From positions 1-54,648 of IMG/VR virus record IMGVR_UViG_3300025433_000326: a DNA stretch of 54,648 bases; one strand, 5' to 3'. Within the stretch, counting starts at the first letter, position 1, and each line of letters begins with the position of its first letter. Source of the DNA: a virus (lineage: Duplodnaviria > Caudoviricetes). Below are positions 1 through 54,648 of the stretch, one piece after another. The notes under the pieces are model-generated. The model was not told where the DNA came from. It saw only the letters and a list, made by a program, of their open reading frames with translations, and did no database searches. The position numbers were made by a program, and so were the translations under genes.

Positions 1-183
1 GCGCCAGCGGTGGCCCAGGGCCGGCTCATCAGGCCTCCAGCGGTCGTGCCAATGGGCAATCGCGGCATAGGCCTCAGGGGGCCAGCCGGCGGCATCACCC
101 AGTTGCTGCAACGCCTTCAGCTCGGCCGCGGCCGCGTGTGTCGGCTTGATCGCCGGCTCTCCCTTAGGGGCGAGCAGCGGCAC
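1..183 (-). CDS. hypothetical protein, runs off window start
   Basis: Open frame from GTG at 183 (VPLLAPKGEPAIKP...HRWR) to the window edge; its 5' part is duplicated at 409-480. Confidence 0.35.
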   Translation of the reverse strand, partial: MPLLAPKGEPAIKPTHAAAAELKALQQLGDAAGWPPEAYAAIAHWHDRWRPDEPALGHRWR

Positions 184-207
184 ACTTGCGCTATTGTTGG
201 ACCAATT

Positions 208-264
208 CCATCCCGATTTAGGGATGGTGGCTTCACGGGTTGCCCCCCGTGAAGCAGGTAAAAT
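208..264 (+). promoter_or_regulatory. two palindromes plus -10 box (copy 1)
   Basis: CCATCCC-N6-GGGATGG (208-227), CTTCACGGG-N6-CCCGTGAAG (231-254), TAAAAT (259-264). Confidence 0.55.
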
Positions 265-270
265 CAAGGG

Positions 271-379
271 GGGAATCTCCTTTGATGTCCCCAGCTGCCT
301 GCGGTCCTAGTCGCCAAACAAAGAAACGCAGACGCTGGGAGGAATAGTGAGAGGGGGCCTTTCGGGGCCCTTTCTTTTT
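271..379 (+). ncRNA. putative small RNA 1
   Basis: Non-coding stretch between a -10 box and an intrinsic terminator; internal hairpin CCCAGC..CTGCG/CGCAG..GCTGGG; 5' CTCCTTTG. Confidence 0.55.
350..379 (+). terminator. intrinsic terminator
   Basis: AGAGGGGGCCTTTCGGGGCCCTTTCTTTTT: GC stem-loop followed by a U tract. Confidence 0.8.
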
Positions 380-504
380 GGTCAGTTGGTCGGCATAGAG
401 ACGCCGAGCGCCTTCAGCTCGGCTGCGGCCCTATGTGTCGGCTTGATCGCCGGCTCGCCCTTAGGGGCGAGCAGCGGCACACTTGCACTATTGTTGGACC
501 AATT

Positions 505-561
505 CCATCCCGATTTAGGGATGGTGGTTTCACGGGGTGCAACCCGTGAAGCAGGCAGAAT
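505..561 (+). promoter_or_regulatory. two palindromes plus -10 box (copy 2)
   Basis: Near-identical palindrome arms to 208-254 with a changed spacer (GTGCAA vs TTGCCC); CAGAAT at 556-561. Confidence 0.5.
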
Positions 562-567
562 CAAGGG

Positions 568-661
568 ATTTTTCCTTTGGTTGAGCCGGTTCGGAGTTCG
601 AGCTCCTGCCGGTGATCTGTTTTCTGAAACGAGAGGGGGCCCTTCGGGGCCCTTTCTTTTT
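568..661 (+). ncRNA. putative small RNA 2
   Basis: Same promoter/terminator frame with a different core; hairpin CCGG..GGAG-TTCGAG-CTCC..CCGG; 5' TCCTTTG. Confidence 0.55.
632..661 (+). terminator. intrinsic terminator
   Basis: GGCCC-TTCG-GGGCC stem with cUUCGg loop and a U tract. Confidence 0.85.
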
Positions 662-663
662 GG

Positions 664-843
664 TCAGTTGGTCGGCATAGAGACGCCGAGCGCCTTCAGG
701 CCAGAGCGCAAGAGATCCGAATCAGGGATGCAGGCCCCGCGCTGCTCATGGGCAAAGTGCCAGGGGCAAATCCAAAGCCGGCGCCGACTCTCACGAAGGA
801 AGAGATCGCTGGGATCAAAGAGAACAGCGATGCTGGCCCGCAC
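664..843 (-). CDS. small hypothetical protein
   Basis: GTG at 843 is in frame; the gene ends ...LKALGVSMPTN next to the terminator. Confidence 0.35.
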   Translation of the reverse strand: MRASIAVLFDPSDLFLRESRRRLWICPWHFAHEQRGACIPDSDLLRSGLKALGVSMPTN

Positions 844-924
844 ATTCGATGCCAATGCCGAGGAGTATTGGGTGGTCTGGGATCGTTCTATTGTGGTTGC
901 AGCCAGAGATCCCCAGCTCGACGC

Positions 925-1146
925 ATGAACACCCGCCCCCCAGACGTAAGCCACACCCTCGCCGTGGTGGTTGGATACCTGCGCCGAGGCCCCACGACGC
1001 GGCGGCGCTTCCTTGCGCTGATCGAATCGGCGCCCAACTATCAGCAGCTGCACCTCCAGGCCCAGGGCGAGGGCCTTTACGCTTCCCCGGCCGCGGCTGA
1101 AGAAGCAGCAGCGGCGATGGGCCTGGCGATCGAAGCAACGGCCTGA
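925..1146 (+). CDS. hypothetical phage protein
   Basis: ATG at 925 in the 748..1146 frame; closely followed by the next gene. Confidence 0.55.
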   Translation: MNTRPPDVSHTLAVVVGYLRRGPTTRRRFLALIESAPNYQQLHLQAQGEGLYASPAAAEEAAAAMGLAIEATA

Positions 1147-1154
1147 GCCGCCGC

Positions 1155-1403
1155 ATGTTTCACCGGTTGTTGGTTTCGCCAATGCAGAACGTGGTGGCGA
1201 TCCACTGCAATTTCAACGAGGCTGGCGATCAACTGAAGGTGGGGATGCTGGTGGTTGAGGCCGGCACCATCTCTTCCGACGTGCTGGTGTCACCGCCGAC
1301 CGGCGGCGCGGCCTTCTATCTGGCCTTGCCTGAGGATGTTCTCAATGCAGGGCAGCGCTACGTTGGGTGGCAGATCAGTTCCCCAATCAGGCCAGCCGCA
1401 TGA
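1155..1403 (+). CDS. hypothetical phage protein
   Basis: 82 aa; its stop overlaps the next start (ATGA). Confidence 0.6.
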   Translation: MFHRLLVSPMQNVVAIHCNFNEAGDQLKVGMLVVEAGTISSDVLVSPPTGGAAFYLALPEDVLNAGQRYVGWQISSPIRPAA

Positions 1404-2035
1404 GCGTCAGCAGCAGAATCCTGGCCACCTTCCGCACCGATTACAAGGTGCTGGGGCCGTTCCGGTTGGCTGTCTACGGCAAATTGCTCCAGGGTGAAGC
1501 GGAGCTGCTCGAGCAACAGCAGCGTGATCAGACCGTCACCTATGGCGCCTACATCCGCCTCACTCAATCCATTGCCAGGGAGACAGGTCTGCCGATTGAG
1601 GATGTTGACCAAATCATTGCTCAGTTCCAGACCAGCAGCGACATCAACGACACCCAGGCGATCAATGAGAAGCTCAAAGCGCTTGGAGCTCTGAGCAGCG
1701 ATGCCCAGGAGTTCAGCGCTTTCCTGAACAGTCAGGCGCTGCTGAGTGATCACAAGCGAACGCTGGTGACAGCGCTGCTGCTTGGTCGCGCTGAATACAT
1801 GGCCGCGGAAGATGAGTCTGAGGAATGGATTCATCTCAAGCGTGGCGAGTGGGACATGGAAGACACCCGGAAATTGCCGAAACCCATGGTGGATGAGCTC
1901 CATGACTTCCTGATGGGCGAGCGAGCTGCGCAGGTGGAAGCGGGAAAGCCGCCGGAGATGAAGGCCCAGAAGAGGCCCCGAACGACCAAACTCTCACCCG
2001 CGACGAACAGCTCGCCCGCATTGACGCCTTCCTGA
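1400..2035 (+). CDS. tail assembly chaperone (gpG-like)
   Basis: Lies just upstream of the tape measure gene; ATGA-coupled start; contains in-frame G GGA AAG. Confidence 0.8.
   Translation: MSVSSRILATFRTDYKVLGPFRLAVYGKLLQGEAELLEQQQRDQTVTYGAYIRLTQSIARETGLPIEDVDQIIAQFQTSSDINDTQAINEKLKALGALSSDAQEFSAFLNSQALLSDHKRTLVTALLLGRAEYMAAEDESEEWIHLKRGEWDMEDTRKLPKPMVDELHDFLMGERAAQVEAGKPPEMKAQKRPRTTKLSPATNSSPALTPS
1942..1948 (+). other. programmed -1 frameshift slippery site GGGAAAG
   Basis: Phased G-GGA-AAG, identical to the lambda G/T site. The -1 frame is stop-free from 1948 through 2071..2439. Confidence 0.85.
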
Positions 2036-2439
2036 GCACCCCTCCTACTGATTGGGATGAGATCCAGCTGGTGCTCACCAGCGGGCTCACCCATGATCCC
2101 CGCTGGCAGGCCGATCGATTCCACCTCCAACCGGTTGACGCCGTTCTGAAGGCCTACGGCTGGGCCCTGAAAGAGAAGGCGAAGCGCACCAATGAGCTGA
2201 GCACCACCACGGCCCGGCTGGCGGTGCTGGTGGAGATGGCCGGCTTCCCAGGGTTGGGCAGCAAAGGCCGCACAGAGGAACAGTTCCTGCCGTTTGACAT
2301 CCGCGACGCCGACAGCCAGCGGGCCCAGCGGCTCACGCCAGAGGTGGCCGCCACAATCCGTTCCCTGCTTCGTGATGGCCAACTGCCGCTCCGGGTGCTG
2401 GTGCTGGCAGTGGAAGAGCTCGAGCGCTCCAAACTCTGA
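1948..2439 (+). CDS. gpT-like part of the G-T frameshift fusion (fusion spans 1400..2439)
   Basis: The -1 frame reads AAGDEGPEEAPND...ERSKL and directly precedes the tape measure gene. Confidence 0.8.
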   Translation, partial: AAGDEGPEEAPNDQTLTRDEQLARIDAFLSTPPTDWDEIQLVLTSGLTHDPRWQADRFHLQPVDAVLKAYGWALKEKAKRTNELSTTTARLAVLVEMAGFPGLGSKGRTEEQFLPFDIRDADSQRAQRLTPEVAATIRSLLRDGQLPLRVLVLAVEELERSKL

Positions 2440-2457
2440 CGCCGTTGCGGCCTCAGA

Positions 2458-5400
2458 ATGGTTTCAAGACAAGGTGAACGTTTGACCAGCAGCGGCGGGG
2501 GCGGCGGCGAATACACCCTGGGTACAGCCACCCTGACCCTTAGGGGCGACCTGAAGCCGCTTGAGGCTGACCTGGCCAAGATGCGGCGGATGATCGCCGA
2601 CATGGAGCGGCGGCAGACCAACATTCCGGCGCCCAAGATCCCGCCGCCTTCCGCTGAAACCCAGAGCGGGTTTGATCGGCTGCAGGGCACGTTGGAGCAG
2701 CTCCGCAAAGGGATCACTGGCGACAGCTCAGCCTGGGACGCAATGGCGGCTCGCCTGAAAGGCGCCGGCGCTGCTGGTGCCGGCGCGGCTGGTGGAATCG
2801 GCGGTGCTGGCGCCGCGCTCGGCAGCATGGTGGGCATGGCCGGGAAGGCGATCCCGATCCTCGGCCAGCTCGGCCTGGCGGCAGCGGGCGTCAAGGTGGT
2901 GTTTGGCGCGGTTTCGACAGCGATCGGCGCCGTGATCGGCCCGCTTCAGGCGCTGACCGCTGAGACGGCGCTGTTCAACCGGCAAATGAATGAAGCTGGG
3001 GCCGTGATGGCAAACCAGTTCGCTATTTTTGCTGATGGAAAGATCGTTGAAGGCACCGCCCGCCAGATGAGAATGGTCCGTGGCACTATTCTCGACGAAT
3101 ACAAATACATCCAGAAGGAAGTAGCTAATATCAGCGGCTCTACAGCAGCTCAGATATACGATAGCTTCAACATCATAATGACCCACAGCAACAGCTTGGG
3201 GGATAAAGGCACCCCGCAGAACGCTTCCAAGCTTGCTACCCGCATCGCGGCAGGTATGAACACGTTTGGGATCCCGCAAAACCAGATGATGCAGGAGACA
3301 AACGCTCTGATGATGGGCAACATCGATCCCAACGCGATGCTGGCCCAGAAGTTGGAGATCACATCTTCTGATGTAAAGGAACAGCAGAAGCAGGGCAAAT
3401 ATTACGACTTTTTGATGGGGAAGCTTGAAACCCTCTACGAGGGCCAGAAGGAGCTGGGGGTGAGCCTTCAGAACGTGATGAGCAATTTCGAGTCCGTCAG
3501 CCAGACGATCACGGCGAAATCAGGCGTTGCGCTGGAGGCTTCTTCCGCCGCCATGCTTCAAACCGTGTTGACCACGTTCCAGAACCTGCAGTCCAGCTTT
3601 GAAATGCTGCTGTCATCGCTTGCTGAGGCGGTGGCCCCCCTGCTGGAGCTCATGGGCCCGGTGCTCTCTGTGCTGACTTCGATCGGCAGTGTCCTGGCCT
3701 CTGTTGGCGGGATGGCGCTTGATGTGATCGGCGCGGTGTCCGCGGTCGTGAAGTCTTCTCTCTTGGCGCCATTGGTGGCTGTGGCTAGGAGCATTGAGCT
3801 GATCGCCAAAGGAGCGGAACTTGCCGCAAAAATATTGTCAGATGGCTTTGATTCAATAAAGGTCGCTCTTGGCTTCTTCCCCGACGAATCAGCTGATGGC
3901 GTCAACAAGTTCTTCGACAATCTGATCGGTGGCATTGAGCAGGCCGGCGAGTCCCTGGACCGCGCCCGCCTGGATCGCTTGCAGAATCAGCTCGGCAATG
4001 GGCTGGGCAGGATCCGAACACAAGGGGAGGCGGAGGGGCTCTCTGAGTTCGCCATCAAAGAGCGCCAGGACAAGTTCCGTGACGACTTCATTGAGCGGAC
4101 CGGCCTCGTTACTGATGTTGAGCTCCGCAGCCTCAAGCTCTCAAAAGAGGCCCAGGCCGATCTGGACGCCTTCAACGCTGCGCTGGGCACCGGATCAACC
4201 CGTGCCCTGAACGTGTCCAAGCAATGGGCCGAGATCAAGACCAAGGGCTACCAGAACGAGATCAAGAGCTTGGAGCAGGGCCTTGGCCTGATGACCCGGC
4301 AGAAGGCCGTTGCGGAGGCCATGGCCGCCGTTGCCGATGCCCGCCGCGCTTTCACCGCCCACGGCTTCGAGCTTGGTGTCCAGGTGTCGGCATCACCAGA
4401 AGCCAAGGCCGCGGCAGTAGCCCGCCTGAACAATCTCAAGTTTGAGCAGGAGAAGGAAGCGATCCAGGAACGGAAGGGCCTGCTGCAATCCGAGCGGGAG
4501 ATGCAGCAGCGGCAGATGGCGATCCAAGAGAAGCAGCTGCTGATCCAACAGGAGCAGCTCAAAATCGCGGTGGTTGAGGCAGAGAACAGTCGAAACAAAG
4601 GCAAGGAGACGACTCAGGAGCTGCTGCGCAAGCGCGGAAACACCCGCTTTGGCACCCCCGCCTATTTCGCCGTCACTGCAGAGCTGAACGCCCAGATGGC
4701 CCGCACCACCCGGGACAACGCCATCCTCAATCACGCCAAAGAGGCCCGCCGCCTGGGCTTTGAAGCGATCAGTCAACTGGGCACCATCAACAGCCTCGAG
4801 CAACAGCGCATGGACCTGCAGCTGGAGCAGCTTGGCCTTCAGGAGCAGGGCGCCCAGTACACCCTGGAGCAACAGCGCCTGATGGTCGAGATTGCCGCCG
4901 CTGGCCAGGACATCGCCAACACCATGGCCGCGGCGAACAATGAAGCCACCGCCCGCAACAACGAGCTCAACAACGAGAAAGCAACAATCCAGGATCAGTT
5001 GGCCCTTCAGGCTGAGCAGGTGAGGCTCGACAAGGCCCGCACTGACCTGGCCATCACCCGCGGCCGCGCTGCGGTTCAGGAAGCAGAGCGGCTGCAGTCA
5101 GTCCAGCAAGCGCAGGCCAGCGCCCGGAGCGGTGGCGGCGTGGTGGCCGTGGTCGAAGCACAGATTGCGGCGGCCGCGGCTGGTGTGACGGGAATGGAAA
5201 CCGCCGCCGAGGCGCAGGAACGGCTCTATGCCGCGAAGGAAGCGCAGATGGAGCGCGAGCATCGGATGCAGCAAGAACAACTGCGCATCCAGCAGCTGCG
5301 CGAGCAATCTGAGCTGCGCATTCAGCAGCTCACACTTCAAAGCCAACAGGTGGAGATCACCTTGGCGCGGGCAAAGATGACCGCCACCCTGGCCACCATC

Positions 5401-7584
5401 GCGTTGGCCAGGCAACAGGACGCCCTCGGTGCGGCGATCCCTGGGCAGGGCTCAGTGCCAGGCCTGGGCAGCAGCGGCGGCGGCGCCGTCTTTGGAGCCA
5501 CAGACGGCGGCACCGGCCGCGTCAGCAATGCCGAGGGCTACGTCCATGGTCACTTCCAGACATCTGGCACCCTCGCCGAGCTGCTGGAGGATGTCTTGCC
5601 TGTCGTCAACCAGCTGATCGAGCAAGGGGTAGACGTGACCCTGATGGACGGCACCCCGCTGAGCCGCGGAATGTCCGACCAACAGATCAAGGGCCTGCTG
5701 CGGAAAGGGGCCGGGCAGCACGGCCACAGCGGTGATGGTCGATCGCTGGATCTTTCGGTGCCGGTGGGAACCGCTGTGCCGGTGGGTCTGTCTGACGTGC
5801 GCACCGCCAACAACACCGCTGACGGGATCAACGGGCTGCTGCCAGGGAGCGGGAAGACGTGGCTCAGCCATCTGGCGCCGGGCTCAACGGGTGGAGCCGG
5901 CGCCAGCACCGCATCAGCGACCCCCGCAGCCTCGAACATCGATCCCAAAATCCTGGCGGCGGCCGCGGCGGCTTACAAGGCTGGCTTCAGGGGTGAGGCT
6001 CTGGCCGAAATCACGGCGGTGGCTTTTGCCGAGAGCAGCTACGACCCCACCGAAACCAACATGAAGGGCGGAGATCGCAGCTATGGGCTGTGGCAAATCA
6101 ACATGAAGGACGGCACGGGGCCAGAGCGCCGGCAGCGGTTTGGCCTGGCCAGCAATGAAGACCTGTTTGATCCAGACGCCAATGCTCGCGCTGCTTTTGG
6201 CCTCTGGCAGGATCGAGGCTTCCAGCCCTGGCGAAACAGCCATGGCAATGCCAACTACATGGCGGCCCTGCCTGAGGCGCGGCAGGCGGCGGCCTGGGCG
6301 GAAGGTGGTGGCACGGTCGGCGCTGCTGGGGTGGGCCCAAGCCTCGATCAACAGCAAGCTGCAGCAGAAGAGCAGGGCCAGCAACTCGACACCGCCGAAG
6401 CCCGGCTGAACGAGTTGCTGGCGCAGATAACGACGTTCTTCGAGATGCTCAACAACCGCCAGAGCCTGGGGCAAGAAAACATGACGGAGGCGCAGCTGGC
6501 CGAACGCCAGCAGTTTGACTTTGAGCAGGAGACGGATCGACTCCGCGCCCTAACGCTGGAAACCCCCACCGGCCAGTTGGCGGCCAGCAGCACGCAGGCG
6601 ATCACCGACAGCATTGCCGGATCCATCAAAGGCGGCCTTCAGGCCCTGATGAGTGGCGGCGACATCAAGCAGGCGCTGCTTGGTGTGCTCAGCCAGGCCG
6701 GCCAGACGCTGATGGAGGCCACCGTCGATTCCTTGCTCAACCCCATGCTGGCGCAGCTGCAGGGGCAACTGTTCAAGACGCTGAGCGGCGTGGACATAGA
6801 AGCAGTGGCACTGCAAAACGCTGCCGGTGCTCACGTAACCGCGGCTGGTGCATTGATGAATGCAGCGGCGGCCATCGGCGCCGCTGCGGCCGGCACGGGT
6901 GCCGCTGGTGGGGTGAGTGGCATCAGCCAGGCCTTCAGCACGGTCAGCAAGCTGGCATCGCTGGCCGGCGGCCTGGGTGGCGGCATCAGTGCCGGCATTC
7001 AGAGCGCTGGGGCGGCAGCTGGCGCAGCAGCGTTTAATTCCATCGTTCCGATTGGTGTTCAACCGTTCACCGCCGGCTTTGCCGGTGGCGGTGAGGCGCG
7101 CTACGGCCTTGACTACCTTGTAGGGGAAGGAGGCCCTGAAATCGTGCGCTTCAATCGCTCCGGCGGCAAGGTCACCAGCAACCGGCAATTGAGCCAGGCG
7201 CTTGGTGTTCCCTTTCAGCGCGCCCCGGGCGGCAAGGCAGAAGTGGCAGGCGAAACCCTGGGGATGGGCACCCCTGGCGTTCCGTTCGCTCGCACCGTCA
7301 GAAACTCCGCATCACCCGCAACCCCTGGCGTTCCGTTCATCAGGCCCAGCGGGGGAGAGCGCAGCGGCGTTCCGTTCATCAGGCCCGGCGGGGGAGAGCG
7401 CAGCGACGTGGCCAGCGCCCGCCGGCTGCAGATTGGCATTGAAACCCAGGTGATCAATGGCGTCGAGTACGCCACGGTGGAGCAGGTGCGGCAGGCGGCC
7501 AATGAATCCGCCGAGGCCGGCCGAGAGTCCGCCTACACCGGCATCCAGAACAACCCCAGCGTTCGGCGCGCCCTGGGGATGTAA
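2458..7584 (+). CDS. tape measure protein with M23-like and lytic transglycosylase domains
   Basis: About 1700 aa, Ala/Gln-rich coiled coil, N-terminal LGTATLTLRGD, SLT motif AESSY...SYGLWQIN, C-terminal FAGGG...VGEGGPE. The start may be TTG 2482. Confidence 0.92.
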   Translation: MVSRQGERLTSSGGGGGEYTLGTATLTLRGDLKPLEADLAKMRRMIADMERRQTNIPAPKIPPPSAETQSGFDRLQGTLEQLRKGITGDSSAWDAMAARLKGAGAAGAGAAGGIGGAGAALGSMVGMAGKAIPILGQLGLAAAGVKVVFGAVSTAIGAVIGPLQALTAETALFNRQMNEAGAVMANQFAIFADGKIVEGTARQMRMVRGTILDEYKYIQKEVANISGSTAAQIYDSFNIIMTHSNSLGDKGTPQNASKLATRIAAGMNTFGIPQNQMMQETNALMMGNIDPNAMLAQKLEITSSDVKEQQKQGKYYDFLMGKLETLYEGQKELGVSLQNVMSNFESVSQTITAKSGVALEASSAAMLQTVLTTFQNLQSSFEMLLSSLAEAVAPLLELMGPVLSVLTSIGSVLASVGGMALDVIGAVSAVVKSSLLAPLVAVARSIELIAKGAELAAKILSDGFDSIKVALGFFPDESADGVNKFFDNLIGGIEQAGESLDRARLDRLQNQLGNGLGRIRTQGEAEGLSEFAIKERQDKFRDDFIERTGLVTDVELRSLKLSKEAQADLDAFNAALGTGSTRALNVSKQWAEIKTKGYQNEIKSLEQGLGLMTRQKAVAEAMAAVADARRAFTAHGFELGVQVSASPEAKAAAVARLNNLKFEQEKEAIQERKGLLQSEREMQQRQMAIQEKQLLIQQEQLKIAVVEAENSRNKGKETTQELLRKRGNTRFGTPAYFAVTAELNAQMARTTRDNAILNHAKEARRLGFEAISQLGTINSLEQQRMDLQLEQLGLQEQGAQYTLEQQRLMVEIAAAGQDIANTMAAANNEATARNNELNNEKATIQDQLALQAEQVRLDKARTDLAITRGRAAVQEAERLQSVQQAQASARSGGGVVAVVEAQIAAAAAGVTGMETAAEAQERLYAAKEAQMEREHRMQQEQLRIQQLREQSELRIQQLTLQSQQVEITLARAKMTATLATIALARQQDALGAAIPGQGSVPGLGSSGGGAVFGATDGGTGRVSNAEGYVHGHFQTSGTLAELLEDVLPVVNQLIEQGVDVTLMDGTPLSRGMSDQQIKGLLRKGAGQHGHSGDGRSLDLSVPVGTAVPVGLSDVRTANNTADGINGLLPGSGKTWLSHLAPGSTGGAGASTASATPAASNIDPKILAAAAAAYKAGFRGEALAEITAVAFAESSYDPTETNMKGGDRSYGLWQINMKDGTGPERRQRFGLASNEDLFDPDANARAAFGLWQDRGFQPWRNSHGNANYMAALPEARQAAAWAEGGGTVGAAGVGPSLDQQQAAAEEQGQQLDTAEARLNELLAQITTFFEMLNNRQSLGQENMTEAQLAERQQFDFEQETDRLRALTLETPTGQLAASSTQAITDSIAGSIKGGLQALMSGGDIKQALLGVLSQAGQTLMEATVDSLLNPMLAQLQGQLFKTLSGVDIEAVALQNAAGAHVTAAGALMNAAAAIGAAAAGTGAAGGVSGISQAFSTVSKLASLAGGLGGGISAGIQSAGAAAGAAAFNSIVPIGVQPFTAGFAGGGEARYGLDYLVGEGGPEIVRFNRSGGKVTSNRQLSQALGVPFQRAPGGKAEVAGETLGMGTPGVPFARTVRNSASPATPGVPFIRPSGGERSGVPFIRPGGGERSDVASARRLQIGIETQVINGVEYATVEQVRQAANESAEAGRESAYTGIQNNPSVRRALGM
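7329..7404 (+). repeat. 39-bp in-frame tandem duplication in the tape measure C-terminus
   Basis: GVPFIRP(S/G)GGERS occurs twice; two further GVPF motifs lie upstream. Confidence 0.85.
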
Positions 7585-8054
7585 TGGCCGTTCAGCTCTG
7601 CGCCTACATCGTGTTCGTGGATGCAAGCGGCACCCCACAGGTGGGTTATGCCTGGCAGAACTTCTGGGCTGGTCAGCTGCGCAGCTACGACGGTCGGGAT
7701 CACGTCTTCATGGGATTCCGCATCAGCGATTCGGCTGGCGCCCGCGGCGGTGATCGATCACAAGGCGAGCTCAGAGTCAACCGGAATCAGCTCGCGCTCA
7801 ACGTGTTGGCAGAGGCCCGGGCCAATGCCTGGAAGATCCGCGCCGATATTGTGGTGGTCGATGTTGTCGCCGGCAGCGACGTGCGGCTCCTGTCCAGGCA
7901 CAACTGGCGGCTGGGGCCGATCGAGCGGCAGGCCTCCATCCGGGTGCAGCTGACCAGCCCCTTGGACGCCGTGCGTGGCGACGCCCCCCGCCGCCGGCTC
8001 AGCACTGAACTGGTTGGCCAGGTGCCAGATACCGGCTCCCTGTTTATCGCATGA
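7584..8054 (+). CDS. minor tail protein (gpL-like position)
   Basis: Coupled to the tape measure gene and precedes the NlpC/P60 gene. Confidence 0.65.
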   Translation: MAVQLCAYIVFVDASGTPQVGYAWQNFWAGQLRSYDGRDHVFMGFRISDSAGARGGDRSQGELRVNRNQLALNVLAEARANAWKIRADIVVVDVVAGSDVRLLSRHNWRLGPIERQASIRVQLTSPLDAVRGDAPRRRLSTELVGQVPDTGSLFIA

Positions 8055-8464
8055 CGATCACAGCGCCCTGGCTTCACTACCTTGGCCTCCCTTGGCAATG
8101 GAACGCCGACCCTGATCGAGATGGCGGCACAGACTGCTTCCGCCTGGTGCTCGCCGTCCTAGCCCTCCATGACGCCCCTCGACCTGAACGGATTCACCGG
8201 CAGTGGTACGTGGCCGCCGGCCGCGGCTATTGGGATGAAGTGCTCGATGAACTGGAGCTCGGCACCTATCGGGTGAAGGGTGGCTGCAACCTGGACATAG
8301 CGCAGCTGGACGGCGGCGCCCCGATCGCCCTGGGCATTTGCGTGGCCGGTGGTTTGCTCACTTGCTCCCGGGAAGAAGGGGTGCATTGGCGGCCCATTGA
8401 TCCAGCGAACGTGCTCCGCTGGTGTCGCTTCTATCCAACGCCATCACTGCAGGGCCAGCCATGA
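8051..8464 (+). CDS. NlpC/P60-like tail tip assembly protein (gpK-like)
   Basis: LGLPWQW...GTDCFRLV motif. Confidence 0.75.
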   Translation: MTITAPWLHYLGLPWQWNADPDRDGGTDCFRLVLAVLALHDAPRPERIHRQWYVAAGRGYWDEVLDELELGTYRVKGGCNLDIAQLDGGAPIALGICVAGGLLTCSREEGVHWRPIDPANVLRWCRFYPTPSLQGQP

Positions 8465-11400
8465 AACATCCCCTCCCGCTCCCTGGTGACGAATACCTGG
8501 CCGAGCTGCTGGGATGGACGCCAGAGCAACTGCTGCAATACCAAACCGAACGCTGGCAGGCGGCGGCACAAGCTCCCGCGCCCCTGGTGGTCTGCGAGCC
8601 GATCTCAGGAACACTGGCGGTCATCTCGTTGGTGACCACAATTCTGTCGGTCGGCTACACCCTGCTCAGCCTGCTGCTGGCTCCAAAGCAGCGGCGGCCT
8701 GGAGAGATCAGGAGCACCCAGCGGCAGGGCGACACGATCAGCGACAGCGGCCGGTACTCTCCACGCCCTGGCTTTGATTCAACCCAGGAGGTCGCCAGGC
8801 TCGGCACTGTGATTCCCGTCACGTTCGCCCGCCGCGAGTTCCTTCCCGCGCTGAATGGACGCCCTGAAGGCTTCTACGGGGGCATTCGGATCAATGCGGG
8901 CCTGGTCTGGTCCCAGATGTTCAGCCTCGGCGGCTCTCAGTTGTTCCGTGGCGTCTACGTGCTGGGGGAGGCGCCGATCGCCAGCGTTGACCCGCAAGGA
9001 TTTGCGCTCGGCAACAACCCGCTGCGCTCCTACGACCTGGGCACGGACGGGGCCAACGAGGCCGCGGCGCGCCTGACGATCTACAGCCGGCCGGGTGGAG
9101 GCCGCATCCTTGGCACCGATCGAGTGGCGGGCCGGCTGGCCTCTGCTGATCTAGGCAATGTAGAGAATGCCGGCGGTGCGGACGTGTTTCAGCTGGGCAG
9201 CCTCGGCAATGCCATATTGCCGGATGCCTGCGCAACAGGCCGGCCCAGCACGTCCACCTCCTTCGGCCTTTACGCCACCGTGGCCAACGGCCTTGGCTAT
9301 CGGGTGAACCCCCAGCTCCGGCCCACGCGAGTGATGACGGCCAAGCCCTCTGGGAATGACGGAGATCAACGGCTTGATCCAACTGACGACGTGGTGGCCC
9401 TGGGCGCGCTCTGGAAAGCTCGGAGCATGTGGAGCGGCCGCAGCGGCATCACCACCACCAGTAGAGGCTGGGTGAGCAATTCCGCCACCCTGGAGATCGG
9501 CGACAGCTTCCTTTATCTCCTGTCGAACACCACCGACGCAAAAACCCAGTTCCAATTCGACGGCTCCCAGACAGACAGCGACCAGAAGCATCGCGAGACA
9601 TTTTCGGACGTGGCTGTGGCAATCAGCAGCCGCCAGCGTTCAGCAGATGACGCCCTGCTTATTGGCGACATCTACAAGGCCGGCAGCTGCCTGGCGGTGC
9701 TGGAAACTCGCACTCCTAGCGCCGATGTTTTTGTGAGCGACGCCGACAACGAGCCGGTAGGAGGTGGCCAGCAGATGGTTTGCCTGTTCCGGGTCATTCG
9801 CGGCGGAATCGTCAACGAGACAACGGACAACGAAATCAATCCATCAACCAGTGGAGGCAGAACAGAGCCGCGGGTGGCGGATGAAAGTGATAATTGGGAT
9901 TGGGCCAGCATTGATCCAGGGCCCCGCTACCCGACCGGCACCAGCCGGGGCCATTTGCATCGCTGCGCCATAGCTGACTTCACCCTGGCTCGCCCTGCCC
10001 AGGTGATTGAGATTGGCTTCCGCAGCACCGTAGGGATTCGCGGCCAGGGCTTCGCCAACGTTCGCCAGATCCCCAGCCTGCGCGAGATCAACAAAAAGGC
10101 GGGCGGTGAGCGAGAGGGGGAAATCCTGGAATCAGGCGACAAGCTTGAAATCTCATCGTTCCAGACCGGCACCCGTTCGTTCAGTGAGGAACGATATTCG
10201 TTCTTTCGTGTTTCGTATCGGGCAGAGGCCGGGGCGACCTTCACTGAATTGCCCACGATCTACGGGGTGCGCGGCCTCACCCAGCAGCCTCAGTACAACT
10301 ATATGCGGCTGCAGATGCCCAGCGCGGCCCGTTGGCAATACCGCATTGAACCGCTCAGTGGCTGGGAGATCCGATCAGGGGCACAGGCTGGGAGCATGGC
10401 GGTTCTGGACGCCCGGCGCAGCGTAATCGAATCTGTGCAGAGCTTTACTGATGGCGCGGTTGCTGTCACCTACACCGGGGAGGCACCGTTTACCCGTTCT
10501 GTCGAGCGCTTTTCCCTCGACTCCATTGAGCCCAACGAACGGAGCTCGCTGGTCGGCTTGGCAACGCAGACCAACAACGATCGCGGGAGGCCTGGGACAT
10601 ATACCAATGCCGTCATCCTGCAGGACGGGGAGGCAACCAACTCGCGAGCCACGGTGGTGGTGCCCACTGATGGCAACTTTGATGATTTGGCAATCACGAT
10701 CACGGAGGCAGGCAACGACTACAACGGCGATGACGCCCTGACCTTGATCAACGGGGACAGCGGGAGCAGCAGTGTGCTCAGCACCCGCTCATTTCAGCTG
10801 GCGCCAACCAGCATCGCCTTCGGATTTGGTGTGCTGAGTGTCCCAGAAAACACGGTTAGACCGCGGACAGGAAGCCGGGTCAGCTTTTCGGGCACTCTCC
10901 CCGCCGAGCTTGAAACGGGCCGCACCTACTGGGTGGGCGCGTTGCTGAGTGGCAATGGGTTCGTTGTCTCAGCGACAGATGGCGGCTCTTTGGTCCTGGT
11001 CGGCCTGGGCGGAAGCAGCAGCGCAATGACCTGCACCCAATGGGTGGATGCGTTCACGCTGACCGCCGCTTCGGCCGGCCCTTTCACGGTGGTGGGAGGC
11101 CCGGCCGTTCCCGCGGTTGACACCCCAATCGAGTTCGACTCGACCGGCACCCTTCCTTCCCCTCTCGTTGCTGATACCGAATACTTTGTTCACAGCGTTG
11201 GCGCTACAACGTTTCTCGTTTCCGCCACCGTTGGCGGTTCATCCATCAGCCTCTCGACGGCCGGCACGGGCGTGATCACCGGCCGGATCAGCAACGCCAC
11301 GAACTGGGTTGGCGCTCCGCTGCTGGGCAAAACGGACATTGGCATTGGCTGGAGCGATGAAGACGCCCTCACCGATAAGTGGGCGAAGGTGGCGGAGGTG

Positions 11401-12630
11401 TTTGTCTACGACGAAATCCAGACCAGCGCATCCGTGGGCCCGGAGCATGAAATCGCCTATGTGAACGTCATCCAGACCAACGCCGTCGCCCCGAGCTACC
11501 GCAACCTGGCCGGGCTGGGCCTCTCCATCCGCAGCTCCCTCGAGTTCAGCTCTGTTGGCCAGTTCTCTGCGCAGCTGCTCGGCGGGCACAGCGCTGAGCG
11601 CTACCTCGAAGAAACAGCTGGGCCCAGCCATCTGCTGCCAGATGCGTTTCGCACTCTTGCGTTAAGCCCTGATTTTGGCGGCGGCCTGGAGGTTGCCCCT
11701 GATCAGATCAACGAGCCCAGCTCTGTGGTGGCCGCTCAATGGTGCTTCGATCGCCGCTACTTCTTCGATGGCACCCTGGGCACCCCAGAGAACCTGAGAG
11801 GGTGGGCAGCTGAGCAGGCCCCGTTGCATCTGCTCGCCTTCTATGAGCTCAATGGCCAGTTCTATTGGAAGCCAGCGATCACCTGGGACCCGGTGCCAAT
11901 CGTTGACCTGTTCACGGCGGCGAACATCAAGCCCGGCAGCTTCAAATCAACAACCAGCGACGACGACCAGCGCCGCCCGATCCAGGTTTCAGGCGCCTAC
12001 CGCGATGAACGGGCCAACGATGACATCCAGGCGCCGGGCATGTTTGCCACAGCGCGAGAGATCACGATCCGGGAGGCCTCCGGCAGCGACAGCGACCCGA
12101 TCGAGCCGCTCGACATCACCGACAGCTGCACCAACCGGTGGCACCTGCTCGACGCAATGAAGTTCTTGATCCGCTGGCGCCGGCTGGTGGGTGATCCGAT
12201 CAGCTTCGAGACAAATTACTCTGGCCTGCTCCGCCCTATCAGCCCAGAAGACCATATCGCCGTGGCTTACGACGAAGTGCTCGATGAGCTCTATTCCAAC
12301 GGCGCCGTGTTGGCAGATGGAACGCTGATCGCCACCGAACCACTGGCGGATGGATCCTACGAAGTGCTGGCATGGGACGGGATCACGCTGCCAGGCCCCA
12401 CGATCCAAACCCTCACCGTTACCGACCAAGGGAAGACCGGCTCACCGGTGGGCATCAACTGGACCCGCACCGCGCCGCCCCAGGTGCGAACCTACCGGGT
12501 AATGCGGGTGTCTCCCACGGATGACGGCCGCCTGCGGATCGAGGCCCTGCTGATGCCCACCGATGATGAAGGGCGCCTGCTGATCTCCCTAGATTGGGAC
12601 GATGAAGATGCCTGGGTGATTCGAGGCTGA
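8461..12630 (+). CDS. central tail hub / host-specificity protein (gpI/gpJ-like)
   Basis: About 1390 aa, N-terminal hydrophobic segment, GTVIPVTF, YVLGEAPI, LFTAANIKPGSF; ATGA overlap at 8461. Confidence 0.8.
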   Translation: MKHPLPLPGDEYLAELLGWTPEQLLQYQTERWQAAAQAPAPLVVCEPISGTLAVISLVTTILSVGYTLLSLLLAPKQRRPGEIRSTQRQGDTISDSGRYSPRPGFDSTQEVARLGTVIPVTFARREFLPALNGRPEGFYGGIRINAGLVWSQMFSLGGSQLFRGVYVLGEAPIASVDPQGFALGNNPLRSYDLGTDGANEAAARLTIYSRPGGGRILGTDRVAGRLASADLGNVENAGGADVFQLGSLGNAILPDACATGRPSTSTSFGLYATVANGLGYRVNPQLRPTRVMTAKPSGNDGDQRLDPTDDVVALGALWKARSMWSGRSGITTTSRGWVSNSATLEIGDSFLYLLSNTTDAKTQFQFDGSQTDSDQKHRETFSDVAVAISSRQRSADDALLIGDIYKAGSCLAVLETRTPSADVFVSDADNEPVGGGQQMVCLFRVIRGGIVNETTDNEINPSTSGGRTEPRVADESDNWDWASIDPGPRYPTGTSRGHLHRCAIADFTLARPAQVIEIGFRSTVGIRGQGFANVRQIPSLREINKKAGGEREGEILESGDKLEISSFQTGTRSFSEERYSFFRVSYRAEAGATFTELPTIYGVRGLTQQPQYNYMRLQMPSAARWQYRIEPLSGWEIRSGAQAGSMAVLDARRSVIESVQSFTDGAVAVTYTGEAPFTRSVERFSLDSIEPNERSSLVGLATQTNNDRGRPGTYTNAVILQDGEATNSRATVVVPTDGNFDDLAITITEAGNDYNGDDALTLINGDSGSSSVLSTRSFQLAPTSIAFGFGVLSVPENTVRPRTGSRVSFSGTLPAELETGRTYWVGALLSGNGFVVSATDGGSLVLVGLGGSSSAMTCTQWVDAFTLTAASAGPFTVVGGPAVPAVDTPIEFDSTGTLPSPLVADTEYFVHSVGATTFLVSATVGGSSISLSTAGTGVITGRISNATNWVGAPLLGKTDIGIGWSDEDALTDKWAKVAEVFVYDEIQTSASVGPEHEIAYVNVIQTNAVAPSYRNLAGLGLSIRSSLEFSSVGQFSAQLLGGHSAERYLEETAGPSHLLPDAFRTLALSPDFGGGLEVAPDQINEPSSVVAAQWCFDRRYFFDGTLGTPENLRGWAAEQAPLHLLAFYELNGQFYWKPAITWDPVPIVDLFTAANIKPGSFKSTTSDDDQRRPIQVSGAYRDERANDDIQAPGMFATAREITIREASGSDSDPIEPLDITDSCTNRWHLLDAMKFLIRWRRLVGDPISFETNYSGLLRPISPEDHIAVAYDEVLDELYSNGAVLADGTLIATEPLADGSYEVLAWDGITLPGPTIQTLTVTDQGKTGSPVGINWTRTAPPQVRTYRVMRVSPTDDGRLRIEALLMPTDDEGRLLISLDWDDEDAWVIRG

Positions 12631-13049
12631 TGGCGATCGATTTCCCTGCTGTCGAACCCACCCGCTTTGGGTTCCTGATGCCTCGCCATCCGGTCACCAG
12701 CAGCGGAAGCGAGAACGGCATTCAGGATCAACGGCTCTGGGCCAGTGTGGCGAGCGGCGCCCAGCTCGATCTTGAGTTTGGGAACATCAGAACAGCAACG
12801 GCTCAGCTGATCCTGGCCACCTTCAACAGCAGCCTGTCTGGCGTGTTGCCGCTCACCTTGCCGGCGATCCTGTTTGCTGGCATCGGTCCAGAAGAGGTGA
12901 CCTTCATTGAAAGCCTGACCACGGCCGCCGGGCAGAGCTGGTATTGGCCTGTCGGCCAGGGAGCTCCTACCCCGAAGATGTCCCTCACCTACCGCCGCCG
13001 CTGCTCATTGGCCGTGATGCTGGAGGCCAGGCTGCAGAACAGCCCGTAA
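12630..13049 (+). CDS. putative distal-tail-like protein
   Basis: Coupled to the hub gene; FPAVEPTR...LDLEFGNI...W pattern. Confidence 0.55.
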   Translation: MAIDFPAVEPTRFGFLMPRHPVTSSGSENGIQDQRLWASVASGAQLDLEFGNIRTATAQLILATFNSSLSGVLPLTLPAILFAGIGPEEVTFIESLTTAAGQSWYWPVGQGAPTPKMSLTYRRRCSLAVMLEARLQNSP

Positions 13050-13098
13050 GGCTTCACCGGGGCCCTAGCTTGCTCTTAGCAGGGTGACAGGGCTACGG

Positions 13099-13497
13099 AT
13101 GGGCGTTCGCAATACCACCAAGTCCGATGTCTATTACAACGGGCAGCTGGTCGGGAAGCTCACCGATGCGTCTGTAAGCGTCAGCCGGGACAACCTCCCC
13201 ACCACTGGAGTGGGTCAGCAGGCGGCCACCTCCGCCAAGGGCCTGCGCGAAAGCCAGGTCAGTTGCACCTTCATCTACGACCCGGACAACAGCGCAGGGG
13301 TGGCCCTGGCTAACTCCATCTGGAACGATGATGAGGAGGTAGAGACGCTCCGAATCGTCACGCAGCGCGGCAACACTCGCGCCGACTTCACCATGGAGGT
13401 GATCAGCGTCAGCCTCGGCACACCGGTGCGAGTGCGCGAGCTCATCAACTGCTCCATGCAGCTCGCTGTTCAAGGTGATTTGAGCGGGAGGTTCTGA
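13099..13497 (+). CDS. tail-tube-like small structural protein
   Basis: Beta-rich; pattern VGKL..SVS...TT...GLRE...C.F.YD resembles the tail tube fold. Confidence 0.5.
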   Translation: MGVRNTTKSDVYYNGQLVGKLTDASVSVSRDNLPTTGVGQQAATSAKGLRESQVSCTFIYDPDNSAGVALANSIWNDDEEVETLRIVTQRGNTRADFTMEVISVSLGTPVRVRELINCSMQLAVQGDLSGRF

Positions 13498-13500
13498 TCG

Positions 13501-14583
13501 GTGGCCATTGACGGCGAGATTGGCACCGTCCAGTTCTCTCGGACCTGGCCCGAGCCGGTCCTAATCACTGATGAAGCCATCACCGCACCCGGCGCCATCG
13601 TGCGCCTGAGGATGGACGCGGAAGGCTTCTGGAACGGCGATCACGTCCTGCTTTCTTCACCCCTCGGCCTCCCGTTCGATGTCTCCGGCACTGGGTATGC
13701 CAACACCCCGGATGGCCACACCTTCTGGGGCACCGCAGGGGGCCCCGCTGGGCCCGCCACCCTGCACCGGACAGATGACACCGGCCCATTCTGGAGCGAT
13801 GACGACGCCGATCCCTTCTGGGAGGATGCCAGCACCACCGGCCTGACCACCCAGCTGGGCGCCTACATCCATCGCAATGACCTGGAGCAGGCCACCTTCT
13901 ACAGCCTGGAGGCGCCCGCCGTGAACGGCGAGGCCCTGGGTCGAATCCCGCTGTTCCCTGTCGGCTTTGATGCCATGGTGATCAGCGTGTTTGCCACTGC
14001 ACCCGGTTACCAGAGCGATCTACTGCAGGCCGCGGCATCCGTAGAGCGCCCTGAGTGGAGAGAGTCACTGCTCAGCGACCTGATTGCCTTGCCGGCCTCT
14101 GTCAAAGAAGCTGCGGCAGAAGCCGACACCCGCGGGTGGAAGGTGATGGCGGATCTGAGCGGTTGGGATCTGGAAACGGATTGCGGGGCCCTGGATCAAG
14201 CGGCGATCGGCGAAGCGTTTGGATCGGTGGCCGTCAGCCAATTAAGCGGTGCCGGGAGCTTCATGGGCGAGGTGTCCAACACCTACGCCCCTGGCATCAC
14301 AGTGGCCGCCAAGATGCTGCACCTGCAGCTCCTGACCCAGCAGGGCGCATCGGCCACCGTGCGCTTCCTGGTGGCCGATGGCGGCCGCGGACACAGCAAT
14401 GGCGTCTGCTTCATCAAGGAAGAGTGCTTATTTTATGAAATGGACGTGCTGCTGACGAATGTTCGCCTGAGCACTCAGACAGGAGACACCAAAAAGGTGC
14501 GCGGACAATTTGCCAGCATTGGTGGAATCCGCTTTGTTGTCGCTGATCGGAGCCATCCTTTGGCGATAGCGAGCTTGGCCTAG
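13501..14583 (+). CDS. virion structural protein, C-terminal tube-like domain
   Basis: 360 aa in the tail operon; WDLET...LD...LSGAGSF...F...G.I pattern. Confidence 0.55.
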   Translation: MAIDGEIGTVQFSRTWPEPVLITDEAITAPGAIVRLRMDAEGFWNGDHVLLSSPLGLPFDVSGTGYANTPDGHTFWGTAGGPAGPATLHRTDDTGPFWSDDDADPFWEDASTTGLTTQLGAYIHRNDLEQATFYSLEAPAVNGEALGRIPLFPVGFDAMVISVFATAPGYQSDLLQAAASVERPEWRESLLSDLIALPASVKEAAAEADTRGWKVMADLSGWDLETDCGALDQAAIGEAFGSVAVSQLSGAGSFMGEVSNTYAPGITVAAKMLHLQLLTQQGASATVRFLVADGGRGHSNGVCFIKEECLFYEMDVLLTNVRLSTQTGDTKKVRGQFASIGGIRFVVADRSHPLAIASLA

Positions 14584-14606
14584 CCTGAAGTCAACAGCAA
14601 CAGGTC

Positions 14607-17600
14607 ATGGCCCGGATCAGTCTGGCGAACGCCGCATCGGGGATTCTCAACGCTTTTGGCCCCAGCGGTCAGGCCAGGGCAAAACCCCAACTTGCAGCGA
14701 TGGCGGATCTGCTGCGCCAGCTCGTTGGAGATGCGAACGTCGCGCCGGGTTCAGGGGAATCGATAGACCCGTTGCAGGCCCCCTTCACCCTTTACGTCAA
14801 CCCGTTCATCGGAAGTGATCAGTTTGTAGCTGGCTATTACAACAGCTTCGAGACTACGGGCACTGATCAGCAGATCATTGACCAGAAGCTGAAGAGGATC
14901 AGCAACCAGCAGATGACCTGCGGCTACAGCGCGCACCGGCCATTCCGCACCATCAACCGAGCGCTGCTGGAAGCTGTCATTATCACCTCCAGGAGTTACT
15001 ACACGTTCGCATCGGCTGCCGCGCAGGTTGATTGCGTTCGTGTGTGCCTGTCTGATGCACAGCACCTTTATTACACAGAACCGCCAACTGGTACGCCCAC
15101 GGTTTGGACTGATGGCTACACGCCTACGAAAGCCGATCTGATCAATTTCAACCCAGCTGGTGGGGGCGTTATCGCACCTCGATACACGTCAATTTCAGGC
15201 AACGACTACCGCAAGTGTGTCATCCGACCCTCCTGGACGCCGCCGGCTGCTGACCTGGCTGCCGATTACTCCAATGCTGTGGCATTGCTGCAGGTTACCA
15301 CCAGCGCCTACTTCCGTGAGATCACGTTCCAGGACAAACTGGGGCAGAACGAATCCGATCACCTTGCTTATTGCTCTGGCCCGGCAAGCGCCGCCGCCCT
15401 AGATGCCCTCTACGCCAAGGCCCTAGCAGCGTTCGGCACCGTGGCCGATCTGAACCCGGCGCTGGTGGTAACCCGCCCAACCGAATACGAAACCGTGGGA
15501 CCATTCCCCGGCAACCCACAGCTGTCATGGGACACTGTTGTGGGGGCAAGTCCTTATATCTTGAACTGCGCCAATCGCTCTCAGTGGGGCCGTGGCGGAG
15601 TGCTTTGGGATGGCGCCAAGTTGGGTGGCCTGAAATCGTTTGTCACCGCTCAGTTCACCAATACGAGCGAACAGAACGACGTCAATTCCTGGGAGGTTTA
15701 TAACGGCAGCAACTGGGTAACTCCAGCGGATTACGACGCCCTGATTGCGGCTGATCCCAATGATACCCGCGCCAAGTTTGCTCGTAGTTCCCGGCACATA
15801 ACCTGCATCAATGATGGCTTTGTTCAGGAAGTCAGCATCTTCGCTATTGGCACCAACTACCACAACCTTGTTGATACTGGCGGGGAGATCACCAGCTCTA
15901 ACGGAAACAACACGTTTGGTGGTTGTGGGGCGTTGGCAACTGGCTATAAGTCTGCCGCCTTCCCGCAAGATAAGAACTGGGACACAAGTGCAGTATCAGT
16001 ACCGCTGACGCCTTCAGTCAAGACCAACAACATCCGCCGGATCTTTATCGGGACTGTTTCGGAGGTTTATACTGACGATGGCGGTCTGATACTGGAGGGG
16101 CCGGCTGATATTACATCACTTGAGGCGTCAGGCTATAGCCTCGCCCCTGGCACTCAAATATGGTGCGAAACCCCTGCGGATCTCACTGATCCAGTCAGGG
16201 CTACGCTGAATGGATCGCCGTTCAACCCGGCTTTCCCTGACACCATCGGCTTTGTTACAGGCGGTGGCAACAACTTCCCAGCCGATGGCGTGGGCATGGT
16301 TGGGCGACGTGTCTATGTGCGCCGCCTGGTAGACATCAGGGCCACAAGCGAACGCCGCGCTGAATTGGTACTAGGCAATACTGCCAACAGCCGCATCCCT
16401 GAAACCAATTTTGTCCTGCAAACTGACCCGTCCAGGACGGGAGCAGGGGCACTGTTTAATGCCACAACTGAAGTTCTGACTTGCTACAGCTCAAGCAAGA
16501 CATTCCTTTCGGGGATTGACCTAGCCGTCCGCGTTGTTGTCCAGCAGGGCTCTTACGCCGCCAACTACGCCAACGGCGGATATTACAGGGCTGGGCAGAT
16601 AGTCTCCTACGCCAACAAAAAGTGGATGGCCCTGCTGGATGGCTACTCCGTAGGCACTCCACCGCCAGAAGACCGGTGGGGGCAAACGCATGTCCACACG
16701 CAATCAGGCTTCATCCCCGAGGGCATTGCTGGCGCCGAGGGTTTTCCGATCGTATTCGACACCGACACCGACACAGCAGTTATCAGCACCACTTTGGGAA
16801 TCAATTGGGGAACGATTTTCACTAGCTCCGGCTCTGTCCGTGATCAATACCGCTCCGGCCCTGACTATCTCGGCCTCCATGCCTTCCTGCGGGCGCTGGG
16901 CTTCAGCGATGCCAACGCCCACACCGCGCTCCTGCCCCGCGTGGAGGCTGATCGGCAGCTTGATCCGACCTCGGCCACCGACTTTCCCACGGCCCCATCT
17001 GGAGGGGCTGCTACAGGCCGCGCCAATTGGCCGCTGGAGTTCCGCCGCCCGAGCACATTGCGTCTCAGCAACCATACCTGGGAGTGGTCTGGATGGGGAA
17101 ATTATAGCAAAGCCTTGCCTATTGCGCAGAAGCCGCTATCAGCGCAAAACAGGTTTTCTTACTACTTCACCAACACCGCAGGGGGCCGTGTAGTACCCGC
17201 CGGAGAAAATGAAGATGGTTACAGGGTATCCCCCCGAGGACTGGAGAACATTCAGACTGGGGCGATCCTTGCGGTTAATGACATTCAAGGTGGGCCGCTG
17301 GATGCTCCGCTTGCATTTGACCCGAATCCAACATTTGGCAATTTAACCGTCACAAATAGCCTTGACATCAGGGGGGCCACTTTCCTGACTGATGATGGCC
17401 CATACCTACCTGTTATTGGTGATGCGACCGCTGAAGTGAGGCTGCGCAGGCTAGGGATAAACGCAGATGATGACCCCGATTTTGATCTGTTCCTGAATGG
17501 CTCCGCCAGGGGCAATGTTGTTGACCTCGGAAGTGGTACTGCAATCAACTGCCAACTGGGTAACTATTTCACCCGAGCCATGGCTGGCAACCTGACCTTT

Positions 17601-17810
17601 ACGTTTGTCAATCCACCAGCTGTTGGTCGATTCTCTTTTAGCCTCCATATTGTCTATACAAGCGGTACTCTCACGTTCCCTGCGAGCTTGCGCCACGTAT
17701 TCGACATCTTGCCAGACCTAATAGCAGGTCAAACCTACTTGTTCGTTATCAGCACCATTGACGGCGGCACCCGCTGGCTTTGTGACACCCGTAACTGGCC
17801 GACAGCATGA
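14607..17810 (+). CDS. tail fibre / tailspike
   Basis: 1067 aa; TLYVNP...PFRTINRAL head followed by a beta-helix-like region; C-terminal GNYFT...STIDGGTRW module. Confidence 0.75.
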   Translation: MARISLANAASGILNAFGPSGQARAKPQLAAMADLLRQLVGDANVAPGSGESIDPLQAPFTLYVNPFIGSDQFVAGYYNSFETTGTDQQIIDQKLKRISNQQMTCGYSAHRPFRTINRALLEAVIITSRSYYTFASAAAQVDCVRVCLSDAQHLYYTEPPTGTPTVWTDGYTPTKADLINFNPAGGGVIAPRYTSISGNDYRKCVIRPSWTPPAADLAADYSNAVALLQVTTSAYFREITFQDKLGQNESDHLAYCSGPASAAALDALYAKALAAFGTVADLNPALVVTRPTEYETVGPFPGNPQLSWDTVVGASPYILNCANRSQWGRGGVLWDGAKLGGLKSFVTAQFTNTSEQNDVNSWEVYNGSNWVTPADYDALIAADPNDTRAKFARSSRHITCINDGFVQEVSIFAIGTNYHNLVDTGGEITSSNGNNTFGGCGALATGYKSAAFPQDKNWDTSAVSVPLTPSVKTNNIRRIFIGTVSEVYTDDGGLILEGPADITSLEASGYSLAPGTQIWCETPADLTDPVRATLNGSPFNPAFPDTIGFVTGGGNNFPADGVGMVGRRVYVRRLVDIRATSERRAELVLGNTANSRIPETNFVLQTDPSRTGAGALFNATTEVLTCYSSSKTFLSGIDLAVRVVVQQGSYAANYANGGYYRAGQIVSYANKKWMALLDGYSVGTPPPEDRWGQTHVHTQSGFIPEGIAGAEGFPIVFDTDTDTAVISTTLGINWGTIFTSSGSVRDQYRSGPDYLGLHAFLRALGFSDANAHTALLPRVEADRQLDPTSATDFPTAPSGGAATGRANWPLEFRRPSTLRLSNHTWEWSGWGNYSKALPIAQKPLSAQNRFSYYFTNTAGGRVVPAGENEDGYRVSPRGLENIQTGAILAVNDIQGGPLDAPLAFDPNPTFGNLTVTNSLDIRGATFLTDDGPYLPVIGDATAEVRLRRLGINADDDPDFDLFLNGSARGNVVDLGSGTAINCQLGNYFTRAMAGNLTFTFVNPPAVGRFSFSLHIVYTSGTLTFPASLRHVFDILPDLIAGQTYLFVISTIDGGTRWLCDTRNWPTA

Positions 17811-20395
17811 ATGACAACATTATTGATCAGCACAAAGGAATTGGCTTGCCGAGAACAAGCAGCTTGATTCTGGACATTGACACTGAAGCGGTAACACCAG
17901 GTAATCTGGATTTCACGCTGTCAATGGCAGCCAAAGTTGATTTCACCGACAACTACACAGTTCGCGTAATTACCGCGCCTGCGTCAGACTATGCCGTGGA
18001 TTGGGGGGATGGAAACGAAACAATACAATCAAGCTCTTCAGCCTTGCTTCATACATACGCTACTGCAGGAGAGTACCAAATAACAATCTATGGGCTGCTG
18101 GGAGGAGGTATCCATCCTTGGTTTGATGAAGGCGCTAGCGCAAATCTAATTACTGGAGTAGGTGCTACAGATAATGCGCGGTTTGCCAATATATTTACGG
18201 CTTTCAGGGAGTGCTCAAACCTCGCATCAGTAAGTTCCAGCTTTGAACTTGGAGGCGCAACTGTCCTTGCCTCTACTTGGGCATCTTGTGCTAACTTAAC
18301 ATCTTTCCCTTTAATTGATTTCAGTCAAGTTACTGTACTGGCTAGTGGCTGGCCTGGGGTTGTTAACTGGCGTAGTAATAACACTTTAGGTGTATGGGAA
18401 AACTGCACAGGGCTTACCAGCTTCCCGCTCATCAATACCAGTAATGTCACTGTCTTTAGCCAAACCTGGCGGGACTGCAATAGCCTTAATTCGTTCCCGT
18501 TGATTGACACAAGTAAAGGGACTGACTTTTACTTTACCTGGGCTCGCTGCACTAGCCTTACTTCATTCGCGTTGATTGACACAAGTAAAGGGACTAACTT
18601 TCAGGCGGCCTGGCGGGAATGCAATAGCCTTAATTCGTTCCCGTTGATTAACACAAGTGAAGGGACTAACTTTCGCTTAACCTGGAGTAGCTGCAATAGC
18701 CTTAATTCATTCCCGTTGATTAATACGAGCAATGGCACTAACTTTAACCAAGCCTGGCGGGACTGCAATAGCCTTACTTCGTTCCCGTTGATTGACACAA
18801 GTAAAGGGACTGACTTTAGCTATGCCTGGCGGTACTGCTATAGCCTTACTTCATTCCCGTTGATTGACACAAGTAATGGCATTAACTTTAGCGACGCTTG
18901 GAATAACTGCAATAGCCTTAGTTCATTCCCGTTGATTGATACAAGTAAAGGGACTAACTTTAACTCAACCTGGCGGGACTGCAATAGCCTTACTTCGTTC
19001 CCGTTGATTGACACAAGTAAAGGGACTGACTTTAGCTATGCCTGGCGGTACTGCTATAGCCTTACTTCATTCCCGTTGATTGACACAAGTAATGGCATTA
19101 ACTTTAGCGGCGCTTGGAATAACTGCAATAGCCTTAATTCGTTCCCGTTGATTGACACAAGTAATGGCACTAACTTTGCCTCAACCTGGTGGTACTGCAC
19201 TAGCCTTAGTTCATTCCCGTTGATTGATACAAGTAAAGGGACTAACTTTGACTCAACCTGGCGGGACTGCAATAGCCTTAATTCATTCCCGTTGATTGAC
19301 ACAAGTAATGGCACTAACTTTGCCTCAACCTGGCTGAACTGCACTAGCCTTAATTCATTCCCGTTGATTAATACGAGCAATGGCACTAACTTTGGCGAAA
19401 CCTGGCGGGACTGCAATAGCCTTAATTCATTCCCGTTGATTGACACAAGTAATGGCACTAACTTTGCCTTAACCTGGTATAACTGCACTAGCCTTAATTC
19501 ATTCCCGTTGATTAATACGAGCAATGGCACTAACTTTGGCGAAACCTGGCGGAACTGCACTAGCCTTAATTCGTTCCCGTTGATTGACACAAGTAATGGC
19601 ACTAACTTTGCCTTAACCTGGAATAACTGCACTAGCCTTACTTCATTCCCGTTGATTAATACGAGTAAAGGCATTAACTTTAACTCAACCTGGCGGGACT
19701 GCACTAGCCTTAGTTCATTCCCGTTGATTGATACAAGCAATGGCACTTACTTTAACGAAACCTGGTGGAACTGCACTAGCCTTAGTTCATTCCCGTTGAT
19801 TAATACGAGCAATGGCACTAACTTTGACTCAACCTGGCGGAACTGCAATAGCCTTAATTCATTCCCGTTGATTAATACGAGCAATGGCACTAACTTTCGC
19901 TTAGCCTGGCTGAACTGCACTAGCCTTAATTCATTCCCGTTGATTAATACGAGCAATGCGACCAACTTTACCTCAACCTGGCTGAACTGCACTAGCCTTA
20001 ATTCATTCCCGTTGATTGATACAAGTAATGTCACTGACTTTCCCAGAGCCTGGAAAAACTGCAATAGCCTTAATTCATTCCCGTTGATTAATACGAGTAA
20101 TGCGACCACGTTCGTAAGCGCATGGAGCGAATGCACGGCTTTAGCAGACTTCCCAGCTGGTGTATTCAACGGCTGTCCCTGTACGGATTTCACGATGGCC
20201 TTCAACGACTGTGCCCTGACTGCCACCTCTGTCAACAATATCCTTATATCTATTGAGTCAAACGGCACGTCAAATGGAACGCTTGAACTAAGTAATGTCT
20301 TGTCATTGGGCACCAACGCCGCTCCAACAGGCGCTGGCATCACCGCCAGAAACGCCCTGATCTCTCGCGGCTGGACCGTGAACGTCAACCCCTAG
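17807..20395 (+). CDS. PKD domain + BspA/DUF285-like LRR solenoid, putative receptor-binding protein
   Basis: VDWGDG...HTYATAGEYQITI (PKD-like), then 24 repeats of 24 aa; lower GC; ATGA-coupled to the fibre gene. Confidence 0.85.
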   Translation: MNDNIIDQHKGIGLPRTSSLILDIDTEAVTPGNLDFTLSMAAKVDFTDNYTVRVITAPASDYAVDWGDGNETIQSSSSALLHTYATAGEYQITIYGLLGGGIHPWFDEGASANLITGVGATDNARFANIFTAFRECSNLASVSSSFELGGATVLASTWASCANLTSFPLIDFSQVTVLASGWPGVVNWRSNNTLGVWENCTGLTSFPLINTSNVTVFSQTWRDCNSLNSFPLIDTSKGTDFYFTWARCTSLTSFALIDTSKGTNFQAAWRECNSLNSFPLINTSEGTNFRLTWSSCNSLNSFPLINTSNGTNFNQAWRDCNSLTSFPLIDTSKGTDFSYAWRYCYSLTSFPLIDTSNGINFSDAWNNCNSLSSFPLIDTSKGTNFNSTWRDCNSLTSFPLIDTSKGTDFSYAWRYCYSLTSFPLIDTSNGINFSGAWNNCNSLNSFPLIDTSNGTNFASTWWYCTSLSSFPLIDTSKGTNFDSTWRDCNSLNSFPLIDTSNGTNFASTWLNCTSLNSFPLINTSNGTNFGETWRDCNSLNSFPLIDTSNGTNFALTWYNCTSLNSFPLINTSNGTNFGETWRNCTSLNSFPLIDTSNGTNFALTWNNCTSLTSFPLINTSKGINFNSTWRDCTSLSSFPLIDTSNGTYFNETWWNCTSLSSFPLINTSNGTNFDSTWRNCNSLNSFPLINTSNGTNFRLAWLNCTSLNSFPLINTSNATNFTSTWLNCTSLNSFPLIDTSNVTDFPRAWKNCNSLNSFPLINTSNATTFVSAWSECTALADFPAGVFNGCPCTDFTMAFNDCALTATSVNNILISIESNGTSNGTLELSNVLSLGTNAAPTGAGITARNALISRGWTVNVNP
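18398..20125 (+). repeat. 24 x 72-bp coding tandem repeats
   Basis: Consensus xxC(N/T)SL(N/T/S)SFPLI(D/N)TS(N/K)GTNFxx(T/A)W; period of exactly 72 nt. Confidence 0.97.
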
Positions 20396-20404
20396 CCCCC
20401 TCCC

Positions 20405-20944
20405 ATGAGCTACGTCCTCGCCATTCCGTCTACCACCCCTGTCCTTGCCACCCGCGCCGCGCTCCAGGCTGCCTACCCGTCCAGCATCTTCCCCGCAAGC
20501 TTTGCCGGCCTGGAGGATTTCCACGTCTACTCAGTCACCCCATCCCTCGAGCCCGAATACGACCCCACCACGCACAAGCTCATCCTTCAACCCTTCACCG
20601 GCTCCGGCAGCTCCTGGACGCAAGCCTGGACAATCGAGCCTCTATCAGCGGCTGAGCTGGCTGCCCTCAACCCGCCCCAGTGGCAGGAGTTCGCCGCCGC
20701 TGTTGTGATGGATCCAGCGATCAACAGCATGTTGACTGCTGTCGCCGCCGCCGGATTCCCCGCGCTGGCTGGAGGCCTGCAGGTCGGCATGGGCCAGGCC
20801 GCCGAGGGCAAGCCTCAAACGTTTGTGACCATGTGGGCCGGAGTCACCCCGATGCTCACCGAAGGCCTTGCCGCGCACCTTGCAGCGATGGCCACCACCT
20901 ACCACCTGCCAGCGGCGTTTGTTGCAAACTTGAATCCAGCGTAG
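20405..20944 (+). CDS. tail-fibre-associated hypothetical protein
   Basis: PEYDPTTHKL...WTQAWTIEPL motif typical of fibre-adjacent proteins. Confidence 0.65.
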   Translation: MSYVLAIPSTTPVLATRAALQAAYPSSIFPASFAGLEDFHVYSVTPSLEPEYDPTTHKLILQPFTGSGSSWTQAWTIEPLSAAELAALNPPQWQEFAAAVVMDPAINSMLTAVAAAGFPALAGGLQVGMGQAAEGKPQTFVTMWAGVTPMLTEGLAAHLAAMATTYHLPAAFVANLNPA

Positions 20945-20970
20945 ACTTTCCGCATCATCGCTTTGCGACA

Positions 20971-21213
20971 ATGCGCTCCCGCTTCATCCTGGCAACGGCA
21001 CTTACCACGGCCGCCGTGGTCCTGATCCCCACTGCCGCCCTGGCCCAGGCTGTCACCCCTGGCAGCGTTGTCGCGTACATCACCATGATTGGGAGCATCT
21101 GGTTTGCGATTGACAAGGTGATTGACTTGCTCCCGCTCCCCGAGAACACCCTGATTCAGTTCATCCGGGACACCCTTAACGCTTTTTTCGCCCAGCAAAA
21201 ACAGAACCGGTAG
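20971..21213 (+). CDS. small membrane protein, holin-like
   Basis: 80 aa with two hydrophobic segments, at the start of the lysis module. Confidence 0.55.
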   Translation: MRSRFILATALTTAAVVLIPTAALAQAVTPGSVVAYITMIGSIWFAIDKVIDLLPLPENTLIQFIRDTLNAFFAQQKQNR

Positions 21214-21281
21214 ATCCGTTCCGGGATTTCAAGTGGCAGGGCGACCCGGAGCCCGGCGCTGCGCAGGTCCCTGGCGGGAAG

Positions 21282-21524
21282 ATGCTTTTGACGTTTGAGC
21301 TCGGCGGGCCCACGCCAGCAGAACAGAACGCTCGCATCCTGAACGAGCTGCTGACAGAGCATCGCGTCAGCAAAGCAATCAGCGATTTTGAGGAAGCCCA
21401 ACCAGAAGAGGAAGCCCCCGCCCCGATCTTCACTGAAGAGCCGATCGATCCAAACCTACAGACCGGAGATAGCCGGCTGCTCGGCGGCGCGATGGAGATC
21501 AAGGCGCCTCACCAGCGCTCATAG
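21282..21524 (+). CDS. hypothetical protein
   Basis: 80-aa acidic ORF in the lysis module. Confidence 0.55.
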   Translation: MLLTFELGGPTPAEQNARILNELLTEHRVSKAISDFEEAQPEEEAPAPIFTEEPIDPNLQTGDSRLLGGAMEIKAPHQRS

Positions 21525-21599
21525 ATGGCCGCGGCGATCGGCTGTGGCACCATCGCCTTAAACTGAGCTCAAGCAGCCGCAGAGGGCGGGATGGGCTAA

Positions 21600-22241
21600 A
21601 TGTTTGTCCTGGATGATCTCTTGGCAATTGGCGCGACTGCAAGCGCCGTTACCGTGTGGCTAAAAAGAAATGACTGGGTGATGCCAATTCTTTCCAGAGC
21701 ACAGCGCAAGGTTTCGCGGCTTATGCCAGGGGCCGGAAGGGATCAAATACTGGCCGAGATACTGTATGAGCTGAAGCCAAACGGCGGCTATTCACTGAAA
21801 GACACAGTGAATCGAATTGAGCAAAACCAAAAAGAACTGCGCCTAAAAGCTCAAATAGTGGCAGTAGCTCAGTCACTGCAGCAGAACATGCTGAACATCG
21901 CGGTGGCTCGCTTTGATGATGACGGCCTGCTGGTTGAGGCAAACCAGCCATGCCTACACCTGCTTGGCCTAACACATCGTGAAGCATTAGGCAGTGGATG
22001 GAAGAACGCAATAGCAGAAGACGCAAGAGGATCGATAGCAACAGAGTGGTGTTGTTCTATCGATGATCGCCGCGACGTGCGGATGGACGCTTGCATTTTT
22101 AACCGCACCACCCGAGAGAAAAGCTTAGTTTCTATAGAAGCCAATCGACTAGAGGTAGATGATCGAGTGTTTGGCTGGCTTGCATGGATGAGGCCGGTTC
22201 CGATGTCACGTTCAGAAGCTGCCGAAGCAGAAGCCGCCTGA
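21600..22241 (+). CDS. N-terminal membrane/coiled-coil protein with C-terminal PAS domain
   Basis: Hydrophobic N-terminus, ELKPNGGYSLKD..NRIE, then RFDDDGLLVEANQ...LLGL...EALGSGWKNAI (PAS pattern). Confidence 0.75.
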   Translation: MFVLDDLLAIGATASAVTVWLKRNDWVMPILSRAQRKVSRLMPGAGRDQILAEILYELKPNGGYSLKDTVNRIEQNQKELRLKAQIVAVAQSLQQNMLNIAVARFDDDGLLVEANQPCLHLLGLTHREALGSGWKNAIAEDARGSIATEWCCSIDDRRDVRMDACIFNRTTREKSLVSIEANRLEVDDRVFGWLAWMRPVPMSRSEAAEAEAA

Positions 22242-22314
22242 CCGCCAGCCATGAATCCTCCCTGTTGCCAGGTCATCATTCAGCAGTAACGTCGAGGGGT
22301 GCGCGTAAAAGCCA

Positions 22315-23049
22315 GTGAAGCCTTCCCTTTTTCAGTACGCCCAGGCCACCAAGCGCGACCTGCCCCGCCACCAAGAGTTTTGGCAAGCTGTGGAGGACAT
22401 GCTGAGCGATGAGCAGCGCCAGGCCCTCTCAGATGGCGGCGCTGTGCGCGCTGCGCTCTGGCTTGCCCCTGAACAACCCCCGGCCCCCCCGGAGCCGGCT
22501 GGCTTCAACTGGAATCGCGCCAGGCAGGCCTGCTGGGACCTGATGCAGGTGATCTACGCCCATGAAGGCGGAACCGTTGATCCCTATGAAGCCTTCAACC
22601 GTGGAGTGGCCGGCGACAGCCTCCGCCAGCGGTGGCCCGGCGGTGGCCTCCAGGTGCTCAGCATCGGTGAAATCATTAACCTCCAGCAATCTGAGAAGAT
22701 CTTTGCCGTTGGCGCCCTCCAGGTGATCCCTTCCACCTTGCTGGAGCTCCTTCCTGATTCAGGCCTGACCCATGAGGATCGCTTTGATGCCGCCAGCCAG
22801 GACCGCCTCACCCTCACAATCCTGCTGAAAGGCCGGAAGCGGCCGGCCCTGACCCGCTACCTGATGGGGGGCCACGATCAAAACGCTGCACTGGATGATC
22901 TGGCCTACGAATGGGCCAGCCTGCCCAATCACACCGGCCGCGGCTGGTACGACGGTGATGAAGGAGGCAACCGCGCCAATGGCGAGCTCTCTGAGATCAA
23001 AGAGGCCCTGATCAAGGCCCGCATGAACTGGGCCATCCTGCGGCGATAA
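22315..23049 (+). CDS. endolysin, lambda-R/GH104-like lysozyme
   Basis: IYAHEG...Y, AVGALQVIPSTL, FDAASQD, LAYEWASLP motifs. Confidence 0.8.
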   Translation: MKPSLFQYAQATKRDLPRHQEFWQAVEDMLSDEQRQALSDGGAVRAALWLAPEQPPAPPEPAGFNWNRARQACWDLMQVIYAHEGGTVDPYEAFNRGVAGDSLRQRWPGGGLQVLSIGEIINLQQSEKIFAVGALQVIPSTLLELLPDSGLTHEDRFDAASQDRLTLTILLKGRKRPALTRYLMGGHDQNAALDDLAYEWASLPNHTGRGWYDGDEGGNRANGELSEIKEALIKARMNWAILRR

Positions 23050-23053
23050 GGGC

Positions 23054-23800
23054 TCAGTACGGCCACCGAGCAGCAGGCCAGGCCCCGGCGCCAGGCACAA
23101 ACCCACCCTGCCGCCGGTCCAGGTGAATGAAGCCCCTCCGGCGGCCGTCACCCAGCCCCCCGGTCCAGCGGCGACTGATCCAGTTGTAGAACGAATCGAG
23201 GCTTGCCCCGATCGGGTACAGGTCAACAGCCAACCCGCTGACGTGGTAGCTGCCCCACACACCACCCACCTGCCGGTTGATTGGTTCCGGCCGATAGAAC
23301 GATGTCACCCCCAGCGGCCGCCTCCAGGCGGTGCGCACCTTCTGGTATTCGGCCGCTGTCGCCAGGATCCGGCGAATGTCGGCGCTGTTGGCCGGTGGCC
23401 GGCGGCGGTGATCAAACTGCAGCACCTCGCCCACCGTCAGGTTCGGGGTGACCAGACAGCTGAAATCACTCCAATCAATTGGGCCGGCCGCCGGGCGGGT
23501 TGCCGCCTGCAGCCGCCTGAAGTGGGGTGAGTAGACAATCCAGGAGCCAGCACCGCTGGCCAGCTCCACCCGTTCGCTGGCGTGTTCCGGGATCTCCGTT
23601 GTCTCCACGACGCCATAGGTCTGGCCGCGGCGAACAGCAACTTTCTGATCCGCTGGCAGGCTGCTGGCCTGCTCGGTGCTCTTCTTTAGCCAGGTGTCTT
23701 CGACGGCTTGGAGGGTGAAGAAGAGCGGCCGCGGCTTTGCTTCCGCAGCCTTTGAGGCATCAACCGCGGGGCTTGATTCAGCCGGCTGCTGGGGCGCCAT
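23054..23800 (-). CDS. peptidase M15 (Zn D-Ala-D-Ala family) with N-terminal SH3-like domain
   Basis: TSFYRP..NRQVGG..GSYH..GLAVD and FIHLD; DTWLKKST module. Start uncertain (up to 23860). Confidence 0.85.
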   Translation of the reverse strand: MAPQQPAESSPAVDASKAAEAKPRPLFFTLQAVEDTWLKKSTEQASSLPADQKVAVRRGQTYGVVETTEIPEHASERVELASGAGSWIVYSPHFRRLQAATRPAAGPIDWSDFSCLVTPNLTVGEVLQFDHRRRPPANSADIRRILATAAEYQKVRTAWRRPLGVTSFYRPEPINRQVGGVWGSYHVSGLAVDLYPIGASLDSFYNWISRRWTGGLGDGRRRGFIHLDRRQGGFVPGAGAWPAARWPY

Positions 23801-24098
23801 CGCCAGGGTTTTCTGCGGTTTGATCGCCATCTGCCGGGTTTTGCGCTGCTTTGGCTTCATTCTGAAGCCGTAACGCCTCCATGGCTTCCTTTTCGTTGGG
23901 CATCGGCCGGTTCAGGCCCGTGAAGGTTCCATGAAGGGTGTGGGTCGGTTGATCCCGGCCGGCGGCCTCATAGAGCATCCGCATCTTGATGATCCGGTTT
24001 GACATCGCCACGTGATCGGTGGCCCCAGGGCTGCGGGGGGCAGTGCGCAGCGTCTTGAGGTGCTGCTCGAGGGTTTGCTTCAACTTGGGCATTTCCAT
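23778..24098 (-). CDS. hypothetical protein
   Basis: ORF within the leftward operon. Confidence 0.5.
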   Translation of the reverse strand: MEMPKLKQTLEQHLKTLRTAPRSPGATDHVAMSNRIIKMRMLYEAAGRDQPTHTLHGTFTGLNRPMPNEKEAMEALRLQNEAKAAQNPADGDQTAENPGDGAPAAG

Positions 24099-24447
24099 TG
24101 ATCGGCGAGAAGGCAGGGCATCCATCGGCGCGGATGACCCGGCCGCTTGCCTCTGGGATGCCTAGGGAACAGATTCTGCCTGAAGCGCTCTTGTCCCTGG
24201 TTCCCACCCCGGTCCAGTGGCAGCAGTCCCTACAGGTTGAGCAGAACGCGCTGGTTTTCCTGATCTCCATCCGCGGCAGCTCCGGGCAGATCGAGCGGTT
24301 ACAGGCCCCCGAGGCAATCCGGTAGACCAGCAACGCCGACACCTGCAGATCCTCGGCCAGCTGCTCCCGCACCTGGCAGGAGGGCAGGCCCGGGGCGGTG
24401 AGGATGGTCCGCACCAGTGCCTCCCTCTCGGCTGATGGCGCGATCAT
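23968..24447 (-). CDS. HTH + Cys-rich hypothetical protein
   Basis: LAEDLQVSALLVYRIASG, CxxCxHW...C.LGIPE...C; ATGA-coupled. Confidence 0.6.
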   Translation of the reverse strand: MIAPSAEREALVRTILTAPGLPSCQVREQLAEDLQVSALLVYRIASGACNRSICPELPRMEIRKTSAFCSTCRDCCHWTGVGTRDKSASGRICSLGIPEASGRVIRADGCPAFSPINGNAQVEANPRAAPQDAAHCPPQPWGHRSRGDVKPDHQDADAL

Positions 24448-25136
24448 GGCAACGGCCGGGTGTACCGGTAGCCCCACCATTGCTGGCTGATAACGCTGCC
24501 ATCCTTCGCCAGGTTTGTCTCACGGCAGGCGATCGGCCATCCGAACTTGTCGTAATAGATGACGGCTTTCTCTTCGATTCCCCCCGGCCGGTAGAGGTGG
24601 CGGCGCTTGCACCAGCCTGAGCAGGGCATCCCATCAAACGGCACAGGCTCTGGAAGGGTGGTGTGCTCATTGACCACCTGGTGCCCCTGGTCATCAATGA
24701 TGATCTGCAGAGCTCCCGGCGGAAATCTCCGGCCTTCTGGCGGAACGATCAGGCCGGGCGCCGGCATCCTCAAAATGAACCCCCCGCCTGGATCATCCCC
24801 CTCGACGGTGAGGAACTGAAGCAGGTGATGCCGGCTGGCAATTTTCCCGATCGGCCGGCGCACAAAGGCCGCGGCCGCGTTATGGACCTGGCGGCGGCTC
24901 TGGCCTTCCTCGCCGTGCATCTCCCAAGGCGTTGCGTAGATCCAATCGAGGCCTTTTTCTGGTGGTCCTGCGGCGACGCTGGCGCTGCTGAGGCAGGCCA
25001 GCTGGCTCAGCAGCCTGTGATCCTTCGCCAACATGTTGATGTTGCTCTGGCCCAAGGCCTCCACAATCGGTGAGTCCACGGTTTCGGCGAAAGAGAATGA
25101 GGTCCGAGAGGAGCTGTAGCCAGTTTGGGTTTGCAT
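24444..25136 (-). CDS. hypothetical protein
   Basis: 230-aa ORF coupled to the downstream gene; start uncertain. Confidence 0.55.
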   Translation of the reverse strand: MQTQTGYSSSRTSFSFAETVDSPIVEALGQSNINMLAKDHRLLSQLACLSSASVAAGPPEKGLDWIYATPWEMHGEEGQSRRQVHNAAAAFVRRPIGKIASRHHLLQFLTVEGDDPGGGFILRMPAPGLIVPPEGRRFPPGALQIIIDDQGHQVVNEHTTLPEPVPFDGMPCSGWCKRRHLYRPGGIEEKAVIYYDKFGWPIACRETNLAKDGSVISQQWWGYRYTRPLP

Positions 25137-25464
25137 CGTAGAGATGGGTTTCGGTGAACGAGATCAAGGCCCAACCCGAAAGCTGAGCAAGGGCGGATTT
25201 TGTGCAATCGCGGGTTATCCCATTGCCAGTGGAGTGACCGCCGGGCCTCCAGATGCCGCCTTGTATTTCAAGCGCCACCGCAGCATCAGGCCAGGCGAAA
25301 TCAGCACGGAACGGCGGTGGCCGGCGGGCCTTAAGCCCTTCCTGCTTCTGCCAATGCGCCCAGCTCACCCAGGCGTCCAGGGCATGCTCCCGCACAAAGG
25401 GGAGCAGGGGATAGCTGACCAGCCACTGAGCAGCAAAGGCTTCCTCTAGGTGGCTGGGGGCCAT
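24880..25464 (-). CDS. DUF559/Vsr-like PD-(D/E)XK endonuclease
   Basis: SHLEEAF...FRADFAWP...ALEIQGGIW...GH...RDC.K...GW. Confidence 0.8.
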   Translation of the reverse strand: MAPSHLEEAFAAQWLVSYPLLPFVREHALDAWVSWAHWQKQEGLKARRPPPFRADFAWPDAAVALEIQGGIWRPGGHSTGNGITRDCTKSALAQLSGWALISFTETHLYDANPNWLQLLSDLILFRRNRGLTDCGGLGPEQHQHVGEGSQAAEPAGLPQQRQRRRRTTRKRPRLDLRNALGDARRGRPEPPPGP

Positions 25465-25466
25465 CC

Positions 25467-26090
25467 TCAGTTCAGCTTGGCGACACAGGAGGCAATGCAA
25501 CCAGAGAATGGATCCACCACCCGCCCCTCAGCCGCCAGCACCATGGCCAGCAGTTCCAGCACTGCAGGAAGACTGGATGGTTCAATCCCGTTGATCGAGG
25601 CCTCTGTCATCTTCAAATCAAGCATCTCAAAGAGAACGCTGATGACCAAGGAAAAATCATCAGCGTCCAGCGTTGACGGGTCGGTGGCGAGAGTAAAAGA
25701 ACCGTTGGCCCGCTTTAAGAGCAGGGATCCATCAGGCCGAAGCCCAATCGCCACAATATCCAAGGGCCCTGGCGATTGATCGGTGTCTTCGCTGTCTTCC
25801 TCCTGCTGTACTCGCAGGACCCCCAGCGACTTTTCAAGGGCATATAGAAGCTTTTCCTCAGCATCTATAAGCTTTGCCTCAGCCGCAGACTGCTTCACTG
25901 GCTGTTTCTGATCGTTGTTCATGGTGTTTTTGTGGGTTGCTGTGGAACGTTGGACTGCAGCGATAGCGGCAAGGCCTTGATCAACGGTGGCAATCTCCAG
26001 GTGACCACCGCCCCGCCGCAAGAGCATGCTTCCATCAGGCCGAAGCCCGACCGAAACAAGGTCACCTGGGAACGGCTCCTCTTTGCTCAT
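25467..26090 (-). CDS. hypothetical protein with internal duplication
   Basis: GLRPDGS(M/L)LL(R/K)R occurs twice. Confidence 0.55.
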   Translation of the reverse strand: MSKEEPFPGDLVSVGLRPDGSMLLRRGGGHLEIATVDQGLAAIAAVQRSTATHKNTMNNDQKQPVKQSAAEAKLIDAEEKLLYALEKSLGVLRVQQEEDSEDTDQSPGPLDIVAIGLRPDGSLLLKRANGSFTLATDPSTLDADDFSLVISVLFEMLDLKMTEASINGIEPSSLPAVLELLAMVLAAEGRVVDPFSGCIASCVAKLN

Positions 26091-26533
26091 GGTGTGCCTT
26101 CATCGGCGAAGGCCTGGCCCAGGCGCGGGCGCATCGGGATAGTCGAGAGCTCCAGCACTGTTTGATTCGGGTCGCGGCGTGAGAGGCCTTTGGCGTTTTT
26201 GTTGTAGAACCAGATGCTGGACTGCTTCGCAGGCTGCGGCGCCTTGATCACCACGTCATCGGTGACGACGATGCGGCTTTCGTGGCCCAAGAGCTTGACG
26301 TTGATTTTCAGGGTTACAGAGCCGGAGCCGCCATTGGCGAGCACTGCCTCAACGACCTTGGCCAGGCCTTCGCCCAGCTCCGTGTGGGTGGCCCCGTTGC
26401 GCTGCGAGAAGAGAAACTGCCCAAAGGGGCTGCATTCGCTGCTGGTGGGTTCACGGGGAAAAGGAAAGCGGGGTTGGCTTGAAGTGGTCAATGTTTGCCG
26501 CTGCTTGACCTTGACTGCCGGCCAGTAGGTCAT
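26087..26533 (-). CDS. conserved phage hypothetical protein
   Basis: VVEAV...GSVTLKI...LSRRDPNQ pattern common in temperate phage early regions. Confidence 0.65.
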   Translation of the reverse strand: MTYWPAVKVKQRQTLTTSSQPRFPFPREPTSSECSPFGQFLFSQRNGATHTELGEGLAKVVEAVLANGGSGSVTLKINVKLLGHESRIVVTDDVVIKAPQPAKQSSIWFYNKNAKGLSRRDPNQTVLELSTIPMRPRLGQAFADEGTP

Positions 26534-26721
26534 GTGGAACCTGGAGACGCCGGCATCCCTCGACGGGGCCCAATCATTGGCGAGAGGCCTGTAATTACTC
26601 CCAAACGTTCCGATCAGGAGCAGGCATCACCTGGGAGGTCATGCACGAGGTTCTGCTCATCGCTGCGGCACCAGCAGGGGCGGTCAAGGGCCCCGCGCTG
26701 GTGGTGTTTGTCGTTCCATGC

Positions 26722-27621
26722 TCAAGTGGGGCAACTGGGATCTGATTGCTGCTGCCCTGGTGCTGGCGCGGTGCGGGTGACATCCACGGTGCGCTGTGGC
26801 TGGCCGACTGTCCGCGGAGCGGCCTGCGGCCCTGGCGGGCGCTGGGCCACCGGTGCTGGGCGCGTGGCTGGCGACGGGTTGCCTTGTGGTTGAGGCCGCC
26901 CGCCCTCGTCCCTTCTGCTGCTTTCCTCGTTGAAATCGTCATCACGATCAGCCGCAAGGCCCAGCACCATCTGCAGCGCCAGCCGGCGGGCTGTTGTAAG
27001 GCCTGCAGAGTGTGATTGCCCTGGGGAGCGATCGGATGACCCAGGGAACAGCGGCACCGGGCCCCCGCTGACGGCGCCGCCATTCGCATGGATCAGGTAA
27101 GCGGTAATCACCGGATCGCCGCTGTCGCTCAGCTCTTGCCTGGTGATCGCCGCCAGCCCAAAAGCCGCAGCAAGCTGCCCTGCCGCAATGACGGCGGCCA
27201 GGTCGGCATAGCCGTACTCGACTAGATCCCCTTTCTTGGTCCTGTAACCAGCGAAACGGTTCTCGGCCAGGTGGGGCTTTGTCGCATGCCAGGCGGCGAA
27301 GGCCTTGAAGAGCTCTACCTGCTGCTCCGGGAGCGGCTTGTAGCCAAGGAAATCCACCAGCCGCGCCTGCTGGTCATCACTGCCTGAGGGGGCGGCCTGG
27401 CTCAGGGCCATCTCTTGGACCTTGGAGTTCAGATCACCGAAGGCCTTGCGCGCACCAGCGAGCTGGGTCTGGAGGGTTTGAATCTCGGCGGCGTGACCAG
27501 CAACGGCCGCGGCCACGTTGGAGATCAGATCATCCGTGCCCTGAACGGAGCCATCTTGCTGCTGGGGCGGCTGCTGGCCGGCCTCCGGCGGCAGGGCGCC
27601 TGGGGTGTCTTGCATGTTCAC
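26722..27621 (-). CDS. erf: ERF-family single-strand annealing protein
   Basis: YGYADL, G LTTARRLALQMVLGLAA.DDD motif. Confidence 0.8.
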   Translation of the reverse strand: MNMQDTPGALPPEAGQQPPQQQDGSVQGTDDLISNVAAAVAGHAAEIQTLQTQLAGARKAFGDLNSKVQEMALSQAAPSGSDDQQARLVDFLGYKPLPEQQVELFKAFAAWHATKPHLAENRFAGYRTKKGDLVEYGYADLAAVIAAGQLAAAFGLAAITRQELSDSGDPVITAYLIHANGGAVSGGPVPLFPGSSDRSPGQSHSAGLTTARRLALQMVLGLAADRDDDFNEESSRRDEGGRPQPQGNPSPATRPAPVAQRPPGPQAAPRTVGQPQRTVDVTRTAPAPGQQQSDPSCPT

Positions 27622-27991
27622 AGAACTGGGGAGTGTGCCGCGGCGGCCGTCTGACCGCTTTGGTCATGGCACACTAGCACTACGATTCAGCCATATCGGT
27701 AGCAGGCCGCACCGTCTGGGGCGCTGCCGGGGCCCGGCCGGTCACCTTCGATGAAGGAGCAGCTCCAGGCTGCTGCAACCTGGAGTAGGTCAGGTACGCT
27801 CGCCATCCAGGCATCCACCAAGACAACAAAGGCCCCGCCAACAGGCGGAGCCGATGCTGCCCCTTGCGGGGCCACGGAGGCGGCCCGCTCCCCAGCGAAC
27901 AACGTCTCCGTAGCGCCGCGATCCTATCGCAGGCACTGCCGGATAGAGGCCCAGTAGGGCCAGGGACCAGCAAACCTATCGCTATTCACGA

Positions 27992-29635
27992 ATGAGCAGA
28001 GCAGAGCAGAACACGGGTGAAACCTTCCAGCTGGAGAGGCAGCGGTTTGTACTTCTACCTCTTGAACTTCTGGCCAGTTGTTCATCCAAGGCGCGAAAGC
28101 CGCTGGTCTTTGTTTATAGCTGGCTTTGGTATCACGCGGGGCAAATTGATTCGTATCCATCCGTATCTCGGCTGAGTTTGGAATGCGGGATGAGCATGGC
28201 CGACATCCGGGCAGCGATCAAGGAACTGCTGTTTGAGGGCTGGATCACGTGCAAAAAAACAACGGGCCCAAAAGGGGTGAAAACGTACCGGATCACGGCC
28301 GATTACAGCACCATAAAACGACCACGGAAGCAAAAAAAAGGCAGTTTTCCTCCCGCTGTCTCTCCAGTCCCTGACAGCGATTTGCCTATGCACCCCCTAC
28401 CCATGGGTACCCCCTACCCACAGGTACCCCCCCCTACCCATGGGTACCCCCTACCCACAGGTACCCCCCCCTACCCACAGGTACCCCCTAAACGGCCTGA
28501 AAATGACCCTCCAGGCACCCCCTTGCAATCGTCTGAAGCGTATAAAACAGCTGAGACTGATGCCCTAGCCTGGAATCTCAGCGATTCAAACCCTGAAAAA
28601 AAAGTTTTCCACAGGCCTGTTTTTGAAGGCTCCTGCGCGGCCTGTTCCTCAAAAAACGGTCACCCCGCGTCAACCGCTGAAACCTGTTCCTGTAGAAGGG
28701 ATCCCAGCGAAAGCCCAACACCTGAAACAGGGGGCTTGACACGTAAGATACCCTTAGAAGAATCTAGAATAGATTCTTCCTCTAACTCTTTATCTACTTC
28801 TAAGGTTACTTTCTTAAAACCATATAAGCTTGGTCATCAACAAAAACACGCTGCTAACGATTCAACGGCAGCGGCATGCGACCCCGACATAAGCAACCCA
28901 GGGCAAGTTCAGCCCGTCCCACCGCTCACCACCTTGCCGCCGCCGCAAATCGTGGTACAGTCGGCAAGCAACCTCACCGCTCCCCAGCAACATGATTCCC
29001 CACTCAGCTCCCTCCCACCCTGCGCAGAGCCGTACCGCCACCTGCTCGCCCAGTGGTGGGCCTCCCGCAGCTTCAGGCACCGAAGCCTCCAGCCTGATCA
29101 GCCTCTCGCCCAGGCCGACCTGGACGCCATCAGCCTCGCTCACGCTCACGGCGTCCTAGAGCCCTTCCTCGCACAAGCGGCCGCGGCCGGCTGGAAGTCT
29201 CTTGCCTATCGCGTCAAGATTCGCATCCAGCAGCTACAAGCAGGACCAGCAGCAGCCGCCGACTTTGATCGGCTCCGCTCCCAGTACCTCGCTGCTCCAA
29301 ATCGCGTTCCTTGTCAATCTCTGCCCCGTGCGCAGAAAGAGCTCGCCCTCATCCTCAAAGAGGGCTACTCCATTGACCAGATCCTCGCCGCGCTCACCGC
29401 TGAAACGGCTGCGCAAGCCGCAAAGCTCAGCAAAGCTGAGTTCTGCCCTTCCATGCCAGACATCGCTCGATGGCTCAAGGAACGCCGCTTTGCTGCCTAC
29501 ATCCAGGCCCCAACCTCAGAGCCGCGCATCCTCTCCCCTGCTGACTTCACCCATGCCATAGACGAAGACGGTGAGCCCGATCCCTTCGCTTACTCCAACT
29601 ACCTCGAAGCCTGCAAGCTACAGGGCCTCATCTGA
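27992..29635 (+). CDS. phage replication initiator (N-terminal wHTH)
   Basis: SYPSVSRLSLECGMS...IKELLFEGWI; internal iterons; C-terminal P..ARWL..RRF. Confidence 0.8.
   Translation: MSRAEQNTGETFQLERQRFVLLPLELLASCSSKARKPLVFVYSWLWYHAGQIDSYPSVSRLSLECGMSMADIRAAIKELLFEGWITCKKTTGPKGVKTYRITADYSTIKRPRKQKKGSFPPAVSPVPDSDLPMHPLPMGTPYPQVPPPTHGYPLPTGTPPYPQVPPKRPENDPPGTPLQSSEAYKTAETDALAWNLSDSNPEKKVFHRPVFEGSCAACSSKNGHPASTAETCSCRRDPSESPTPETGGLTRKIPLEESRIDSSSNSLSTSKVTFLKPYKLGHQQKHAANDSTAAACDPDISNPGQVQPVPPLTTLPPPQIVVQSASNLTAPQQHDSPLSSLPPCAEPYRHLLAQWWASRSFRHRSLQPDQPLAQADLDAISLAHAHGVLEPFLAQAAAAGWKSLAYRVKIRIQQLQAGPAAAADFDRLRSQYLAAPNRVPCQSLPRAQKELALILKEGYSIDQILAALTAETAAQAAKLSKAEFCPSMPDIARWLKERRFAAYIQAPTSEPRILSPADFTHAIDEDGEPDPFAYSNYLEACKLQGLI
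28393..28490. repeat. iteron-like repeats / probable origin
   Basis: Five units of C5-8-TACCCA-(TG/CA)GGTA (17/20 bp), with an AT-rich tract downstream at about 28740-28860. Confidence 0.75.
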
Positions 29636-30108
29636 TGACCATCTCCCCAGCACCAGCCAGCCTCCCAGCTCACAAGCGCCGACCATCCAAAGGCCCCGGC
29701 TTCACCATTCCCAATTACGCCTGTTGGGCCTGCGAAGACACCGGCATCGTCAGCAACGGTGATGGCCTTGTCAACGATTGGTTGCCTGACTACGACATCA
29801 CGCCTGATGGCGTCATCCTCCCAGGCAGTGACCCGGCCTGCATCTGCCAATGCCTCGCCGCTTACCCATCCTCTAACCAGCCAGGCCGCGGCGGATTCAG
29901 AGACTCCGCAGGGCCACGCGCTGTTGAAACCCTCAACGGCCAACGCTTTGCTGGTGTCCAGTTCCCCCAGGCCGGCGTCCAGGCCCTGCACACCGAGCGC
30001 AAGCGGCTCGGCATGGCAGGCATCAAACACACCGCTCAGGCTGCTCGCCTGGCCGCGGCCGCCATGACCACTGCCTCTATCGGCAGCATCCTCCCCCCAA
30101 CACCATGA
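29635..30108 (+). CDS. Zn-finger replication-associated protein
   Basis: CWACEDTG...CICQC; coupled to the initiator. Confidence 0.6.
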   Translation: MTISPAPASLPAHKRRPSKGPGFTIPNYACWACEDTGIVSNGDGLVNDWLPDYDITPDGVILPGSDPACICQCLAAYPSSNQPGRGGFRDSAGPRAVETLNGQRFAGVQFPQAGVQALHTERKRLGMAGIKHTAQAARLAAAAMTTASIGSILPPTP

Positions 30109-30305
30109 TCAACCTCCCGCTCATCCCCGGAAGCGTCAGCTGGGCTCGCAAGGCCGCCTGGCTGCAGCATCCCTGGGTTCACCGCATGGAACGCGGCGAA
30201 CGCCGCGCTACGGCCCTCTGGTACTGGCGCACCGCCCCCAAAATCGCCGCATCCTGGCCGGAGTTCTGGCGGTCAATCAATGCCAACAACGGTGTGGTCC
30301 CATGA
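30105..30305 (+). CDS. hypothetical protein
   Basis: ATGA overlaps at both ends. Confidence 0.55.
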   Translation: MINLPLIPGSVSWARKAAWLQHPWVHRMERGERRATALWYWRTAPKIAASWPEFWRSINANNGVVP

Positions 30306-30631
30306 AGGCTTCCACACGCTTCCCTCTCCCGCCCATCGGCACCGCCATGGTCCTCGCACCAGCCGGCGACCACCTCGATCACCTCGATATCCATCCCGTC
30401 AACGTCCAGGCACACCTCGGACGCTTCTTCATCGCGGGTGGCATCCGCTTTCACTCCGCTGACGATCGCCTCCAAGGCCCAGGGCCCGATGGATGGGCAA
30501 ACTCCCACGCCGTTATCCATTGCCTGCCCCCAGGGGCCGACCTGGTGCCAACTGCAGCCATAATCTCCGCCGCCTCCTTCCAGCCGATGGCCGCGGCCAT
30601 CGGACAACCAGAACCCACAGAGGCCTGGTAA
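30302..30631 (+). CDS. hypothetical protein
   Basis: Coupled ORF. Confidence 0.55.
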   Translation: MKASTRFPLPPIGTAMVLAPAGDHLDHLDIHPVNVQAHLGRFFIAGGIRFHSADDRLQGPGPDGWANSHAVIHCLPPGADLVPTAAIISAASFQPMAAAIGQPEPTEAW

Positions 30632-31282
30632 ATGATCCACTCCCTTCCCGCCTGGCTTCACAACCATCCCGTCATGCCAGACGGCCGCGGCTATGTGTCC
30701 ACCGCTGGTGAGCCGATTCACCAAACCGCCCGGGAGATCCTGGCGACCATCCACCCGCATCACCGCCTACACGCTGAAAGGAACCTGATCGTGCTGCGCG
30801 CTTGCGTGGCCTATGCGACCAGCCGCTTTGATGCCGATCGGTCTGCTGGTGGCCTGTGGCAGCCGACAGCGGCACCATTCAGCGACCACCTGGAGGTGAT
30901 CGAGCCGCTGCTTGCTCACGGGTTCTGGGATCAGCTCACCTGTCACGCGGCACCGATTCACCTGCGGCACCGCCGGCTGATGGTGGCCACCACCGCCGAG
31001 CTATTGGTCAAGTTCCGCAATGGCGGCGACCTGGGCATCGCCACCGTCCAGACGGCGCCGCGTGACCAGCTCAACCCGATCCACGTCGAGGCTGAGCTTG
31101 GTGCTGCCCTGGCCCTACTGGGTGACTCCTGGGGCTGGTTTCCGTCGAGATCATTCGTGATCTATGCCCGCCCAGGCAAGACCACGGTGGAGCTCGTTGG
31201 AGTGGATCAAGCAATCGGCCACTGGGTTGATGCGCTCGATTCCCGCCGGTGGCTCATCAAAAACCTGCAGCGCACCGAATGA
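30632..31282 (+). CDS. degenerate PD-(D/E)XK exonuclease-like protein
   Basis: VATTAELLV...LGIATVQT aligns by eye with AGT.D...I.DWKT but lacks the catalytic D/K. Confidence 0.45.
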   Translation: MIHSLPAWLHNHPVMPDGRGYVSTAGEPIHQTAREILATIHPHHRLHAERNLIVLRACVAYATSRFDADRSAGGLWQPTAAPFSDHLEVIEPLLAHGFWDQLTCHAAPIHLRHRRLMVATTAELLVKFRNGGDLGIATVQTAPRDQLNPIHVEAELGAALALLGDSWGWFPSRSFVIYARPGKTTVELVGVDQAIGHWVDALDSRRWLIKNLQRTE

Positions 31283-31439
31283 ACGACATGAAAGACCCCG
31301 AATGGCTGGCCAGTTTCGCTGCCAGCGCCCGCCAACAGCTCAGCAGCGTGAGCTTCGCCCTGATCGCTGCTGATGCAACGGTCCGGGTCAAGCGCCGCCG
31401 CCTCCTTCGCCGTCCCACTGTTCCCCAACCATCACCCCA

Positions 31440-31709
31440 ATGAAACGCTTCCTCCTGCTCCCCCTCCTGCTCGCCGTTGGCGCCCTGGCTCCTGCCTCTG
31501 CGCAGAGCCTCCAGCCAAATCCTCGCTCGATGTTCGAATACGCCAAAATGGGCGCCCTATGGCATGGCGGAAACTTCGCCAAGAAGGGCAAGTTTCGGTG
31601 GGCCTGCACGACCTACAGGCATCTGCTCTTCATTGAAGAGAGTGATAATCGCAGCACTGCCAGTGATCGAGCTACCACCAAACGACTGATCAGCAAGGTG
31701 TGCCGATGA
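31440..31709 (+). CDS. small secreted hypothetical protein
   Basis: Signal peptide MKRFLLLPLLLAVGALAPASA; two Cys. Confidence 0.6.
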   Translation: MKRFLLLPLLLAVGALAPASAQSLQPNPRSMFEYAKMGALWHGGNFAKKGKFRWACTTYRHLLFIEESDNRSTASDRATTKRLISKVCR

Positions 31710-31816
31710 CTAATCGAGTTATTCAAACACCGCCCCGCGCTGCTCTCCCCTGAGCAGTTTCAATGGTGGCTAGAAACCGCCACAATCGAAGAACTTGAAT
31801 CCTTTGCAAGATCAGC

Positions 31817-32134
31817 ATGATCCCCGAACTTTTCGCCCCATTCGCCGCCACCGCAGTTATCACGCTGGCCGTCACCGAGACGGTCATCAAACCCATCTCA
31901 ACCCGCCTGTTCAGGCGTTATGCCCCAGCCACGCTCGCCCTGTTTATGGCCAGGGCAGACGATCTGCTGTTCTGGGCAATTGAACACGACAAAACCCGCG
32001 ATGAATACGAAGCAGCTTTATGCCTGTGGATGGAAGAACAAGTAGGGGATCAGTGGGGACCGCAGGATTGTGACCGCGCATTCGGCGGTGGCTACGACCC
32101 ACGAATTGCCTTGGAGCATTGTTCCAGAACATAG
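31817..32134 (+). CDS. hypothetical membrane-anchored protein
   Basis: ATG 31817, hydrophobic N-terminus. Confidence 0.55.
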   Translation: MIPELFAPFAATAVITLAVTETVIKPISTRLFRRYAPATLALFMARADDLLFWAIEHDKTRDEYEAALCLWMEEQVGDQWGPQDCDRAFGGGYDPRIALEHCSRT

Positions 32135-32483
32135 CACCGAAAACCACACTGTTACCCAGGCTGTCCCTTATCTGCAACTCCAGACTTCTATCTACGGTGG
32201 CCGCTGGAAAGATGTTCCCATTGTCGAGCCTGAAGATGAAGAGGCGAGCTAATGACAACCAAACTTCTAAACGATTTAGCCAAGTGCGCAGTGCGCCGCG
32301 CCCATCTTTACGCTTACTCCCCTCGTTTCTGGCGTGAGGGCGCTGCTGCTTCCATTCTGTACGGCTTTTCTTGGCCTAAGGCTGAATTGCGGGGTATAGA
32401 AGAGTGACAGGGCAAGATGGTGTTGCCTGTCAGGCGAATGACACCTATTCCGCAACCCTCGAACACTCCACCAAACAAAAATC

Positions 32484-32561
32484 ATGACCGACATCGACCT
32501 ATCAAATTTTGTTAACCAAGATGTTTGTGTTGAGCAACGTTCCAAGCGGCCCAACGCATGA
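32484..32561 (+). pseudogene. truncated 25-aa ORF ending inside the attC-like site
   Basis: MTDIDLSNFVNQDVCVEQRSKRPNA*; its TGA overlaps the methyltransferase ATG. Confidence 0.45.
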
Positions 32562-32618
32562 GTTCACCGATCCATAGCGAGGAACGAGCGGAGGATTCGG
32601 TGCAACGCCTTGTTCTGT
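32549..32618 (-). mobile_element. integron attC-like recombination site
   Basis: Minus strand: ACAGAAC-AAGGC-GTTGCACCGAATCC-...GCTCGTTCCTCGC...-GGATCGGTGAAC-TCATGC-GTTGGGC. It has AAC/GTT R boxes, unpaired spacers and two extrahelical bases. Confidence 0.8.
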
Positions 32619-33688
32619 CCGATTCGGTGGAACTGTGGCTGGGCGATTGTCGGGAGATTGCGCCGAATCTTTCTGGCGTAGATTTACTGGTTGCAGATCC
32701 GCCCTATGGGATGGGGAAAAAGGGAATCATGCACGATGACATCTATGGGAAAAAGCTGGACGCCTTCCTCATGGAATGCTGGGGGGCTTGCCGTCCCTCT
32801 CTCAAGGACAACGCAAGTGCCTACATCTGGGGGCAATCGGAGGACTTGTGGCGGCTGTGGTATCGCGGGGGGCTGAACGACTCGGAAAGACTGACAATGC
32901 GAAATGAAATCGTGTGGAACAAGGGCAGCGCGCAAGGAATGGGTTCCGATCAACACCGGAGGTTTCCCACAGCAACGGAGCGCTGTCTGTTCTTCATGCT
33001 CGGAGAGCAGGGGTTCAACAACAACGCCGACAACTATTGGGAAGGGTGGGCACCGCTTCAATTATATTTGAAAGGCGAGCGTGATGCGATGGGATGGACA
33101 AGCGTTGAACTGAAACGGTTAGCGGGTCACTCGGCGAGCGGGCACGACCACTGGACGGGATTGTCGCAATGGATGTTCCCCACCCGTGAAACTTACGACG
33201 CATGGAAAGCGGCAGCAAGCGGCCAAGCATTCAAGCGGGAGCACGACGACCTGAAGCGGGAGCATGACGACCTGAAGCGGGAGCATGACGACCTGAAGCG
33301 GGAGTTCTACGCCACCCGCGCACACTTCGACAACGGACACCAGAACATGACCGATGTCTGGACGTATCCGAGAGTGAACGGCAAGGAGCGCCACGGCCAC
33401 GAATCACCCAAGCCGGTCGCGATGATGGCGCGAGCAGTGAAGACTAGCTGCCCCGAAGGTGGGCTCGTTCTCGACCCATTCATGGGGACGGCTCCCACCG
33501 CTATCGCGTGCATCCGAACAGGTCGCCGATTCATAGGGATAGAAAAAGACCCCGACCACTTCGAGACGGCGCGGAAGCGGATCGAGGCGGAACTCGCTCA
33601 GGGCGATCTATTTCTTAGACAGACGGACACCCTTAGCAATGCCCCCCACGCCCAACCTCAGCCCTCATTTCCCAGCGAGCTGGCCTGA
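32558..33688 (+). CDS. orphan N6A/N4C DNA methyltransferase (beta class)
   Basis: DPPY, HESPKP, VLDPFMG, FIGIE motifs. Confidence 0.93.
   Translation: MSSPIHSEERAEDSVQRLVLSDSVELWLGDCREIAPNLSGVDLLVADPPYGMGKKGIMHDDIYGKKLDAFLMECWGACRPSLKDNASAYIWGQSEDLWRLWYRGGLNDSERLTMRNEIVWNKGSAQGMGSDQHRRFPTATERCLFFMLGEQGFNNNADNYWEGWAPLQLYLKGERDAMGWTSVELKRLAGHSASGHDHWTGLSQWMFPTRETYDAWKAAASGQAFKREHDDLKREHDDLKREHDDLKREFYATRAHFDNGHQNMTDVWTYPRVNGKERHGHESPKPVAMMARAVKTSCPEGGLVLDPFMGTAPTAIACIRTGRRFIGIEKDPDHFETARKRIEAELAQGDLFLRQTDTLSNAPHAQPQPSFPSELA
33233..33304 (+). repeat. 21-bp in-frame VNTR (KREHDDL x3.4)
   Basis: AAGCGGGAGCAYGACGACCTG repeated. Confidence 0.95.
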
Positions 33689-33892
33689 TCCCGCCATGTT
33701 CTGGCCTGCCCTACAGTTGCTGGAGTCAACCACCCCGCGCCCAGCGCCGCCGTTCCTGTCCAACAGAGGGGAGGCATGGTTCTGGAATGATGACTCGGAT
33801 TGCTGGGAGTTGCTTCGATGGAGGGATCTTGGCGGCCCTGGGATTGCTGACTACAGATATTGGCTGCCGTTTTACATGATTCCACAGGTTCC

Positions 33893-34249
33893 ATGACCAC
33901 GCCTGACCTGCGCCAACTCAAGGCCATCCCGGAATCGCCCTACAAGGAAGCCCTGGCCGCTGCTCTAGGTGTCGAGTTGCCTCCCGAGGGTGTTAGCTCG
34001 ATATGGACCATCACTCCCTGCCCTGGGGCTCTCTCTGTTCAATTCGTATCAGCCGGGAAAGGTGGCGGCCCCGATACCTGGGTGGTTTTCGCCACTGACG
34101 ACTATCCGCACCGGTCTGGCGTCTACACCGATGGGTCTGCTGCTCTCGCAGCTGCCAGCCCCCAGGGCGCCGGCATCGCTGCTGGTCAGTCTCTGCGCCG
34201 TTTTATGCGCTTTTGGGGCTGGTTACCGGAGAAGGAGCGCCAGCTGTGA
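33893..34249 (+). CDS. hypothetical protein
   Basis: ATG 33893; overlapping stops and starts with neighbours. Confidence 0.55.
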   Translation: MTTPDLRQLKAIPESPYKEALAAALGVELPPEGVSSIWTITPCPGALSVQFVSAGKGGGPDTWVVFATDDYPHRSGVYTDGSAALAAASPQGAGIAAGQSLRRFMRFWGWLPEKERQL

Positions 34250-34488
34250 AGCACTGCCACAGCTGCGGCATCCCCACCCGTGCGCATGGGCTTCTGTGTC
34301 GGCACTGCAGCAAGCAAACGCCTGAAGCGATCCTGGCCAGGGAGCAGAAGCGCAGAGAGAACGCCCCCACCAGCTGCCCGGCTTGCATCCATTGGACGGC
34401 GCCCGCTGGCTGCTACTTCGAGTTCCCCGAGGCCGGCGGCCGGTTTTACCATTGTTCGGCCTTCAAGCGCCAAGGCCCGGATGGCTAA
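34246..34488 (+). CDS. Cys-rich Zn-binding hypothetical protein
   Basis: CxxC x3, CIHW...C.FEFPE...C; similar to the tail of 23968..24447. Confidence 0.55.
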   Translation: MKHCHSCGIPTRAHGLLCRHCSKQTPEAILAREQKRRENAPTSCPACIHWTAPAGCYFEFPEAGGRFYHCSAFKRQGPDG

Positions 34489-35395
34489 GCGGCAAGTGGT
34501 CAACTGGAAAGAGTCCTCTCTCACCGGGGCGCTGGTCGCGCTCCATGACAGCTGGATCAACAAGGTCGGGCCTGAAGAGCTGGAGGCGGATTTTCCCGCC
34601 GCCGGTTGGATCCCAATAGAGGGAGCGAATGAAGAACGTACTGATGAGTCGCCACTGGTGATCTGAGGCCTGCTCCCAGGCCCCCCACTGGCTGAACGTG
34701 GCGACCCAGTTTTGCCGCTCGAGGTTCGGGAGCTCACCCAGCTGATCCATCGCCAGCTGGTTTCTGACGGCCATCAAGGGGTACTTCATCCTGCGCATCC
34801 CTACCGCCTGAAGACGTTGCCCGATGTTTACATAATCACCAAGCAGTTTTAGCCATTCCTGTTGCCGTGCCAGTTGTATCGGGTTGCGGTGCTCGCAAAG
34901 CCGTGCAAGCTGAGGCAGCCGGCTTTGCATGGCCTGAAAGAGGGTTCGTTTTATCATCAGTTCGTGGACCTTATATTTTGGGCTATAGCATTTCCTGCAA
35001 TGCCACCCGGGCCCAGTATTGCAATCGGTTCTTTTCAGTCGGGTTCGGCAATCCCCGCAGCGAATGAGCCCATCAAACGTGTGCTGCTTTCCCCCGAACA
35101 GTTCGTTGCAACCCTTGCCGGCATTGATCAATCGTTGGCCAGCGGCCCAGTCAACTTCATCAATTAGCCGCGCTTCTGTTTCCTGGTGACCCTTGCCACG
35201 CAGCGCAGGATTCTCCCAGAATCGCTGGAGGGTGATGCGATAACAGCCCATCCGCCGCGCAGTTGTCGCCCAGAGAAACCCGGTGTCAAAGAGACTCTCG
35301 ATCCACGTCTTCGCTATTTCCCAGTTGTCTGGGTGTTTTTTCAGTATCCCGTCAGAGACGCAAAAGCCAAAAGGGCGTGTCTTGACCGCTTCCAA
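34463..35395 (-). CDS. large serine recombinase C-terminal region (recombinase + Zn ribbon), no catalytic domain
   Basis: RPFGF, WENPALRG, LIDEVDW, FDGLIRCGDC...WHCRKC, coiled coil, FIRSLYW. Start uncertain (TTG 35395). Confidence 0.65.
   Translation of the reverse strand: MEAVKTRPFGFCVSDGILKKHPDNWEIAKTWIESLFDTGFLWATTARRMGCYRITLQRFWENPALRGKGHQETEARLIDEVDWAAGQRLINAGKGCNELFGGKQHTFDGLIRCGDCRTRLKRTDCNTGPGWHCRKCYSPKYKVHELMIKRTLFQAMQSRLPQLARLCEHRNPIQLARQQEWLKLLGDYVNIGQRLQAVGMRRMKYPLMAVRNQLAMDQLGELPNLERQNWVATFSQWGAWEQASDHQWRLISTFFIRSLYWDPTGGGKIRLQLFRPDLVDPAVMERDQRPGERGLFPVDHLPLSHPGLGA
34481..34666 (+). CDS. hypothetical protein
   Basis: ATG overlaps the upstream gene, but it also overlaps the convergent recombinase-like ORF. 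Confidence 0.35.
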   Translation: MAKRQVVNWKESSLTGALVALHDSWINKVGPEELEADFPAAGWIPIEGANEERTDESPLVI

Positions 35396-35448
35396 AATTG
35401 AATTGTCCGCTGTTGAGTGAGTAACATCATGCCAGCAGGTTCCCTTCA

Positions 35449-36108
35449 ATGAGTAGCAAGCGTCCCGCCACTTTGCCGCCGTTGCCACCCACGACGATGA
35501 CAACCCTGGCAGCGCTGCTGCCGGATAGGAAGAACGCCCGGCGTCGAACGCAACGGTCCACAGGGATGATCGAGCGTTCTCTCTCTGAGTTCGGCGCGGC
35601 CCGGTCTGTGGTGATTGATGAGCACGGGACCCTCTTGGCCGGGAACGGCACCGCCGAGGCGGCCGCATCGATCGGGATTGAGCGGGTGCTCATTGTTCCG
35701 GTAGATGGCAACACGCTGGTGGCGGTCCAGCGTTCTGATCTAAATCCCGAACAGAAGGCCGAGTATGGCGTTGCTGACAACCGTTCGTCAGACACCTCAG
35801 GATTCAGCGGGGAAGCTCTCAACACCCTGCTGGAAGAGCACTCTGGCCTCGATCTCAGTCCTTACTTCACCGATGATGAGTTCAAAGCGCTGATCAGCGA
35901 CCTGGACCCACCTCCAGGCGATAAAGGGGGAGGGGAAGGAGCCAGCGCGGGCGGCCTCGAAGTCAAGCTGAGGTTTTCAACAGAGGAAGACCTGAGGGAG
36001 TTCCAGCAGCTGATGGTGAGGCTGGCCGAGGCAATGCCAGAGGAAGAGACGACAGAGGCGCGGCTGGTTCGAGCTGCTGAATCAATGCTGGCGAGGTTGG
36101 GCCGTTGA
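35449..36108 (+). CDS. ParB-like N-terminal domain protein
   Basis: KNARR...SLSEFGA...LAGNGT...GVADNR; typical of the region upstream of terminase. Confidence 0.8.
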   Translation: MSSKRPATLPPLPPTTMTTLAALLPDRKNARRRTQRSTGMIERSLSEFGAARSVVIDEHGTLLAGNGTAEAAASIGIERVLIVPVDGNTLVAVQRSDLNPEQKAEYGVADNRSSDTSGFSGEALNTLLEEHSGLDLSPYFTDDEFKALISDLDPPPGDKGGGEGASAGGLEVKLRFSTEEDLREFQQLMVRLAEAMPEEETTEARLVRAAESMLARLGR

Positions 36109-37463
36109 CAGCAGGCGCGGATTGGGAGAGCGGCCGGTCCTGGCGGATCACCGATAAGGAGAGAGAGCAGATCGCTGAGATGCTGCAAGCCGGGCAAGGC
36201 GCCCGAGAGATTGCCGCCGCAACCAAGCGCAGCCTTCCCACGATCTACAACCACATGAGGGACATCAGAGCCGGGCGATTGCCGACAGGCGCGGCACGGA
36301 TCACCGATAAGGAGCGGAAGCAGATCGCTGAGATGCTGCAAGCCGGGCAAGGCGCCCAAGAGATTGCCGCCGCAACCAAGCGCAGCCTTCCCGCGATCTA
36401 CAGGCACATCAGCGACATCAAACCCGGGCGATTGCCGACAGGCGCGGCACGGATCACCGATAAGGAGCGGAAGCAGATCGCTGAGATGCTGCAAGCCGGG
36501 CAAGGCGCCCAAGAGATTGCCGCCGCAACCAAGCGCAGCCTCTCCACGATCTACAACCACATGAGGGACATCAGAAGAGCCGGGCGATTGCCGACAGGCG
36601 CGGCATGGATCACCGATAAGGAGCGGAAGCAGATCGCTGAGATGATGCAAGCCGGGCAAGGTGCCCGAGAGATTGCCGCCGCAACCAAGCGCAGCCTTCC
36701 CACGATCTACAGGCACATCAGCGACATCAAAGCCGGCCGATCGCCGGAAGAAGCCAGGCGGCGGTGGCGGCAACGCCGGGATCTGGAGGCGGGCGGTTCC
36801 GGCTGCCTGCCGGCTGATCAGCCTGTCAATGTGCCGCTGCTGATCGAGCGCTACGCCCTGGGGGCCTCGATCGGAAGCCTGGCCAGTAGTTTGCGGATCA
36901 GCTATCACCGTGTTCGAGCATTGATCGTTGATGCCGGGGTGCCAATCCGGCGAAATGGAGCCAGGGGGCCAGGCCCTGAGAGGAAAGGACACCTGTGGAC
37001 CACGGCAGAGGCCTCAGCCTGCCGCCGAATGATGGCCCAGGGCCAGCGCCAGGCAATCATCGGCATGGCGCTGGGGCGAAGTGAGGCCTCAATAGGGGCA
37101 TGGCTCTACGACCAGTCGAGGCCCGGCCGGCCCGAGCGCGCCGCCACGATCTCCCGCCGCCGCCGCGGTGACCTGCTCCCTGAAGAAACGCCAGAGGTGG
37201 AGGTGATGGATCGGATCGTTGCTGGTTGGCTGGATGGCGAAAGCGTGGTGGATCTGGCGGTTCGCCATCGCCTGCCGAGCCCGATCATCTCCGGTGTGCT
37301 GCGGCAGCGTGGTCACCATTCAAAGAAAGGCCGCAACCCGGCGAAGCTGAAGAAGCAGGCCCAGCAAGCCGCCCTGGCTACCTGCGCCAAGCACCTGCCG
37401 GCCTTTGGCGGTAACGAACTGGTCCTAGCTTCACTTCAGGCGCGAGCATCAGGCCGTGGCTGA
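36105..37463 (+). CDS. multi-HTH DNA-binding protein
   Basis: Four near-identical HTH repeats plus three more HTH-like segments. Confidence 0.75.
   Translation: MTAGADWESGRSWRITDKEREQIAEMLQAGQGAREIAAATKRSLPTIYNHMRDIRAGRLPTGAARITDKERKQIAEMLQAGQGAQEIAAATKRSLPAIYRHISDIKPGRLPTGAARITDKERKQIAEMLQAGQGAQEIAAATKRSLSTIYNHMRDIRRAGRLPTGAAWITDKERKQIAEMMQAGQGAREIAAATKRSLPTIYRHISDIKAGRSPEEARRRWRQRRDLEAGGSGCLPADQPVNVPLLIERYALGASIGSLASSLRISYHRVRALIVDAGVPIRRNGARGPGPERKGHLWTTAEASACRRMMAQGQRQAIIGMALGRSEASIGAWLYDQSRPGRPERAATISRRRRGDLLPEETPEVEVMDRIVAGWLDGESVVDLAVRHRLPSPIISGVLRQRGHHSKKGRNPAKLKKQAQQAALATCAKHLPAFGGNELVLASLQARASGRG
36144..36740 (+). repeat. 4 x 153-156 bp coding repeats
   Basis: Units start at 36144, 36297, 36450 and 36606 (ITDKERKQIAEML...TKRSLPTIY). 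Confidence 0.95.
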
Positions 37464-37884
37464 GGTCAAGGCCATCTCAAAGGCGGCTGAACGCCGCTAC
37501 CAGGTTCATGCCCTTCATCGCTGGGTGGTGCGCGATGGGTACGGGCCAAAGCAGCTGATGGACGCCGCCATCAAAGGCTGGAAGTGTTCCCCCCGGGTGG
37601 CCTCTGGATTGGTTGCCGAGGCCCTTGAGCTGTCGGTGACAGCGATCAGCCACTACGACCGCATTCGGATGGCATCTGTTCAGGTTGAGCGGATGGAGGC
37701 CCTGCTGCAGCGCTCCCTCCAGCAGGGTGAGCTCCAGGTGGCCCTGGGCGTCAATCGTGAGCTCAACGCCTTGATCTTCAAAGTGGCTGAGTTTGAAGCG
37801 GCTCAAGAGGAAGCGGCGGCCGCCATTGCCCCATCACTGACAGAGGAAGAGCAGGAAGCGGCTGATCGCGCCGGGGACTTCTAG
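37456..37884 (+). CDS. putative terminase small subunit
   Basis: Helical 142-aa protein immediately before terL. Confidence 0.5.
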   Translation: MAEVKAISKAAERRYQVHALHRWVVRDGYGPKQLMDAAIKGWKCSPRVASGLVAEALELSVTAISHYDRIRMASVQVERMEALLQRSLQQGELQVALGVNRELNALIFKVAEFEAAQEEAAAAIAPSLTEEEQEAADRAGDF

Positions 37885-37887
37885 CCC

Positions 37888-39429
37888 ATGGCATGGGATG
37901 ACAATGCGTGGGCTGAATACGACGCCAAGAATCGGGCCCTGATCACCCCCTACCAGTTCCCGCATCACGGCTTGCACCGCCCGCGCAAACGGGTGCAGCC
38001 CATCTTGCGGCACCTCCCGCGCAGGCCGCTCTTCACTGGATTGATCGGATCCAATCTGTGGGACAACCTGCCGAAGCAGTGGCCGCATTTCGCGGCGCGA
38101 ACAACAATTGCGTCTCAGGGGAAATACCTGCCCTTCATTCCCTGGGAGGTCCAGCTGGATCTGGTCCGAATGATTCGGAGCACCCAGAACGTTTACTGCC
38201 TGAAATCAAGGCAAACCGGCGTTTCCGAAACGGTCATCAATTACATGCTGATGATGGCCATTGAAAACCCAGCTTGGGTGGGCATCGTTTTCAGCAAGAC
38301 CGGCGAGGATGCGTCAGAGCTGGCGGCCCGCATCAAAGGCCAGGCGGCCAGCCTTGGTTCCTTCTGCCCGCCCCTGCCAAAGGATTCTGCCCGCAAGCTG
38401 CAATTCCTTGGCCGTGGATCGCTTCACTTTCTGCCGCCCACTGAACGAGCGGCCAGGGGAATCCCATCGGCCTCCATGGTCCTGTTCGATGAGGGCGCCT
38501 TCATTGAGAGGCTGAGCGGGATTGAAACCGGCGCCATGCCCACCCTGAGCCTCCTGGGCCCCAGGGCGCGGGCGGTGTGGGTCAGCACCCCCAACGGCCG
38601 CAGCGGCCGCTTCCATGAGCACTGGACCACTGATCACGGCGAAATCCCGCTAGGGCCGGCCACGGTGAACGGGATTCCAACCCTGGCCCGTTCACCCGAT
38701 GGTCAGTTCGGCAAGGTTGCGATCCACTGGAGCCAGCATCCAATCTTTGCCGCTGACCCTGACTACCAGGAGAAGACCAAGCGGAAGTTTCAGCTCACCC
38801 AGCAGCGCTACCAGCAAGAGTTTGAGCTCGACTTCACTGCCACCGATGCCGAGGTCTACCCGCACGAACTGATCGAGGCTGCTGAGGCCATCGGTGCCCT
38901 GGATGATCCAACCAGCGGGAACGTCTACGTGATCGGGATCGATCCCAACGGCGGCGCCGATGATGAGTTCGTGACCACGGTTCTGGACGTGACAGCCAGC
39001 CCCTGGCAGGTGGTGGCCCGGTTCAACGACTCGCGCCGCAGCAGGGATTACGGCCTGCAGCGCAGCGCCCGGCTGATTGACCAGTTCGCCCCGGAGCTGA
39101 TCGTCATCGAGAAGAACGGCGTGGGTGCTGCGGTGGCCGAGAGCCTGGCCCGGCTTCGCCCTGGATACCCGATCGAAGAGGTTGCCACCAGCCGGCCGTC
39201 GAAGGTCGCTATGACCGATCGGGTGCTGCTGCTGCTGGAGCAGGGCGAGCTGGGCCTGCCGCCCAACGACATCTACGGGGAACAGATGCGAGTCTTCCGC
39301 CAGCACCCAGACGGCACCCGCGAGGCCGCCGCTGGCGCGCACGATGATGCCGTGATGTCTCTGGCCATGGCCTGCGAGGCCGGCGCCCGCACCCGGCCGA
39401 TGGTGGCCGAATGGGTCAACATGACCTAG
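37888..39429 (+). CDS. terL: terminase large subunit
   Basis: LKSRQTGVSE (Walker A), VLFDEGAF (Walker B), STPNG, IGIDP, IEKNGVG, HDDAVMSLA. Confidence 0.95.
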   Translation: MAWDDNAWAEYDAKNRALITPYQFPHHGLHRPRKRVQPILRHLPRRPLFTGLIGSNLWDNLPKQWPHFAARTTIASQGKYLPFIPWEVQLDLVRMIRSTQNVYCLKSRQTGVSETVINYMLMMAIENPAWVGIVFSKTGEDASELAARIKGQAASLGSFCPPLPKDSARKLQFLGRGSLHFLPPTERAARGIPSASMVLFDEGAFIERLSGIETGAMPTLSLLGPRARAVWVSTPNGRSGRFHEHWTTDHGEIPLGPATVNGIPTLARSPDGQFGKVAIHWSQHPIFAADPDYQEKTKRKFQLTQQRYQQEFELDFTATDAEVYPHELIEAAEAIGALDDPTSGNVYVIGIDPNGGADDEFVTTVLDVTASPWQVVARFNDSRRSRDYGLQRSARLIDQFAPELIVIEKNGVGAAVAESLARLRPGYPIEEVATSRPSKVAMTDRVLLLLEQGELGLPPNDIYGEQMRVFRQHPDGTREAAAGAHDDAVMSLAMACEAGARTRPMVAEWVNMT

Positions 39430-39509
39430 GGCCGGCCTCTCGCTTGAGCGCCTGCAGCCCCAGGGCCCGGGCCTGATCAGCAGGGCTCCGCCCGCCCGGG
39501 TTCAGCGGT

Positions 39510-39806
39510 TCAGCGGCCATTGTCAGGCCCCTGATAGCGGCCTTCGAGCATCTCACCCCGCAGTTCTGGGCCTTGTGACTGATCCCAGAGCACCCGCAGC
39601 GTTCGCGGTTGCCCGCGGGTCCAGCTCACGGCACCCGCGGCTCTCAGCCCTAGCAGCGCCGCCTGGACGCTTGAGGTGGCCTTCAGGCCCCGCGCCCGCT
39701 GCAGATCCCGAACGGTGGGGGCGTAATCATGCCGGCGCCCGAAGGCTCGGATCGCTTCCAGCGTTTCCGCTTGGGGCCATGTGAGAGCTTCCTCTTGGGC
39801 GTCCAT
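39510..39806 (-). CDS. LexA-type DNA-binding domain only
   Basis: LTWPQ...YAPTVRDL...GLKATSSV...L...G...PRTLRVL; no protease domain. Confidence 0.8.
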   Translation of the reverse strand: MDAQEEALTWPQAETLEAIRAFGRRHDYAPTVRDLQRARGLKATSSVQAALLGLRAAGAVSWTRGQPRTLRVLWDQSQGPELRGEMLEGRYQGPDNGR

Positions 39807-39853
39807 CCTGCGGTTCTTTGCCTGTAAGTATGCACTCTACTGGCACACCTGCA

Positions 39854-40735
39854 CTAGCGTCGAAAGGTGCTGAACAGGCCCAGCTGGTCGCTTTCCCTGC
39901 CCTCCAAGCGTTCTCGCAGGTTGATGAGCCCGGAACGGCTGAGGCCTTTGGCCTGCTCCAGGCCCAGCCCCATCCCTCTGGCCACCTCGGCGAAGGTTTC
40001 GCCGTCAAGGCGCCGCAGCATCACCTCTTGCTGTTGTGGCCAGGGCGCCAGGGCGCAGCTGACTGCCTGCAATTGCTGCTGTCGCCGTGTTGAGGCATTG
40101 TTTGAGCTCGCCTGAATCGCTGTCAACAGCGTGTTGCTTTCGCTTTCGTCATCATTGATCAGGACATCCAGCGAGGCCTGCCTGTGGCAGGCTGCCGCCA
40201 GGGCCAGGGTCTGGAGGTCAGCAGGCGATAGATCCATCCCCGCCATTGCCTCTACATCGGTGGCCGGCCGGCCATGCTCAAGCTGGAACCGCTCCCGCCA
40301 CTGCCGCAGCTGGTGCATCCGTTCGCTTCGCTTCACCGGCACCCTGATGCCGTTGGCGGAATGGATCAACCGGATCATGCTCTGCCGGATCCAAGGCACG
40401 GCATAGGTCGAGAACTTGTAGCCGCGCATCGGGTCAAACTTTTCAACTGCTCGCGCCAGCCCGATCGAGCCCTCCTGGATCAGATCGGCGACATCCAGGG
40501 AGATGATGCCCGCGACATTGAAGGAGCGGCTGCACGTCACGACCAGCCGCATATTCCGGGCCACCATCTGCTCGCGGGACCGCAGCCCTGAACGCTTCAC
40601 CCGCAACGGGGCGTCAGCTGGCGACGGTGGCCAGTCTTGCCAGGCTCGAATGGCTCGGCCATGGATCAGTTGCTCTTCAAAGGAAGGGATTGGCAAGCGC
40701 GAGTACGCCTGTAGCTGATCGTCCAGCGAGCTCAC
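39854..40735 (-). CDS. sigma-70 family RNA polymerase sigma factor (RpoD/group 2-like)
   Basis: NMRLVV, DLIQEGSIGLARAVEKFDPMRGYKFSTYA.WIRQ, IRVP, region 4 HTH. Confidence 0.93.
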   Translation of the reverse strand: MSSLDDQLQAYSRLPIPSFEEQLIHGRAIRAWQDWPPSPADAPLRVKRSGLRSREQMVARNMRLVVTCSRSFNVAGIISLDVADLIQEGSIGLARAVEKFDPMRGYKFSTYAVPWIRQSMIRLIHSANGIRVPVKRSERMHQLRQWRERFQLEHGRPATDVEAMAGMDLSPADLQTLALAAACHRQASLDVLINDDESESNTLLTAIQASSNNASTRRQQQLQAVSCALAPWPQQQEVMLRRLDGETFAEVARGMGLGLEQAKGLSRSGLINLRERLEGRESDQLGLFSTFRR

Positions 40736-40840
40736 AAAGGGGAGGTCTAATCAGGCCGGCCCTACCCTACGGGGCTCGTCATCGTTGCTCAGCAATCAAC
40801 AGGGGCAGCATTAACCTGAAACCACGTAGAAGGCTACAGA

Positions 40841-42751
40841 TTGGCCATCGGATTCCTTCAGGATCAGGCGCCTGATTCCAACCGGATGGATGGGCCGCTG
40901 TTGAACGTGCTCACCGGCATGGGCACGTCCAACGACCGCAGCCAGGCCACTGGCATCCAGGGCGGCCGTGCTCTGGGCGAGGCAGAGATCAATGCGCTCT
41001 ATGAGCAATCCTGGCTGCTCCGCCGGGTGGTTGAGAAGATTCCCATGCAGGGCACCCGCAGCGGCTGGGACCTAGGCCTGGGCGATGAAACCACCACCAC
41101 CGAGCGCAGCAAGCTCGATGATCTGGTTAGTTGGACAGAAGAGCTGAAGCTGCCGCAGGCCGTGACCACTGCCGCCACCTACGCCCGCCTGTATGGCGGT
41201 GGTGCGCTGGTGGTGTTGGCGGATGATCGCACCCCCATCGACAAGCCGCTCAACCTCAAGCGGCTGCGCAGCATCAAGGGGTTCTACCCCATCGATCGCT
41301 GGAGGTTGTACCCGTCTGCAGGTTGGACGGGCATCGGTTCGCCTGAAAGCTATTGGTTTGAAACACAGCAGGATCGCGACCTGACGAAGGCTTCAGGCGA
41401 TCCAGGCCTGGCTGATGCGTTGCAGGTCGATATTCATGCCAGCCGCATCATCCGCTTTGAGGGCCTGCCCTGCAGCTGGCGCACCATGCAGTCGCGCCAA
41501 TGGTGGGGGCTGTCGGTGGTCGATCTGTGCTGGGACGTGTTCAAAAGGTTCGAGACAGGCCAGCAGAGCGCCGCGGACATCTTGCATGATTTTGATCTGG
41601 TGGTTCACACCCTCCCGAACCTGCAGCGGATTCTGGACGCGGGCGGCGAGCAGAAGCTGCGCGAACGGCTGCGAGTCAACAGCATGGCCAGGTCTGTCTA
41701 TGGGGCCTACGTCCTGGGCGAGGGCGAAACCCTGGCCAACCTCAGCCGATCAGCCGCAGGCATCGCCGACATCCTCGAAGGCCTGAAGGGCGAGATCACC
41801 GGTGCCTCAGGACTGCCCCACACCATTCTGTGGGGTGAAAGCCCCAGCGGCATGGGAGCAGATGGCCGCAGCGAGCAGGCCGCGTTTGGCAATGACGTGG
41901 CTGATTGGCAGGACCGCGATCTCCGGCCGCCCCTCCGCCGAGCGTTTGAGCTGGCCATGGCCTGCTCCGATGGGCCGTGGAAGGGGAAGGATCCACCGGA
42001 GAGCTGGGCGGTGGAGTTCCGCCCCAACTACACGCCAACAGAAGATGAGCAGGCTGATTTGCGCGGCAAGGTGGCCAACGCTGATGTTCAATACATCCAG
42101 GCCGGTGTGCTGTCGACCAACGAGGTGGCGCTGGCCCGCTTCGGCAAGCCGCGTTTCAGCCTCACGACGACGTTGATCGATCGCGAGGAAGATGGCAGCC
42201 TTAAGCAGCCAGAGCCTCCGGCCGGCGCTGCTGGCGATGAATCCGAGATTGAGTTCGGCGAAAGCCTGGCCGAGCAGGAGGCCGATCCAGGCGGTGCCCC
42301 CCCTGATCCAGAGGAAGAGCCCCCCTCGAGCCGGGGTGATCAGGCTGACGCCTGCTGTGACGATTGCGAGGCCCGATCCCAGGAGCTCGCCCTTTCAATC
42401 ACGGCGAACCGCCGCCGCCGCAAGCAGCGGAAGGACGCCCCGGCCATCCCCCGCGCTGACGCGGCCGGCGACGTGATCGAGCGCTGCGGGGTGAACATCC
42501 GAATTGATAGCCAGGGCCTCGGACGCATCCTTGCCCCCTATGGGCAGGAGCTGCCCCATCCGGTAGCGGTGGGCCCAGACATCAGCGGCGCCTGGGAGGT
42601 GTTTGAGCCATCGACTGGCGCCTACCTCCTGGCGATCGGCCACCAGCACGTCCGCGGCATCCGCGATTCAATCGGGCCAGGCCCCACGATCCGGCAGATC
42701 GATGGCACTGATCTGGTGGCCCTGGGGGCCCGCTGTGACGCCTATTCCTGA
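40841..42751 (+). CDS. portal protein (DUF1073-like) with C-terminal extension
   Basis: ARLYGG, IHASRII, WWGLSV, PHTILWGESPSG; located between terL and MuF. Confidence 0.88.
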   Translation: MAIGFLQDQAPDSNRMDGPLLNVLTGMGTSNDRSQATGIQGGRALGEAEINALYEQSWLLRRVVEKIPMQGTRSGWDLGLGDETTTTERSKLDDLVSWTEELKLPQAVTTAATYARLYGGGALVVLADDRTPIDKPLNLKRLRSIKGFYPIDRWRLYPSAGWTGIGSPESYWFETQQDRDLTKASGDPGLADALQVDIHASRIIRFEGLPCSWRTMQSRQWWGLSVVDLCWDVFKRFETGQQSAADILHDFDLVVHTLPNLQRILDAGGEQKLRERLRVNSMARSVYGAYVLGEGETLANLSRSAAGIADILEGLKGEITGASGLPHTILWGESPSGMGADGRSEQAAFGNDVADWQDRDLRPPLRRAFELAMACSDGPWKGKDPPESWAVEFRPNYTPTEDEQADLRGKVANADVQYIQAGVLSTNEVALARFGKPRFSLTTTLIDREEDGSLKQPEPPAGAAGDESEIEFGESLAEQEADPGGAPPDPEEEPPSSRGDQADACCDDCEARSQELALSITANRRRRKQRKDAPAIPRADAAGDVIERCGVNIRIDSQGLGRILAPYGQELPHPVAVGPDISGAWEVFEPSTGAYLLAIGHQHVRGIRDSIGPGPTIRQIDGTDLVALGARCDAYS

Positions 42752-44133
42752 TGGCTGATCGTTCCGTTGAACTGCTCGAGCATCTCGATCTGGAGATGCG
42801 TGGCCTGGAGGATCAGCAGCTCAAAAAGCTGCAGGGCATCTTCAACGAGGCCCTAAGCCGCACGATCCGCTCCCTGATCGACCGGCTGGAGAAGATCGAC
42901 GCCCAGCCGATCTACGATCCCAAGCGCACCCCAGGCGCCTTTCAAGGGTCAACGCCTGCAGGGCCCGAGATCATCACCCCGCTGCAAAAGAACCAGGCCA
43001 GCCTCTACCTCCAGGGCCAGCTGCTGCAGGATCTGCAGGTGATCATCGGTCGCTTCCCGCAGGACAAGGCCGCCGGCCGGGCCCTGGACACTGAACTGGT
43101 GGAGCTCTTCCGCCGCGCTCACGACCTGGGCAGCGAGTACGCCATTCAGCTCAGCCAGAACATGCTGGAGCCTGCGGCCAAGCTCTCGGCCACTCACCCG
43201 CTGATCACCCAGGCCGGCCAGGTGCCGCCGCCCGCAGCGCCTGCAGCACCAATCACCCCAGGCGGCGGCTACCAGGAAGGGCAGTCATTCACCCGGCTGG
43301 TCAACATCGGCGCAACGGTCGCCGCCGCCGAGCGTGATTTCAAGAGCCTGTCGGAGAACTACCGCCGGCAGCGCGATGCAGCCACCAGTGAACGGGTGGT
43401 CGCGGCGAAGGATTACTTCTATCGGTGGTGGCGTGACTGGGGCGATGCGGTGCAGGTGGAAACAGCCACCCAGCTGGCAACGGGCCTCGATAGCAGGGCG
43501 CTGGCCCGCACCCTCAAGGCAAGGCTGCCGAACATCAATGAGGCCTTCCGTAACCGGGCCGAGACAGTGGCCCGCACCGAAACCCACATCGCGGCCGGGG
43601 AGGCCAGAGAGCGCACGTTCCGCCGGGTTGGAGCTGGCTTTGTGCGCTACATCACCACGGCAGACGATCGGGTGTGCGAATGGTGCGCTCCACGGATGGG
43701 TTGTTTATACTGGGCAGGCAGTATTAAGACGCCGATTCATCCAAATTGTCGTTGTGCATTGTCACCTATTACCCTTGAATCGCTGGTGATTCAGAATAGC
43801 TTAGCGGCCAAGGCGTCAGAGCGCTGGGAGCAGGAGCAGCAGGCCCTGGCTGCCGTCACCCGCACCAAGTATGAGCAGGCCAACAGCAGGCCATGGCGGC
43901 CAACCGGTGGAGGTGACCAGCCAAGAGGCGCGGGCGATTTCCCGCTGATGGAGAAGACCAGCCTGCCGGCCACCCAGCGGCGCCGTGGGCCCGGTGCAGC
44001 GGTGGCGAATGCTGGCGCGCAGGCATGGCCTGCAGGCGATCCGGTGTGGGCTCCTGGGCGGGGCTGGCTGGATCAGGGGGCCCGGGTGGCCTATGAAGCG
44101 ATGGTCAGAGAGGTTGCTGAGATAGCGGAGTGA
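42751..44133 (+). CDS. head morphogenesis protein (MuF/SPP1 gp7-like)
   Basis: RAETVARTE, DDRVCEWC, PIHPNCRC. Confidence 0.88.
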   Translation: MADRSVELLEHLDLEMRGLEDQQLKKLQGIFNEALSRTIRSLIDRLEKIDAQPIYDPKRTPGAFQGSTPAGPEIITPLQKNQASLYLQGQLLQDLQVIIGRFPQDKAAGRALDTELVELFRRAHDLGSEYAIQLSQNMLEPAAKLSATHPLITQAGQVPPPAAPAAPITPGGGYQEGQSFTRLVNIGATVAAAERDFKSLSENYRRQRDAATSERVVAAKDYFYRWWRDWGDAVQVETATQLATGLDSRALARTLKARLPNINEAFRNRAETVARTETHIAAGEARERTFRRVGAGFVRYITTADDRVCEWCAPRMGCLYWAGSIKTPIHPNCRCALSPITLESLVIQNSLAAKASERWEQEQQALAAVTRTKYEQANSRPWRPTGGGDQPRGAGDFPLMEKTSLPATQRRRGPGAAVANAGAQAWPAGDPVWAPGRGWLDQGARVAYEAMVREVAEIAE

Positions 44134-44257
44134 CCACCTTGAGCGCAAGGGAATCATCTGGCAGGTGGATTTCGGCGAAACTTTTTTCAAGTTGTGCGTA
44201 ACCCTTAAATCTCGCAGTTGTTTCTTCATCCATAGCTGTAGAGGGTGGTAAGGGCAT
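44105..44257 (-). CDS. small hypothetical protein (50 aa)
   Basis: ATG directly after the CCACCGCTCCCCA leader motif. Confidence 0.4.
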   Translation of the reverse strand: MPLPPSTAMDEETTARFKGYAQLEKSFAEIHLPDDSLALKVVTPLSQQPL

Positions 44258-44286
44258 GTGTGGGGAGCGGTGGCTGTTGAGGTGGC

Positions 44287-44357
44287 GAACCTGTAAGCCC
44301 CCCTTACAGGTTCAAGCTTCCCCAATAAAGGAAGCGGTCATTTCCTTTATTGGGGAA
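44287..44357. promoter_or_regulatory. two adjacent perfect inverted repeats (11-5-11 and 16-8-16)
   Basis: GAACCTGTAAG-N5-CTTACAGGTTC and TTCCCCAATAAAGGAA-N8-TTCCTTTATTGGGGAA. Confidence 0.6.
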
Positions 44358-44434
44358 TCGCCTTCAGGGCTTGGCAAGCTCGCGCTCAAAAGCGGCAACG
44401 CATCGGCAATCTTCGGCGTGAGCCAGCAGCAGAT

Positions 44435-44500
44435 CGCTTTGCTCACCGGAAAATTAGGAGCGCAGCGAGTAATTTTTCCGAGTGCAGCAACTTGTTAAGT
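44435..44500 (-). mobile_element. integron attC-like site truncated at the crossover point
   Basis: Minus strand: ACTTAAC-AAG-TTGCTGCACTCGGAAAAATTA-CTCGCTGCGCTCC-TAATTTTCCGGTGAGCAA-AGC-G|ATCT. The methyltransferase stop codon lies inside R''. Confidence 0.85.
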
Positions 44501-45661
44501 GCTTTTGGGTTTGAGAACACGAAAAATGGATTGCCCGACTTTTTTCCCAAGCTCAGCAGGGACTGCATTTCCAAGTTGGCGCATTACTTCACCCCAAGAG
44601 CCTTCAAAGTCAAAGTCATCAGGAAATGTTTGAATTCTAGCGCTTTCACGAACAGTAAAGTAACGAACACTTCCATCTTCAAAACGAATCATATTCTCGC
44701 CTCCCGGAATACCATGCCCTCCAGCCTTCAACGCCTTGGAAGGCTCGTCAATATAACTGCCTGTATGGCCGGGATAGATTTTGGCACCACCTTTAAAAAC
44801 ATGATGGTTAAATTCATTAGCTTTTTTAGATTCAGGGTTAGGGAGATCTGAAATGGCATCGCGAACTGTGACCCATGGCTCCAACTCCGGTTCAAACATT
44901 CCATATTTTTGCTTTAACCTTTCTACTCTATTCTCTGTTTTTTCGTCCATTTTTGAGCATTGAACTTTATGCTTTTTCCAGTATTCTTTTGTAACCCATT
45001 TACTCCAGAGCAAAGCGTCCTCGGAGTGTGTTGACTGAGGAAACGACCAGTTTGCATCAACGTCTGACCTGAAACCAACGATAAATACCCGCTCTCTTTT
45101 TTGAGGGACGCCATAGTCTGCTGCATTTACAAGACGATACAATACGTTATATTCGAGATCTGCATACTTATTCTTAGTATGGTGTTTCTCTAATCGCTCT
45201 CGATGCTTTTCCCATTCTTCATTCCTTTTCTTTTCTATCGAGGGATATTGCAATTGTAATACTATATATTCAAAATATTCGAAAAAGCTTTTTCTCAACA
45301 AGCCTTTTACATTTTCAAATACGAATGCTCTTGGTTTTTTCTCTCTAATAGCCCTAACGGCTTCTGGAAACATATCTCTGGCGTCATCGTGGCCATTCGC
45401 TTTGCCGCCAAGGGAGAAAGGCTGGCAAGGTGGCCCACCTGATATTAATTCTATTGTTTCTGGTACGCTTAAATAATCGAACTTGGTTACATCACCTTCA
45501 TATACTCCAGCCCCCCGAGTAAGCAATTTATTTGCTCTTAGAGTTCGGCAAGCATCTTTGTTAAATTCAACTACTGCCTTTGGAGTAAAGCCGGCGCTGT
45601 GAAGCCCTAACGCTAACCCACCTGCACCTGCGAACAATTCAATTGAAGACATTTTAGCCAT
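44495..45661 (-). CDS. orphan DNA (cytosine-5)-methyltransferase, low GC
   Basis: LFAGAGG, GGPPCQPFS, ENV, QKRER, GNAVP motifs; sharply AT-rich compared with its flanks. Confidence 0.95.
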   Translation of the reverse strand: MAKMSSIELFAGAGGLALGLHSAGFTPKAVVEFNKDACRTLRANKLLTRGAGVYEGDVTKFDYLSVPETIELISGGPPCQPFSLGGKANGHDDARDMFPEAVRAIREKKPRAFVFENVKGLLRKSFFEYFEYIVLQLQYPSIEKKRNEEWEKHRERLEKHHTKNKYADLEYNVLYRLVNAADYGVPQKRERVFIVGFRSDVDANWSFPQSTHSEDALLWSKWVTKEYWKKHKVQCSKMDEKTENRVERLKQKYGMFEPELEPWVTVRDAISDLPNPESKKANEFNHHVFKGGAKIYPGHTGSYIDEPSKALKAGGHGIPGGENMIRFEDGSVRYFTVRESARIQTFPDDFDFEGSWGEVMRQLGNAVPAELGKKVGQSIFRVLKPKST

Positions 45662-45699
45662 TATCTAATTAACCTTCTTAACATTGTAACTAGCGATTT

Positions 45700-45749
45700 C
45701 TGGAGAGCGGTGGGACGTGGCCGGGCAAGCCCCGACGGGCTGTTGGTGG
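45700..45749 (-). repeat. conserved intergenic leader repeat (copy B)
   Basis: CACCAACAGCCC-GTCGGG-GCTTG-CCCGGC-CACGTCCCACCGCTCTCCAG. Confidence 0.8.
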
Positions 45750-45911
45750 TCAGTCGGTCCAACGGGCCCATTCATCGGGATCGGGGAAAGCCTCATCGTT
45801 TTCGCCAAACATGAGCACCCTGTTGTATGCAGCGATCTCGGCGGTGGTCAGGCCTTCATAGGGCTGTTTGCCCGCGGCGTAGTTGGCGTTCACTTTGTCT
45901 TTGGCGGTCAT
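45750..45911 (-). CDS. small hypothetical protein (53 aa)
   Basis: MTAKDKV...WTD, bounded by two leader repeats. Confidence 0.6.
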   Translation of the reverse strand: MTAKDKVNANYAAGKQPYEGLTTAEIAAYNRVLMFGENDEAFPDPDEWARWTD

Positions 45912-45914
45912 CAG

Positions 45915-45964
45915 CTGGGGAGCGGTGGGGCAAGTGCCAGACAAGCTCTGGCGGGCTGTTGGTG
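45915..45964 (-). repeat. conserved intergenic leader repeat (copy A)
   Basis: CACCAACAGCCC-GCCAGA-GCTTG-TCTGGC-ACTTGCCCCACCGCTCCCCAG. Confidence 0.8.
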
Positions 45965-46156
45965 TCAGGCAAAGCGGCCGGCCACGTTCCAATCAGGGTT
46001 TGGTTCGCCAGCCCTGCGGTAGTTTTCTTCAAACAGAGCATTCAGATTGCGAGCACCCAATCCTTGATGGCTTCGACAAATAAAGATTGCGCCTTCAATT
46101 GCGTGGTTGCTCATTGAATCAAGGTTGTAATCAAGGGCGATAAAAGCTGCGGGCAT
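45965..46156 (-). CDS. small hypothetical protein
   Basis: Preceded by the leader motif and an extended -10 promoter. Confidence 0.6.
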   Translation of the reverse strand: MPAAFIALDYNLDSMSNHAIEGAIFICRSHQGLGARNLNALFEENYRRAGEPNPDWNVAGRFA

Positions 46157-46200
46157 GGCTGGGGAGCGGTGGGGCGCGAAGGCCTCTCGCCTTCATTCAT

Positions 46201-46209
46201 ATTGTAGCA
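46201..46209 (-). promoter_or_regulatory. extended -10 promoter TGCTACAAT
   Basis: TGnTACAAT upstream of a hairpin and the leader motif. Confidence 0.6.
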
Positions 46210-46214
46210 CGTTG

Positions 46215-46463
46215 CTAACAGCAGGGATTATTCTCTTCCGCCCATTCCGCTGCCTCTTGCTCTGTCGCAAAAGGCCCAGCCCAGGTAACGATGCTGGCTT
46301 GCTCTCCCAACGGGCCGAGCGGGTGCCTGCGGAAAAAGCTGGCGCCTTGCTTCTGGATTGCTACCGCGTCAAGACCGTCCGCCAGGTCACCCCAGAAAAG
46401 GATGGCCGCTATCCAGCCATCAGGAGCAAGGCCTACATCTTCCGCCCAGCTGGCTTTGGTCAT
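46215..46463 (-). CDS. hypothetical protein
   Basis: ATGA-coupled; GPFATEQEA motif. Confidence 0.55.
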   Translation of the reverse strand: MTKASWAEDVGLAPDGWIAAILFWGDLADGLDAVAIQKQGASFFRRHPLGPLGEQASIVTWAGPFATEQEAAEWAEENNPCC

Positions 46464-46843
46464 CGCTGGAGGCCTTCGGCGGTGGACACCTGCCGGTCGA
46501 GCAGCTCCGCCAGAACAAGGTCGCCATCTTGTCTTGGTACGTTCTCCCAGCGGTGGCCTTCCATCCGCCAGAACACGATCAAGGGCATCGCGTCGCGCAT
46601 CGCCAGGATGTCTTCCAGCTTCATGTCCATCGACCAGTCAGTGACTGGTATCAGCAGCCGCCAGCCCGCCACTCCCCCGACAACGTGCTTCGCCAGGGAG
46701 GGCGAGCTGCAGGCCAGTTGGATTGGCCACCCGTAGACATCAACTCGATCGGGGAAAGTGCTGCAGCGAACGCCGATGATCACGCCGGGCTTTCCCCAAG
46801 CAACGGACGCGATCAGGGGCCTCTGAGATTTCAATGGCATCAC
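46460..46843 (-). CDS. hypothetical protein
   Basis: 127-aa ORF in the leftward island. Confidence 0.55.
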   Translation of the reverse strand: MMPLKSQRPLIASVAWGKPGVIIGVRCSTFPDRVDVYGWPIQLACSSPSLAKHVVGGVAGWRLLIPVTDWSMDMKLEDILAMRDAMPLIVFWRMEGHRWENVPRQDGDLVLAELLDRQVSTAEGLQR

Positions 46844-46870
46844 ACGGTTACCGACAATTTGGAGCGGCGC

Positions 46871-47236
46871 TCACGCCAACGCACTTCTGACCTGTCGCCG
46901 GCTGATGCCCAGGTGCCTTGAAATGCGGCGCTGGCTCCAGCCATCACTGAACAGCAGGGCTACGATCGAAACGGCCGAGTTTTGAACTGTCAAGCCTGGC
47001 TTGACAGTTGGAACCTCTGGCCCAACTACCGAGGATTCCTCGGCAGTTGAAATCTTGAGCCCAGTTGCCCCTGTGAGCGTGTGCGGGTGTGCCCAGGCAG
47101 CCAGCCAGTCGTTCAGCCTGTGGACGGCCTCGCCCAGGCTGTAGCCGGCGACGTAGGCCACCACAGCAACGGCGGCGATAGCGCGGATGGTCGCTTCAAT
47201 GCTTTGGCCCCAATCGGCCTTGATCATGTCTTTCAT
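46871..47236 (-). CDS. membrane-anchored protein with C-terminal HTH
   Basis: Hydrophobic segment; GWSQRRISRHLGISRRQVR; leader motif upstream. Confidence 0.65.
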   Translation of the reverse strand: MKDMIKADWGQSIEATIRAIAAVAVVAYVAGYSLGEAVHRLNDWLAAWAHPHTLTGATGLKISTAEESSVVGPEVPTVKPGLTVQNSAVSIVALLFSDGWSQRRISRHLGISRRQVRSALA

Positions 47237-47477
47237 TTCGCTGGGGAGCGGTGGGATTTGCCGGCGGCGCCTGTAGCGCGCTCAGCGGCCACACCATAGC
47301 CCAGAAAATGCGATCCGCCAGCTGCTGCTCACGTCATTTCCCGGCGGATCAGCGGCCGCGTTGTCGTTGGCCGCGTTTGGCCCTGGCGGGCCCCCTCGCG
47401 GCGGATCGCGTCCTGCTCTGCTGCGCTCAAACGCACATAGGCCGGCCGGCGCAAGGCAAAGCCGTCTTCTGCCAGAG

Positions 47478-47795
47478 TCAAAGCGCCTGCCCTTTCGAGG
47501 CCTGGTAGGCGCGCACCAGCTCCCGGCCGCACAACTCGGCGGTGGCGTTGGCGGCAAGCCGGCCGAAGTCTGGGTCACGGGTGGACGAGCCCCAGAGGCT
47601 GCGCACCCCGTCAACGCCCAGCACCATGGCCCGGGAGAAGGGGACGCCGGCTCGCAGCGCTTGGCAGGTCACAATGGCCGTGTGCCAGGCAGCCGTGACG
47701 GGATCAGCCTTGCTCACCGGCATCAGGCCAATGGCGGCACCAAGGCCCAAGGCGGTGAGGTTGATCAGGATCAGGGTCGAGGTGGATGGTTTCAT
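47478..47795 (-). CDS. small secreted hypothetical protein
   Basis: Signal-like N-terminus, two Cys; CTCCCCAGCGAA-ATG leader. Confidence 0.6.
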   Translation of the reverse strand: MKPSTSTLILINLTALGLGAAIGLMPVSKADPVTAAWHTAIVTCQALRAGVPFSRAMVLGVDGVRSLWGSSTRDPDFGRLAANATAELCGRELVRAYQASKGQAL

Positions 47796-47877
47796 TTCGC
47801 TGGGGAGGGACACGGCCGAAATTGTAGCCGCTTCCATAGCTCACGTGTATCATTCGTTGGCACTTGCCTGATTCGCA

Positions 47878-48141
47878 ATGAAACCCTCCAGCCCCGTCCT
47901 GCCTGATCTGTCGCGCCCCCAGCGGCGCATGGCCGAACCTCGCACCGCCTTCCCGCGCACCCGCCGCCGCACCCGCAGCCAGCAGCGGCCGGCCGCTTCC
48001 CCGGCCTTGCGCCAGAACTGGATTGGGATGGCGATCGTTGCCGGTTCAGCTGCTCTCACTATTGGTGGCCTGGTGGTGTTCAGCGGCATTCGCGACAGCC
48101 AGGCTTTGCGGTCGCCCGTACCCGCAGCGCTGCAGCCATAA
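47878..48141 (+). CDS. small membrane protein
   Basis: Basic N-terminus and one TM segment; TATCAT 30 nt upstream. Confidence 0.55.
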   Translation: MKPSSPVLPDLSRPQRRMAEPRTAFPRTRRRTRSQQRPAASPALRQNWIGMAIVAGSAALTIGGLVVFSGIRDSQALRSPVPAALQP

Positions 48142-48184
48142 AGGCGGGGAGGCTTAGCCTCGGAGCAGCACGTCACTTCCAGCC

Positions 48185-48454
48185 ATGACTATCGCTGATC
48201 GGCTCCACGCGGCCACCGGACTGAAGCGCTTCCTCGCCACCGTTGGCCCAATCGAAGCCGTTCAAGCAATGGAGGATGCGATCAAGCTGCTCCGGGAAAA
48301 GCCCAAGCTCTCGGCAGCTGAAATAGTGGAAGAGCTGGAGGCGATTGCCCTGGCGCCGCCGGCCGCCCCGAAGCCGCCCGCGCCGATCGCCCCCAAGCCC
48401 CCATCCAAGGCTGTGCAACCACTGAAAGAGAAGGCGCCGGATCCTCAGCCCTAG
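48185..48454 (+). CDS. hypothetical protein
   Basis: 89 aa with a Pro/Lys-rich tail. Confidence 0.55.
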   Translation: MTIADRLHAATGLKRFLATVGPIEAVQAMEDAIKLLREKPKLSAAEIVEELEAIALAPPAAPKPPAPIAPKPPSKAVQPLKEKAPDPQP

Positions 48455-48625
48455 ACTGAAGGCGGCTACGGCACCTACGACGAAGAAGGCCTGGAGATCA
48501 CCCCGCCGACCCGACTCAGCGGGTACTACGTGAACGTGCATGGCCGCCTTCCACCTGAGGCTGAGGCATTCCGCGTCCGCTATGGCATCGCTGGTTACTT
48601 GCTGGCTGGAGGCGTGAGCGAAGCC
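48455..48625 (+). pseudogene. startless remnant of a tail-associated-type gene
   Basis: GTYDEEGLEITPPTRLSGYYVNV in frame after the TAG of 48185..48454. Confidence 0.4.
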
Positions 48626-49045
48626 CTAGCGACCTATGAAAGTTCCAAGGAACAACCGAAACAGAATCACCCATCGGTTCCAAGGATGCTTAAAGCTGTG
48701 CTTGTATTTGGAAGCCGTGTAATAGCCTCTGTCTGATCGGATGCCTAGGATGTTGTCTATGTATTCTTTCTTGTATTCAAGAACGGTGTGATTGCCCCGG
48801 CGGCCATCCTCAACAATCGTGCAGTAGTGGAAGACAACATTCTTGCCGCCAAACAGTAGGTTGCGTAGGAACACTGAGAAGCGCTTGTCCGAGATAAGCC
48901 ACAGAATCGTGGCTATGTAGTCTTCACAATTACCCCTTGCCGACTCTTTCCGGGTATCAAGAATGTGCCACGGATCCAAGCCTGGCCTGTCAGGCCGATA
49001 CTGGAAAACCTTGTTCAGGGTGTAGGCGGCTTCCTGGAGGTGCAT
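48626..49045 (-). CDS. transglutaminase-like cysteine protease-fold protein
   Basis: GNCEDY, GNHTVL, YIDN (Cys-His-Asp); lower GC. Confidence 0.65.
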   Translation of the reverse strand: MHLQEAAYTLNKVFQYRPDRPGLDPWHILDTRKESARGNCEDYIATILWLISDKRFSVFLRNLLFGGKNVVFHYCTIVEDGRRGNHTVLEYKKEYIDNILGIRSDRGYYTASKYKHSFKHPWNRWVILFRLFLGTFIGR

Positions 49046-49150
49046 GGATCAGTGATCAGACGGTTCATTATCAGGTTATTGGCCCTTTCCCTGCAGCTTG
49101 ATCAGCCACGGAGCGGGCCCATACTGAGTTCAAGGCAAGACAAGTCAGAG

Positions 49151-49411
49151 ATGGATCGGCGGCAGGAGATGGTTCAGCTGGCCACCCAGCTCTTGATGGA
49201 GCAGATCAACCCGGTGCGGATTCTTTCAATGAGCGATGAGGGCGGGATCCCGTCCGGCACCTTCGAGAGCAACCGCCAGCAGTTCACCTTCAAGTTCACC
49301 CGCTCCGGCCTGGTCACGTACAAGCCCCAGCGGCAGGGATCTGCTGGCCGGGAAGACAGTGGGCTCTCTGATCGCTTGGCCCGGCTTCAGGATCGCTTGA
49401 GCTCGCTGTGA
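49151..49411 (+). CDS. head-region hypothetical protein
   Basis: ATG 49151; overlaps the next start. Confidence 0.6.
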   Translation: MDRRQEMVQLATQLLMEQINPVRILSMSDEGGIPSGTFESNRQQFTFKFTRSGLVTYKPQRQGSAGREDSGLSDRLARLQDRLSSL

Positions 49412-49806
49412 GCATGTTCTCCAGGATTGTCGCCGCAACAGTTGATCCGTTCGCTCGGCGGGCGGCCGCCACGTTCAGCGCTGAGGTGACCACCCAGGTG
49501 CGGGTCACCCTGGCGGTGGAGCTCCAGAATGCAGAGCTGCAACTGCAGCGAGCAGGCCAACGCCTGGGTGACCAGATCAGGATTGCCGCGGCCGGATCGT
49601 TGGGCCGATCGCTTGATCCATTGCGCGAAGAGCTGGCCAAGGTGTCGCGGGTAGCAGATGCCCTGGCCGTCTACGGGTTGGCGCGACCTGTGCCGCAGGA
49701 GAGTGAATCGCCGCATCAGCAGGCGGTGTTGCAGGCCCAGGCGGAGCAGGTCGAGGGCCGGCTGCTGCTGGTGGTTCCGCCTGGTGGCCAAGAGGTGGAT
49801 CGATGA
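49408..49806 (+). CDS. head-region hypothetical protein
   Basis: Coupled at both ends. Confidence 0.55.
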   Translation: MSMFSRIVAATVDPFARRAAATFSAEVTTQVRVTLAVELQNAELQLQRAGQRLGDQIRIAAAGSLGRSLDPLREELAKVSRVADALAVYGLARPVPQESESPHQQAVLQAQAEQVEGRLLLVVPPGGQEVDR

Positions 49807-52010
49807 AGAGCTCTGACGGCCTGCGGAATCGCCTGGCGGCCGTGGAAGCGTTGCTGCCAGTCCGGGACCACCCCGGTCCCAGCCCGGCCCCTCGATGGGA
49901 CCATGCCGATCAGGTGAGCTTGCTGGTGCAGCAAGTCATGGCGGAGGCCAGGCCCGGGGCGTTGGTGCTGGATTGGCAGCTGGCGCCGCGTGGCGTGGTG
50001 GCAGGGCGGATGGCTGTGGACGGCCTGCTCTACCGGTTTCGCTGCGATGCTGACGTGGTGGCGTTTCGCCCGGCGTGGGACGGGGTGAATGAGCGCAGCT
50101 GGGAGATCCGATCTGATTCGTTTCTGCAGCTTCGGGCCCCTGAACAGCGCCTGGATTTTCGTGGCGGCGCGGTGCGGGCGGGGAAGAAGTGCAGCGTTGG
50201 CTATGGCTGCGGGAACAAGTGCATCACGGTGCGGAAGGAGTGCCTGGTCAGGCCAGGCAGTGCGATCGGGAAGGGTCGCCTGAAGAGGCTGCTGGCCCTG
50301 GCTGCTGGAGGTGATAAAGCCGCGGCCGGCGCGGCCCAGCGGGTGACTGCCGGCCGTGGGTCCAAGGCGGCAGAGCTGCGTCAGGGGCGCAATGTGAAGC
50401 GGCTGGAGGCCTTGCTGCAGCGGCCTGAGATTGCCGAAATGGTGCGGACCGGCAAGGTGCCCGAGAGCAAGCCAAAAGCTGGCGCTGTGCGCGACCTGTC
50501 GCCGGATGAGATCGAGTTTGATCCTGCGCGCTTCCAATACAAGATCAAAGCGACAGCGACCACCGGGGAGGTGGGAAGCCTTTCGGGCGTGAAGAAGTGG
50601 GACCCGAACCTGGCGGGGGTGATCAGCGTCTGGCAGGACGCCGATGGGAAGACCTACGTGGTCAATGGTCACAACCGCCTGGCCCTGGCCCGCCGCCTGG
50701 GCGCCGAGGCGGTGACCGTGAGATACCTGGACGCCCCGACCGCGAAGGACGCCCGGGCGATCGGCGCCATGCAGAACATCGCCGAGGGCGCCGGCACACC
50801 AATGGACGCGGCGAAGTTTTTCCGGGATACCGGCATTCAAACGCCTGCTGACGTAGAGGCCCGTGGGTTGCCGCTTAACAGCGGCCAGGCGGATAAGGGC
50901 CTGCGGCTCAGCAAGCTGCCCGATGACGTGTTCAAGGCGGTGGTGGATGGTGATCTGAGCATCAACCGCGGGGCGATCATCGGCGGCTCTGGCCTGGAGG
51001 CAGGCAAGCAGCAGGAGATTTTCAAGATGGTCAGCAGCCGGCGGGGGATCACCGACAAGACCCTGAGCGAGCTGGTGGATCACGCCCGCATCAGCGAGCA
51101 GCAGACCCAGACCACCTTCGACCTGTTCGGTTCAAGCGAGGTGTCAAAGAGCAACCTGATCACCCGCGCCAAGCTCTCGGCAGGCCTGAAATCGAAGATC
51201 AGCCGAGAGAAGCGGCTATTTGGCACGGTCAGCAAGGCCCGATCAGCGGCCTCGTTGACGGAGAAAGCCGGGAACGTGATCAATCAGGAGGCCAGCAGCA
51301 GGGTGACCGCCGAAGCCGGGCAGGCGCTGCAGGTGTTCGAGCAACTCAAGAGCACCGCCGGCCCGATCAGCACCGCGCTGAACCGGGCAGCTGATCGGGT
51401 GGAAGCAGGAGAACCAGAGAGCGAAGTGCGCAAAGAGCTTGAATCTGACGTGTTCGCCGCGGTGGAGTTTGAGCTGGAGGCCGTTGGCCTGCGCCCGCGT
51501 AAAAGCGCCTTTGACCGGGCCGATGGCGATTCGGCCGACTATTACCGCAACAACCCAGAAGCAAGGGAGAAAAAGAATGCTCTGCAGCGAAAGATCAACC
51601 GCCGCCCAGATCGGCTTTGGACGGAGCGGCGGCGGCGCGGAATGGCTGGCCAAGGTGGCCCGGATCTGAGCCACACGGAAGATGATCGGCTGATCAAGGA
51701 AGACCCCAAAGCGAACCGGGCCCGTAATGGCCACGACGGCCGCAGCACCAAGCGGGCTGACAGCCTCCAGGAGCGGATTGATCGAGCGAAGGCAAAAGCG
51801 CCCCCTGGCCAGATGGGGCTGTTCGGTGCTGCCGGCGGCGGCAATGACATCCCCTGCGGGGCTTCGCACATCAGCCGGGCCAAGACTTGCCGGATTACGT
51901 CAGGAGCTCCGGCAGCACCGGCGCCAGCCGTGAAGGCTGAGAAGGCCGCGGCCACCACGGCCCCACCACCTTCTCCCCTGCAGCTTCCCGCTCCGCCAGC
52001 TCCAGGTTGA
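49803..52010 (+). CDS. modular protein: Cys motifs, ParB-like domain, degenerate HNH-like module
   Basis: KKC..G.GCG.KCI...KEC, DPARFQYK...YVVNGHNRLALA, GGPDLSH...ANRARN, CGASHIS..KTC. Confidence 0.75.
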   Translation: MKSSDGLRNRLAAVEALLPVRDHPGPSPAPRWDHADQVSLLVQQVMAEARPGALVLDWQLAPRGVVAGRMAVDGLLYRFRCDADVVAFRPAWDGVNERSWEIRSDSFLQLRAPEQRLDFRGGAVRAGKKCSVGYGCGNKCITVRKECLVRPGSAIGKGRLKRLLALAAGGDKAAAGAAQRVTAGRGSKAAELRQGRNVKRLEALLQRPEIAEMVRTGKVPESKPKAGAVRDLSPDEIEFDPARFQYKIKATATTGEVGSLSGVKKWDPNLAGVISVWQDADGKTYVVNGHNRLALARRLGAEAVTVRYLDAPTAKDARAIGAMQNIAEGAGTPMDAAKFFRDTGIQTPADVEARGLPLNSGQADKGLRLSKLPDDVFKAVVDGDLSINRGAIIGGSGLEAGKQQEIFKMVSSRRGITDKTLSELVDHARISEQQTQTTFDLFGSSEVSKSNLITRAKLSAGLKSKISREKRLFGTVSKARSAASLTEKAGNVINQEASSRVTAEAGQALQVFEQLKSTAGPISTALNRAADRVEAGEPESEVRKELESDVFAAVEFELEAVGLRPRKSAFDRADGDSADYYRNNPEAREKKNALQRKINRRPDRLWTERRRRGMAGQGGPDLSHTEDDRLIKEDPKANRARNGHDGRSTKRADSLQERIDRAKAKAPPGQMGLFGAAGGGNDIPCGASHISRAKTCRITSGAPAAPAPAVKAEKAAATTAPPPSPLQLPAPPAPG

Positions 52011-54648
52011 GATCGAGCAGGTTGCTGAGGATGTCTTCGTTGGCCTTCCAGCCATAGGCCTTCAGCACCAAAGCATCGAGCGCTTGATGGAGCTTGGCAA
52101 GCTGGCTGGCGGGTTCGTTGAAGTAGGCGTTGTAGAGGTCGGTGATGCCCCAGTTCCGCGCCACCATCACCTCGTTGCGGTAGTCGTTGAGGGCTGTCAT
52201 CGCCTGGCGGATCTGCTCCACCAACTCAGGCGTGACGATCTGAGGGAAGGGGAAGGTCTCGAATATAGAGTCGTGGGTGTAGGCGATGTCGCCCTTGAGG
52301 GTGCCTTTCTGCGCGTGCATCCAGATGCGGTGTACGGAGGAAGTCAGCAGGCCCACAATATAGAAATCATAGCTGGCGAGCACGACATTCTTTTCTCCAG
52401 GCAGCCAATCCTTCTGGAATGGAATGAAAACAGCCCACTTGGAAACTCGGGGAACGGCAAAGTAACTTTTCAGTGGTTCGATAGCTGCCCGCATCGCTGG
52501 TCGTTTCTCCCCATACCGCCACCAGTTCACCCGCGTGGTTTCGCGGCGGTTCTCCATGCGCTGGGGCCTCACCAGGTCTTTCACTTGCCGAAAGGGCTCG
52601 GCATAGGCTTCCGCCACTTCCAGTGTGAGATCGTTGAAGTCGATGATCCAGCGGTCGGGCTGCCCCAAAGGACGCTTCGCCAGGTTGGTGCCCATCGAGA
52701 ACGGCTTGACCACCTCGGCGTTCCTTGGATCAGCAGCCAACCACTCCGCCGCTGTCGCAGGGTCAACGTTGAAACCCTTGCCCACCGGAATCACCCCCTG
52801 AAAGCAATAGCCCTTGTTTGCCACCAAGGCACTGGCTTCACTCACATCCACGGTTGAGCGCAAACTGGTGTTGATGGTGGAAACATCCTCTCCATCCAGC
52901 CGGTAACTACCCGCAGCATCGCGGCTCCAGTTCACGATGCTCACGTGCACGTGGGCCTCCCCGGACCACGGCTGGGTTGAGATCGCCGCATGGATGTGAC
53001 CGCCGTTGTCGCGGATGTAGTCGAGGGAGGCCCGGCGGCTCTTGCCATGGCGAATCGAGTTGGTGGCTACCAGCCCAGCCCGGCCGTCGGGCTGGAGGTT
53101 GTCGTGGGCCAGCCGGAACCAGTAGGTGCAGAAGTCCACGCTGTCGTGCACCTCGGGGAACCGCTGAAAGACCCGCTCGACGTACTCATCCCCGAGGTTG
53201 AGCCGCATGTGTTTCCCACCCAAGAACGGCGGGTTCCCCACATATGCATCGGCCTCCGGCCAGGGGATGAACAACGCATCTGCGACCCTGATGTTTGCGT
53301 CGAGGTTGTCGAGGGGTAGATCCCGTTCTGTAAGCCCCAGGCGATCGTTGGCCACCTTGCGGGCAATCATCAGCGTCACCCGTGCCAGCTCCACCGCGAA
53401 CGGGCTGGTGTCCATGCCGAAGAACTGCAGCGGCGTCACCAGGCCCATCACTGCCTGATCTTTCTTCGCATCTGAACGGCGAAGAGCTGAGATGCGCAGC
53501 AGGATCGCCACCTCAAGATCCTTCACGGCGTTGTAGCCCATGTAGAGAAAGTTTCCAGAGCCGCAGGCCGGATCACAGATCCGGTACTGAGTCAACGCCT
53601 GCCGAAGGCCCTCCAGTTCAGCGATACTGCTGGCCTTGGCGATCCGCTCCTCCCAGGGCTCCACGATCGTGGGCCGGATGATCTGCAGCATGTCCACTTC
53701 GCTGGTGAAGTGCTGGCCATGGGCGTGGCGGGTTACTTCATCACTGCTGGCCTCAAAGATGTTCCCGAAGATGCTGGGCCGCACCCGTTGCCAGTTCTCC
53801 TGAGCGCTGGCGCTGAGCAGATCCAGCTCATCGGAGAGCAGCTCAAGCCGAGGGATATGGGCGAAGAGACCGCCGTTGAAGTAAGGCGTCCCACGGAACT
53901 GTCCGCCGGATGTGATGCCGGGGGTGTTCATCTCTCCGAACAGGCTGCCCAGCACGTCGTAACTGCTCTGCCCTCCCTGGCAGGCGCCCAGGGCCTCGGT
54001 GAACTGCAGGTTCGGGAGCATGCCCCGATCTTCCGCAAACAGACTGAGGACGCACTGGAGCACGAACCGCTGGGCCTCCAAGGCCGTGAAATCGCCGCTC
54101 TTCTCGCCCCGCTTGCGCAACCGACCGAACAGCTCCCCCATGCTCCGGGCCTGAGCTTCAGTTACCTCGATCTGGTTGAGGCCGAAGTGGACCGGCTGCT
54201 CAGTCTTGCTGAGGAAGGCCAGAGACGACGATTGGCTAGCCAGATCCTCCACCCGCAGCTTGACCAGGGGCTCATCCACCAGCTGGTTGAAGTCGTAAAC
54301 CCACAGCTCATCGAAGTTGCTAAGCACCGAATAGTCCGGCTTGGGTGCGAGGTAGATCCAGTAGCGCTGCAGTTGCGGGAAGTGGGGCTCCAGAGCTTTG
54401 CCCCGGCTCTTCATCTCGATCAGAACCGTGGCCCGTGTTCCCTCGATCAGGGCGTCCGCCTTGCCCATGCCACCGGCCAGGCTGCCCTTGGGAATCTTGC
54501 GCTCGAAAGTGGTGCCCGCCTCTACAGAGTCAGCCCAGCCCCATGCCTGCAGCAGCCGATTCACGTAGGTCTGGGCCTCGCTGTCCTCATCCCCACGGAT
54601 CGAGGCCACCCAGTGGGCGAAGTTCTGCAGGGCCTGGGGGGTGCTCAA
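51895..54648 (-). CDS. Type IIL/IIG (MmeI-like) fused restriction-modification enzyme
   Basis: AD...IEMK nuclease motif, GQHFTS, DPACGSGNF, GNPPF, C-terminal TRD (FETFPFP...LD..V..AYGW). Start at or just beyond the window end. Confidence 0.9.
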   Translation of the reverse strand: MSTPQALQNFAHWVASIRGDEDSEAQTYVNRLLQAWGWADSVEAGTTFERKIPKGSLAGGMGKADALIEGTRATVLIEMKSRGKALEPHFPQLQRYWIYLAPKPDYSVLSNFDELWVYDFNQLVDEPLVKLRVEDLASQSSSLAFLSKTEQPVHFGLNQIEVTEAQARSMGELFGRLRKRGEKSGDFTALEAQRFVLQCVLSLFAEDRGMLPNLQFTEALGACQGGQSSYDVLGSLFGEMNTPGITSGGQFRGTPYFNGGLFAHIPRLELLSDELDLLSASAQENWQRVRPSIFGNIFEASSDEVTRHAHGQHFTSEVDMLQIIRPTIVEPWEERIAKASSIAELEGLRQALTQYRICDPACGSGNFLYMGYNAVKDLEVAILLRISALRRSDAKKDQAVMGLVTPLQFFGMDTSPFAVELARVTLMIARKVANDRLGLTERDLPLDNLDANIRVADALFIPWPEADAYVGNPPFLGGKHMRLNLGDEYVERVFQRFPEVHDSVDFCTYWFRLAHDNLQPDGRAGLVATNSIRHGKSRRASLDYIRDNGGHIHAAISTQPWSGEAHVHVSIVNWSRDAAGSYRLDGEDVSTINTSLRSTVDVSEASALVANKGYCFQGVIPVGKGFNVDPATAAEWLAADPRNAEVVKPFSMGTNLAKRPLGQPDRWIIDFNDLTLEVAEAYAEPFRQVKDLVRPQRMENRRETTRVNWWRYGEKRPAMRAAIEPLKSYFAVPRVSKWAVFIPFQKDWLPGEKNVVLASYDFYIVGLLTSSVHRIWMHAQKGTLKGDIAYTHDSIFETFPFPQIVTPELVEQIRQAMTALNDYRNEVMVARNWGITDLYNAYFNEPASQLAKLHQALDALVLKAYGWKANEDILSNLLDLNLELAEREAAGEKVVGPWWPRPSQPSRLAPVLPELLT

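Follow-up and report, generated by a model that had tools for sequence, protein, structure and literature searches.

The paired units at positions 112-699 of the window (the whole 54,648-nt stretch of tailed-phage DNA analysed here) are very probably of plasmid origin: a 505-bp segment of the related phage contig L004 (2665-3169) is 99.0% identical to positions 12611-13115 of the plasmid contig L018, where it lies between a small RHH-like gene and the replication gene. The explanation put forward here, tentatively, is that the cassette represents the module controlling replication in cyanobacterial plasmids of the CyRepA1 family, a copy of which entered a siphovirus, and that its putative RNAs may be trans-acting incompatibility determinants.

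The locus had been described in the initial annotation as a duplicated unit with near-identical flanks and unrelated cores, and this description is confirmed by repeat search and MAFFT alignment. Two tandem units occupy 112-699, with flanks that are 92-99% identical and unrelated cores of 78 and 63 nt. The upstream flank of the unit, repeat D1 (112-270 and 409-567, 159 nt, 92% identity), corresponds to codons 1-52 of a leader ORF named Y; the downstream flank contains repeat D2 (349-417 and 631-699, 69 nt, 99% identity). The features of the locus are the following.

1-267, minus strand: leader ORF Y, copy 1, with a TTG start at 265-267; its first 89 codons are in the window, after which it runs off the left end.
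112-270, no strand assigned: D1 copy 1, Y codons 1-52, with hairpins at 156-175, 208-227 and 230-255.
259-264, plus strand: putative -10-like hexamer TAAAAT inside Y codons 2-3, from direct reading and absent from the consensus scan.
271-348, plus strand: core A, the 78-nt body of putative counter-transcript A; its stem-loop spans 290-339.
277-282, minus strand: Shine-Dalgarno sequence AAGGAG of Y, 9 nt before the TTG and complementary to the TCCTTTG motif (direct reading).
349-379, plus strand: predicted intrinsic terminator, copy 1, a GC-rich hairpin with a UUCG loop at 361-364 and the tract TTTCTTTTT at 371-379 (RNAfold and direct reading).
382-417, minus strand: RHH-like gene remnant, copy 1, the stop and last 11 codons (...LKALGVSMPTN).
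409-417, no strand assigned: tandem junction CGCCTTCAG, which on the minus strand encodes Leu-Lys-Ala in Y as well as in the RHH-like gene.
409-567, no strand assigned: D1 copy 2, with hairpins at 453-472, 505-524 and 527-552 (+297 relative to copy 1).
556-561, plus strand: weak -10-like hexamer CAGAAT, copy 2.
562-564, minus strand: TTG of truncated Y, copy 2.
568-630, plus strand: core B, the 63-nt body of putative counter-transcript B; its stem-loop spans 579-617.
572-577, minus strand: Shine-Dalgarno sequence AAGGAA of Y, copy 2, 7 nt before the TTG (direct reading).
631-661, plus strand: terminator hairpin, copy 2, with a UUCG loop at 643-646 and the T-tract TTTCTTTTT at 653-661.
664-717, minus strand: RHH-like gene remnant, copy 2, the stop and last 17 codons.

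The cores (271-348 and 568-630) show no alignable similarity in MAFFT, except for a GGG...TCCTTTG stretch beside D1, and the earlier view that they are swappable between otherwise near-identical flanks is upheld. The proposed junction, a 9-bp microhomology within two minus-strand genes, stands as well: CGCCTTCAG occurs at 112, 409 and 691, exactly at the unit boundaries, and at three further sites (6 in the window compared with 1.11 +/- 1.05 expected; 0 of 100 shuffles reach 6), and it is in frame in Y as well as in the RHH-like gene. Contig L009 independently shows this D2|D1 junction. The A-B tandem is known from one assembly only, and the left flank of the window is a contig end. At the junction, the RHH-like remnant of copy 1 and codons 1-52 of Y from copy 2 form one continuous reading frame, a 60-aa ORF (382-564). 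D1 copy 2 has one mismatch against the B-type plasmids L011 and L015, and plasmid homology stops at about position 717, with phage DNA from there on. The plus-strand ORF 347-928 (193 aa, open through copy 2) was rejected as a shadow of the Y frame, because it shares the third codon positions of Y and its counterpart left of D1 has stops. Nor was the minus-strand ORF 664-1182 accepted as a gene of the window: the RHH-like tail accounts for just its last 17 codons, and the remainder overlaps likelier plus-strand ORFs. PHROGs gave nothing for the small local ORFs. A tRNA-derived att site in core B was considered and rejected; ARAGORN found 0 tRNA or tmRNA genes in the window.

The plasmid contigs encode a 998-aa Rep with DUF3854, which (in L018) scores 277.5 bits against the NCBIfam model NF042913, CyRepA1 (cut-off 200); this family has no match in the phage window. 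Rep matches 207 PLSDB plasmid records, and among the matches listed every named organism is a cyanobacterium; pSYSA CyRepA1 is among the first-listed matches, at 29.4% identity. ParA (L011 2290-2919, Pfam CbiA) and, judged from ORF translations alone, a HigBA-like pair are also encoded by the plasmid contigs. The plasmids in question carry restriction-modification and toxin-antitoxin genes. A blastn search of PLSDB with window positions 1-720 gave no match.

Rep1 and Rep2 are 40% identical, yet their control modules are 95-97% identical, and Rep2 is accompanied by core A in L017 but by core B in L015 and L023. Only two core alleles occur in 20 cassettes of close relatives, A in 16 and B in four; core B is present in plasmids L011, L015 and L023, and core A in L013, L016, L017, L018 and others. 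Contigs of DNA run X1 hold only a single A cassette, of the plasmid type. Two alleles in 20 cassettes do not make the hypervariable locus that had been suggested, and the alleles trace to plasmids, not to two phage alleles as had been inferred. Distant plasmids retain the layout with unrelated cores.

To judge from its sequence, Y is a real gene, because its substitutions follow a third-position pattern, it has a homologue in L024, and its Shine-Dalgarno sequence and TTG are conserved between cores A and B, of whose leaders they are the sole features kept. In plasmids, Y is a Trp- and Arg-rich protein of 113 aa (full length at L018 12606-12947) that always overlaps Rep, its stop codon sharing GTGA with the Rep start codon (L018 12606-12609). 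Between L018 and L017, 9 of 11 substitutions in Y fall at third codon positions (8 synonymous and 3 non-synonymous; P=0.0014), and the antisense frame that shares these positions has 2 stops. The homologue in L024, which is another genome, has 126 aa, is 53% identical over 58 aa (E 2e-18) and also overlaps Rep by GTGA (L024 1495-1498), whereas L020 has a different leader ORF, with no similarity to Y in BLASTP, that overlaps Rep by ATGA. From the Y-Rep overlap we infer translational coupling. The TCCTTTG motif, initially described as anti-Shine-Dalgarno-like, is indeed common to both cores; it is simply the complement of the Shine-Dalgarno sequence of Y itself, because the proposed RNA is cis-antisense. 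A protein search for Y homologues gave only one cluster at 97% identity, and none was found beyond two lineages. The ESM Atlas returned only unnamed clusters at 0.91, which gave no lead; its entry starts Y at residue 29, read as M, so a gene caller must have taken the internal GTG. The AlphaFold model of Y (pLDDT 52.8) is too low for a fold search.

Small genes co-oriented with rep lie upstream of it in every plasmid lineage read, and their matches to RHH families are sub-threshold. For the RHH assignment, RHH_1 scores 16.4-16.5 bits (cut-off 20.5) and RHH_5 21.3 (cut-off 26), and the further RHH-type matches are likewise below cut-off (RelB, 19.7 vs 50; VapB26, E 0.38). For the 69-aa RHH-like protein, AlphaFold gave a model with a pLDDT of 64, and BLASTP finds no similarity between the RHH-like proteins of L018 and L020.

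Read on the minus strand, core A is the 5' leader of Y. On the plus strand, it is reasonable to read either core as a small RNA with a 5' anti-Shine-Dalgarno sequence, one stem-loop and a terminator, and these elements support the antisense role suggested earlier as a reading for both cores. It is rather probable that such a counter-transcript exists. The plus-strand unit from the -10-like hexamer (259-264) to the terminator (349-379) is the exact complement of the Y Shine-Dalgarno sequence (277-282) and the 5' leader. The flanks had been taken for a dedicated phage promoter and terminator; they are instead the 5' end of Y and the RHH-like tail of the plasmid region. The downstream flanks contain hairpins followed by T-tracts, the predicted terminators. 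Consensus scans found 0 sigma-70 consensus promoters (-35/-10) at the cassette, and the -10 of copy 2 is weak. No -10 was seen by eye in L024. The consensus scanner listed neither plus-strand terminator, only a minus-strand reading of copy 2, and this omission is probably due to the scanner extending the stem into the T-tract. The closing pair of the hairpin is C-G in copy 2, compared with U.G in copy 1. In all four lineages read (A/B, L019, L020 and L024), the terminator points against rep, and in plasmids no plus-strand gene lies upstream of it.

The five candidate RNAs all fold as a 5' stretch, a long stem-loop and a terminator hairpin, with z-scores of -0.9 (A), -2.96 (B), -1.1 (L019), -4.55 (L020) and -4.19 (L024). 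RNA A folds no better than its shuffles (36 of 200 are as good), compared with 0 of 200 for RNA B. Predicted cognate duplexes reach -173 and -129 kcal/mol, and the cross duplexes (-34.4 and -34.5) are no better than shuffles (-32.1 +/- 4.7 and -35.7 +/- 4.7). D1 also folds better than its shuffles (z -3.6 and -4.8; 0 of 200 equal it). The putative RNA as drawn spans only the leader and the Shine-Dalgarno sequence; an earlier start would take in D1 (Y codons 1-52). Since this strongly structured repeat falls outside the short RNA as drawn, the true transcript may extend further, or D1 may instead function as a site in the DNA. The Rfam/Infernal check that had been recommended yielded no family at gathering score: a scan of 1-1500 with E up to 10 returned 12 weak matches, none near its gathering score, of which the best was Atu_C8 (21.7 bits vs 50). 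By analogy, the candidate RNA would function like the plasmid counter-transcripts CopA, RNAI and ctRNA_pND324, but it falls outside those Rfam families.

In plasmid R1 (IncFII), the leader ORF tap encodes a short peptide and its translation is coupled to that of repA, as is predicted for Y and Rep. The R1 order copB-copA/CopT-tap-repA resembles the present module in its logic, with a small upstream gene co-oriented with rep, a repressor in R1 and putatively one here, and an antisense RNA directed against the leader, which is a candidate here; PMC5717011 describes the CopB and CopG repressor genes as co-transcribed with rep. Here, by contrast, Rep is a primase-helicase unrelated to RepA, there is no similarity of the RNAs in sequence or in Rfam, and Y is a 113-aa product conserved as a protein, unlike the tap peptide. 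In the copG-RNAII-repB region of pMV158, an RHH repressor gene precedes rep (the assignment here being sub-threshold), and a tiny counter-transcript with a single-stranded 5' tail complementary to the RBS region, a hairpin and a U-rich 3' end is a trans-acting incompatibility determinant, as is proposed here (PMC4485353 and PMC5717011); RNAII acts via this single-stranded tail on the rep RBS, according to PMC4485353. However, pMV158 is a rolling-circle plasmid of Firmicutes and its RNAII has 48 nt and a single hairpin that doubles as the terminator (the same two papers), whereas an extra stem-loop and a leader ORF are present here.

The ssr7036/asRNA1/slr7037 region of pSYSA (Synechocystis PCC 6803) has a Rep of the same family, NF042913, with a small ORF directly upstream. 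Passages of PMC9978351 describe for this small ORF an abundant antisense RNA that controls copy number; the RNA is short and lies opposite the upstream ORF transcript, as is putatively the case here, and the upstream locus is needed together with rep. There are also differences. Y has 113 aa and Ssr7036 only 64, and the two do not align at E up to 100 (BLASTP, pSYSA ORF 32289-32483). The small ORF ssr7036 stops 164 nt short of rep, in contrast to the GTGA overlap between Y and Rep; asRNA1, 153 nt long, spans the coding sequence of ssr7036 from its stop codon, whereas the RNA proposed here covers the Shine-Dalgarno sequence and 5' leader. Moreover, an RHH-like gene lies upstream here, and the module also occurs in phage.

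Phage morons are promoter-gene-terminator units inserted between late genes of lambdoid phages. The cassette likewise is a short foreign unit with its own predicted terminator between two structural genes, and its presence and copy number vary among close relatives; as a variably present unit between two late genes, with putative autonomous transcription, it qualifies as a moron. It differs in that, instead of a protein-coding fitness gene, it carries a putative non-coding control RNA of a plasmid together with a truncated leader ORF, and in that the donor is identifiable at 99% identity. The insertion site has an Ig-domain structural gene on one side, the left in L004 and L009, and the tail chaperone/tape-measure genes on the other; in L013, Rep lies to the left. 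L004, L007 and L009 continue into phage DNA to the left and right of the segment, the window and L006 to the right. Related phages carry one copy (L004, L006 and L007), two (the window) or four (L009). Tandem terminators within a late operon could equally burden the phage. Polymorphisms common to phage and plasmid copies form a patchwork, and this pattern indicates repeated phage-plasmid exchange. Among viral contigs, the 222-aa neighbour protein and the terminator pattern each recovered only L004, and core B had 0 matches; blastn of window positions 1-1500 against INPHARED phages gave no match. Metagenome assemblies break at the shared repeat, within which at least six contigs terminate (the window, L006, L011, L013, L015 and L016); L007 ends 133 nt beyond it. 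Contig ends of this kind can mislead provirus boundary calls.

These elements can be assembled into a model. On the minus strand of the plasmids, the order is RHH-like gene(s), GC hairpin, a core of about 60-80 nt, Shine-Dalgarno sequence and TTG of Y, and Rep. A plus-strand RNA of about 95-110 nt would start from the -10-like hexamer in Y codons 2-3 and run through the Shine-Dalgarno complement and the core to the hairpin and T-tract. This counter-transcript would be fully complementary to the Y leader, and pairing would mask the Shine-Dalgarno sequence, block translation of Y and, through translational coupling, block synthesis of Rep, so that copy number would be controlled as by CopA/tap/repA in R1 or by RNAII in pMV158. 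The two cores, A and B, would be specificity alleles that do not cross-react. A 505-bp piece (Y minus its last two codons, core, terminator and 54 nt of the RHH-like gene) would have entered the phage, been duplicated by recombination at the in-frame 9-bp microhomology and later, in one copy, been converted to allele B through recombination with a B-type plasmid. In the phage, the RNAs might be expressed from a -10 of their own, or late transcripts reading in might carry them at the 3' end; as incompatibility determinants, they would target resident plasmids of types A and B in trans. That the cassette has a useful trans-action in the phage is possible but doubtful. Somewhat less likely again is its use as a weapon, in which counter-transcripts A and B, stolen from plasmid copy control, would shut off Rep of two plasmid specificity types and displace these plasmids or block their establishment.

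A plasmid origin with no function in the phage is about as likely as such a weapon, that is, on the unlikely side. The 505-bp piece would then be a recombination scar from a shared host, with its copy number set by neutral unequal crossing-over, possibly aided by the Erf-like annealing protein encoded at 26722-27621 of the window. The module is recombinogenic in general, as it fronts two Reps that are only 40% identical, and there are other phage-plasmid patches, such as L009 106-271 with L018 3937-4102 (99.4% identity) and the ends of the MmeI-like gene of the window, which match L013 at 94-96%. With an identity of at least 97% to the plasmid copies, those in phages are too young to reveal selection. 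Although the captured piece is neatly bounded (4-5 nt before the Rep start and just past the terminator) and the candidate RNA gene is whole in all nine phage copies, neither counterpoint is strong, and intact features in phage copies are uninformative on selection because the close relatives are 86-100% identical and come from few related metagenomes. The four-copy amplification and the two stacked specificities are what selection for dosage or breadth would give, which is not a strong objection either. Homology raises plasmid transduction, as is known from SPP1 and lambda, and the shared 505 bp might alternatively serve as a homology patch, generating plasmid-phage cointegrates by which plasmids are packaged and transduced, with the gain on the side of the plasmid and not of the phage. 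An identity of 97-99% across the 505 bp amply suffices for homologous recombination, the patchwork of polymorphisms in common demonstrates that exchange occurs, and both the right end of the window (MmeI-like gene) and its left end (cassette) continue into plasmid-like L013 sequence. Nonetheless, no cointegrate contig was seen, with phage DNA on one side of the cassette and the Rep or RHH-like gene on the other, and the tandem copies and two cores are left unexplained; the proposal is quite improbable.

It is also improbable, if a little less so, that the captured piece is a plasmid origin or a Rep-binding or priming site formed by the D1 hairpins, by which the phage would be replicated by a resident CyRepA1 or would titrate Rep. 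D1 has three strong hairpins, the equivalent but unrelated region of L024 has a z-score of -3.85, and the tandem unit always contains D1; in addition, according to passages of PMC9978351 and PMC10079941, autonomous replication with CyRepA1 and CyRepA2 requires the sequence upstream of rep in cis. However, as reported in a part of PMC9978351, the pSYSA upstream locus alone gave few or no transformants even with Rep in trans. Neither iterons nor an AT-rich stretch were seen in the repeat search, the hairpins lie within a coding region whose third-position pattern shows protein constraint, and the phage has its own O-like initiator (27992-29635). Very improbable is a group of roles elsewhere, namely a trans-acting phage sRNA on host or phage mRNAs, an antitoxin mimic, a defence decoy, or a minus-strand sponge of the plasmid counter-transcript that would raise copy number. 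The sponge is conceivable if the phage transcribes the minus strand, since pSYSA reached a 2.75- to 3.2-fold higher copy number when the ssr7036 transcript was supplied ectopically (a section of PMC9978351), but the consensus scan found no minus-strand promoter in the phage context. For the other roles, full complementarity to the plasmid leader already accounts for both cores, and Y is no small hydrophobic type I toxin, being always fused by overlap to Rep. The antitoxin mimic and the CRISPR or defence decoy, both raised in the initial annotation, found no support: PADLOC matched 0 of 7 proteins, no Rfam toxin-antitoxin or CRISPR family exceeded its gathering threshold, and the repeat search revealed no ToxN-type repeat array at the locus.

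The control-module reading offers a testable model of copy control for one branch of CyRepA1 plasmids in picocyanobacteria-like hosts, consisting of an RHH-like gene, a counter-transcript and a Rep-coupled leader ORF, which is unlike pSYSA, the one studied case. It also presents the control module as an exchangeable unit, found with Reps that are 40% identical, with at least two orthogonal specificities and with further unrelated cores in distant plasmids. In the literature searched, no report was found of a tailed phage with a plasmid antisense incompatibility determinant, nor of two specificities in tandem. If the weapon reading is true, the stacking of A and B and the four A copies would be moves in a phage-plasmid arms race, and cis-antisense incompatibility determinants would be a transferable currency of conflict between mobile elements. 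If the module is functional, it would represent a new route of phage-plasmid competition; otherwise, it is a clean natural record of phage-plasmid recombination.

Two tandem units occupy window positions 112-699, and repeat search together with pairwise alignment confirmed the initial annotation's description of a duplicated unit whose near-identical flanks (D1 and D2) enclose unrelated cores:

112-270 and 409-567: repeat D1, 159 nt, 92% identical (repeat search)
271-348: core A of copy 1, 78 nt (pairwise alignment)
568-630: core B of copy 2, 63 nt (pairwise alignment)
349-417 and 631-699: repeat D2, 69 nt, 99% identical (repeat search)
349-379 and 631-661: GC stem with a UUCG loop, then TTTCTTTTT, closing each unit

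In pairwise alignment, the cores have only GGG...TCCTTTG beside D1 in common. The unit borders coincide exactly with CGCCTTCAG at 112, 409, and 691; this sequence occurs six times in the window (1.1 expected), a count attained by none of 100 shuffles. D1 contains three hairpins (156-175, 208-227, and 230-255), and its folding is much stronger than that of shuffles (z -3.6 and -4.8). The closing hairpins are absent from the + strand terminator list of the consensus scanner. The promoter was the weakest part of the initial observation: -10-like hexamers are present, the sole candidates being TAAAAT (259-264) and CAGAAT (556-561), but the consensus scan found no -35/-10 promoter.

Relatives were gathered by an exact 20-mer from hairpin 2, which matched one viral contig (L004) and 13 metagenome loci (L006-L018; L017 and L018 form a single contig), and a later genome search added L023. 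Including the window, there are 20 cassettes, which are not independent observations, several contigs being 99.9% alike and possibly one population resampled; 16 carry core A and four carry core B (window copy 2, L011, L015, and L023), with no third core allele among the 20. L013 and L015 end inside the core, yet are typable, and the indel-rich L008, L010, L012, and L014 were excluded from base-level comparisons. Nine of the cassettes lie in phage DNA and 11 in plasmid-like DNA (L008, L010-L018, and L023). Phage DNA flanks the cassettes on both sides in L004, L007, and L009, with a 344-aa protein containing a Big_5 Ig-like domain and a small ORF to the left, and the window 631-4128 region, including genes just upstream of ORF 2458-7584, to the right; in the window and L006, it is found on the right side only.

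The minus-strand order in plasmid locus L018 is a 67-aa gene, a 69-aa gene (ending ...LKALGVSMPTN), the hairpin, core A, the leader ORF Y (113 aa), and a 998-aa protein whose GTG start overlaps Y's TGA (GTGA). This protein belongs to NCBIfam CyRepA1 (277.5 bits, cut-off 200), and DUF3854 is present. As a query, this Rep matches 207 PLSDB plasmid records, all organisms named in the output being cyanobacteria, and the CyRepA1 protein of pSYSA is among the first-listed matches (29.4% identity). ParA (Pfam) is encoded downstream, and ORF translations alone point to a HigBA-like pair in the plasmid as well. D2 consists of the hairpin together with the 3' end of the 69-aa gene (its stop and final 11 or 17 codons), a gene that is RHH-like by sub-threshold matches only. 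Plasmid and phage have a 505-bp piece in common (L018 12611-13115 and L004 2665-3169, 99.0%), bounded 4-5 nt before the Y stop/Rep start and 54 nt into the 69-aa gene. Since this segment occupies its functional place in plasmids, the phage is the recipient.

D1 comprises Y codons 1-52. Y starts with TTG at 265-267 (copy 1) and 562-564 (copy 2), and its Shine-Dalgarno (SD) sequences are AAGGAG at 277-282 (9-nt spacer) and AAGGAA at 572-577 (7-nt spacer). The TCCTTTG previously described as anti-SD-like is thus an SD complement, but simply that of Y's own SD, and it is the sole leader feature kept between cores A and B. Three lines of evidence establish Y as a real gene, namely its substitution pattern, genome-search matches, and a homologue in the more distant plasmid locus L024. 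Between L018 and L017, nine of 11 substitutions downstream of D1 fall at third codon positions (P = 0.0014); eight are synonymous and three non-synonymous, and the antisense frame sharing Y's third positions contains two stops. Searching 301 genomes of the order holding a related MAG gave seven matches at E up to 0.001, two of them strong: G140 (96%, B-type plasmid) and G133 (L024). The 126-aa ORF of L024 is 53% identical to the C-terminal 58 residues of Y (E 2e-18) and also overlaps Rep by GTGA. The N-terminal 45-55 residues of Y show no conservation and are predicted, with low confidence, to be disordered. In L020, where Rep is 63% identical, the leader position is taken by a 175-aa ORF unrelated to Y (1586-2113, +), which overlaps Rep by ATGA and has a weak DnaA_N-like match (PF23007, 21.7 bits, cut-off 27).

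The GC hairpin that separates the small upstream gene from the leader has its T-rich tail opposite the rep strand in every readable lineage (A/B, L019 with a 54% identical Rep, L020, and L024), and in the plasmids there is no gene on the + strand for it to terminate. By eye rather than by tool, a -10-like TAnnnT is seen 95-110 nt upstream in A, L019, and L020; the hexamer in B is CAGAAT, and none is seen in L024. The predicted fold of all five candidate RNAs has a 5' stretch, then a single long stem-loop, then a terminator hairpin (z -0.9 for A, -2.96 for B, -1.1 for L019, -4.55 for L020, and -4.19 for L024), and the sequences of their cores are unrelated. Being encoded in cis, each RNA is a perfect complement of its leader. 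Cognate RNA/leader duplexes reach -173 (A) and -129 kcal/mol (B); A/B cross duplexes reach -34.4 and -34.5 kcal/mol, no better than shuffles. This complementarity, together with cross pairs at shuffle level, suggests that the + strand unit is a putative counter-transcript pairing over Y's SD. Masking of that SD would, via the GTGA overlap, hold down Rep, with A and B acting as orthogonal specificities. The L024 region equivalent to D1, although unrelated in sequence, is strongly structured (z -3.85); such structure, in D1 as in L024, may point to a longer putative RNA or to D1 acting as a DNA site.

In plasmid R1, tap and repA are translationally coupled. The control logic proposed here is the same as that of R1 (copB, copA, tap, repA; PMC5717011) and pMV158 (copG, RNAII, repB; PMC4485353, PMC5717011). 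Likewise, in pSYSA, the only CyRepA1 plasmid studied, a small ORF and an abundant antisense RNA precede rep (PMC9978351). However, the pSYSA antisense RNA is described there as covering coding sequence, whereas the putative RNA here is drawn over Y's SD/leader. Moreover, the pSYSA small ORF is unrelated to Y and does not overlap rep, whereas Y overlaps Rep. Antisense control of plasmid replication is already known, and the plasmid system here would be a further member of that class.

The control module appears in varied company. Identity between Rep1 (L018, L013, and L016) and Rep2 (L017, L015, and L023) is just 40%; between their control modules it is 95-97%, over a stretch reaching 16 nt into rep on one side and taking in the RHH-like genes on the other, and Rep2 is paired with core A (L017) or core B (L015 and L023). 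On the 26-kb contig comprising L017 and L018 there are two CyRepA1 replicons 14.1 kb apart, one with Rep2 (1046 aa) and the other with Rep1 (998 aa), each preceded by a near-identical core-A module. The few polymorphisms of the phage copies match different plasmid variants, a patchwork that indicates repeated exchange between plasmid and phage. Window copy 1 is nearest L016 (99.3%), and copy 2 differs from B plasmids by one base. The D2/D1 junction of the window is also present in L009, which carries four A cassettes by second-order duplication (original coordinates about 3400-5050); the duplicated block consists of two cassettes plus 390 nt of right flank (window 631-1020), and the second junction joins window position about 1020 to about 133. 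In the likeliest order of events, a single A unit would first have been captured and then duplicated at the in-frame Leu-Lys-Ala microhomology, after which a B plasmid would have converted the distal copy. Well away from the cassette, L009 (106-496 as oriented) and L018 (3937-4102 and 7566-7804) have further patches in common, of 166 nt at 99.4% and 239 nt at 94.6%.

The window, a complete IMG/VR record labelled provirus (54,648 bp, 60% G+C, estimated completeness 82%), is siphovirus-like by PHROG matches, which also identify the following genes unless stated otherwise:

2458-7584 (+): 1708-aa ORF in tape-measure position, PHROG match to an endolysin-like stretch only (phrog_34252, residues 1006-1171)
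14607-17810: tail fibre
26722-27621: Erf-like annealing protein
27992-29635: O-like initiator
37888-39429: large terminase
39854-40735 (-): RNA polymerase sigma factor (phrog_351, E 2e-38), encoded between terminase and portal
40841-42751: portal
51895-54648 (-): MmeI-like type IIL restriction-modification enzyme, 917 aa (Pfam MmeI_N, MmeI_hel, MmeI_Mtase, MmeI_TRD)
Elsewhere in the window: endolysins, ParB-like protein, MuF-like head protein, methyltransferases

The window encodes no CyRepA1 and no tyrosine or serine recombinase, and no integrase or resolvase was found despite the provirus label. Position 1 is probably a contig end, because no gene edge falls there and it is within a repeat common to other replicons; several related contigs likewise terminate in the plasmid/phage repeat. 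At its right end, the record stops exactly at the TTG start codon of the MmeI-like ORF, as if it had been trimmed at a gene edge. L009 has capsid and major tail genes to the left of its cassettes that the window lacks. The ends of the MmeI-like gene (51955-52293 and 53213-54648) are 94-96% identical to the plasmid copy in L013, and its middle (~920 nt, spanning the target-recognition domain) has no match at the DNA level, a pattern suggestive of exchange of the specificity domain between the phage and plasmid copies. Right of the cassettes, small + strand ORFs at 728-1146 have no PHROG or PADLOC match; a frame ending at 926-928 overlaps a 73-aa ORF (925-1146) by ATGA, and a frame from 748 looks protein-like for ~30 codons and then switches, which may reflect a frameshift or two short genes.

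What the cassettes do in the phage can be read in several ways. All cassette copies are young, and the one DNA run examined contained a plasmid copy only. That they are a neutral recombination scar is only slightly less probable than a useful action of the RNAs in trans, itself less likely than not. Capture of an origin or Rep site is unlikely, a homology patch for cointegration and transduction is improbable, and other small-RNA roles are very improbable. The candidate RNA genes are intact in 9/9 phage copies and co-oriented with the late genes, and late transcripts running into the cassettes would also finish in antisense sequence. A full-text search of a limited literature collection returned no report of a tailed phage carrying such a determinant in one to four copies and with two specificities. 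A- and B-type plasmids have toxin-antitoxin genes and MmeI-like restriction-modification genes; against these plasmids the RNAs should serve in trans as incompatibility determinants, and it is tentatively suggested that this action may matter to the phage.

Follow-up and report, generated by a model that had tools for sequence, protein, structure and literature searches.

Integrons are today regarded as repositories of genes for defence against phages. Restriction–modification (R-M) systems occur in their cassettes, according to earlier reports cited by Qi et al. 2023 (PMC9892861), and these authors themselves described attC clusters with methyltransferases in phage genomes, Polaribacter phage P12002L carrying two methyltransferase genes and divergent attC sites, showed that IntI1 can recombine attC sites of phages with attI1, and published the idea that phages acquire methyltransferases against restriction from cassettes. 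Insertion of cassettes by IntI at GWT sites of the genome, which yields SALINs/attG, has been described in turn by Loot et al. (10.1101/2022.09.11.507474), together with imprecise events that alter the flanks.

Here we analysed a phage record of 54,648 bp (the window, by which we mean this whole stretch) and its relatives, and we conclude, with a probability of roughly 0.8, that the phage took up integron cassettes encoding DNA methyltransferases at two places, locus 1 and locus 2, with no IntI of its own. The similarities with the phages of Qi et al., as far as that account describes them, are clear: attC sites and cassettes lie in a phage genome without an integrase, the cargo consists of methyltransferases, attC sites occur in both orientations, and the proposed benefit is escape from restriction. 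In spite of these similarities there are differences: (i) Qi et al. report 17 CALINs from single reference genomes, whereas one locus here shows six distinct structures among near-identical phages, with gain and loss at the exact crossover; (ii) all nine variable segments found here contain a DNA methyltransferase domain, and two of them are R-M cassettes with a truncated endonuclease (an Eco29kI remnant and an XhoI fragment, E 8.8e-28); (iii) one cassette occupies a secondary site within the head module. This last case, at locus 2, resembles a SALIN in being a single attC without integrase and in the joining of the G of R' to an AT target, which fits GWT; the SALINs that Loot et al. describe lie in bacterial chromosomes, while in the present case a phage ORF served as target and the cassette survives only in its 3' part. 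What is new is an unusually well-evidenced case of an already described phage attC–methyltransferase arrangement.

Two attC sites and no integron integrase in the window

We built our own attC covariance model, R1, trained on 38 attC sites from 15 bacterial integron loci, located beside TIGR02249 hits and unrelated to the phage; no site from the phage, or from the bacterial loci L035 and L038 discussed below, was included. Scanned with filters off over both strands and all 54,648 bases, the window gave nine matches at E<=10, two of them with E<0.01 (32549-32618 and 44435-44494, both on the minus strand), these E-values being rough because the model was only briefly calibrated; the third-best match scored 12.8 bits. 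The two places are those at which the initial annotation had reported attC-like hairpins, on the same coordinates and strand, and the covariance-model check that it had called for thus returned both. Control scans were nearly silent: 72 loci (839,307 bases) gave three matches, of which two (53.2 and 51.9 bits) belong to L052, a bacterial array abutting a homologue of the locus 2 methyltransferase, and the third scored 16.5 bits; 80 further loci (510,926 bases) gave none; and another 80 (405,529 bases) gave ten, all in L194, L195, L196, L203 and L211, whose locus 1 methyltransferase region is 84-100% identical in DNA to that of the window. Over about 1.75 Mb of controls, therefore, the strong matches are confined to a single bacterial cassette array and five phage relatives that are near-identical.

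The first site, attC1 (32549-32618, minus strand), matches R1 over its full length (29.2 bits, E 3.4e-5). Its R'' box is ACAGAAC (32618-32612) and its hybrid R' box GTTGGGC (32555-32549), with the crossover between 32555 and 32554; against the consensus quoted in Qi et al. 2023 (PMC9892861), R'' RYYYAAC and its inverse R' GTTRRRY, the R'' box has one purine at a Y position. The second, attC2 (44435-44500, minus strand), scores 22.4 bits (E 0.0018, model positions 7-68); its R'' box, ACTTAAC (44500-44494), overlaps the stop codon of the adjacent methyltransferase gene, and the site breaks off with the G of R' (44435), after which phage sequence (...ATCTGC) follows, while L038 and L035 have R' in full. 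In the R1 alignments of both sites the unpaired bases fall within the 5' arm, as read on the minus strand, and the fold of attC2 has three one-base bulges on one arm. Folding energies are unremarkable against shuffles for attC1 (z +0.10 and -0.59) and modest for attC2 (z about -2.0); the identification is based on matches to a model of structure plus sequence and not on folding stability. Both hairpins are genuine attC sites.

No integron integrase accompanies them: as the initial annotation had noted for intI, the 54,648 bp contain no match to TIGR02249, nor any tyrosine recombinase (PF00589) at E<=0.01, and with neither match the window does not qualify as a complete integron (intI, attI and promoter). 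An integrase could lie outside the record, which is estimated to be 82% complete. The portal protein, searched against the 400 genomes scored, had no match at E<=1e-40 and pointed to no host.

Cassette variation at locus 1

Locus 1 (32520-33764) is situated between the replication module and the packaging module and holds one cassette in the window, consisting of attC1 and MT1, an N6/N4 DNA methyltransferase gene (32558-33688, plus strand; PF01555, E 2.7e-34). Both methyltransferases had been placed on the minus strand; this is correct for the one at locus 2 (MT2), but the PF01555 ORF is on the plus strand. MT1 is hence antisense to attC1, and its longest ORF shares the first 61 nt with that site; a shorter start may be the GTG at 32627. 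Part of the N-terminal stretch (VQRLV...) recurs in alignments of several MT1 homologues, so attC1 may in part derive from old coding sequence, and the C-terminal tail past 33623 varies among alleles. The MT1 family is typical of phages and often fused to ParB.

The ends of the MT1 cassette (32555-33623, minus strand) are set by allelic breakpoints, its 3' end being the G of attC1. The 5' end reads TTCTGT in the relatives and is one T short in the window; at the point equal to 33623 the relatives have G|TTCTGT, a 7/7 complement of the attC1 R'' box, which bears out for MT1 the R'-like partner reported at the far end of each methyltransferase gene. On one side the cassette is joined to a left landing flank (32520-32554, minus strand, starting TTGGGC), which comes after attC1 in the window and in L194 and after the attC of another cassette, D, in L196; L195 joins one step further along, at 32519. 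On the other side lies a 138-nt unit (33624-33761, minus strand, TTGGAC to GTCCG), in which R1 finds no attC and which in L195 is duplicated on either side of the XhoI-type R-M cassette; it separates the MT1 cassette from the conserved phage sequence of the right landing site, alpha (33761-33770, minus strand, ending ...CCTCTG). After this site comes TTGGAC in the window and TTAGCG in L003, and both 5' ends also come after attC sites in L195, L211 and L203; TTGGAC, TTAGCG and TTCTGT each adjoin phage flank or different attC sites, depending on the contig. All these relatives are metagenome contigs, and the same junctions recur in contigs under different record names.

The L196 allele has the sequence of the window with one exact 943-bp TT...G cassette added at 32554|32555: the 40-mers 32515-32554 and 32555-32594 are both present unchanged, 943 bp apart, and the insert, read on the attC strand, starts TTATCG, ends ...TTCG and has its own attC (35.4 bits). 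There are three attC sites within 2.2 kb in L195, and two each in L196, L203 and L211. The units themselves are integron gene cassettes in form, running from TT to G with a 5' end that complements R'': when G plus the cassette 5' end is compared with the reverse complement of R'', 7/7 positions agree in four of five phage cassettes (MT1, D, the type IIG cassette and the L203 methyltransferase), as in 5/5 bacterial control cassettes; cassette C gives 4/7, or 6/7 from an alternative start. IntegronFinder clusters sites into a CALIN by a rule of roughly 4 kb. The window therefore has two SALINs (two attC sites 11.8 kb apart), and L195, L196, L203 and L211 have CALINs, so that the sites, described at first as solo, are so in the window but form a multi-cassette array at locus 1 of the relatives.

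Since near-identical relatives differ by whole cassettes at the exact crossover, the lineage draws on the bacterial cassette pool, probably as a means to escape restriction enzymes. Locus 1 is a landing pad, filled with different sets of cassettes from one near-identical phage to the next. It is conceivable, if on balance doubtful, that this pad works as an attI-type platform with fixed crossovers, ...CCTCTG|TT on one side and G|TTGGGC on the other, at which host IntIs would continually load, swap and invert cassettes, giving the phage population a rapidly changing 'methylome wardrobe' against local restriction and making it the counter-defence mirror of the defence integron. Locus 1 may also be the place where phage-type genes such as MT1 first joined an attC. 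It speaks against the cassette reading of MT1 that outside the phage lineage its homologues are attC-linked in 0/80 and 0/75 loci, and that none was found at E<=1e-30 among the 400 genomes scored.

Origin of the methyltransferase at locus 2

MT2 (44495-45661, minus strand) encodes a C5 cytosine DNA methyltransferase of an Eco29kI-type R-M system (PF00145, E 1.3e-66). It lies between head genes, on the opposite strand, and has a GC content of about 0.40 versus about 0.63 in its flanks. The foreign segment to which it belongs spans 1261 bp (44436-45696, minus strand; GC 0.418) and is 93% identical in DNA to L035 over exactly that span. Upstream of MT2, 38 nt remain of the 3' end of an Eco29kI-family endonuclease gene (45662-45699, minus strand), which now serve as the MT2 leader.

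Some of the bacterial counterparts of MT2 are themselves cassette-borne. An attC abuts the 3' end of the methyltransferase gene in 4/45 genome loci (L035, L038, L040 and L052), including three of the six loci closest to MT2; the question whether the homologues sit in integron arrays is thus answered positively for part of the MT2 homologues and negatively for MT1 in the loci scanned beyond the phage lineage. In L038, a Rheinheimera MAG, an integron integrase (1873-2850, minus strand; 459 bits against a cut-off of 265) is followed by four attC matches on the plus strand, and the second cassette consists of an Eco29kI-family endonuclease, a methyltransferase and an attC, in that order. This cassette is complete, has 7/7 end complementarity, and its attC is identical to attC2 at 65/66 bases. 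The donor-type sites score 46.1 bits in L035 and 36.4 bits in L038, and MT2 shares 95% and 76% of its amino acids with the respective methyltransferases. In L035, too, the methyltransferase comes after an Eco29kI-family endonuclease (PF09517, E 1.6e-49), to which that of L038 is 80% identical. The phage and L038 thus share the methyltransferase family, a near-identical attC and the order endonuclease-methyltransferase-attC; they differ in that the L038 cassette is complete and serves defence, whereas the phage copy lacks the endonuclease and would serve counter-defence.

The empty-site allele that the initial annotation had suggested seeking among related phages exists: L003, 99.6% identical on both sides, lacks 44436-45696 (L001 has the segment) and has in its place 120 bp corresponding to codons 1-40 of a 63-aa ORF whose 3' remnant persists in the window at 44364-44434 (minus strand). 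The junction defined by this empty site falls on the G with which G|TT of the R' box begins: past the G of attC2 the donor loci continue G|TTAG..., the window and the empty site G|ATCTGC. At the 5' end of MT2 the junction is an AAA(A)T microhomology inside the endonuclease gene and not G|TT. The predicted G|TT boundaries accordingly hold at the L196 insert and, with the G of R', at L003, and fail at the 5' end of MT2, where an R'-like heptamer does occur upstream but bacterial homology continues through to 45699. The right-hand junctions of L203 (CACCC) and L004 are likewise microhomologies, so illegitimate recombination also acts here.

These boundaries suggest the following course of events. 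Locus 2 (44435-45699) is the 3' part of an Eco29kI-type R-M cassette, whose attC2 would have undergone recombination with a secondary site, G|AT, within a small ORF of the head module. The endonuclease gene, together with 120 bp of phage DNA, would then have been lost by a deletion at the 4-5 nt microhomology, so that the methyltransferase became an orphan. That the steps came in this order is inferred. Both MT1 (PF01555) and MT2 (PF00145) are orphans in having a methyltransferase domain and no functional cognate endonuclease, as has reportedly been seen in other phages (Murphy et al. 2013, cited by Qi et al.); in the present phage the attC sites and the cassette boundaries show how such genes were acquired. 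An 18-nt motif just upstream of MT2 (45699-45716, plus strand), one of five copies, is likely an expression signal kept there: read on the minus strand, each of the five precedes a minus-strand ORF. The hexamer that we take to be the Eco29kI/SacII recognition site is not avoided in the window, with 46 occurrences versus 35 +/- 5 in shuffles.

Alternatives and meaning

Could these be real cassettes that moved without an integron integrase, by homologous or illegitimate recombination, for instance between a prophage and a host array through attC homology? The microhomology junctions (MT2 5' end, L203, and the right end of L004) and the missing integrase would suit such a course, and off-target homologous or illegitimate recombination at GTTRRRY motifs is raised as a way into phage genomes by Qi et al. 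2023 (PMC9892861). However, the flanks of the 943-bp indel share few bases around G|TT and the insert has the exact TT...G form, four of five phage cassettes keep the 7/7 end complementarity that IntI-excised circles would have, and the same cassette 5' ends are found on unrelated partners, always just past the G; we consider this course unlikely. Still less probable is a phage-encoded recombinase rearranging the array. Its candidate is a conserved 401-aa ORF (34463-35668, minus strand) situated 700 bp away from the array. This ORF matches a recombinase zinc ribbon faintly, below the cut-off (PF13408, E 0.043), and distant relatives have a 23%-identical paralogue of it downstream of their MuF gene. 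Yet it has no detectable catalytic domain, no solved relative at E<=1 and no family in Pfam or PHROGs at E<=0.001, its homologues are present in distant relatives in which R1 found no attC, and the junctions bear the signature of IntI, namely G|TT within the R' box.

That the hairpins are terminators or chance inverted repeats, and the methyltransferases ordinary morons placed by generic mosaicism, is the least credible account of all, even if the weak folding z-scores, the phage-typical MT1 family and the location of MT2, a classic moron position, would fit it. In the window R1 matches these two places alone and the controls are nearly free of matches, attC2 is the attC of a bona fide integron at all but one base, neither site came up in a terminator scan or has a T-run after its stem, and a consensus scan for the promoter and terminator that a moron would own flagged neither at the ends of MT2. 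We therefore favour uptake of integron cassettes, presumably catalysed by an IntI acting in trans from the host or from a co-resident element, with methylation of the phage DNA and escape from restriction as the probable function. The initial reading, that methylase cassettes were acquired twice, gains support from the match of attC2 to L038 and from the cassette inserted in L196; all three of its own refuting conditions turned out in its favour, though only partly.

The use of integron machinery by phages has so far rested mostly on attC sites predicted in single phage genomes, with IntI1 assays on a few of these sites. The lineage described here is a natural allelic series, in which whole methyltransferase cassettes differ at the exact integron crossover and one cassette is traceable to an R-M cassette beside a real integrase, with the endonuclease stripped in the phage. 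The claim that phages obtain counter-defence genes from the cassette pool becomes directly testable with defined sequences, and the lineage provides specific attC and landing sites on which recombination assays can be run. It also suggests that surveys should seek single attC sites and population variants, and not only clusters in reference genomes. If true, the joining of MT1 to an attC at locus 1 would bear on how cassettes originate.

Two attC sites beside methyltransferase genes

The window, an entire IMG/VR record of 54,648 bp with the label provirus (CheckV completeness 82) and a GC content of 0.605, encodes a replication-initiator-like gene (27992-29635), a ParB-like gene (35449-36108), a portal gene (40841-42751) and a MuF-like head protein (42751-44133), the multi-HTH protein, large terminase and sigma factor genes being on the minus strand. 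It also carries MT1, an N6/N4 methyltransferase gene (32558-33688, plus strand; PF01555, E 2.7e-34), and MT2, a C5 methyltransferase gene (44495-45661, minus strand; PF00145, E 1.3e-66), the latter in a GC trough of about 0.40 between flanks of about 0.63. The initial annotation had placed an attC-like hairpin beside each of these genes. Folded as single-stranded DNA, site 1 (32549-32618, minus strand) was no better than its shuffles (z +0.10 and -0.59), and site 2 (44435-44500, minus strand) was modest (z about -2.0, with 8 of 200 shuffles equally stable); Rfam, which possibly has no attC family, returned nothing at either site, at gathering scores or at E<=10. Since folding alone was unpersuasive and Rfam was empty, we built a covariance model of our own, R1. 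The integron integrase (TIGR02249) was present in 91 of the 251 genomes of our sample, and the training DNA came from the regions adjoining 20 such integrases plus two found earlier. Candidate sites were drawn by a rule-based filter and then aligned; the final alignment (A2) retained 38 of 43 sites, leaving out three misaligned and two redundant ones (from L092). Covariation was checked as well: compensatory changes were present at 10 of 15 RNAalifold pairs, and own pair counts were made. R1 was trained on 38 sites from 15 loci, to the exclusion of this phage lineage and of the bacterial loci L035 and L038.

Run on both strands of the entire window with filters off, R1 gave nine matches at E<=10, on E-values that are rough. 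The only two at E<0.01 were the proposed hairpins: 32549-32618(-), at full length with 29.2 bits, and 44435-44494(-), with 22.4 bits over model positions 7-68; the third-best match scored 12.8 bits. In 72 other loci (839,307 bases) R1 found three matches (53.2, 51.9 and 16.5 bits), the best two of them in one bacterial contig, L052, the first being directly adjacent to an MT2 homologue. Among loci with MT1 homologues there were no matches in 80 from IMG/VR (510,926 bases) and ten in 80 from metagenomes (405,529 bases), these ten being confined to five loci with 84-100% DNA identity to the window's MT1 region. These empirical controls show that R1 matches of at least 20 bits are rare outside true cassette arrays. 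A reading of both hairpins as transcription terminators was rejected on a terminator scan and on the R1 matches.

An allelic series at the MT1 locus

Between shared flanks, the phage relatives L003 and L004 and the five metagenomic contigs matching the window's MT1 region show six distinct arrangements. R1 counts three attC sites in L195, two each in L196, L203 and L211, and one each in L194 (colinear with the window), L003 and L004. The clearest junction is that of L196, which keeps the window 40-mers 32515-32554 and 32555-32594 unchanged with 943 bp between them; on the attC strand this insert starts with TTATCG, ends with ...TTCG and has its own attC (35.4 bits). In form it corresponds exactly to an integron cassette, placed between the G and the TT of the R' box of attC1, so that L196 equals the window plus 943 bp at the attC1 crossover, as had been predicted for relatives of this phage. 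The other end of the MT1 cassette is a breakpoint common to L196, L203, L211 and L004 and equivalent to window position 33623. At this point each of three distinct attC sites runs into G|TTCTGT; in the window, L194 and L195 one T is missing, and the sequence is G|TCTGT. The conserved right flank ends in ...CCTCTG and is followed by TTGGAC in the window or TTAGCG in L003, and both of these 5' ends also come after attC sites in L195, L211 and L203.

As a test of cassette identity, G plus the 5' end of each cassette was compared with the complement of the R'' box of its own attC, which it is expected to match in a true cassette; the ends were read by eye. Complementarity was 7/7 for MT1, cassette D, the type IIG cassette and the L203 methyltransferase cassette, as it was for five bacterial control cassettes; cassette C scored 4/7, or 6/7 from an alternative start. 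Three segments were excluded because no attC could be detected in the proper orientation at one end: methyltransferase B, cassette E and the L004 methyltransferase. The 138-nt unit 33624-33761, which is duplicated in L195, was considered as a further attC and rejected: R1 does not match it, and its ends do not complement an internal R'' box.

One phage attC, L203 600-657(-), has L-box sequences almost exactly those of L094 5137-5191(-), a site of a bacterial chromosomal integron (genome G119) outside the final R1 training set, and the central stems of the two differ by compensatory changes; this likeness gives a hint of which taxon may supply the integron pool that the phage samples. Within MT1, a 21-bp tandem repeat (33233-33304) encodes KREHDDL three times, and homologues have one to three copies. 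Adjoining the array is a conserved 401-aa ORF (34463-35668, minus strand) with a faint match to a recombinase zinc ribbon (PF13408, E 0.043) and no solved relative at E<=1; distant relatives have a paralogue of it, 23% identical, downstream of their MuF gene. Nearby, the multi-HTH protein (452 aa; PF13936 and others) contains four tandem repeats of 153-156 bp (36114-36746), and BLAST offsets suggest that their register or copy number differs among near-identical relatives.

Empty site and donor of the MT2 locus

Three portal-centred relatives bear on the MT2 site. L001 is 99.8% identical to the window and has MT2; L003, 99.6% identical on either side, has 120 bp where the window has 44436-45696. 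This stretch is codons 1-40 of a minus-strand ORF of 63 aa, of which the window keeps the 3' remnant. The closest homologues of MT2 are bacterial, and 45 genome loci carrying them were fetched. The homologue in L035, from a Porticoccaceae metagenome-assembled genome (MAG), has 95% amino-acid identity, and its DNA is 93% identical to the window over 45699-44435, exactly the foreign segment; the 38 nt 5' of its start codon are the last stretch of an Eco29kI-family endonuclease gene (PF09517, E 1.6e-49), and its hairpin is a full attC of 72 nt, from R'' ACTTAAC to R' GTTAGGT (46.1 bits). L038, from a Rheinheimera MAG, encodes an integron integrase at 1873-2850(-) (TIGR02249, 459 bits against a cut-off of 265) and has four attC matches on the opposite strand. 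Its second cassette consists of an endonuclease 80% identical to that of L035, then a methyltransferase, then an attC; over the stretch bounded by R'' and the G of R', it and attC2 of the window share 65 of 66 positions. The donor of locus 2 is a bacterial restriction-modification (R-M) cassette, the same cassette being present in a real integron, that of L038.

Past the G of R', L038 and L035 continue with TTAG..., and the window, like the L003 empty site, with ATCTGC...; the 3' junction of MT2 therefore falls at the integron crossover point, and the target there reads G|AT. According to the preprint of Loot et al. (10.1101/2022.09.11.507474), IntI1 insertions into genomes follow a GWT consensus, which this target fits. 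The 5' junction is of another kind, an AAA(A)T microhomology within the endonuclease gene. In the simplest history, the R-M cassette would have inserted at a secondary site, and a deletion would then have taken out the endonuclease together with 120 bp of phage DNA; formation of the locus in one imprecise event is a possible alternative.

The R-M cassette of L035 and a second cassette (4500-7500) form a low-GC island between dCTP deaminase and CBS-domain genes, with attC matches of 46.1 and 19.1 bits. The contig is without an integrase, a different contig of the same MAG has one, and the island is a chromosomal CALIN.

Near MT2, an 18-nt motif (plus-strand consensus GCTGGGGAGCGGTGGGGC) occurs in five same-strand copies (44259-44276, 45699-45716, 45914-45931, 46158-46175 and 47240-47257), and its 11-nt core has nine matches where 2.4 +/- 1.5 are expected. 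In minus-strand reading, at least three of them (45914, 46158 and 44259) are followed within a few bases by the ATG of a small ORF on that strand; in L003 the 45699 copy lies directly 5' of the 63-aa ORF that MT2 replaced. A 29-nt stretch adjoining two copies is repeated too. The 18-nt motif could act as a promoter or start signal, perhaps one recognised by the phage's own sigma-70-family factor (39854-40735, minus strand; PF04542, phrog_351), encoded between the terminase and portal genes on the opposite strand.

Origin and cargo of the cassettes

That the phage twice acquired methyltransferase cassettes through an integrase supplied in trans had been proposed from the first inspection of the window. 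The two attC-methyltransferase sites are confirmed, no integrase was found in the window, and the junctions support the acquisition of integron cassettes; we put at roughly 0.8 the probability that integron-type site-specific recombination, with the integrase provided in trans, built both loci. Several features stand on the other side. MT1 is antisense to attC1, which overlaps the first 61 nt of its longest ORF (a GTG at 32627 would provide a start like that of shorter homologues). The R''/L'' half of attC1 encodes residues (VQRLV...) common to several homologues, and attC1 may in part predate this array. Cassette-borne homologues were expected for both genes. For the MT2 family this holds in part: 4 of the 45 genome loci (L035, L038, L040 and L052), three of the six closest among them, have an attC match directly at the 3' end of the methyltransferase gene, and R1 has no match at E<=1 in L036, L037 and L039. 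It does not hold for the MT1 family, whose members outside the lineage resemble ordinary phage methyltransferases, are often fused to ParB, and were never attC-linked in the IMG/VR and metagenome loci scanned by R1. Illegitimate junctions occur at the 5' end of MT2 and at the right ends of L203 and L004, and attC sites of either orientation are present, suggesting that inversions occurred or that insertion went both ways; Qi et al. 2023 (PMC9892861) also describe divergent attC sites for a phage with two methyltransferases.

The wider distribution of the lineage was sought in several collections. Positions 31500-46500 had no megablast match among 50,697 phage records, and no left-flank relatives were found in IMG/VR with the replication protein (27992-29635). 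In the 400 genomes scored of one class sample, the portal protein, used as a probe for hosts and prophages, had 0 matches at E<=1e-40, so that this search yielded no host, and MT1 had 0 at E<=1e-30.

A methyltransferase is present in all nine variable segments, MT1 and MT2 included: three C5 enzymes (one the N-terminal part only), four N6/N4 enzymes, one Eco57I-like methyltransferase and one Eco57I/MmeI-like type IIG enzyme of 949 aa with a nuclease-type N-terminus. Ten variable-segment ORFs were scanned, and the eight with Pfam matches comprise seven with DNA methyltransferase domains and one XhoI endonuclease C-terminal fragment (E 8.8e-28); the remaining two overlap matched ORFs on the opposite strand. 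Two R-M cassettes, of Eco29kI and XhoI type, have lost endonuclease sequence and kept the methyltransferase. In L211 a seemingly complete type IIG R-M enzyme of the Eco57I/MmeI kind (679-3528, plus strand) is accompanied by a companion methyltransferase (3631-5358, minus strand), and both genes are also found in L003 and L196; phages with this allele may therefore carry a predicted restriction activity of their own.

Phage-borne attC cassettes are not without precedent. In 10,705 phage genomes, Qi et al. 2023 (PMC9892861) reported 17 CALINs, three complete integrons and one In0 element, as well as five methyltransferases borne on cassettes; IntI1 recombined five of six phage attC sites tested, and such phages were proposed to reach cassettes that overcome host defence. 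SALINs and attG sites are defined in the preprint of Loot et al. Both loci are thus best described as belonging to this known class. What is new is an allelic series at the population level with exact crossover junctions, an array made wholly of methyltransferases, the turning of R-M cassettes into orphan methyltransferases, and a donor cassette that can be traced to a position beside a real integrase. For the methyltransferases carried on these cassettes, we infer an anti-restriction function.

Follow-up and report, generated by a model that had tools for sequence, protein, structure and literature searches.

The question raised by this locus is how an AT-rich methyltransferase gene came to lie in a GC-rich phage genome. 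The window, i.e. the whole 54,648-nt stretch of DNA analysed here, contains an insert of 1261 nt which replaces 120 nt of the empty allele found in a second phage contig, L006. The GC content of the insert is 0.37-0.45 compared to 0.60-0.70 in the flanks (methylase gene about 40 %, phage 63 %). Together with a Pfam match to DNA_methylase (PF00145, C-5 cytosine, E 1.3e-66), this bears out the AT-rich m5C methyltransferase of the preliminary description, which had read the locus as a simple one-gene integron cassette inserted with two readable junctions.

We consider it quite probable that an integron integrase captured a two-gene cassette at a secondary site in the phage, and that an illegitimate deletion left a methylase resembling M.Eco29kI as an orphan behind a phage leader. 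The starting material would have been a circular cassette of about 1.9 kb, with an attC besides the genes of an Eco29kI-like endonuclease and its m5C methyltransferase. An integron integrase of the host would have recombined the folded attC with a double-stranded attG-type G↓AT site (the arrow marks the crossover) in a 63-aa early ORF of the phage. The subsequent deletion, of about 750 nt and with its ends in short A-runs, would have taken codons 1-40 of this ORF, the 5' end of the cassette and almost the entire endonuclease gene. The methylase would thereby have come to occupy the former start-codon position of the lost ORF, directly behind the leader repeat. A tyrosine recombinase (PF00589) had 0 matches in the whole 54,648-nt record, and the integrase must thus have been supplied by the host.

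The attC site and the right junction

The palindrome downstream of the methylase gene (44435-44500, minus strand) is a genuine attC. A covariance model built on nine attCs from other records, with the window excluded, scored 44431-44500(-) at 71 bits (E 1e-14) and gave one other, weak match in the window (23.9 bits, E 0.0055). No terminator-like site was found at 44435-44500 in a scan of 44000-47400 for intrinsic terminators; the hairpin does not score as one, and the first proposal of an attC holds. The R'' box ACTTAAC (44500-44494, minus strand) fits RYYYAAC, occurs also in the bacterial donor loci L009, L010 and L012, and overlaps the stop codon of the methylase, as had been noted from the sequence. 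On the minus strand the site reads ...GAGCAAAGCG and then ATCTGC, with the switch at 44435/44434, i.e. the described end ...AAAGCG followed by ATCT; in the phage it runs straight into ATCTGCTGCTGG...

The L''/L' stem is imperfect, with bulged bases, and ends at the crossover G (44435). When the bottom strand (44429-44500, plus strand) was folded as DNA, the L stem and three bulges were kept and the R stem was lost; the intact sites of L012, L009 and L001 folded into the same stem with three bulges. The R' box is a hybrid of the attC G and phage ATCTGC (G↓ATCTGC) instead of a G↓TTRRRY complementary to R'', which is expected after recombination with a non-att site. The donors read G↓TTAAGT where the cassette starts, and their box at its 3' end is G↓TTAGG or G↓TTAGT. 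As the R' box is now hybrid, the cassette would be trapped in the phage.

The closest attC (65/66 identical) is that of the same cassette in a Rheinheimera MAG (L012), beside an integron integrase, and the phage attC is 93.5 % identical to the attC after estX, the first cassette gene of a class 1 integron array. Four plasmid or phage-plasmid attCs align from AAC (44496) to G (44435) and stop exactly at that G, beyond which they read G↓TTA and the window G↓ATCT. One of the four (L001) belongs to the phage-plasmid P1, in whose array it comes immediately behind the CDS of the first cassette; the order of this class 1 array is given as estX-psp-aadA2-cmlA1-aadA1 in the accessible text of PMC9892861. 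In all, 633 plasmid records matched 44435-44496, 557 of them at 90-95 % identity, and an attC of the same family (83.8 bits) adjoins the integrase G001 in L064. A strict RYYYAAC...GTTRRRY hairpin scan gave 0 matches in the window and also missed most of the known attCs in L001 and L012, and is too insensitive to be informative. A search of IMG/VR with an exact 17-mer of the attC core, which is a very insensitive test, gave no evidence that the family is common in viral contigs: the four loci found were one known cassette-bearing contig, two chance matches without attC context and one (L070) with an attC-like centre and different ends.

The right junction is fixed by the empty allele. Positions 1-9685 of L006 correspond to 34751-44435 of the window (99.63 %) and 9806-16424 to 45697-52293 (99.12 %), and at the site L006 reads ...GACCGTG↓ATCTGCTG... 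Removal of the insert at the end of the attC (...AAAGCG↓ATCT) restores G↓ATCT, as had been predicted, and the phage target at the crossover is G↓AT (GTG↓ATCT in L006). According to the available part of bioRxiv 10.1101/2022.09.11.507474, the attG consensus is 5'-GWT-3', cut after G. The G↓AT target fits this consensus, which agrees with the early reading of G↓ATCT as a secondary site, supports the right junction as an integrase-type crossover and suggests that an integrase acted there.

Illegitimate joining by microhomology with a bacterial restriction-modification (R-M) locus at both junctions, with the right breakpoint at the crossover position by coincidence, would require no integrase. The left junction is of the illegitimate type, and at the right junction the partners share one base (G) only. 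Against this, the right breakpoint falls on the sole position of integrase cleavage (behind G of R'), and G↓AT in the phage matches GWT. The coincidence would amount to about 1e-4 (one in some hundreds of possible donor breakpoints times about 1/32 for GWT; a rough inference and no computed test), and we regard this explanation as very improbable.

Cassette and empty alleles coexist in two metagenome runs. Both X3 and X4 contained a 1321-nt unitig of the cassette allele and a 180-nt unitig of the empty allele (30 + 120 + 30 nt), i.e. the joint from 44435 to 45697 with 120 letters between, at depths (cassette vs empty) of 18.5 vs 13.6 in X3 and 19.8 vs 23.4 in X4. In X18 and X15 only the cassette form was seen, bearing in mind that contigs show presence, not absence. 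A scan of metagenomes with the Mu F-like protein returned two further contigs only, both already implied. The sharp change in GC, and a contig (L058) ending exactly at 44435, could point to an AT-rich segment mis-assembled onto the phage contig. Such a chimera hardly deserves credence: both junctions recur in an independent IMG/VR contig (L005; 1 mismatch in 1501 nt) and in contigs assembled separately from 4/4 runs, and single contigs of X18 and X15 (1903 and 1911 nt) span both.

The left junction and the donor cassettes

The preliminary description had asked for an empty allele to fix the left junction, and had named other breakpoints in such an allele as a refutation. L006 places the right junction where it was claimed, so that this refutation applies to the left one only, which lies elsewhere, at 45696/45697 (BLAST breakpoints 45697 with L006 and 45699 with L009). 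Here phage CCAGAAA is joined to donor TCGCTAG in an A-run that both partners have (CCAGAAAATG in the phage, TAAAATCGC in the donors). A clean deletion from the phage AAAAT to the AAAAT found in the three closest donors would have left one A more. The cassette lacks about 630 nt here, and the target ORF 120 nt (codons 1-40). The target-G↓TTRRRY junction of a complete cassette is absent on this side, and the junction falls inside the endonuclease gene. Judged by its sequence, the left junction is an illegitimate join in the A-run.

On the phage side of the insert remains the 3' part of the 63-aa ORF (44364..44434, minus strand), of which an intact copy is present in L006 (9614-9805, minus strand; the window is identical from 44435 downwards). 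The remnant begins with 2 nt of codon 41, continues with 22 further codons up to the stop (…LLLAHAEDCRCVAAFERELAKP and stop) and has no start codon in the cassette allele. The frame originally proposed for the restored ORF was right at its C-terminus, DLLLAHAEDCRCVAAFERELAKP and stop being residues 41-63 of the intact ORF, while the preceding ALQKSL proved to be untranslated leader. No PHROG family was found for the 63-aa ORF and five neighbouring small ORFs, and four neighbours (45750-45992, 45965-46156, 46215-46463 and 46460-46843) had no Pfam match.

The phage leader repeat CCACCGCTCTCCAGAAA is retained at 45697..45713 (minus strand), so that the insert lies just behind it, as first described. 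In the empty allele it stands directly 5' of the ATG of the 63-aa ORF. There are five exact copies on the minus strand, with a start codon 2-6 nt further on in the four intact cases, and a search for the repeat gave 7 matches compared to 1.18 expected, a number reached in 0/100 shuffles.

The start of the insert behind the leader (45665..45696, minus strand) is what remains of a GIY-YIG endonuclease gene of the Eco29kI family, namely its last ~33 nt (…IASYNVKKVN and stop), as seen from the alignment with the 3' ends of L009, L010 and L011. No endonuclease gene adjoins the methylase in the window, which had been correctly stated. The remnant contains the ribosome-binding site of the methylase as well as the motifs GTTACAA (45690-45684) and GTTAAGA (45682-45676), which are indeed present and had been offered as alternative left junctions.

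In the bacterial loci the whole unit is preserved. The insert (45699-44435) matches L009 5339-6603 at 93.1 %, and the methylases of five gammaproteobacterial genomes are 95, 90, 86, 76 and 73 % identical to that of the phage at the amino acid level. The donor unit is a two-gene cassette of 1.9 kb, with the endonuclease gene before the methylase gene. The endonuclease ORF of L009 (4762-5373) matches Pfam RE_Eco29kI (1.6e-49) and the PDB entry of Eco29kIR (2.2e-43), the donor endonucleases being 41-45 % identical to Eco29kIR, and an Eco29kI-like endonuclease gene lies beside the methylase in 42/45 genome loci with a related methylase. L009, L010 and L011 become homologous to one another precisely at G↓TTAAGT (complementary to R'' ACTTAAC), about 630 nt upstream of the left end of the insert; the phage has the 3' 1261 nt of the cassette only. 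In L012 an integrase gene (1879-2826, 458.7 bits, cut-off 265) is followed by an attC (3348-3406) and then the cassette, ~575 nt from the integrase, and in L010 an attC immediately precedes the R-M cassette. Integron integrases above the cut-off were found in 3/5 donor genomes. The endonuclease remnant shows that the phage methylase is directly derived from a complete R-M system.

These alignments leave next to no chance for a complete, promoterless one-gene cassette joined at G↓TTACAA (45690) or G↓TTAAGA (45682) without target loss, even though GTTAAGA is 6/7 complementary to R''. Both motifs lie within the donor endonuclease homology, which continues through them to 45699, the match to the empty allele does not begin again before 45697, and that allele carries 120 extra nt. 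The donor cassettes start ~630 nt upstream. Empty allele and donor alignments together refute the version with a single gene and two readable junctions.

It is also conceivable, if rather unlikely, that the phage itself entered an integron. Recombination between an attC in a host array and the phage G↓AT would then fuse the whole replicating phage into the array as a giant 'cassette', a kind of integron 'specialised transduction', and an aberrant, illegitimate excision in the A-runs would release it with neighbouring cassette DNA, the phage gaining 1261 nt (methylase and attC) and leaving 120 nt behind. Capture and deletion would yield an identical final sequence through different intermediates. 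The number of events is equal, the right junction would likewise be an integrase crossover, the start of the insert inside the cassette and not at G↓TTAAGT would be explained, and the provirus class of the record, despite the lack of an integrase gene, would agree with it. However, the sites paired in the illegitimate join would lie a whole phage genome apart, whereas a local deletion of ~750 nt is a commoner type of event, and a phage-array cointegrate was not seen. The reaction which has been demonstrated experimentally, in the accessible text of bioRxiv 10.1101/2022.09.11.507474, is that of a circular cassette with GWT sites.

For capture followed by deletion, an allele with the complete cassette would be the intermediate. 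None was seen in the five phage contigs or the four runs, where contigs show presence and not absence, and we therefore infer the order of the two steps.

The methylase and its probable target

The methylase gene (44495..45661, minus strand) encodes an intact protein of 388 aa, a homologue of M.Eco29kI. It contains FAGAGG (residue 10), PPCQ (77), ENV (116), QKRER (187) and GNAV (364), which we take to be motifs I (FxGxG), IV (PCQ), VI (ENV), VIII (QxRxR) and X (GNAV), respectively. The dN/dS compared to L009 is 0.08. Over 359 aa the protein shares 52.4 % identity with the methylase carried by an E. coli plasmid encoding Eco29kIR, and the level is uniform, the variable region included (52.5 % for residues 200-340); the endonuclease partnering the plasmid methylase is identical to Eco29kIR in 137/138 positions.

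The Eco29kI site is CCGCGG, as given in the accessible part of PMC1952068. The phage methylase probably modifies CCGCGG, judging from its 52 % identity to M.Eco29kI and the 41-45 % identity of the donor endonucleases to Eco29kIR, although enzymes this far apart can differ in target sequence. The window contains 46 CCGCGG sites, where 42-51 are expected. The methylase would probably protect these 46 sites from restriction of the Eco29kI/SacII type. The sites are not depleted in the phage, which fits vulnerability and is no evidence of past selection.

The methylase has its own ribosome-binding site, AAGAAGG (45679-45673), and its transcription is presumably supplied by the leader repeat. As far as the available parts of PMC3113576 and PMC1952068 describe the Eco29kI system, its R and M genes form an operon with R in first place. 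This order is shared by the donor cassettes, whereas the phage has the M gene and 33 nt of R only. The M promoter of Eco29kI lies 227 bp upstream, inside R (PMC3113576, in the part available), and the equivalent region is deleted in the phage. Eco29kI is carried by a small ColE1-type plasmid, unlike the donor version, which is an integron cassette with an attC.

Solitary methylases of phages are presumed to act as antidotes to host restriction in the accessible text of Oliveira et al. 2014 (PMC4176335), and like them the phage methylase has no endonuclease. The same text concludes that solitary methylases and complete systems are for the most part separate sets of genes, which recent decay seldom connects. 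The present case differs from this pattern, as the endonuclease remnant shows direct derivation from a complete system. It provides a concrete route from a complete R-M system to a phage orphan methylase, a derivation deemed uncommon in that large genome survey (PMC4176335).

Known systems and the phage population

Integron cassette arrays are now regarded as stores of anti-phage defence systems. Demonstrations of insertion at attG sites come mainly from laboratory work; in bacterial genomes it is deduced from lone attCs. The present locus is a natural case in a phage with all pieces readable: the donor cassette, the empty site, the crossover, the endonuclease stub and both alleles together.

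The SALINs, described in the accessible text of bioRxiv 10.1101/2022.09.11.507474 as single integron cassettes outside integrons at 5'-GWT-3' sites, are the nearest parallel; an older case cited there is that of RSF1010 and pRAY, which carry the aadB cassette at secondary sites. Like SALINs as described there, the phage insert has a single attC with no integrase nearby, a crossover after the G of R' at a G↓AT target, a position just downstream of resident expression signals, and an attC with the L stem kept and the R' box hybrid. Unlike them, the recipient is a phage genome and not a chromosome or plasmid, the cassette is 5'-truncated with 120 nt of the target lost and no left G↓TTRRRY junction, and filled and empty alleles are both found in natural populations.

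It is already known from the open-access literature that attCs and methylase cassettes occur in phages. Qi et al. 2023 (PMC9892861) reported, in the text accessible, attC sites, CALINs and integrons in phage genomes, including five cassette-borne DNA methyltransferases proposed as anti-restriction cargo. The entry route is left open there, homologous or illegitimate recombination being suggested. To count as a CALIN in that survey, a locus had to contain two or more attCs, compared to the single attC here, and the methyltransferases reported belong to N6/N4 and other families and not to PF00145. Empty alleles and crossover-level junctions, both read in the present phage, are absent from the accessible portions of the survey. 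In the open-access literature we found neither a junction-level secondary-site insertion in a phage nor a phage methylase derived from an R-M cassette.

If the phage did pass through a cassette array as a giant cassette, integron integrases could take phage DNA as a recombination partner, and integron defence stores would leak the antidote half, the methylase, to the phages they should stop. The two near-identical phage alleles provide a test system for methylation and for sensitivity to CCGCGG restriction.

No integron-bearing host could be linked to the phage. Among cultured phages, a Synechococcus siphovirus has the closest portal protein (36 % identity, too little to name a host), whereas the closest donors are gammaproteobacteria (45-55 % GC), which counts against cassette capture followed by deletion. 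BLASTN of 43000-47500 against 50,697 phage records found no relatives of the phage backbone, matching only methylase fragments and the P1 attC. The IMG/VR class of the record is provirus, though no integrase gene was found. The phage originates from salt lake samples, and 24/24 listed runs, which carry one habitat label, possibly include the source and are thus not independent, contain 97-98 % of its sampled words.

The methylase gene and its attC site

The record is one virus sequence of 54,648 nt with terminase, portal, Mu F-like, tail-fibre and replication genes. On its minus strand, 44495-45661 encodes a C-5 cytosine DNA methylase of 388 aa (Pfam PF00145, E 1.3e-66), with a GC content of 0.37-0.45 over the gene compared to 0.60-0.70 in both flanks. 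The methylase looks functional, since the motifs FAGAGG, PPCQ, ENV, QKRER and GNAV are retained and the dN/dS ratio to the closest relative is 0.08 (dN 0.021, dS 0.259). A second DNA methyltransferase gene lies at 32558-33688 on the plus strand (phrog_67, E 9.4e-62). Within the ORF 36105-37463, the stretch 36144-36746 matches itself at offsets of about 153 nt, which points to tandemly arrayed ~153-nt units.

The palindrome 3' of the methylase was taken for an attC in the preliminary description, and it is a true one. The region 44360-44520 matched 633 plasmid records in BLASTN (557 at 90-95 %, 74 at 80-90 %, one at 95-99 % and one at 60-80 %). A further match was to phage-plasmid P1 isolate transconjugant 2, where it immediately follows the CDS of the leading cassette in an array given in the accessible text of Qi et al. 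(PMC9892861) as estX-psp-aadA2-cmlA1-aadA1-qacH. In a gene-strand alignment of the window with four references, all five are near-identical from AAC AAGTTGCTGCAC... through ...GGTGAGCAARGCG, after which the references continue TTA (G|TTRRRY) and the window ATCT. A covariance model trained on nine attCs, none of them taken from the window, placed the attC at 44431-44500 (minus; 71 bits, E 1e-14). In bottom-strand folds, intact relatives form an R stem and, after a spacer, an L stem bearing three bulges; in the window the L stem and bulges are kept and the R stem alone is lost. No terminator-like site was called at the palindrome in a terminator scan.

The same model gave a weak match at 32549-32618 (minus; 23.9 bits, E 0.0055, rough calibration), overlapping the start of the second methyltransferase gene on the opposite strand, which is probably due to chance because its R'' does not fit RYYYAAC. 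In another viral contig (IMGVR_UViG_2718217953_000001), the stretch 1400-1500 has an attC-like centre that matches 44441-44487 at 89 % over 47 nt but whose ends differ.

Donor cassette, empty allele and junctions

The methylase genome scan gave 45 loci, of which the best were gammaproteobacterial: a Porticoccaceae MAG (L009, 95 % aa identity), L010 (90 %), Oceanobacter (L011, 86 %), Rheinheimera (L012, 76 %) and Pseudomonas anguilliseptica (L013, 73 %). In these donors an Eco29kI-family GIY-YIG endonuclease gene lies immediately 5' of the methylase (Pfam RE_Eco29kI 1.6e-49; PDB Eco29kIR 2.2e-43). Such a gene adjoins the methylase in 42 of the 45 loci, the misses being L021, L036 and L052; in L021 and L036 the methylase begins within ~140 nt of the contig end. 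The entire insert (45699-44435) matches L009 5339-6603 at 93.1 %. L009, L010 and L011 become homologous to one another precisely at G|TTAAGT, which complements R'' ACTTAAC in full. The cassette is therefore ~1892 nt in L009 (4712-6603), of which the phage keeps the 3' 1261-1262 nt. In L012 the cassette, with a further attC in front of it, shares a contig with an integron integrase (458.7 bits, cut-off 265). The L010 cassette directly follows an attC, and in the L009 genome an attC of this family lies at the integrase locus (83.8 bits). An integrase scored above the cut-off in three of the five donor genomes. Judged from these sequences, the donor is an integron cassette carrying two genes.

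The L012 attC (5237-5302) is identical to window 44435-44500 at 65/66 positions though the genes are only 73 % identical, and in L010 the gene pair recurs (83 % nt) but its attC (7162-7234) differs; it appears that attCs have been swapped or homogenised without their genes. At L009 4700-6610 the complete cassette lies beside the housekeeping genes metG, an mrp-like ATPase gene and dcd, flanked by ...CACTG|TTAAGT and ...GGCG|TTAGG. No attC was detected upstream of it and the genome's integrase is on a different contig; it is possibly another secondary-site insertion, in a chromosome.

For the empty allele, IMG/VR was scanned with the neighbouring Mu F-like protein, which is 100 % identical in three contigs. 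In the empty-allele contig L006, 1-9685 corresponds to window 34751-44435 (99.63 %) and 9806-16424 to 45697-52293 (99.12 %), so that 1261 nt of the window (44436-45696) are replaced by 120 nt. L006 has an intact 63-aa ORF (MPLSP...ELAKP*) behind the common leader CCACCGCTCTCCAGAAA. The break falls within its codon 41, GACCGTG|ATCTGCTG, and codons 1-40 are absent from the window. L006 bears out the right junction and G|AT target proposed earlier, and this target fits the attG consensus 5'-GWT-3', cleaved after G (10.1101/2022.09.11.507474, accessible text). Neither proposed left boundary (45690 or 45682) holds, as L006 homology resumes at 45697; both candidate R' boxes fall inside 45696-45665, which by alignment to the donor genes is the last stretch of the endonuclease gene (...IASYNVKKVN*) and contains the methylase ribosome-binding site.

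The left junction reads CCAGAAA|TCGCTAG in the window, the same region being CCAGAAAATGCCC in the empty allele and TAAAATCGC or TAAAATTGC in the three nearest donors. By its sequence it is an illegitimate join and not an integrase product, because it lies within an A-run common to phage and donors, with 3-4 nt of microhomology and without G|TT character.

Mechanism and coexistence of alleles

It is very likely that an integrase acted at the right junction, as this is the sole bond integron integrases cut, on a GWT target. The window had no match to PF00589 (tyrosine recombinase), and the integrase would thus be of host origin. In one history, a circular cassette would have entered at G|AT, and ORF codons 1-40, the cassette 5' end and the endonuclease gene would have been lost in a subsequent ~750-nt deletion. 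Recombination of a host-array attC with the phage, fusing the replicons, followed by aberrant excision would give the same product. We favour insertion followed by deletion, because a short deletion is the more common kind of event and GWT sites have been shown to take up cassettes (10.1101/2022.09.11.507474, accessible text). No intermediate of either history was found; under both, the deletion endpoint leaves the leader complete and the donor ribosome-binding site in place.

Attachment sites, CALINs and cassette-borne methylases are known from phages (Qi et al., PMC9892861). That survey, in its accessible text, has no junction-level evidence and a minimum of two attCs, whereas the present locus has one attC with a readable crossover. 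The terms SALIN and attG site were introduced for bacterial genomes (10.1101/2022.09.11.507474, accessible text); the present locus is a truncated SALIN, but in a phage. Solitary methylases have been argued to stem rarely from recent decay of complete systems (Oliveira et al., PMC4176335, in part), whereas this one comes from a restriction-modification cassette whose endonuclease stub is still visible. The locus joins these three themes.

In all 24 listed runs, labelled salt lake metagenome (2017-2018) and possibly including the source sample or forming a single campaign, 97-98 % of sampled words were present. Assemblies of runs X3 and X4 split at 44435 and 45697 into a 1321-nt cassette unitig and a 180-nt empty unitig (30 + 120 + 30 nt), with depths of 18.5 and 13.6 in X3 and 19.8 and 23.4 in X4, respectively. 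In X18 and X15 single contigs (1903 and 1911 nt) span both junctions; the empty form is not listed among their contigs, which show presence only. The end of another contig, L058, falls exactly at 44435, and the independent contig L005 has the cassette with one mismatch in 1501 nt.

Expression, function and the small-gene region

The Eco29kI methylase promoter lies 227 bp upstream, within the R gene (PMC3113576, in part). Because the equivalent region is deleted in the phage, methylase expression would depend on phage signals. The endonuclease of E. coli plasmid NZ_CP075729 is identical to Eco29kIR at 137/138 positions over the part tested, and the phage methylase is 52.4 % identical to that plasmid's methylase over 359 aa (52.5 % across residues 200-340). 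Eco29kI recognizes CCGCGG (PMC1952068, in part). The phage has 46 such sites (42-51 expected), so that without modification its DNA would be highly vulnerable to an enzyme of this kind; the role of the methylase is most likely anti-restriction. Across the window GATC, CCWGG and GGCC are in excess, and CGCGCG and TCCGGA are absent (13.1 and 6.9 expected, Markov model), which may reflect restriction-site avoidance unrelated to CCGCGG.

The leader repeat CCCACCGCTC(C/T)CCAG occurs on the minus strand at 44262-44273, 45702-45713, 45917-45928, 46161-46172 and 47243-47254, with weaker plus-strand copies at 28919-28930 and 28974-28985 (7 matches, 1.18 expected). Every small minus-strand gene has such a repeat ending 2-6 nt ahead of its start codon, in most cases with a short hairpin in front of the repeat, and no Shine-Dalgarno sequence. 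The repeat could serve as a promoter specific to the phage that yields near-leaderless mRNAs, or else as a processing or regulator site. Further presence/absence variants lie at 44115-44273 and 45749-46146: a joint skipping 157 nt and ending at a leader repeat (X18 and X15), one skipping 396 nt (X18) and an alternative sequence upstream of 45749 (X4), all tentative with sides below 30 nt. This region seems to be a gene-turnover hotspot. In both alleles a hairpin at 44321-44356 with a 14-bp stem (CCCCAATAAAGGAA ... TTCCTTTATTGGGG) separates the convergent structural genes from the small-gene block, and it may terminate transcription in both directions without a T-run.
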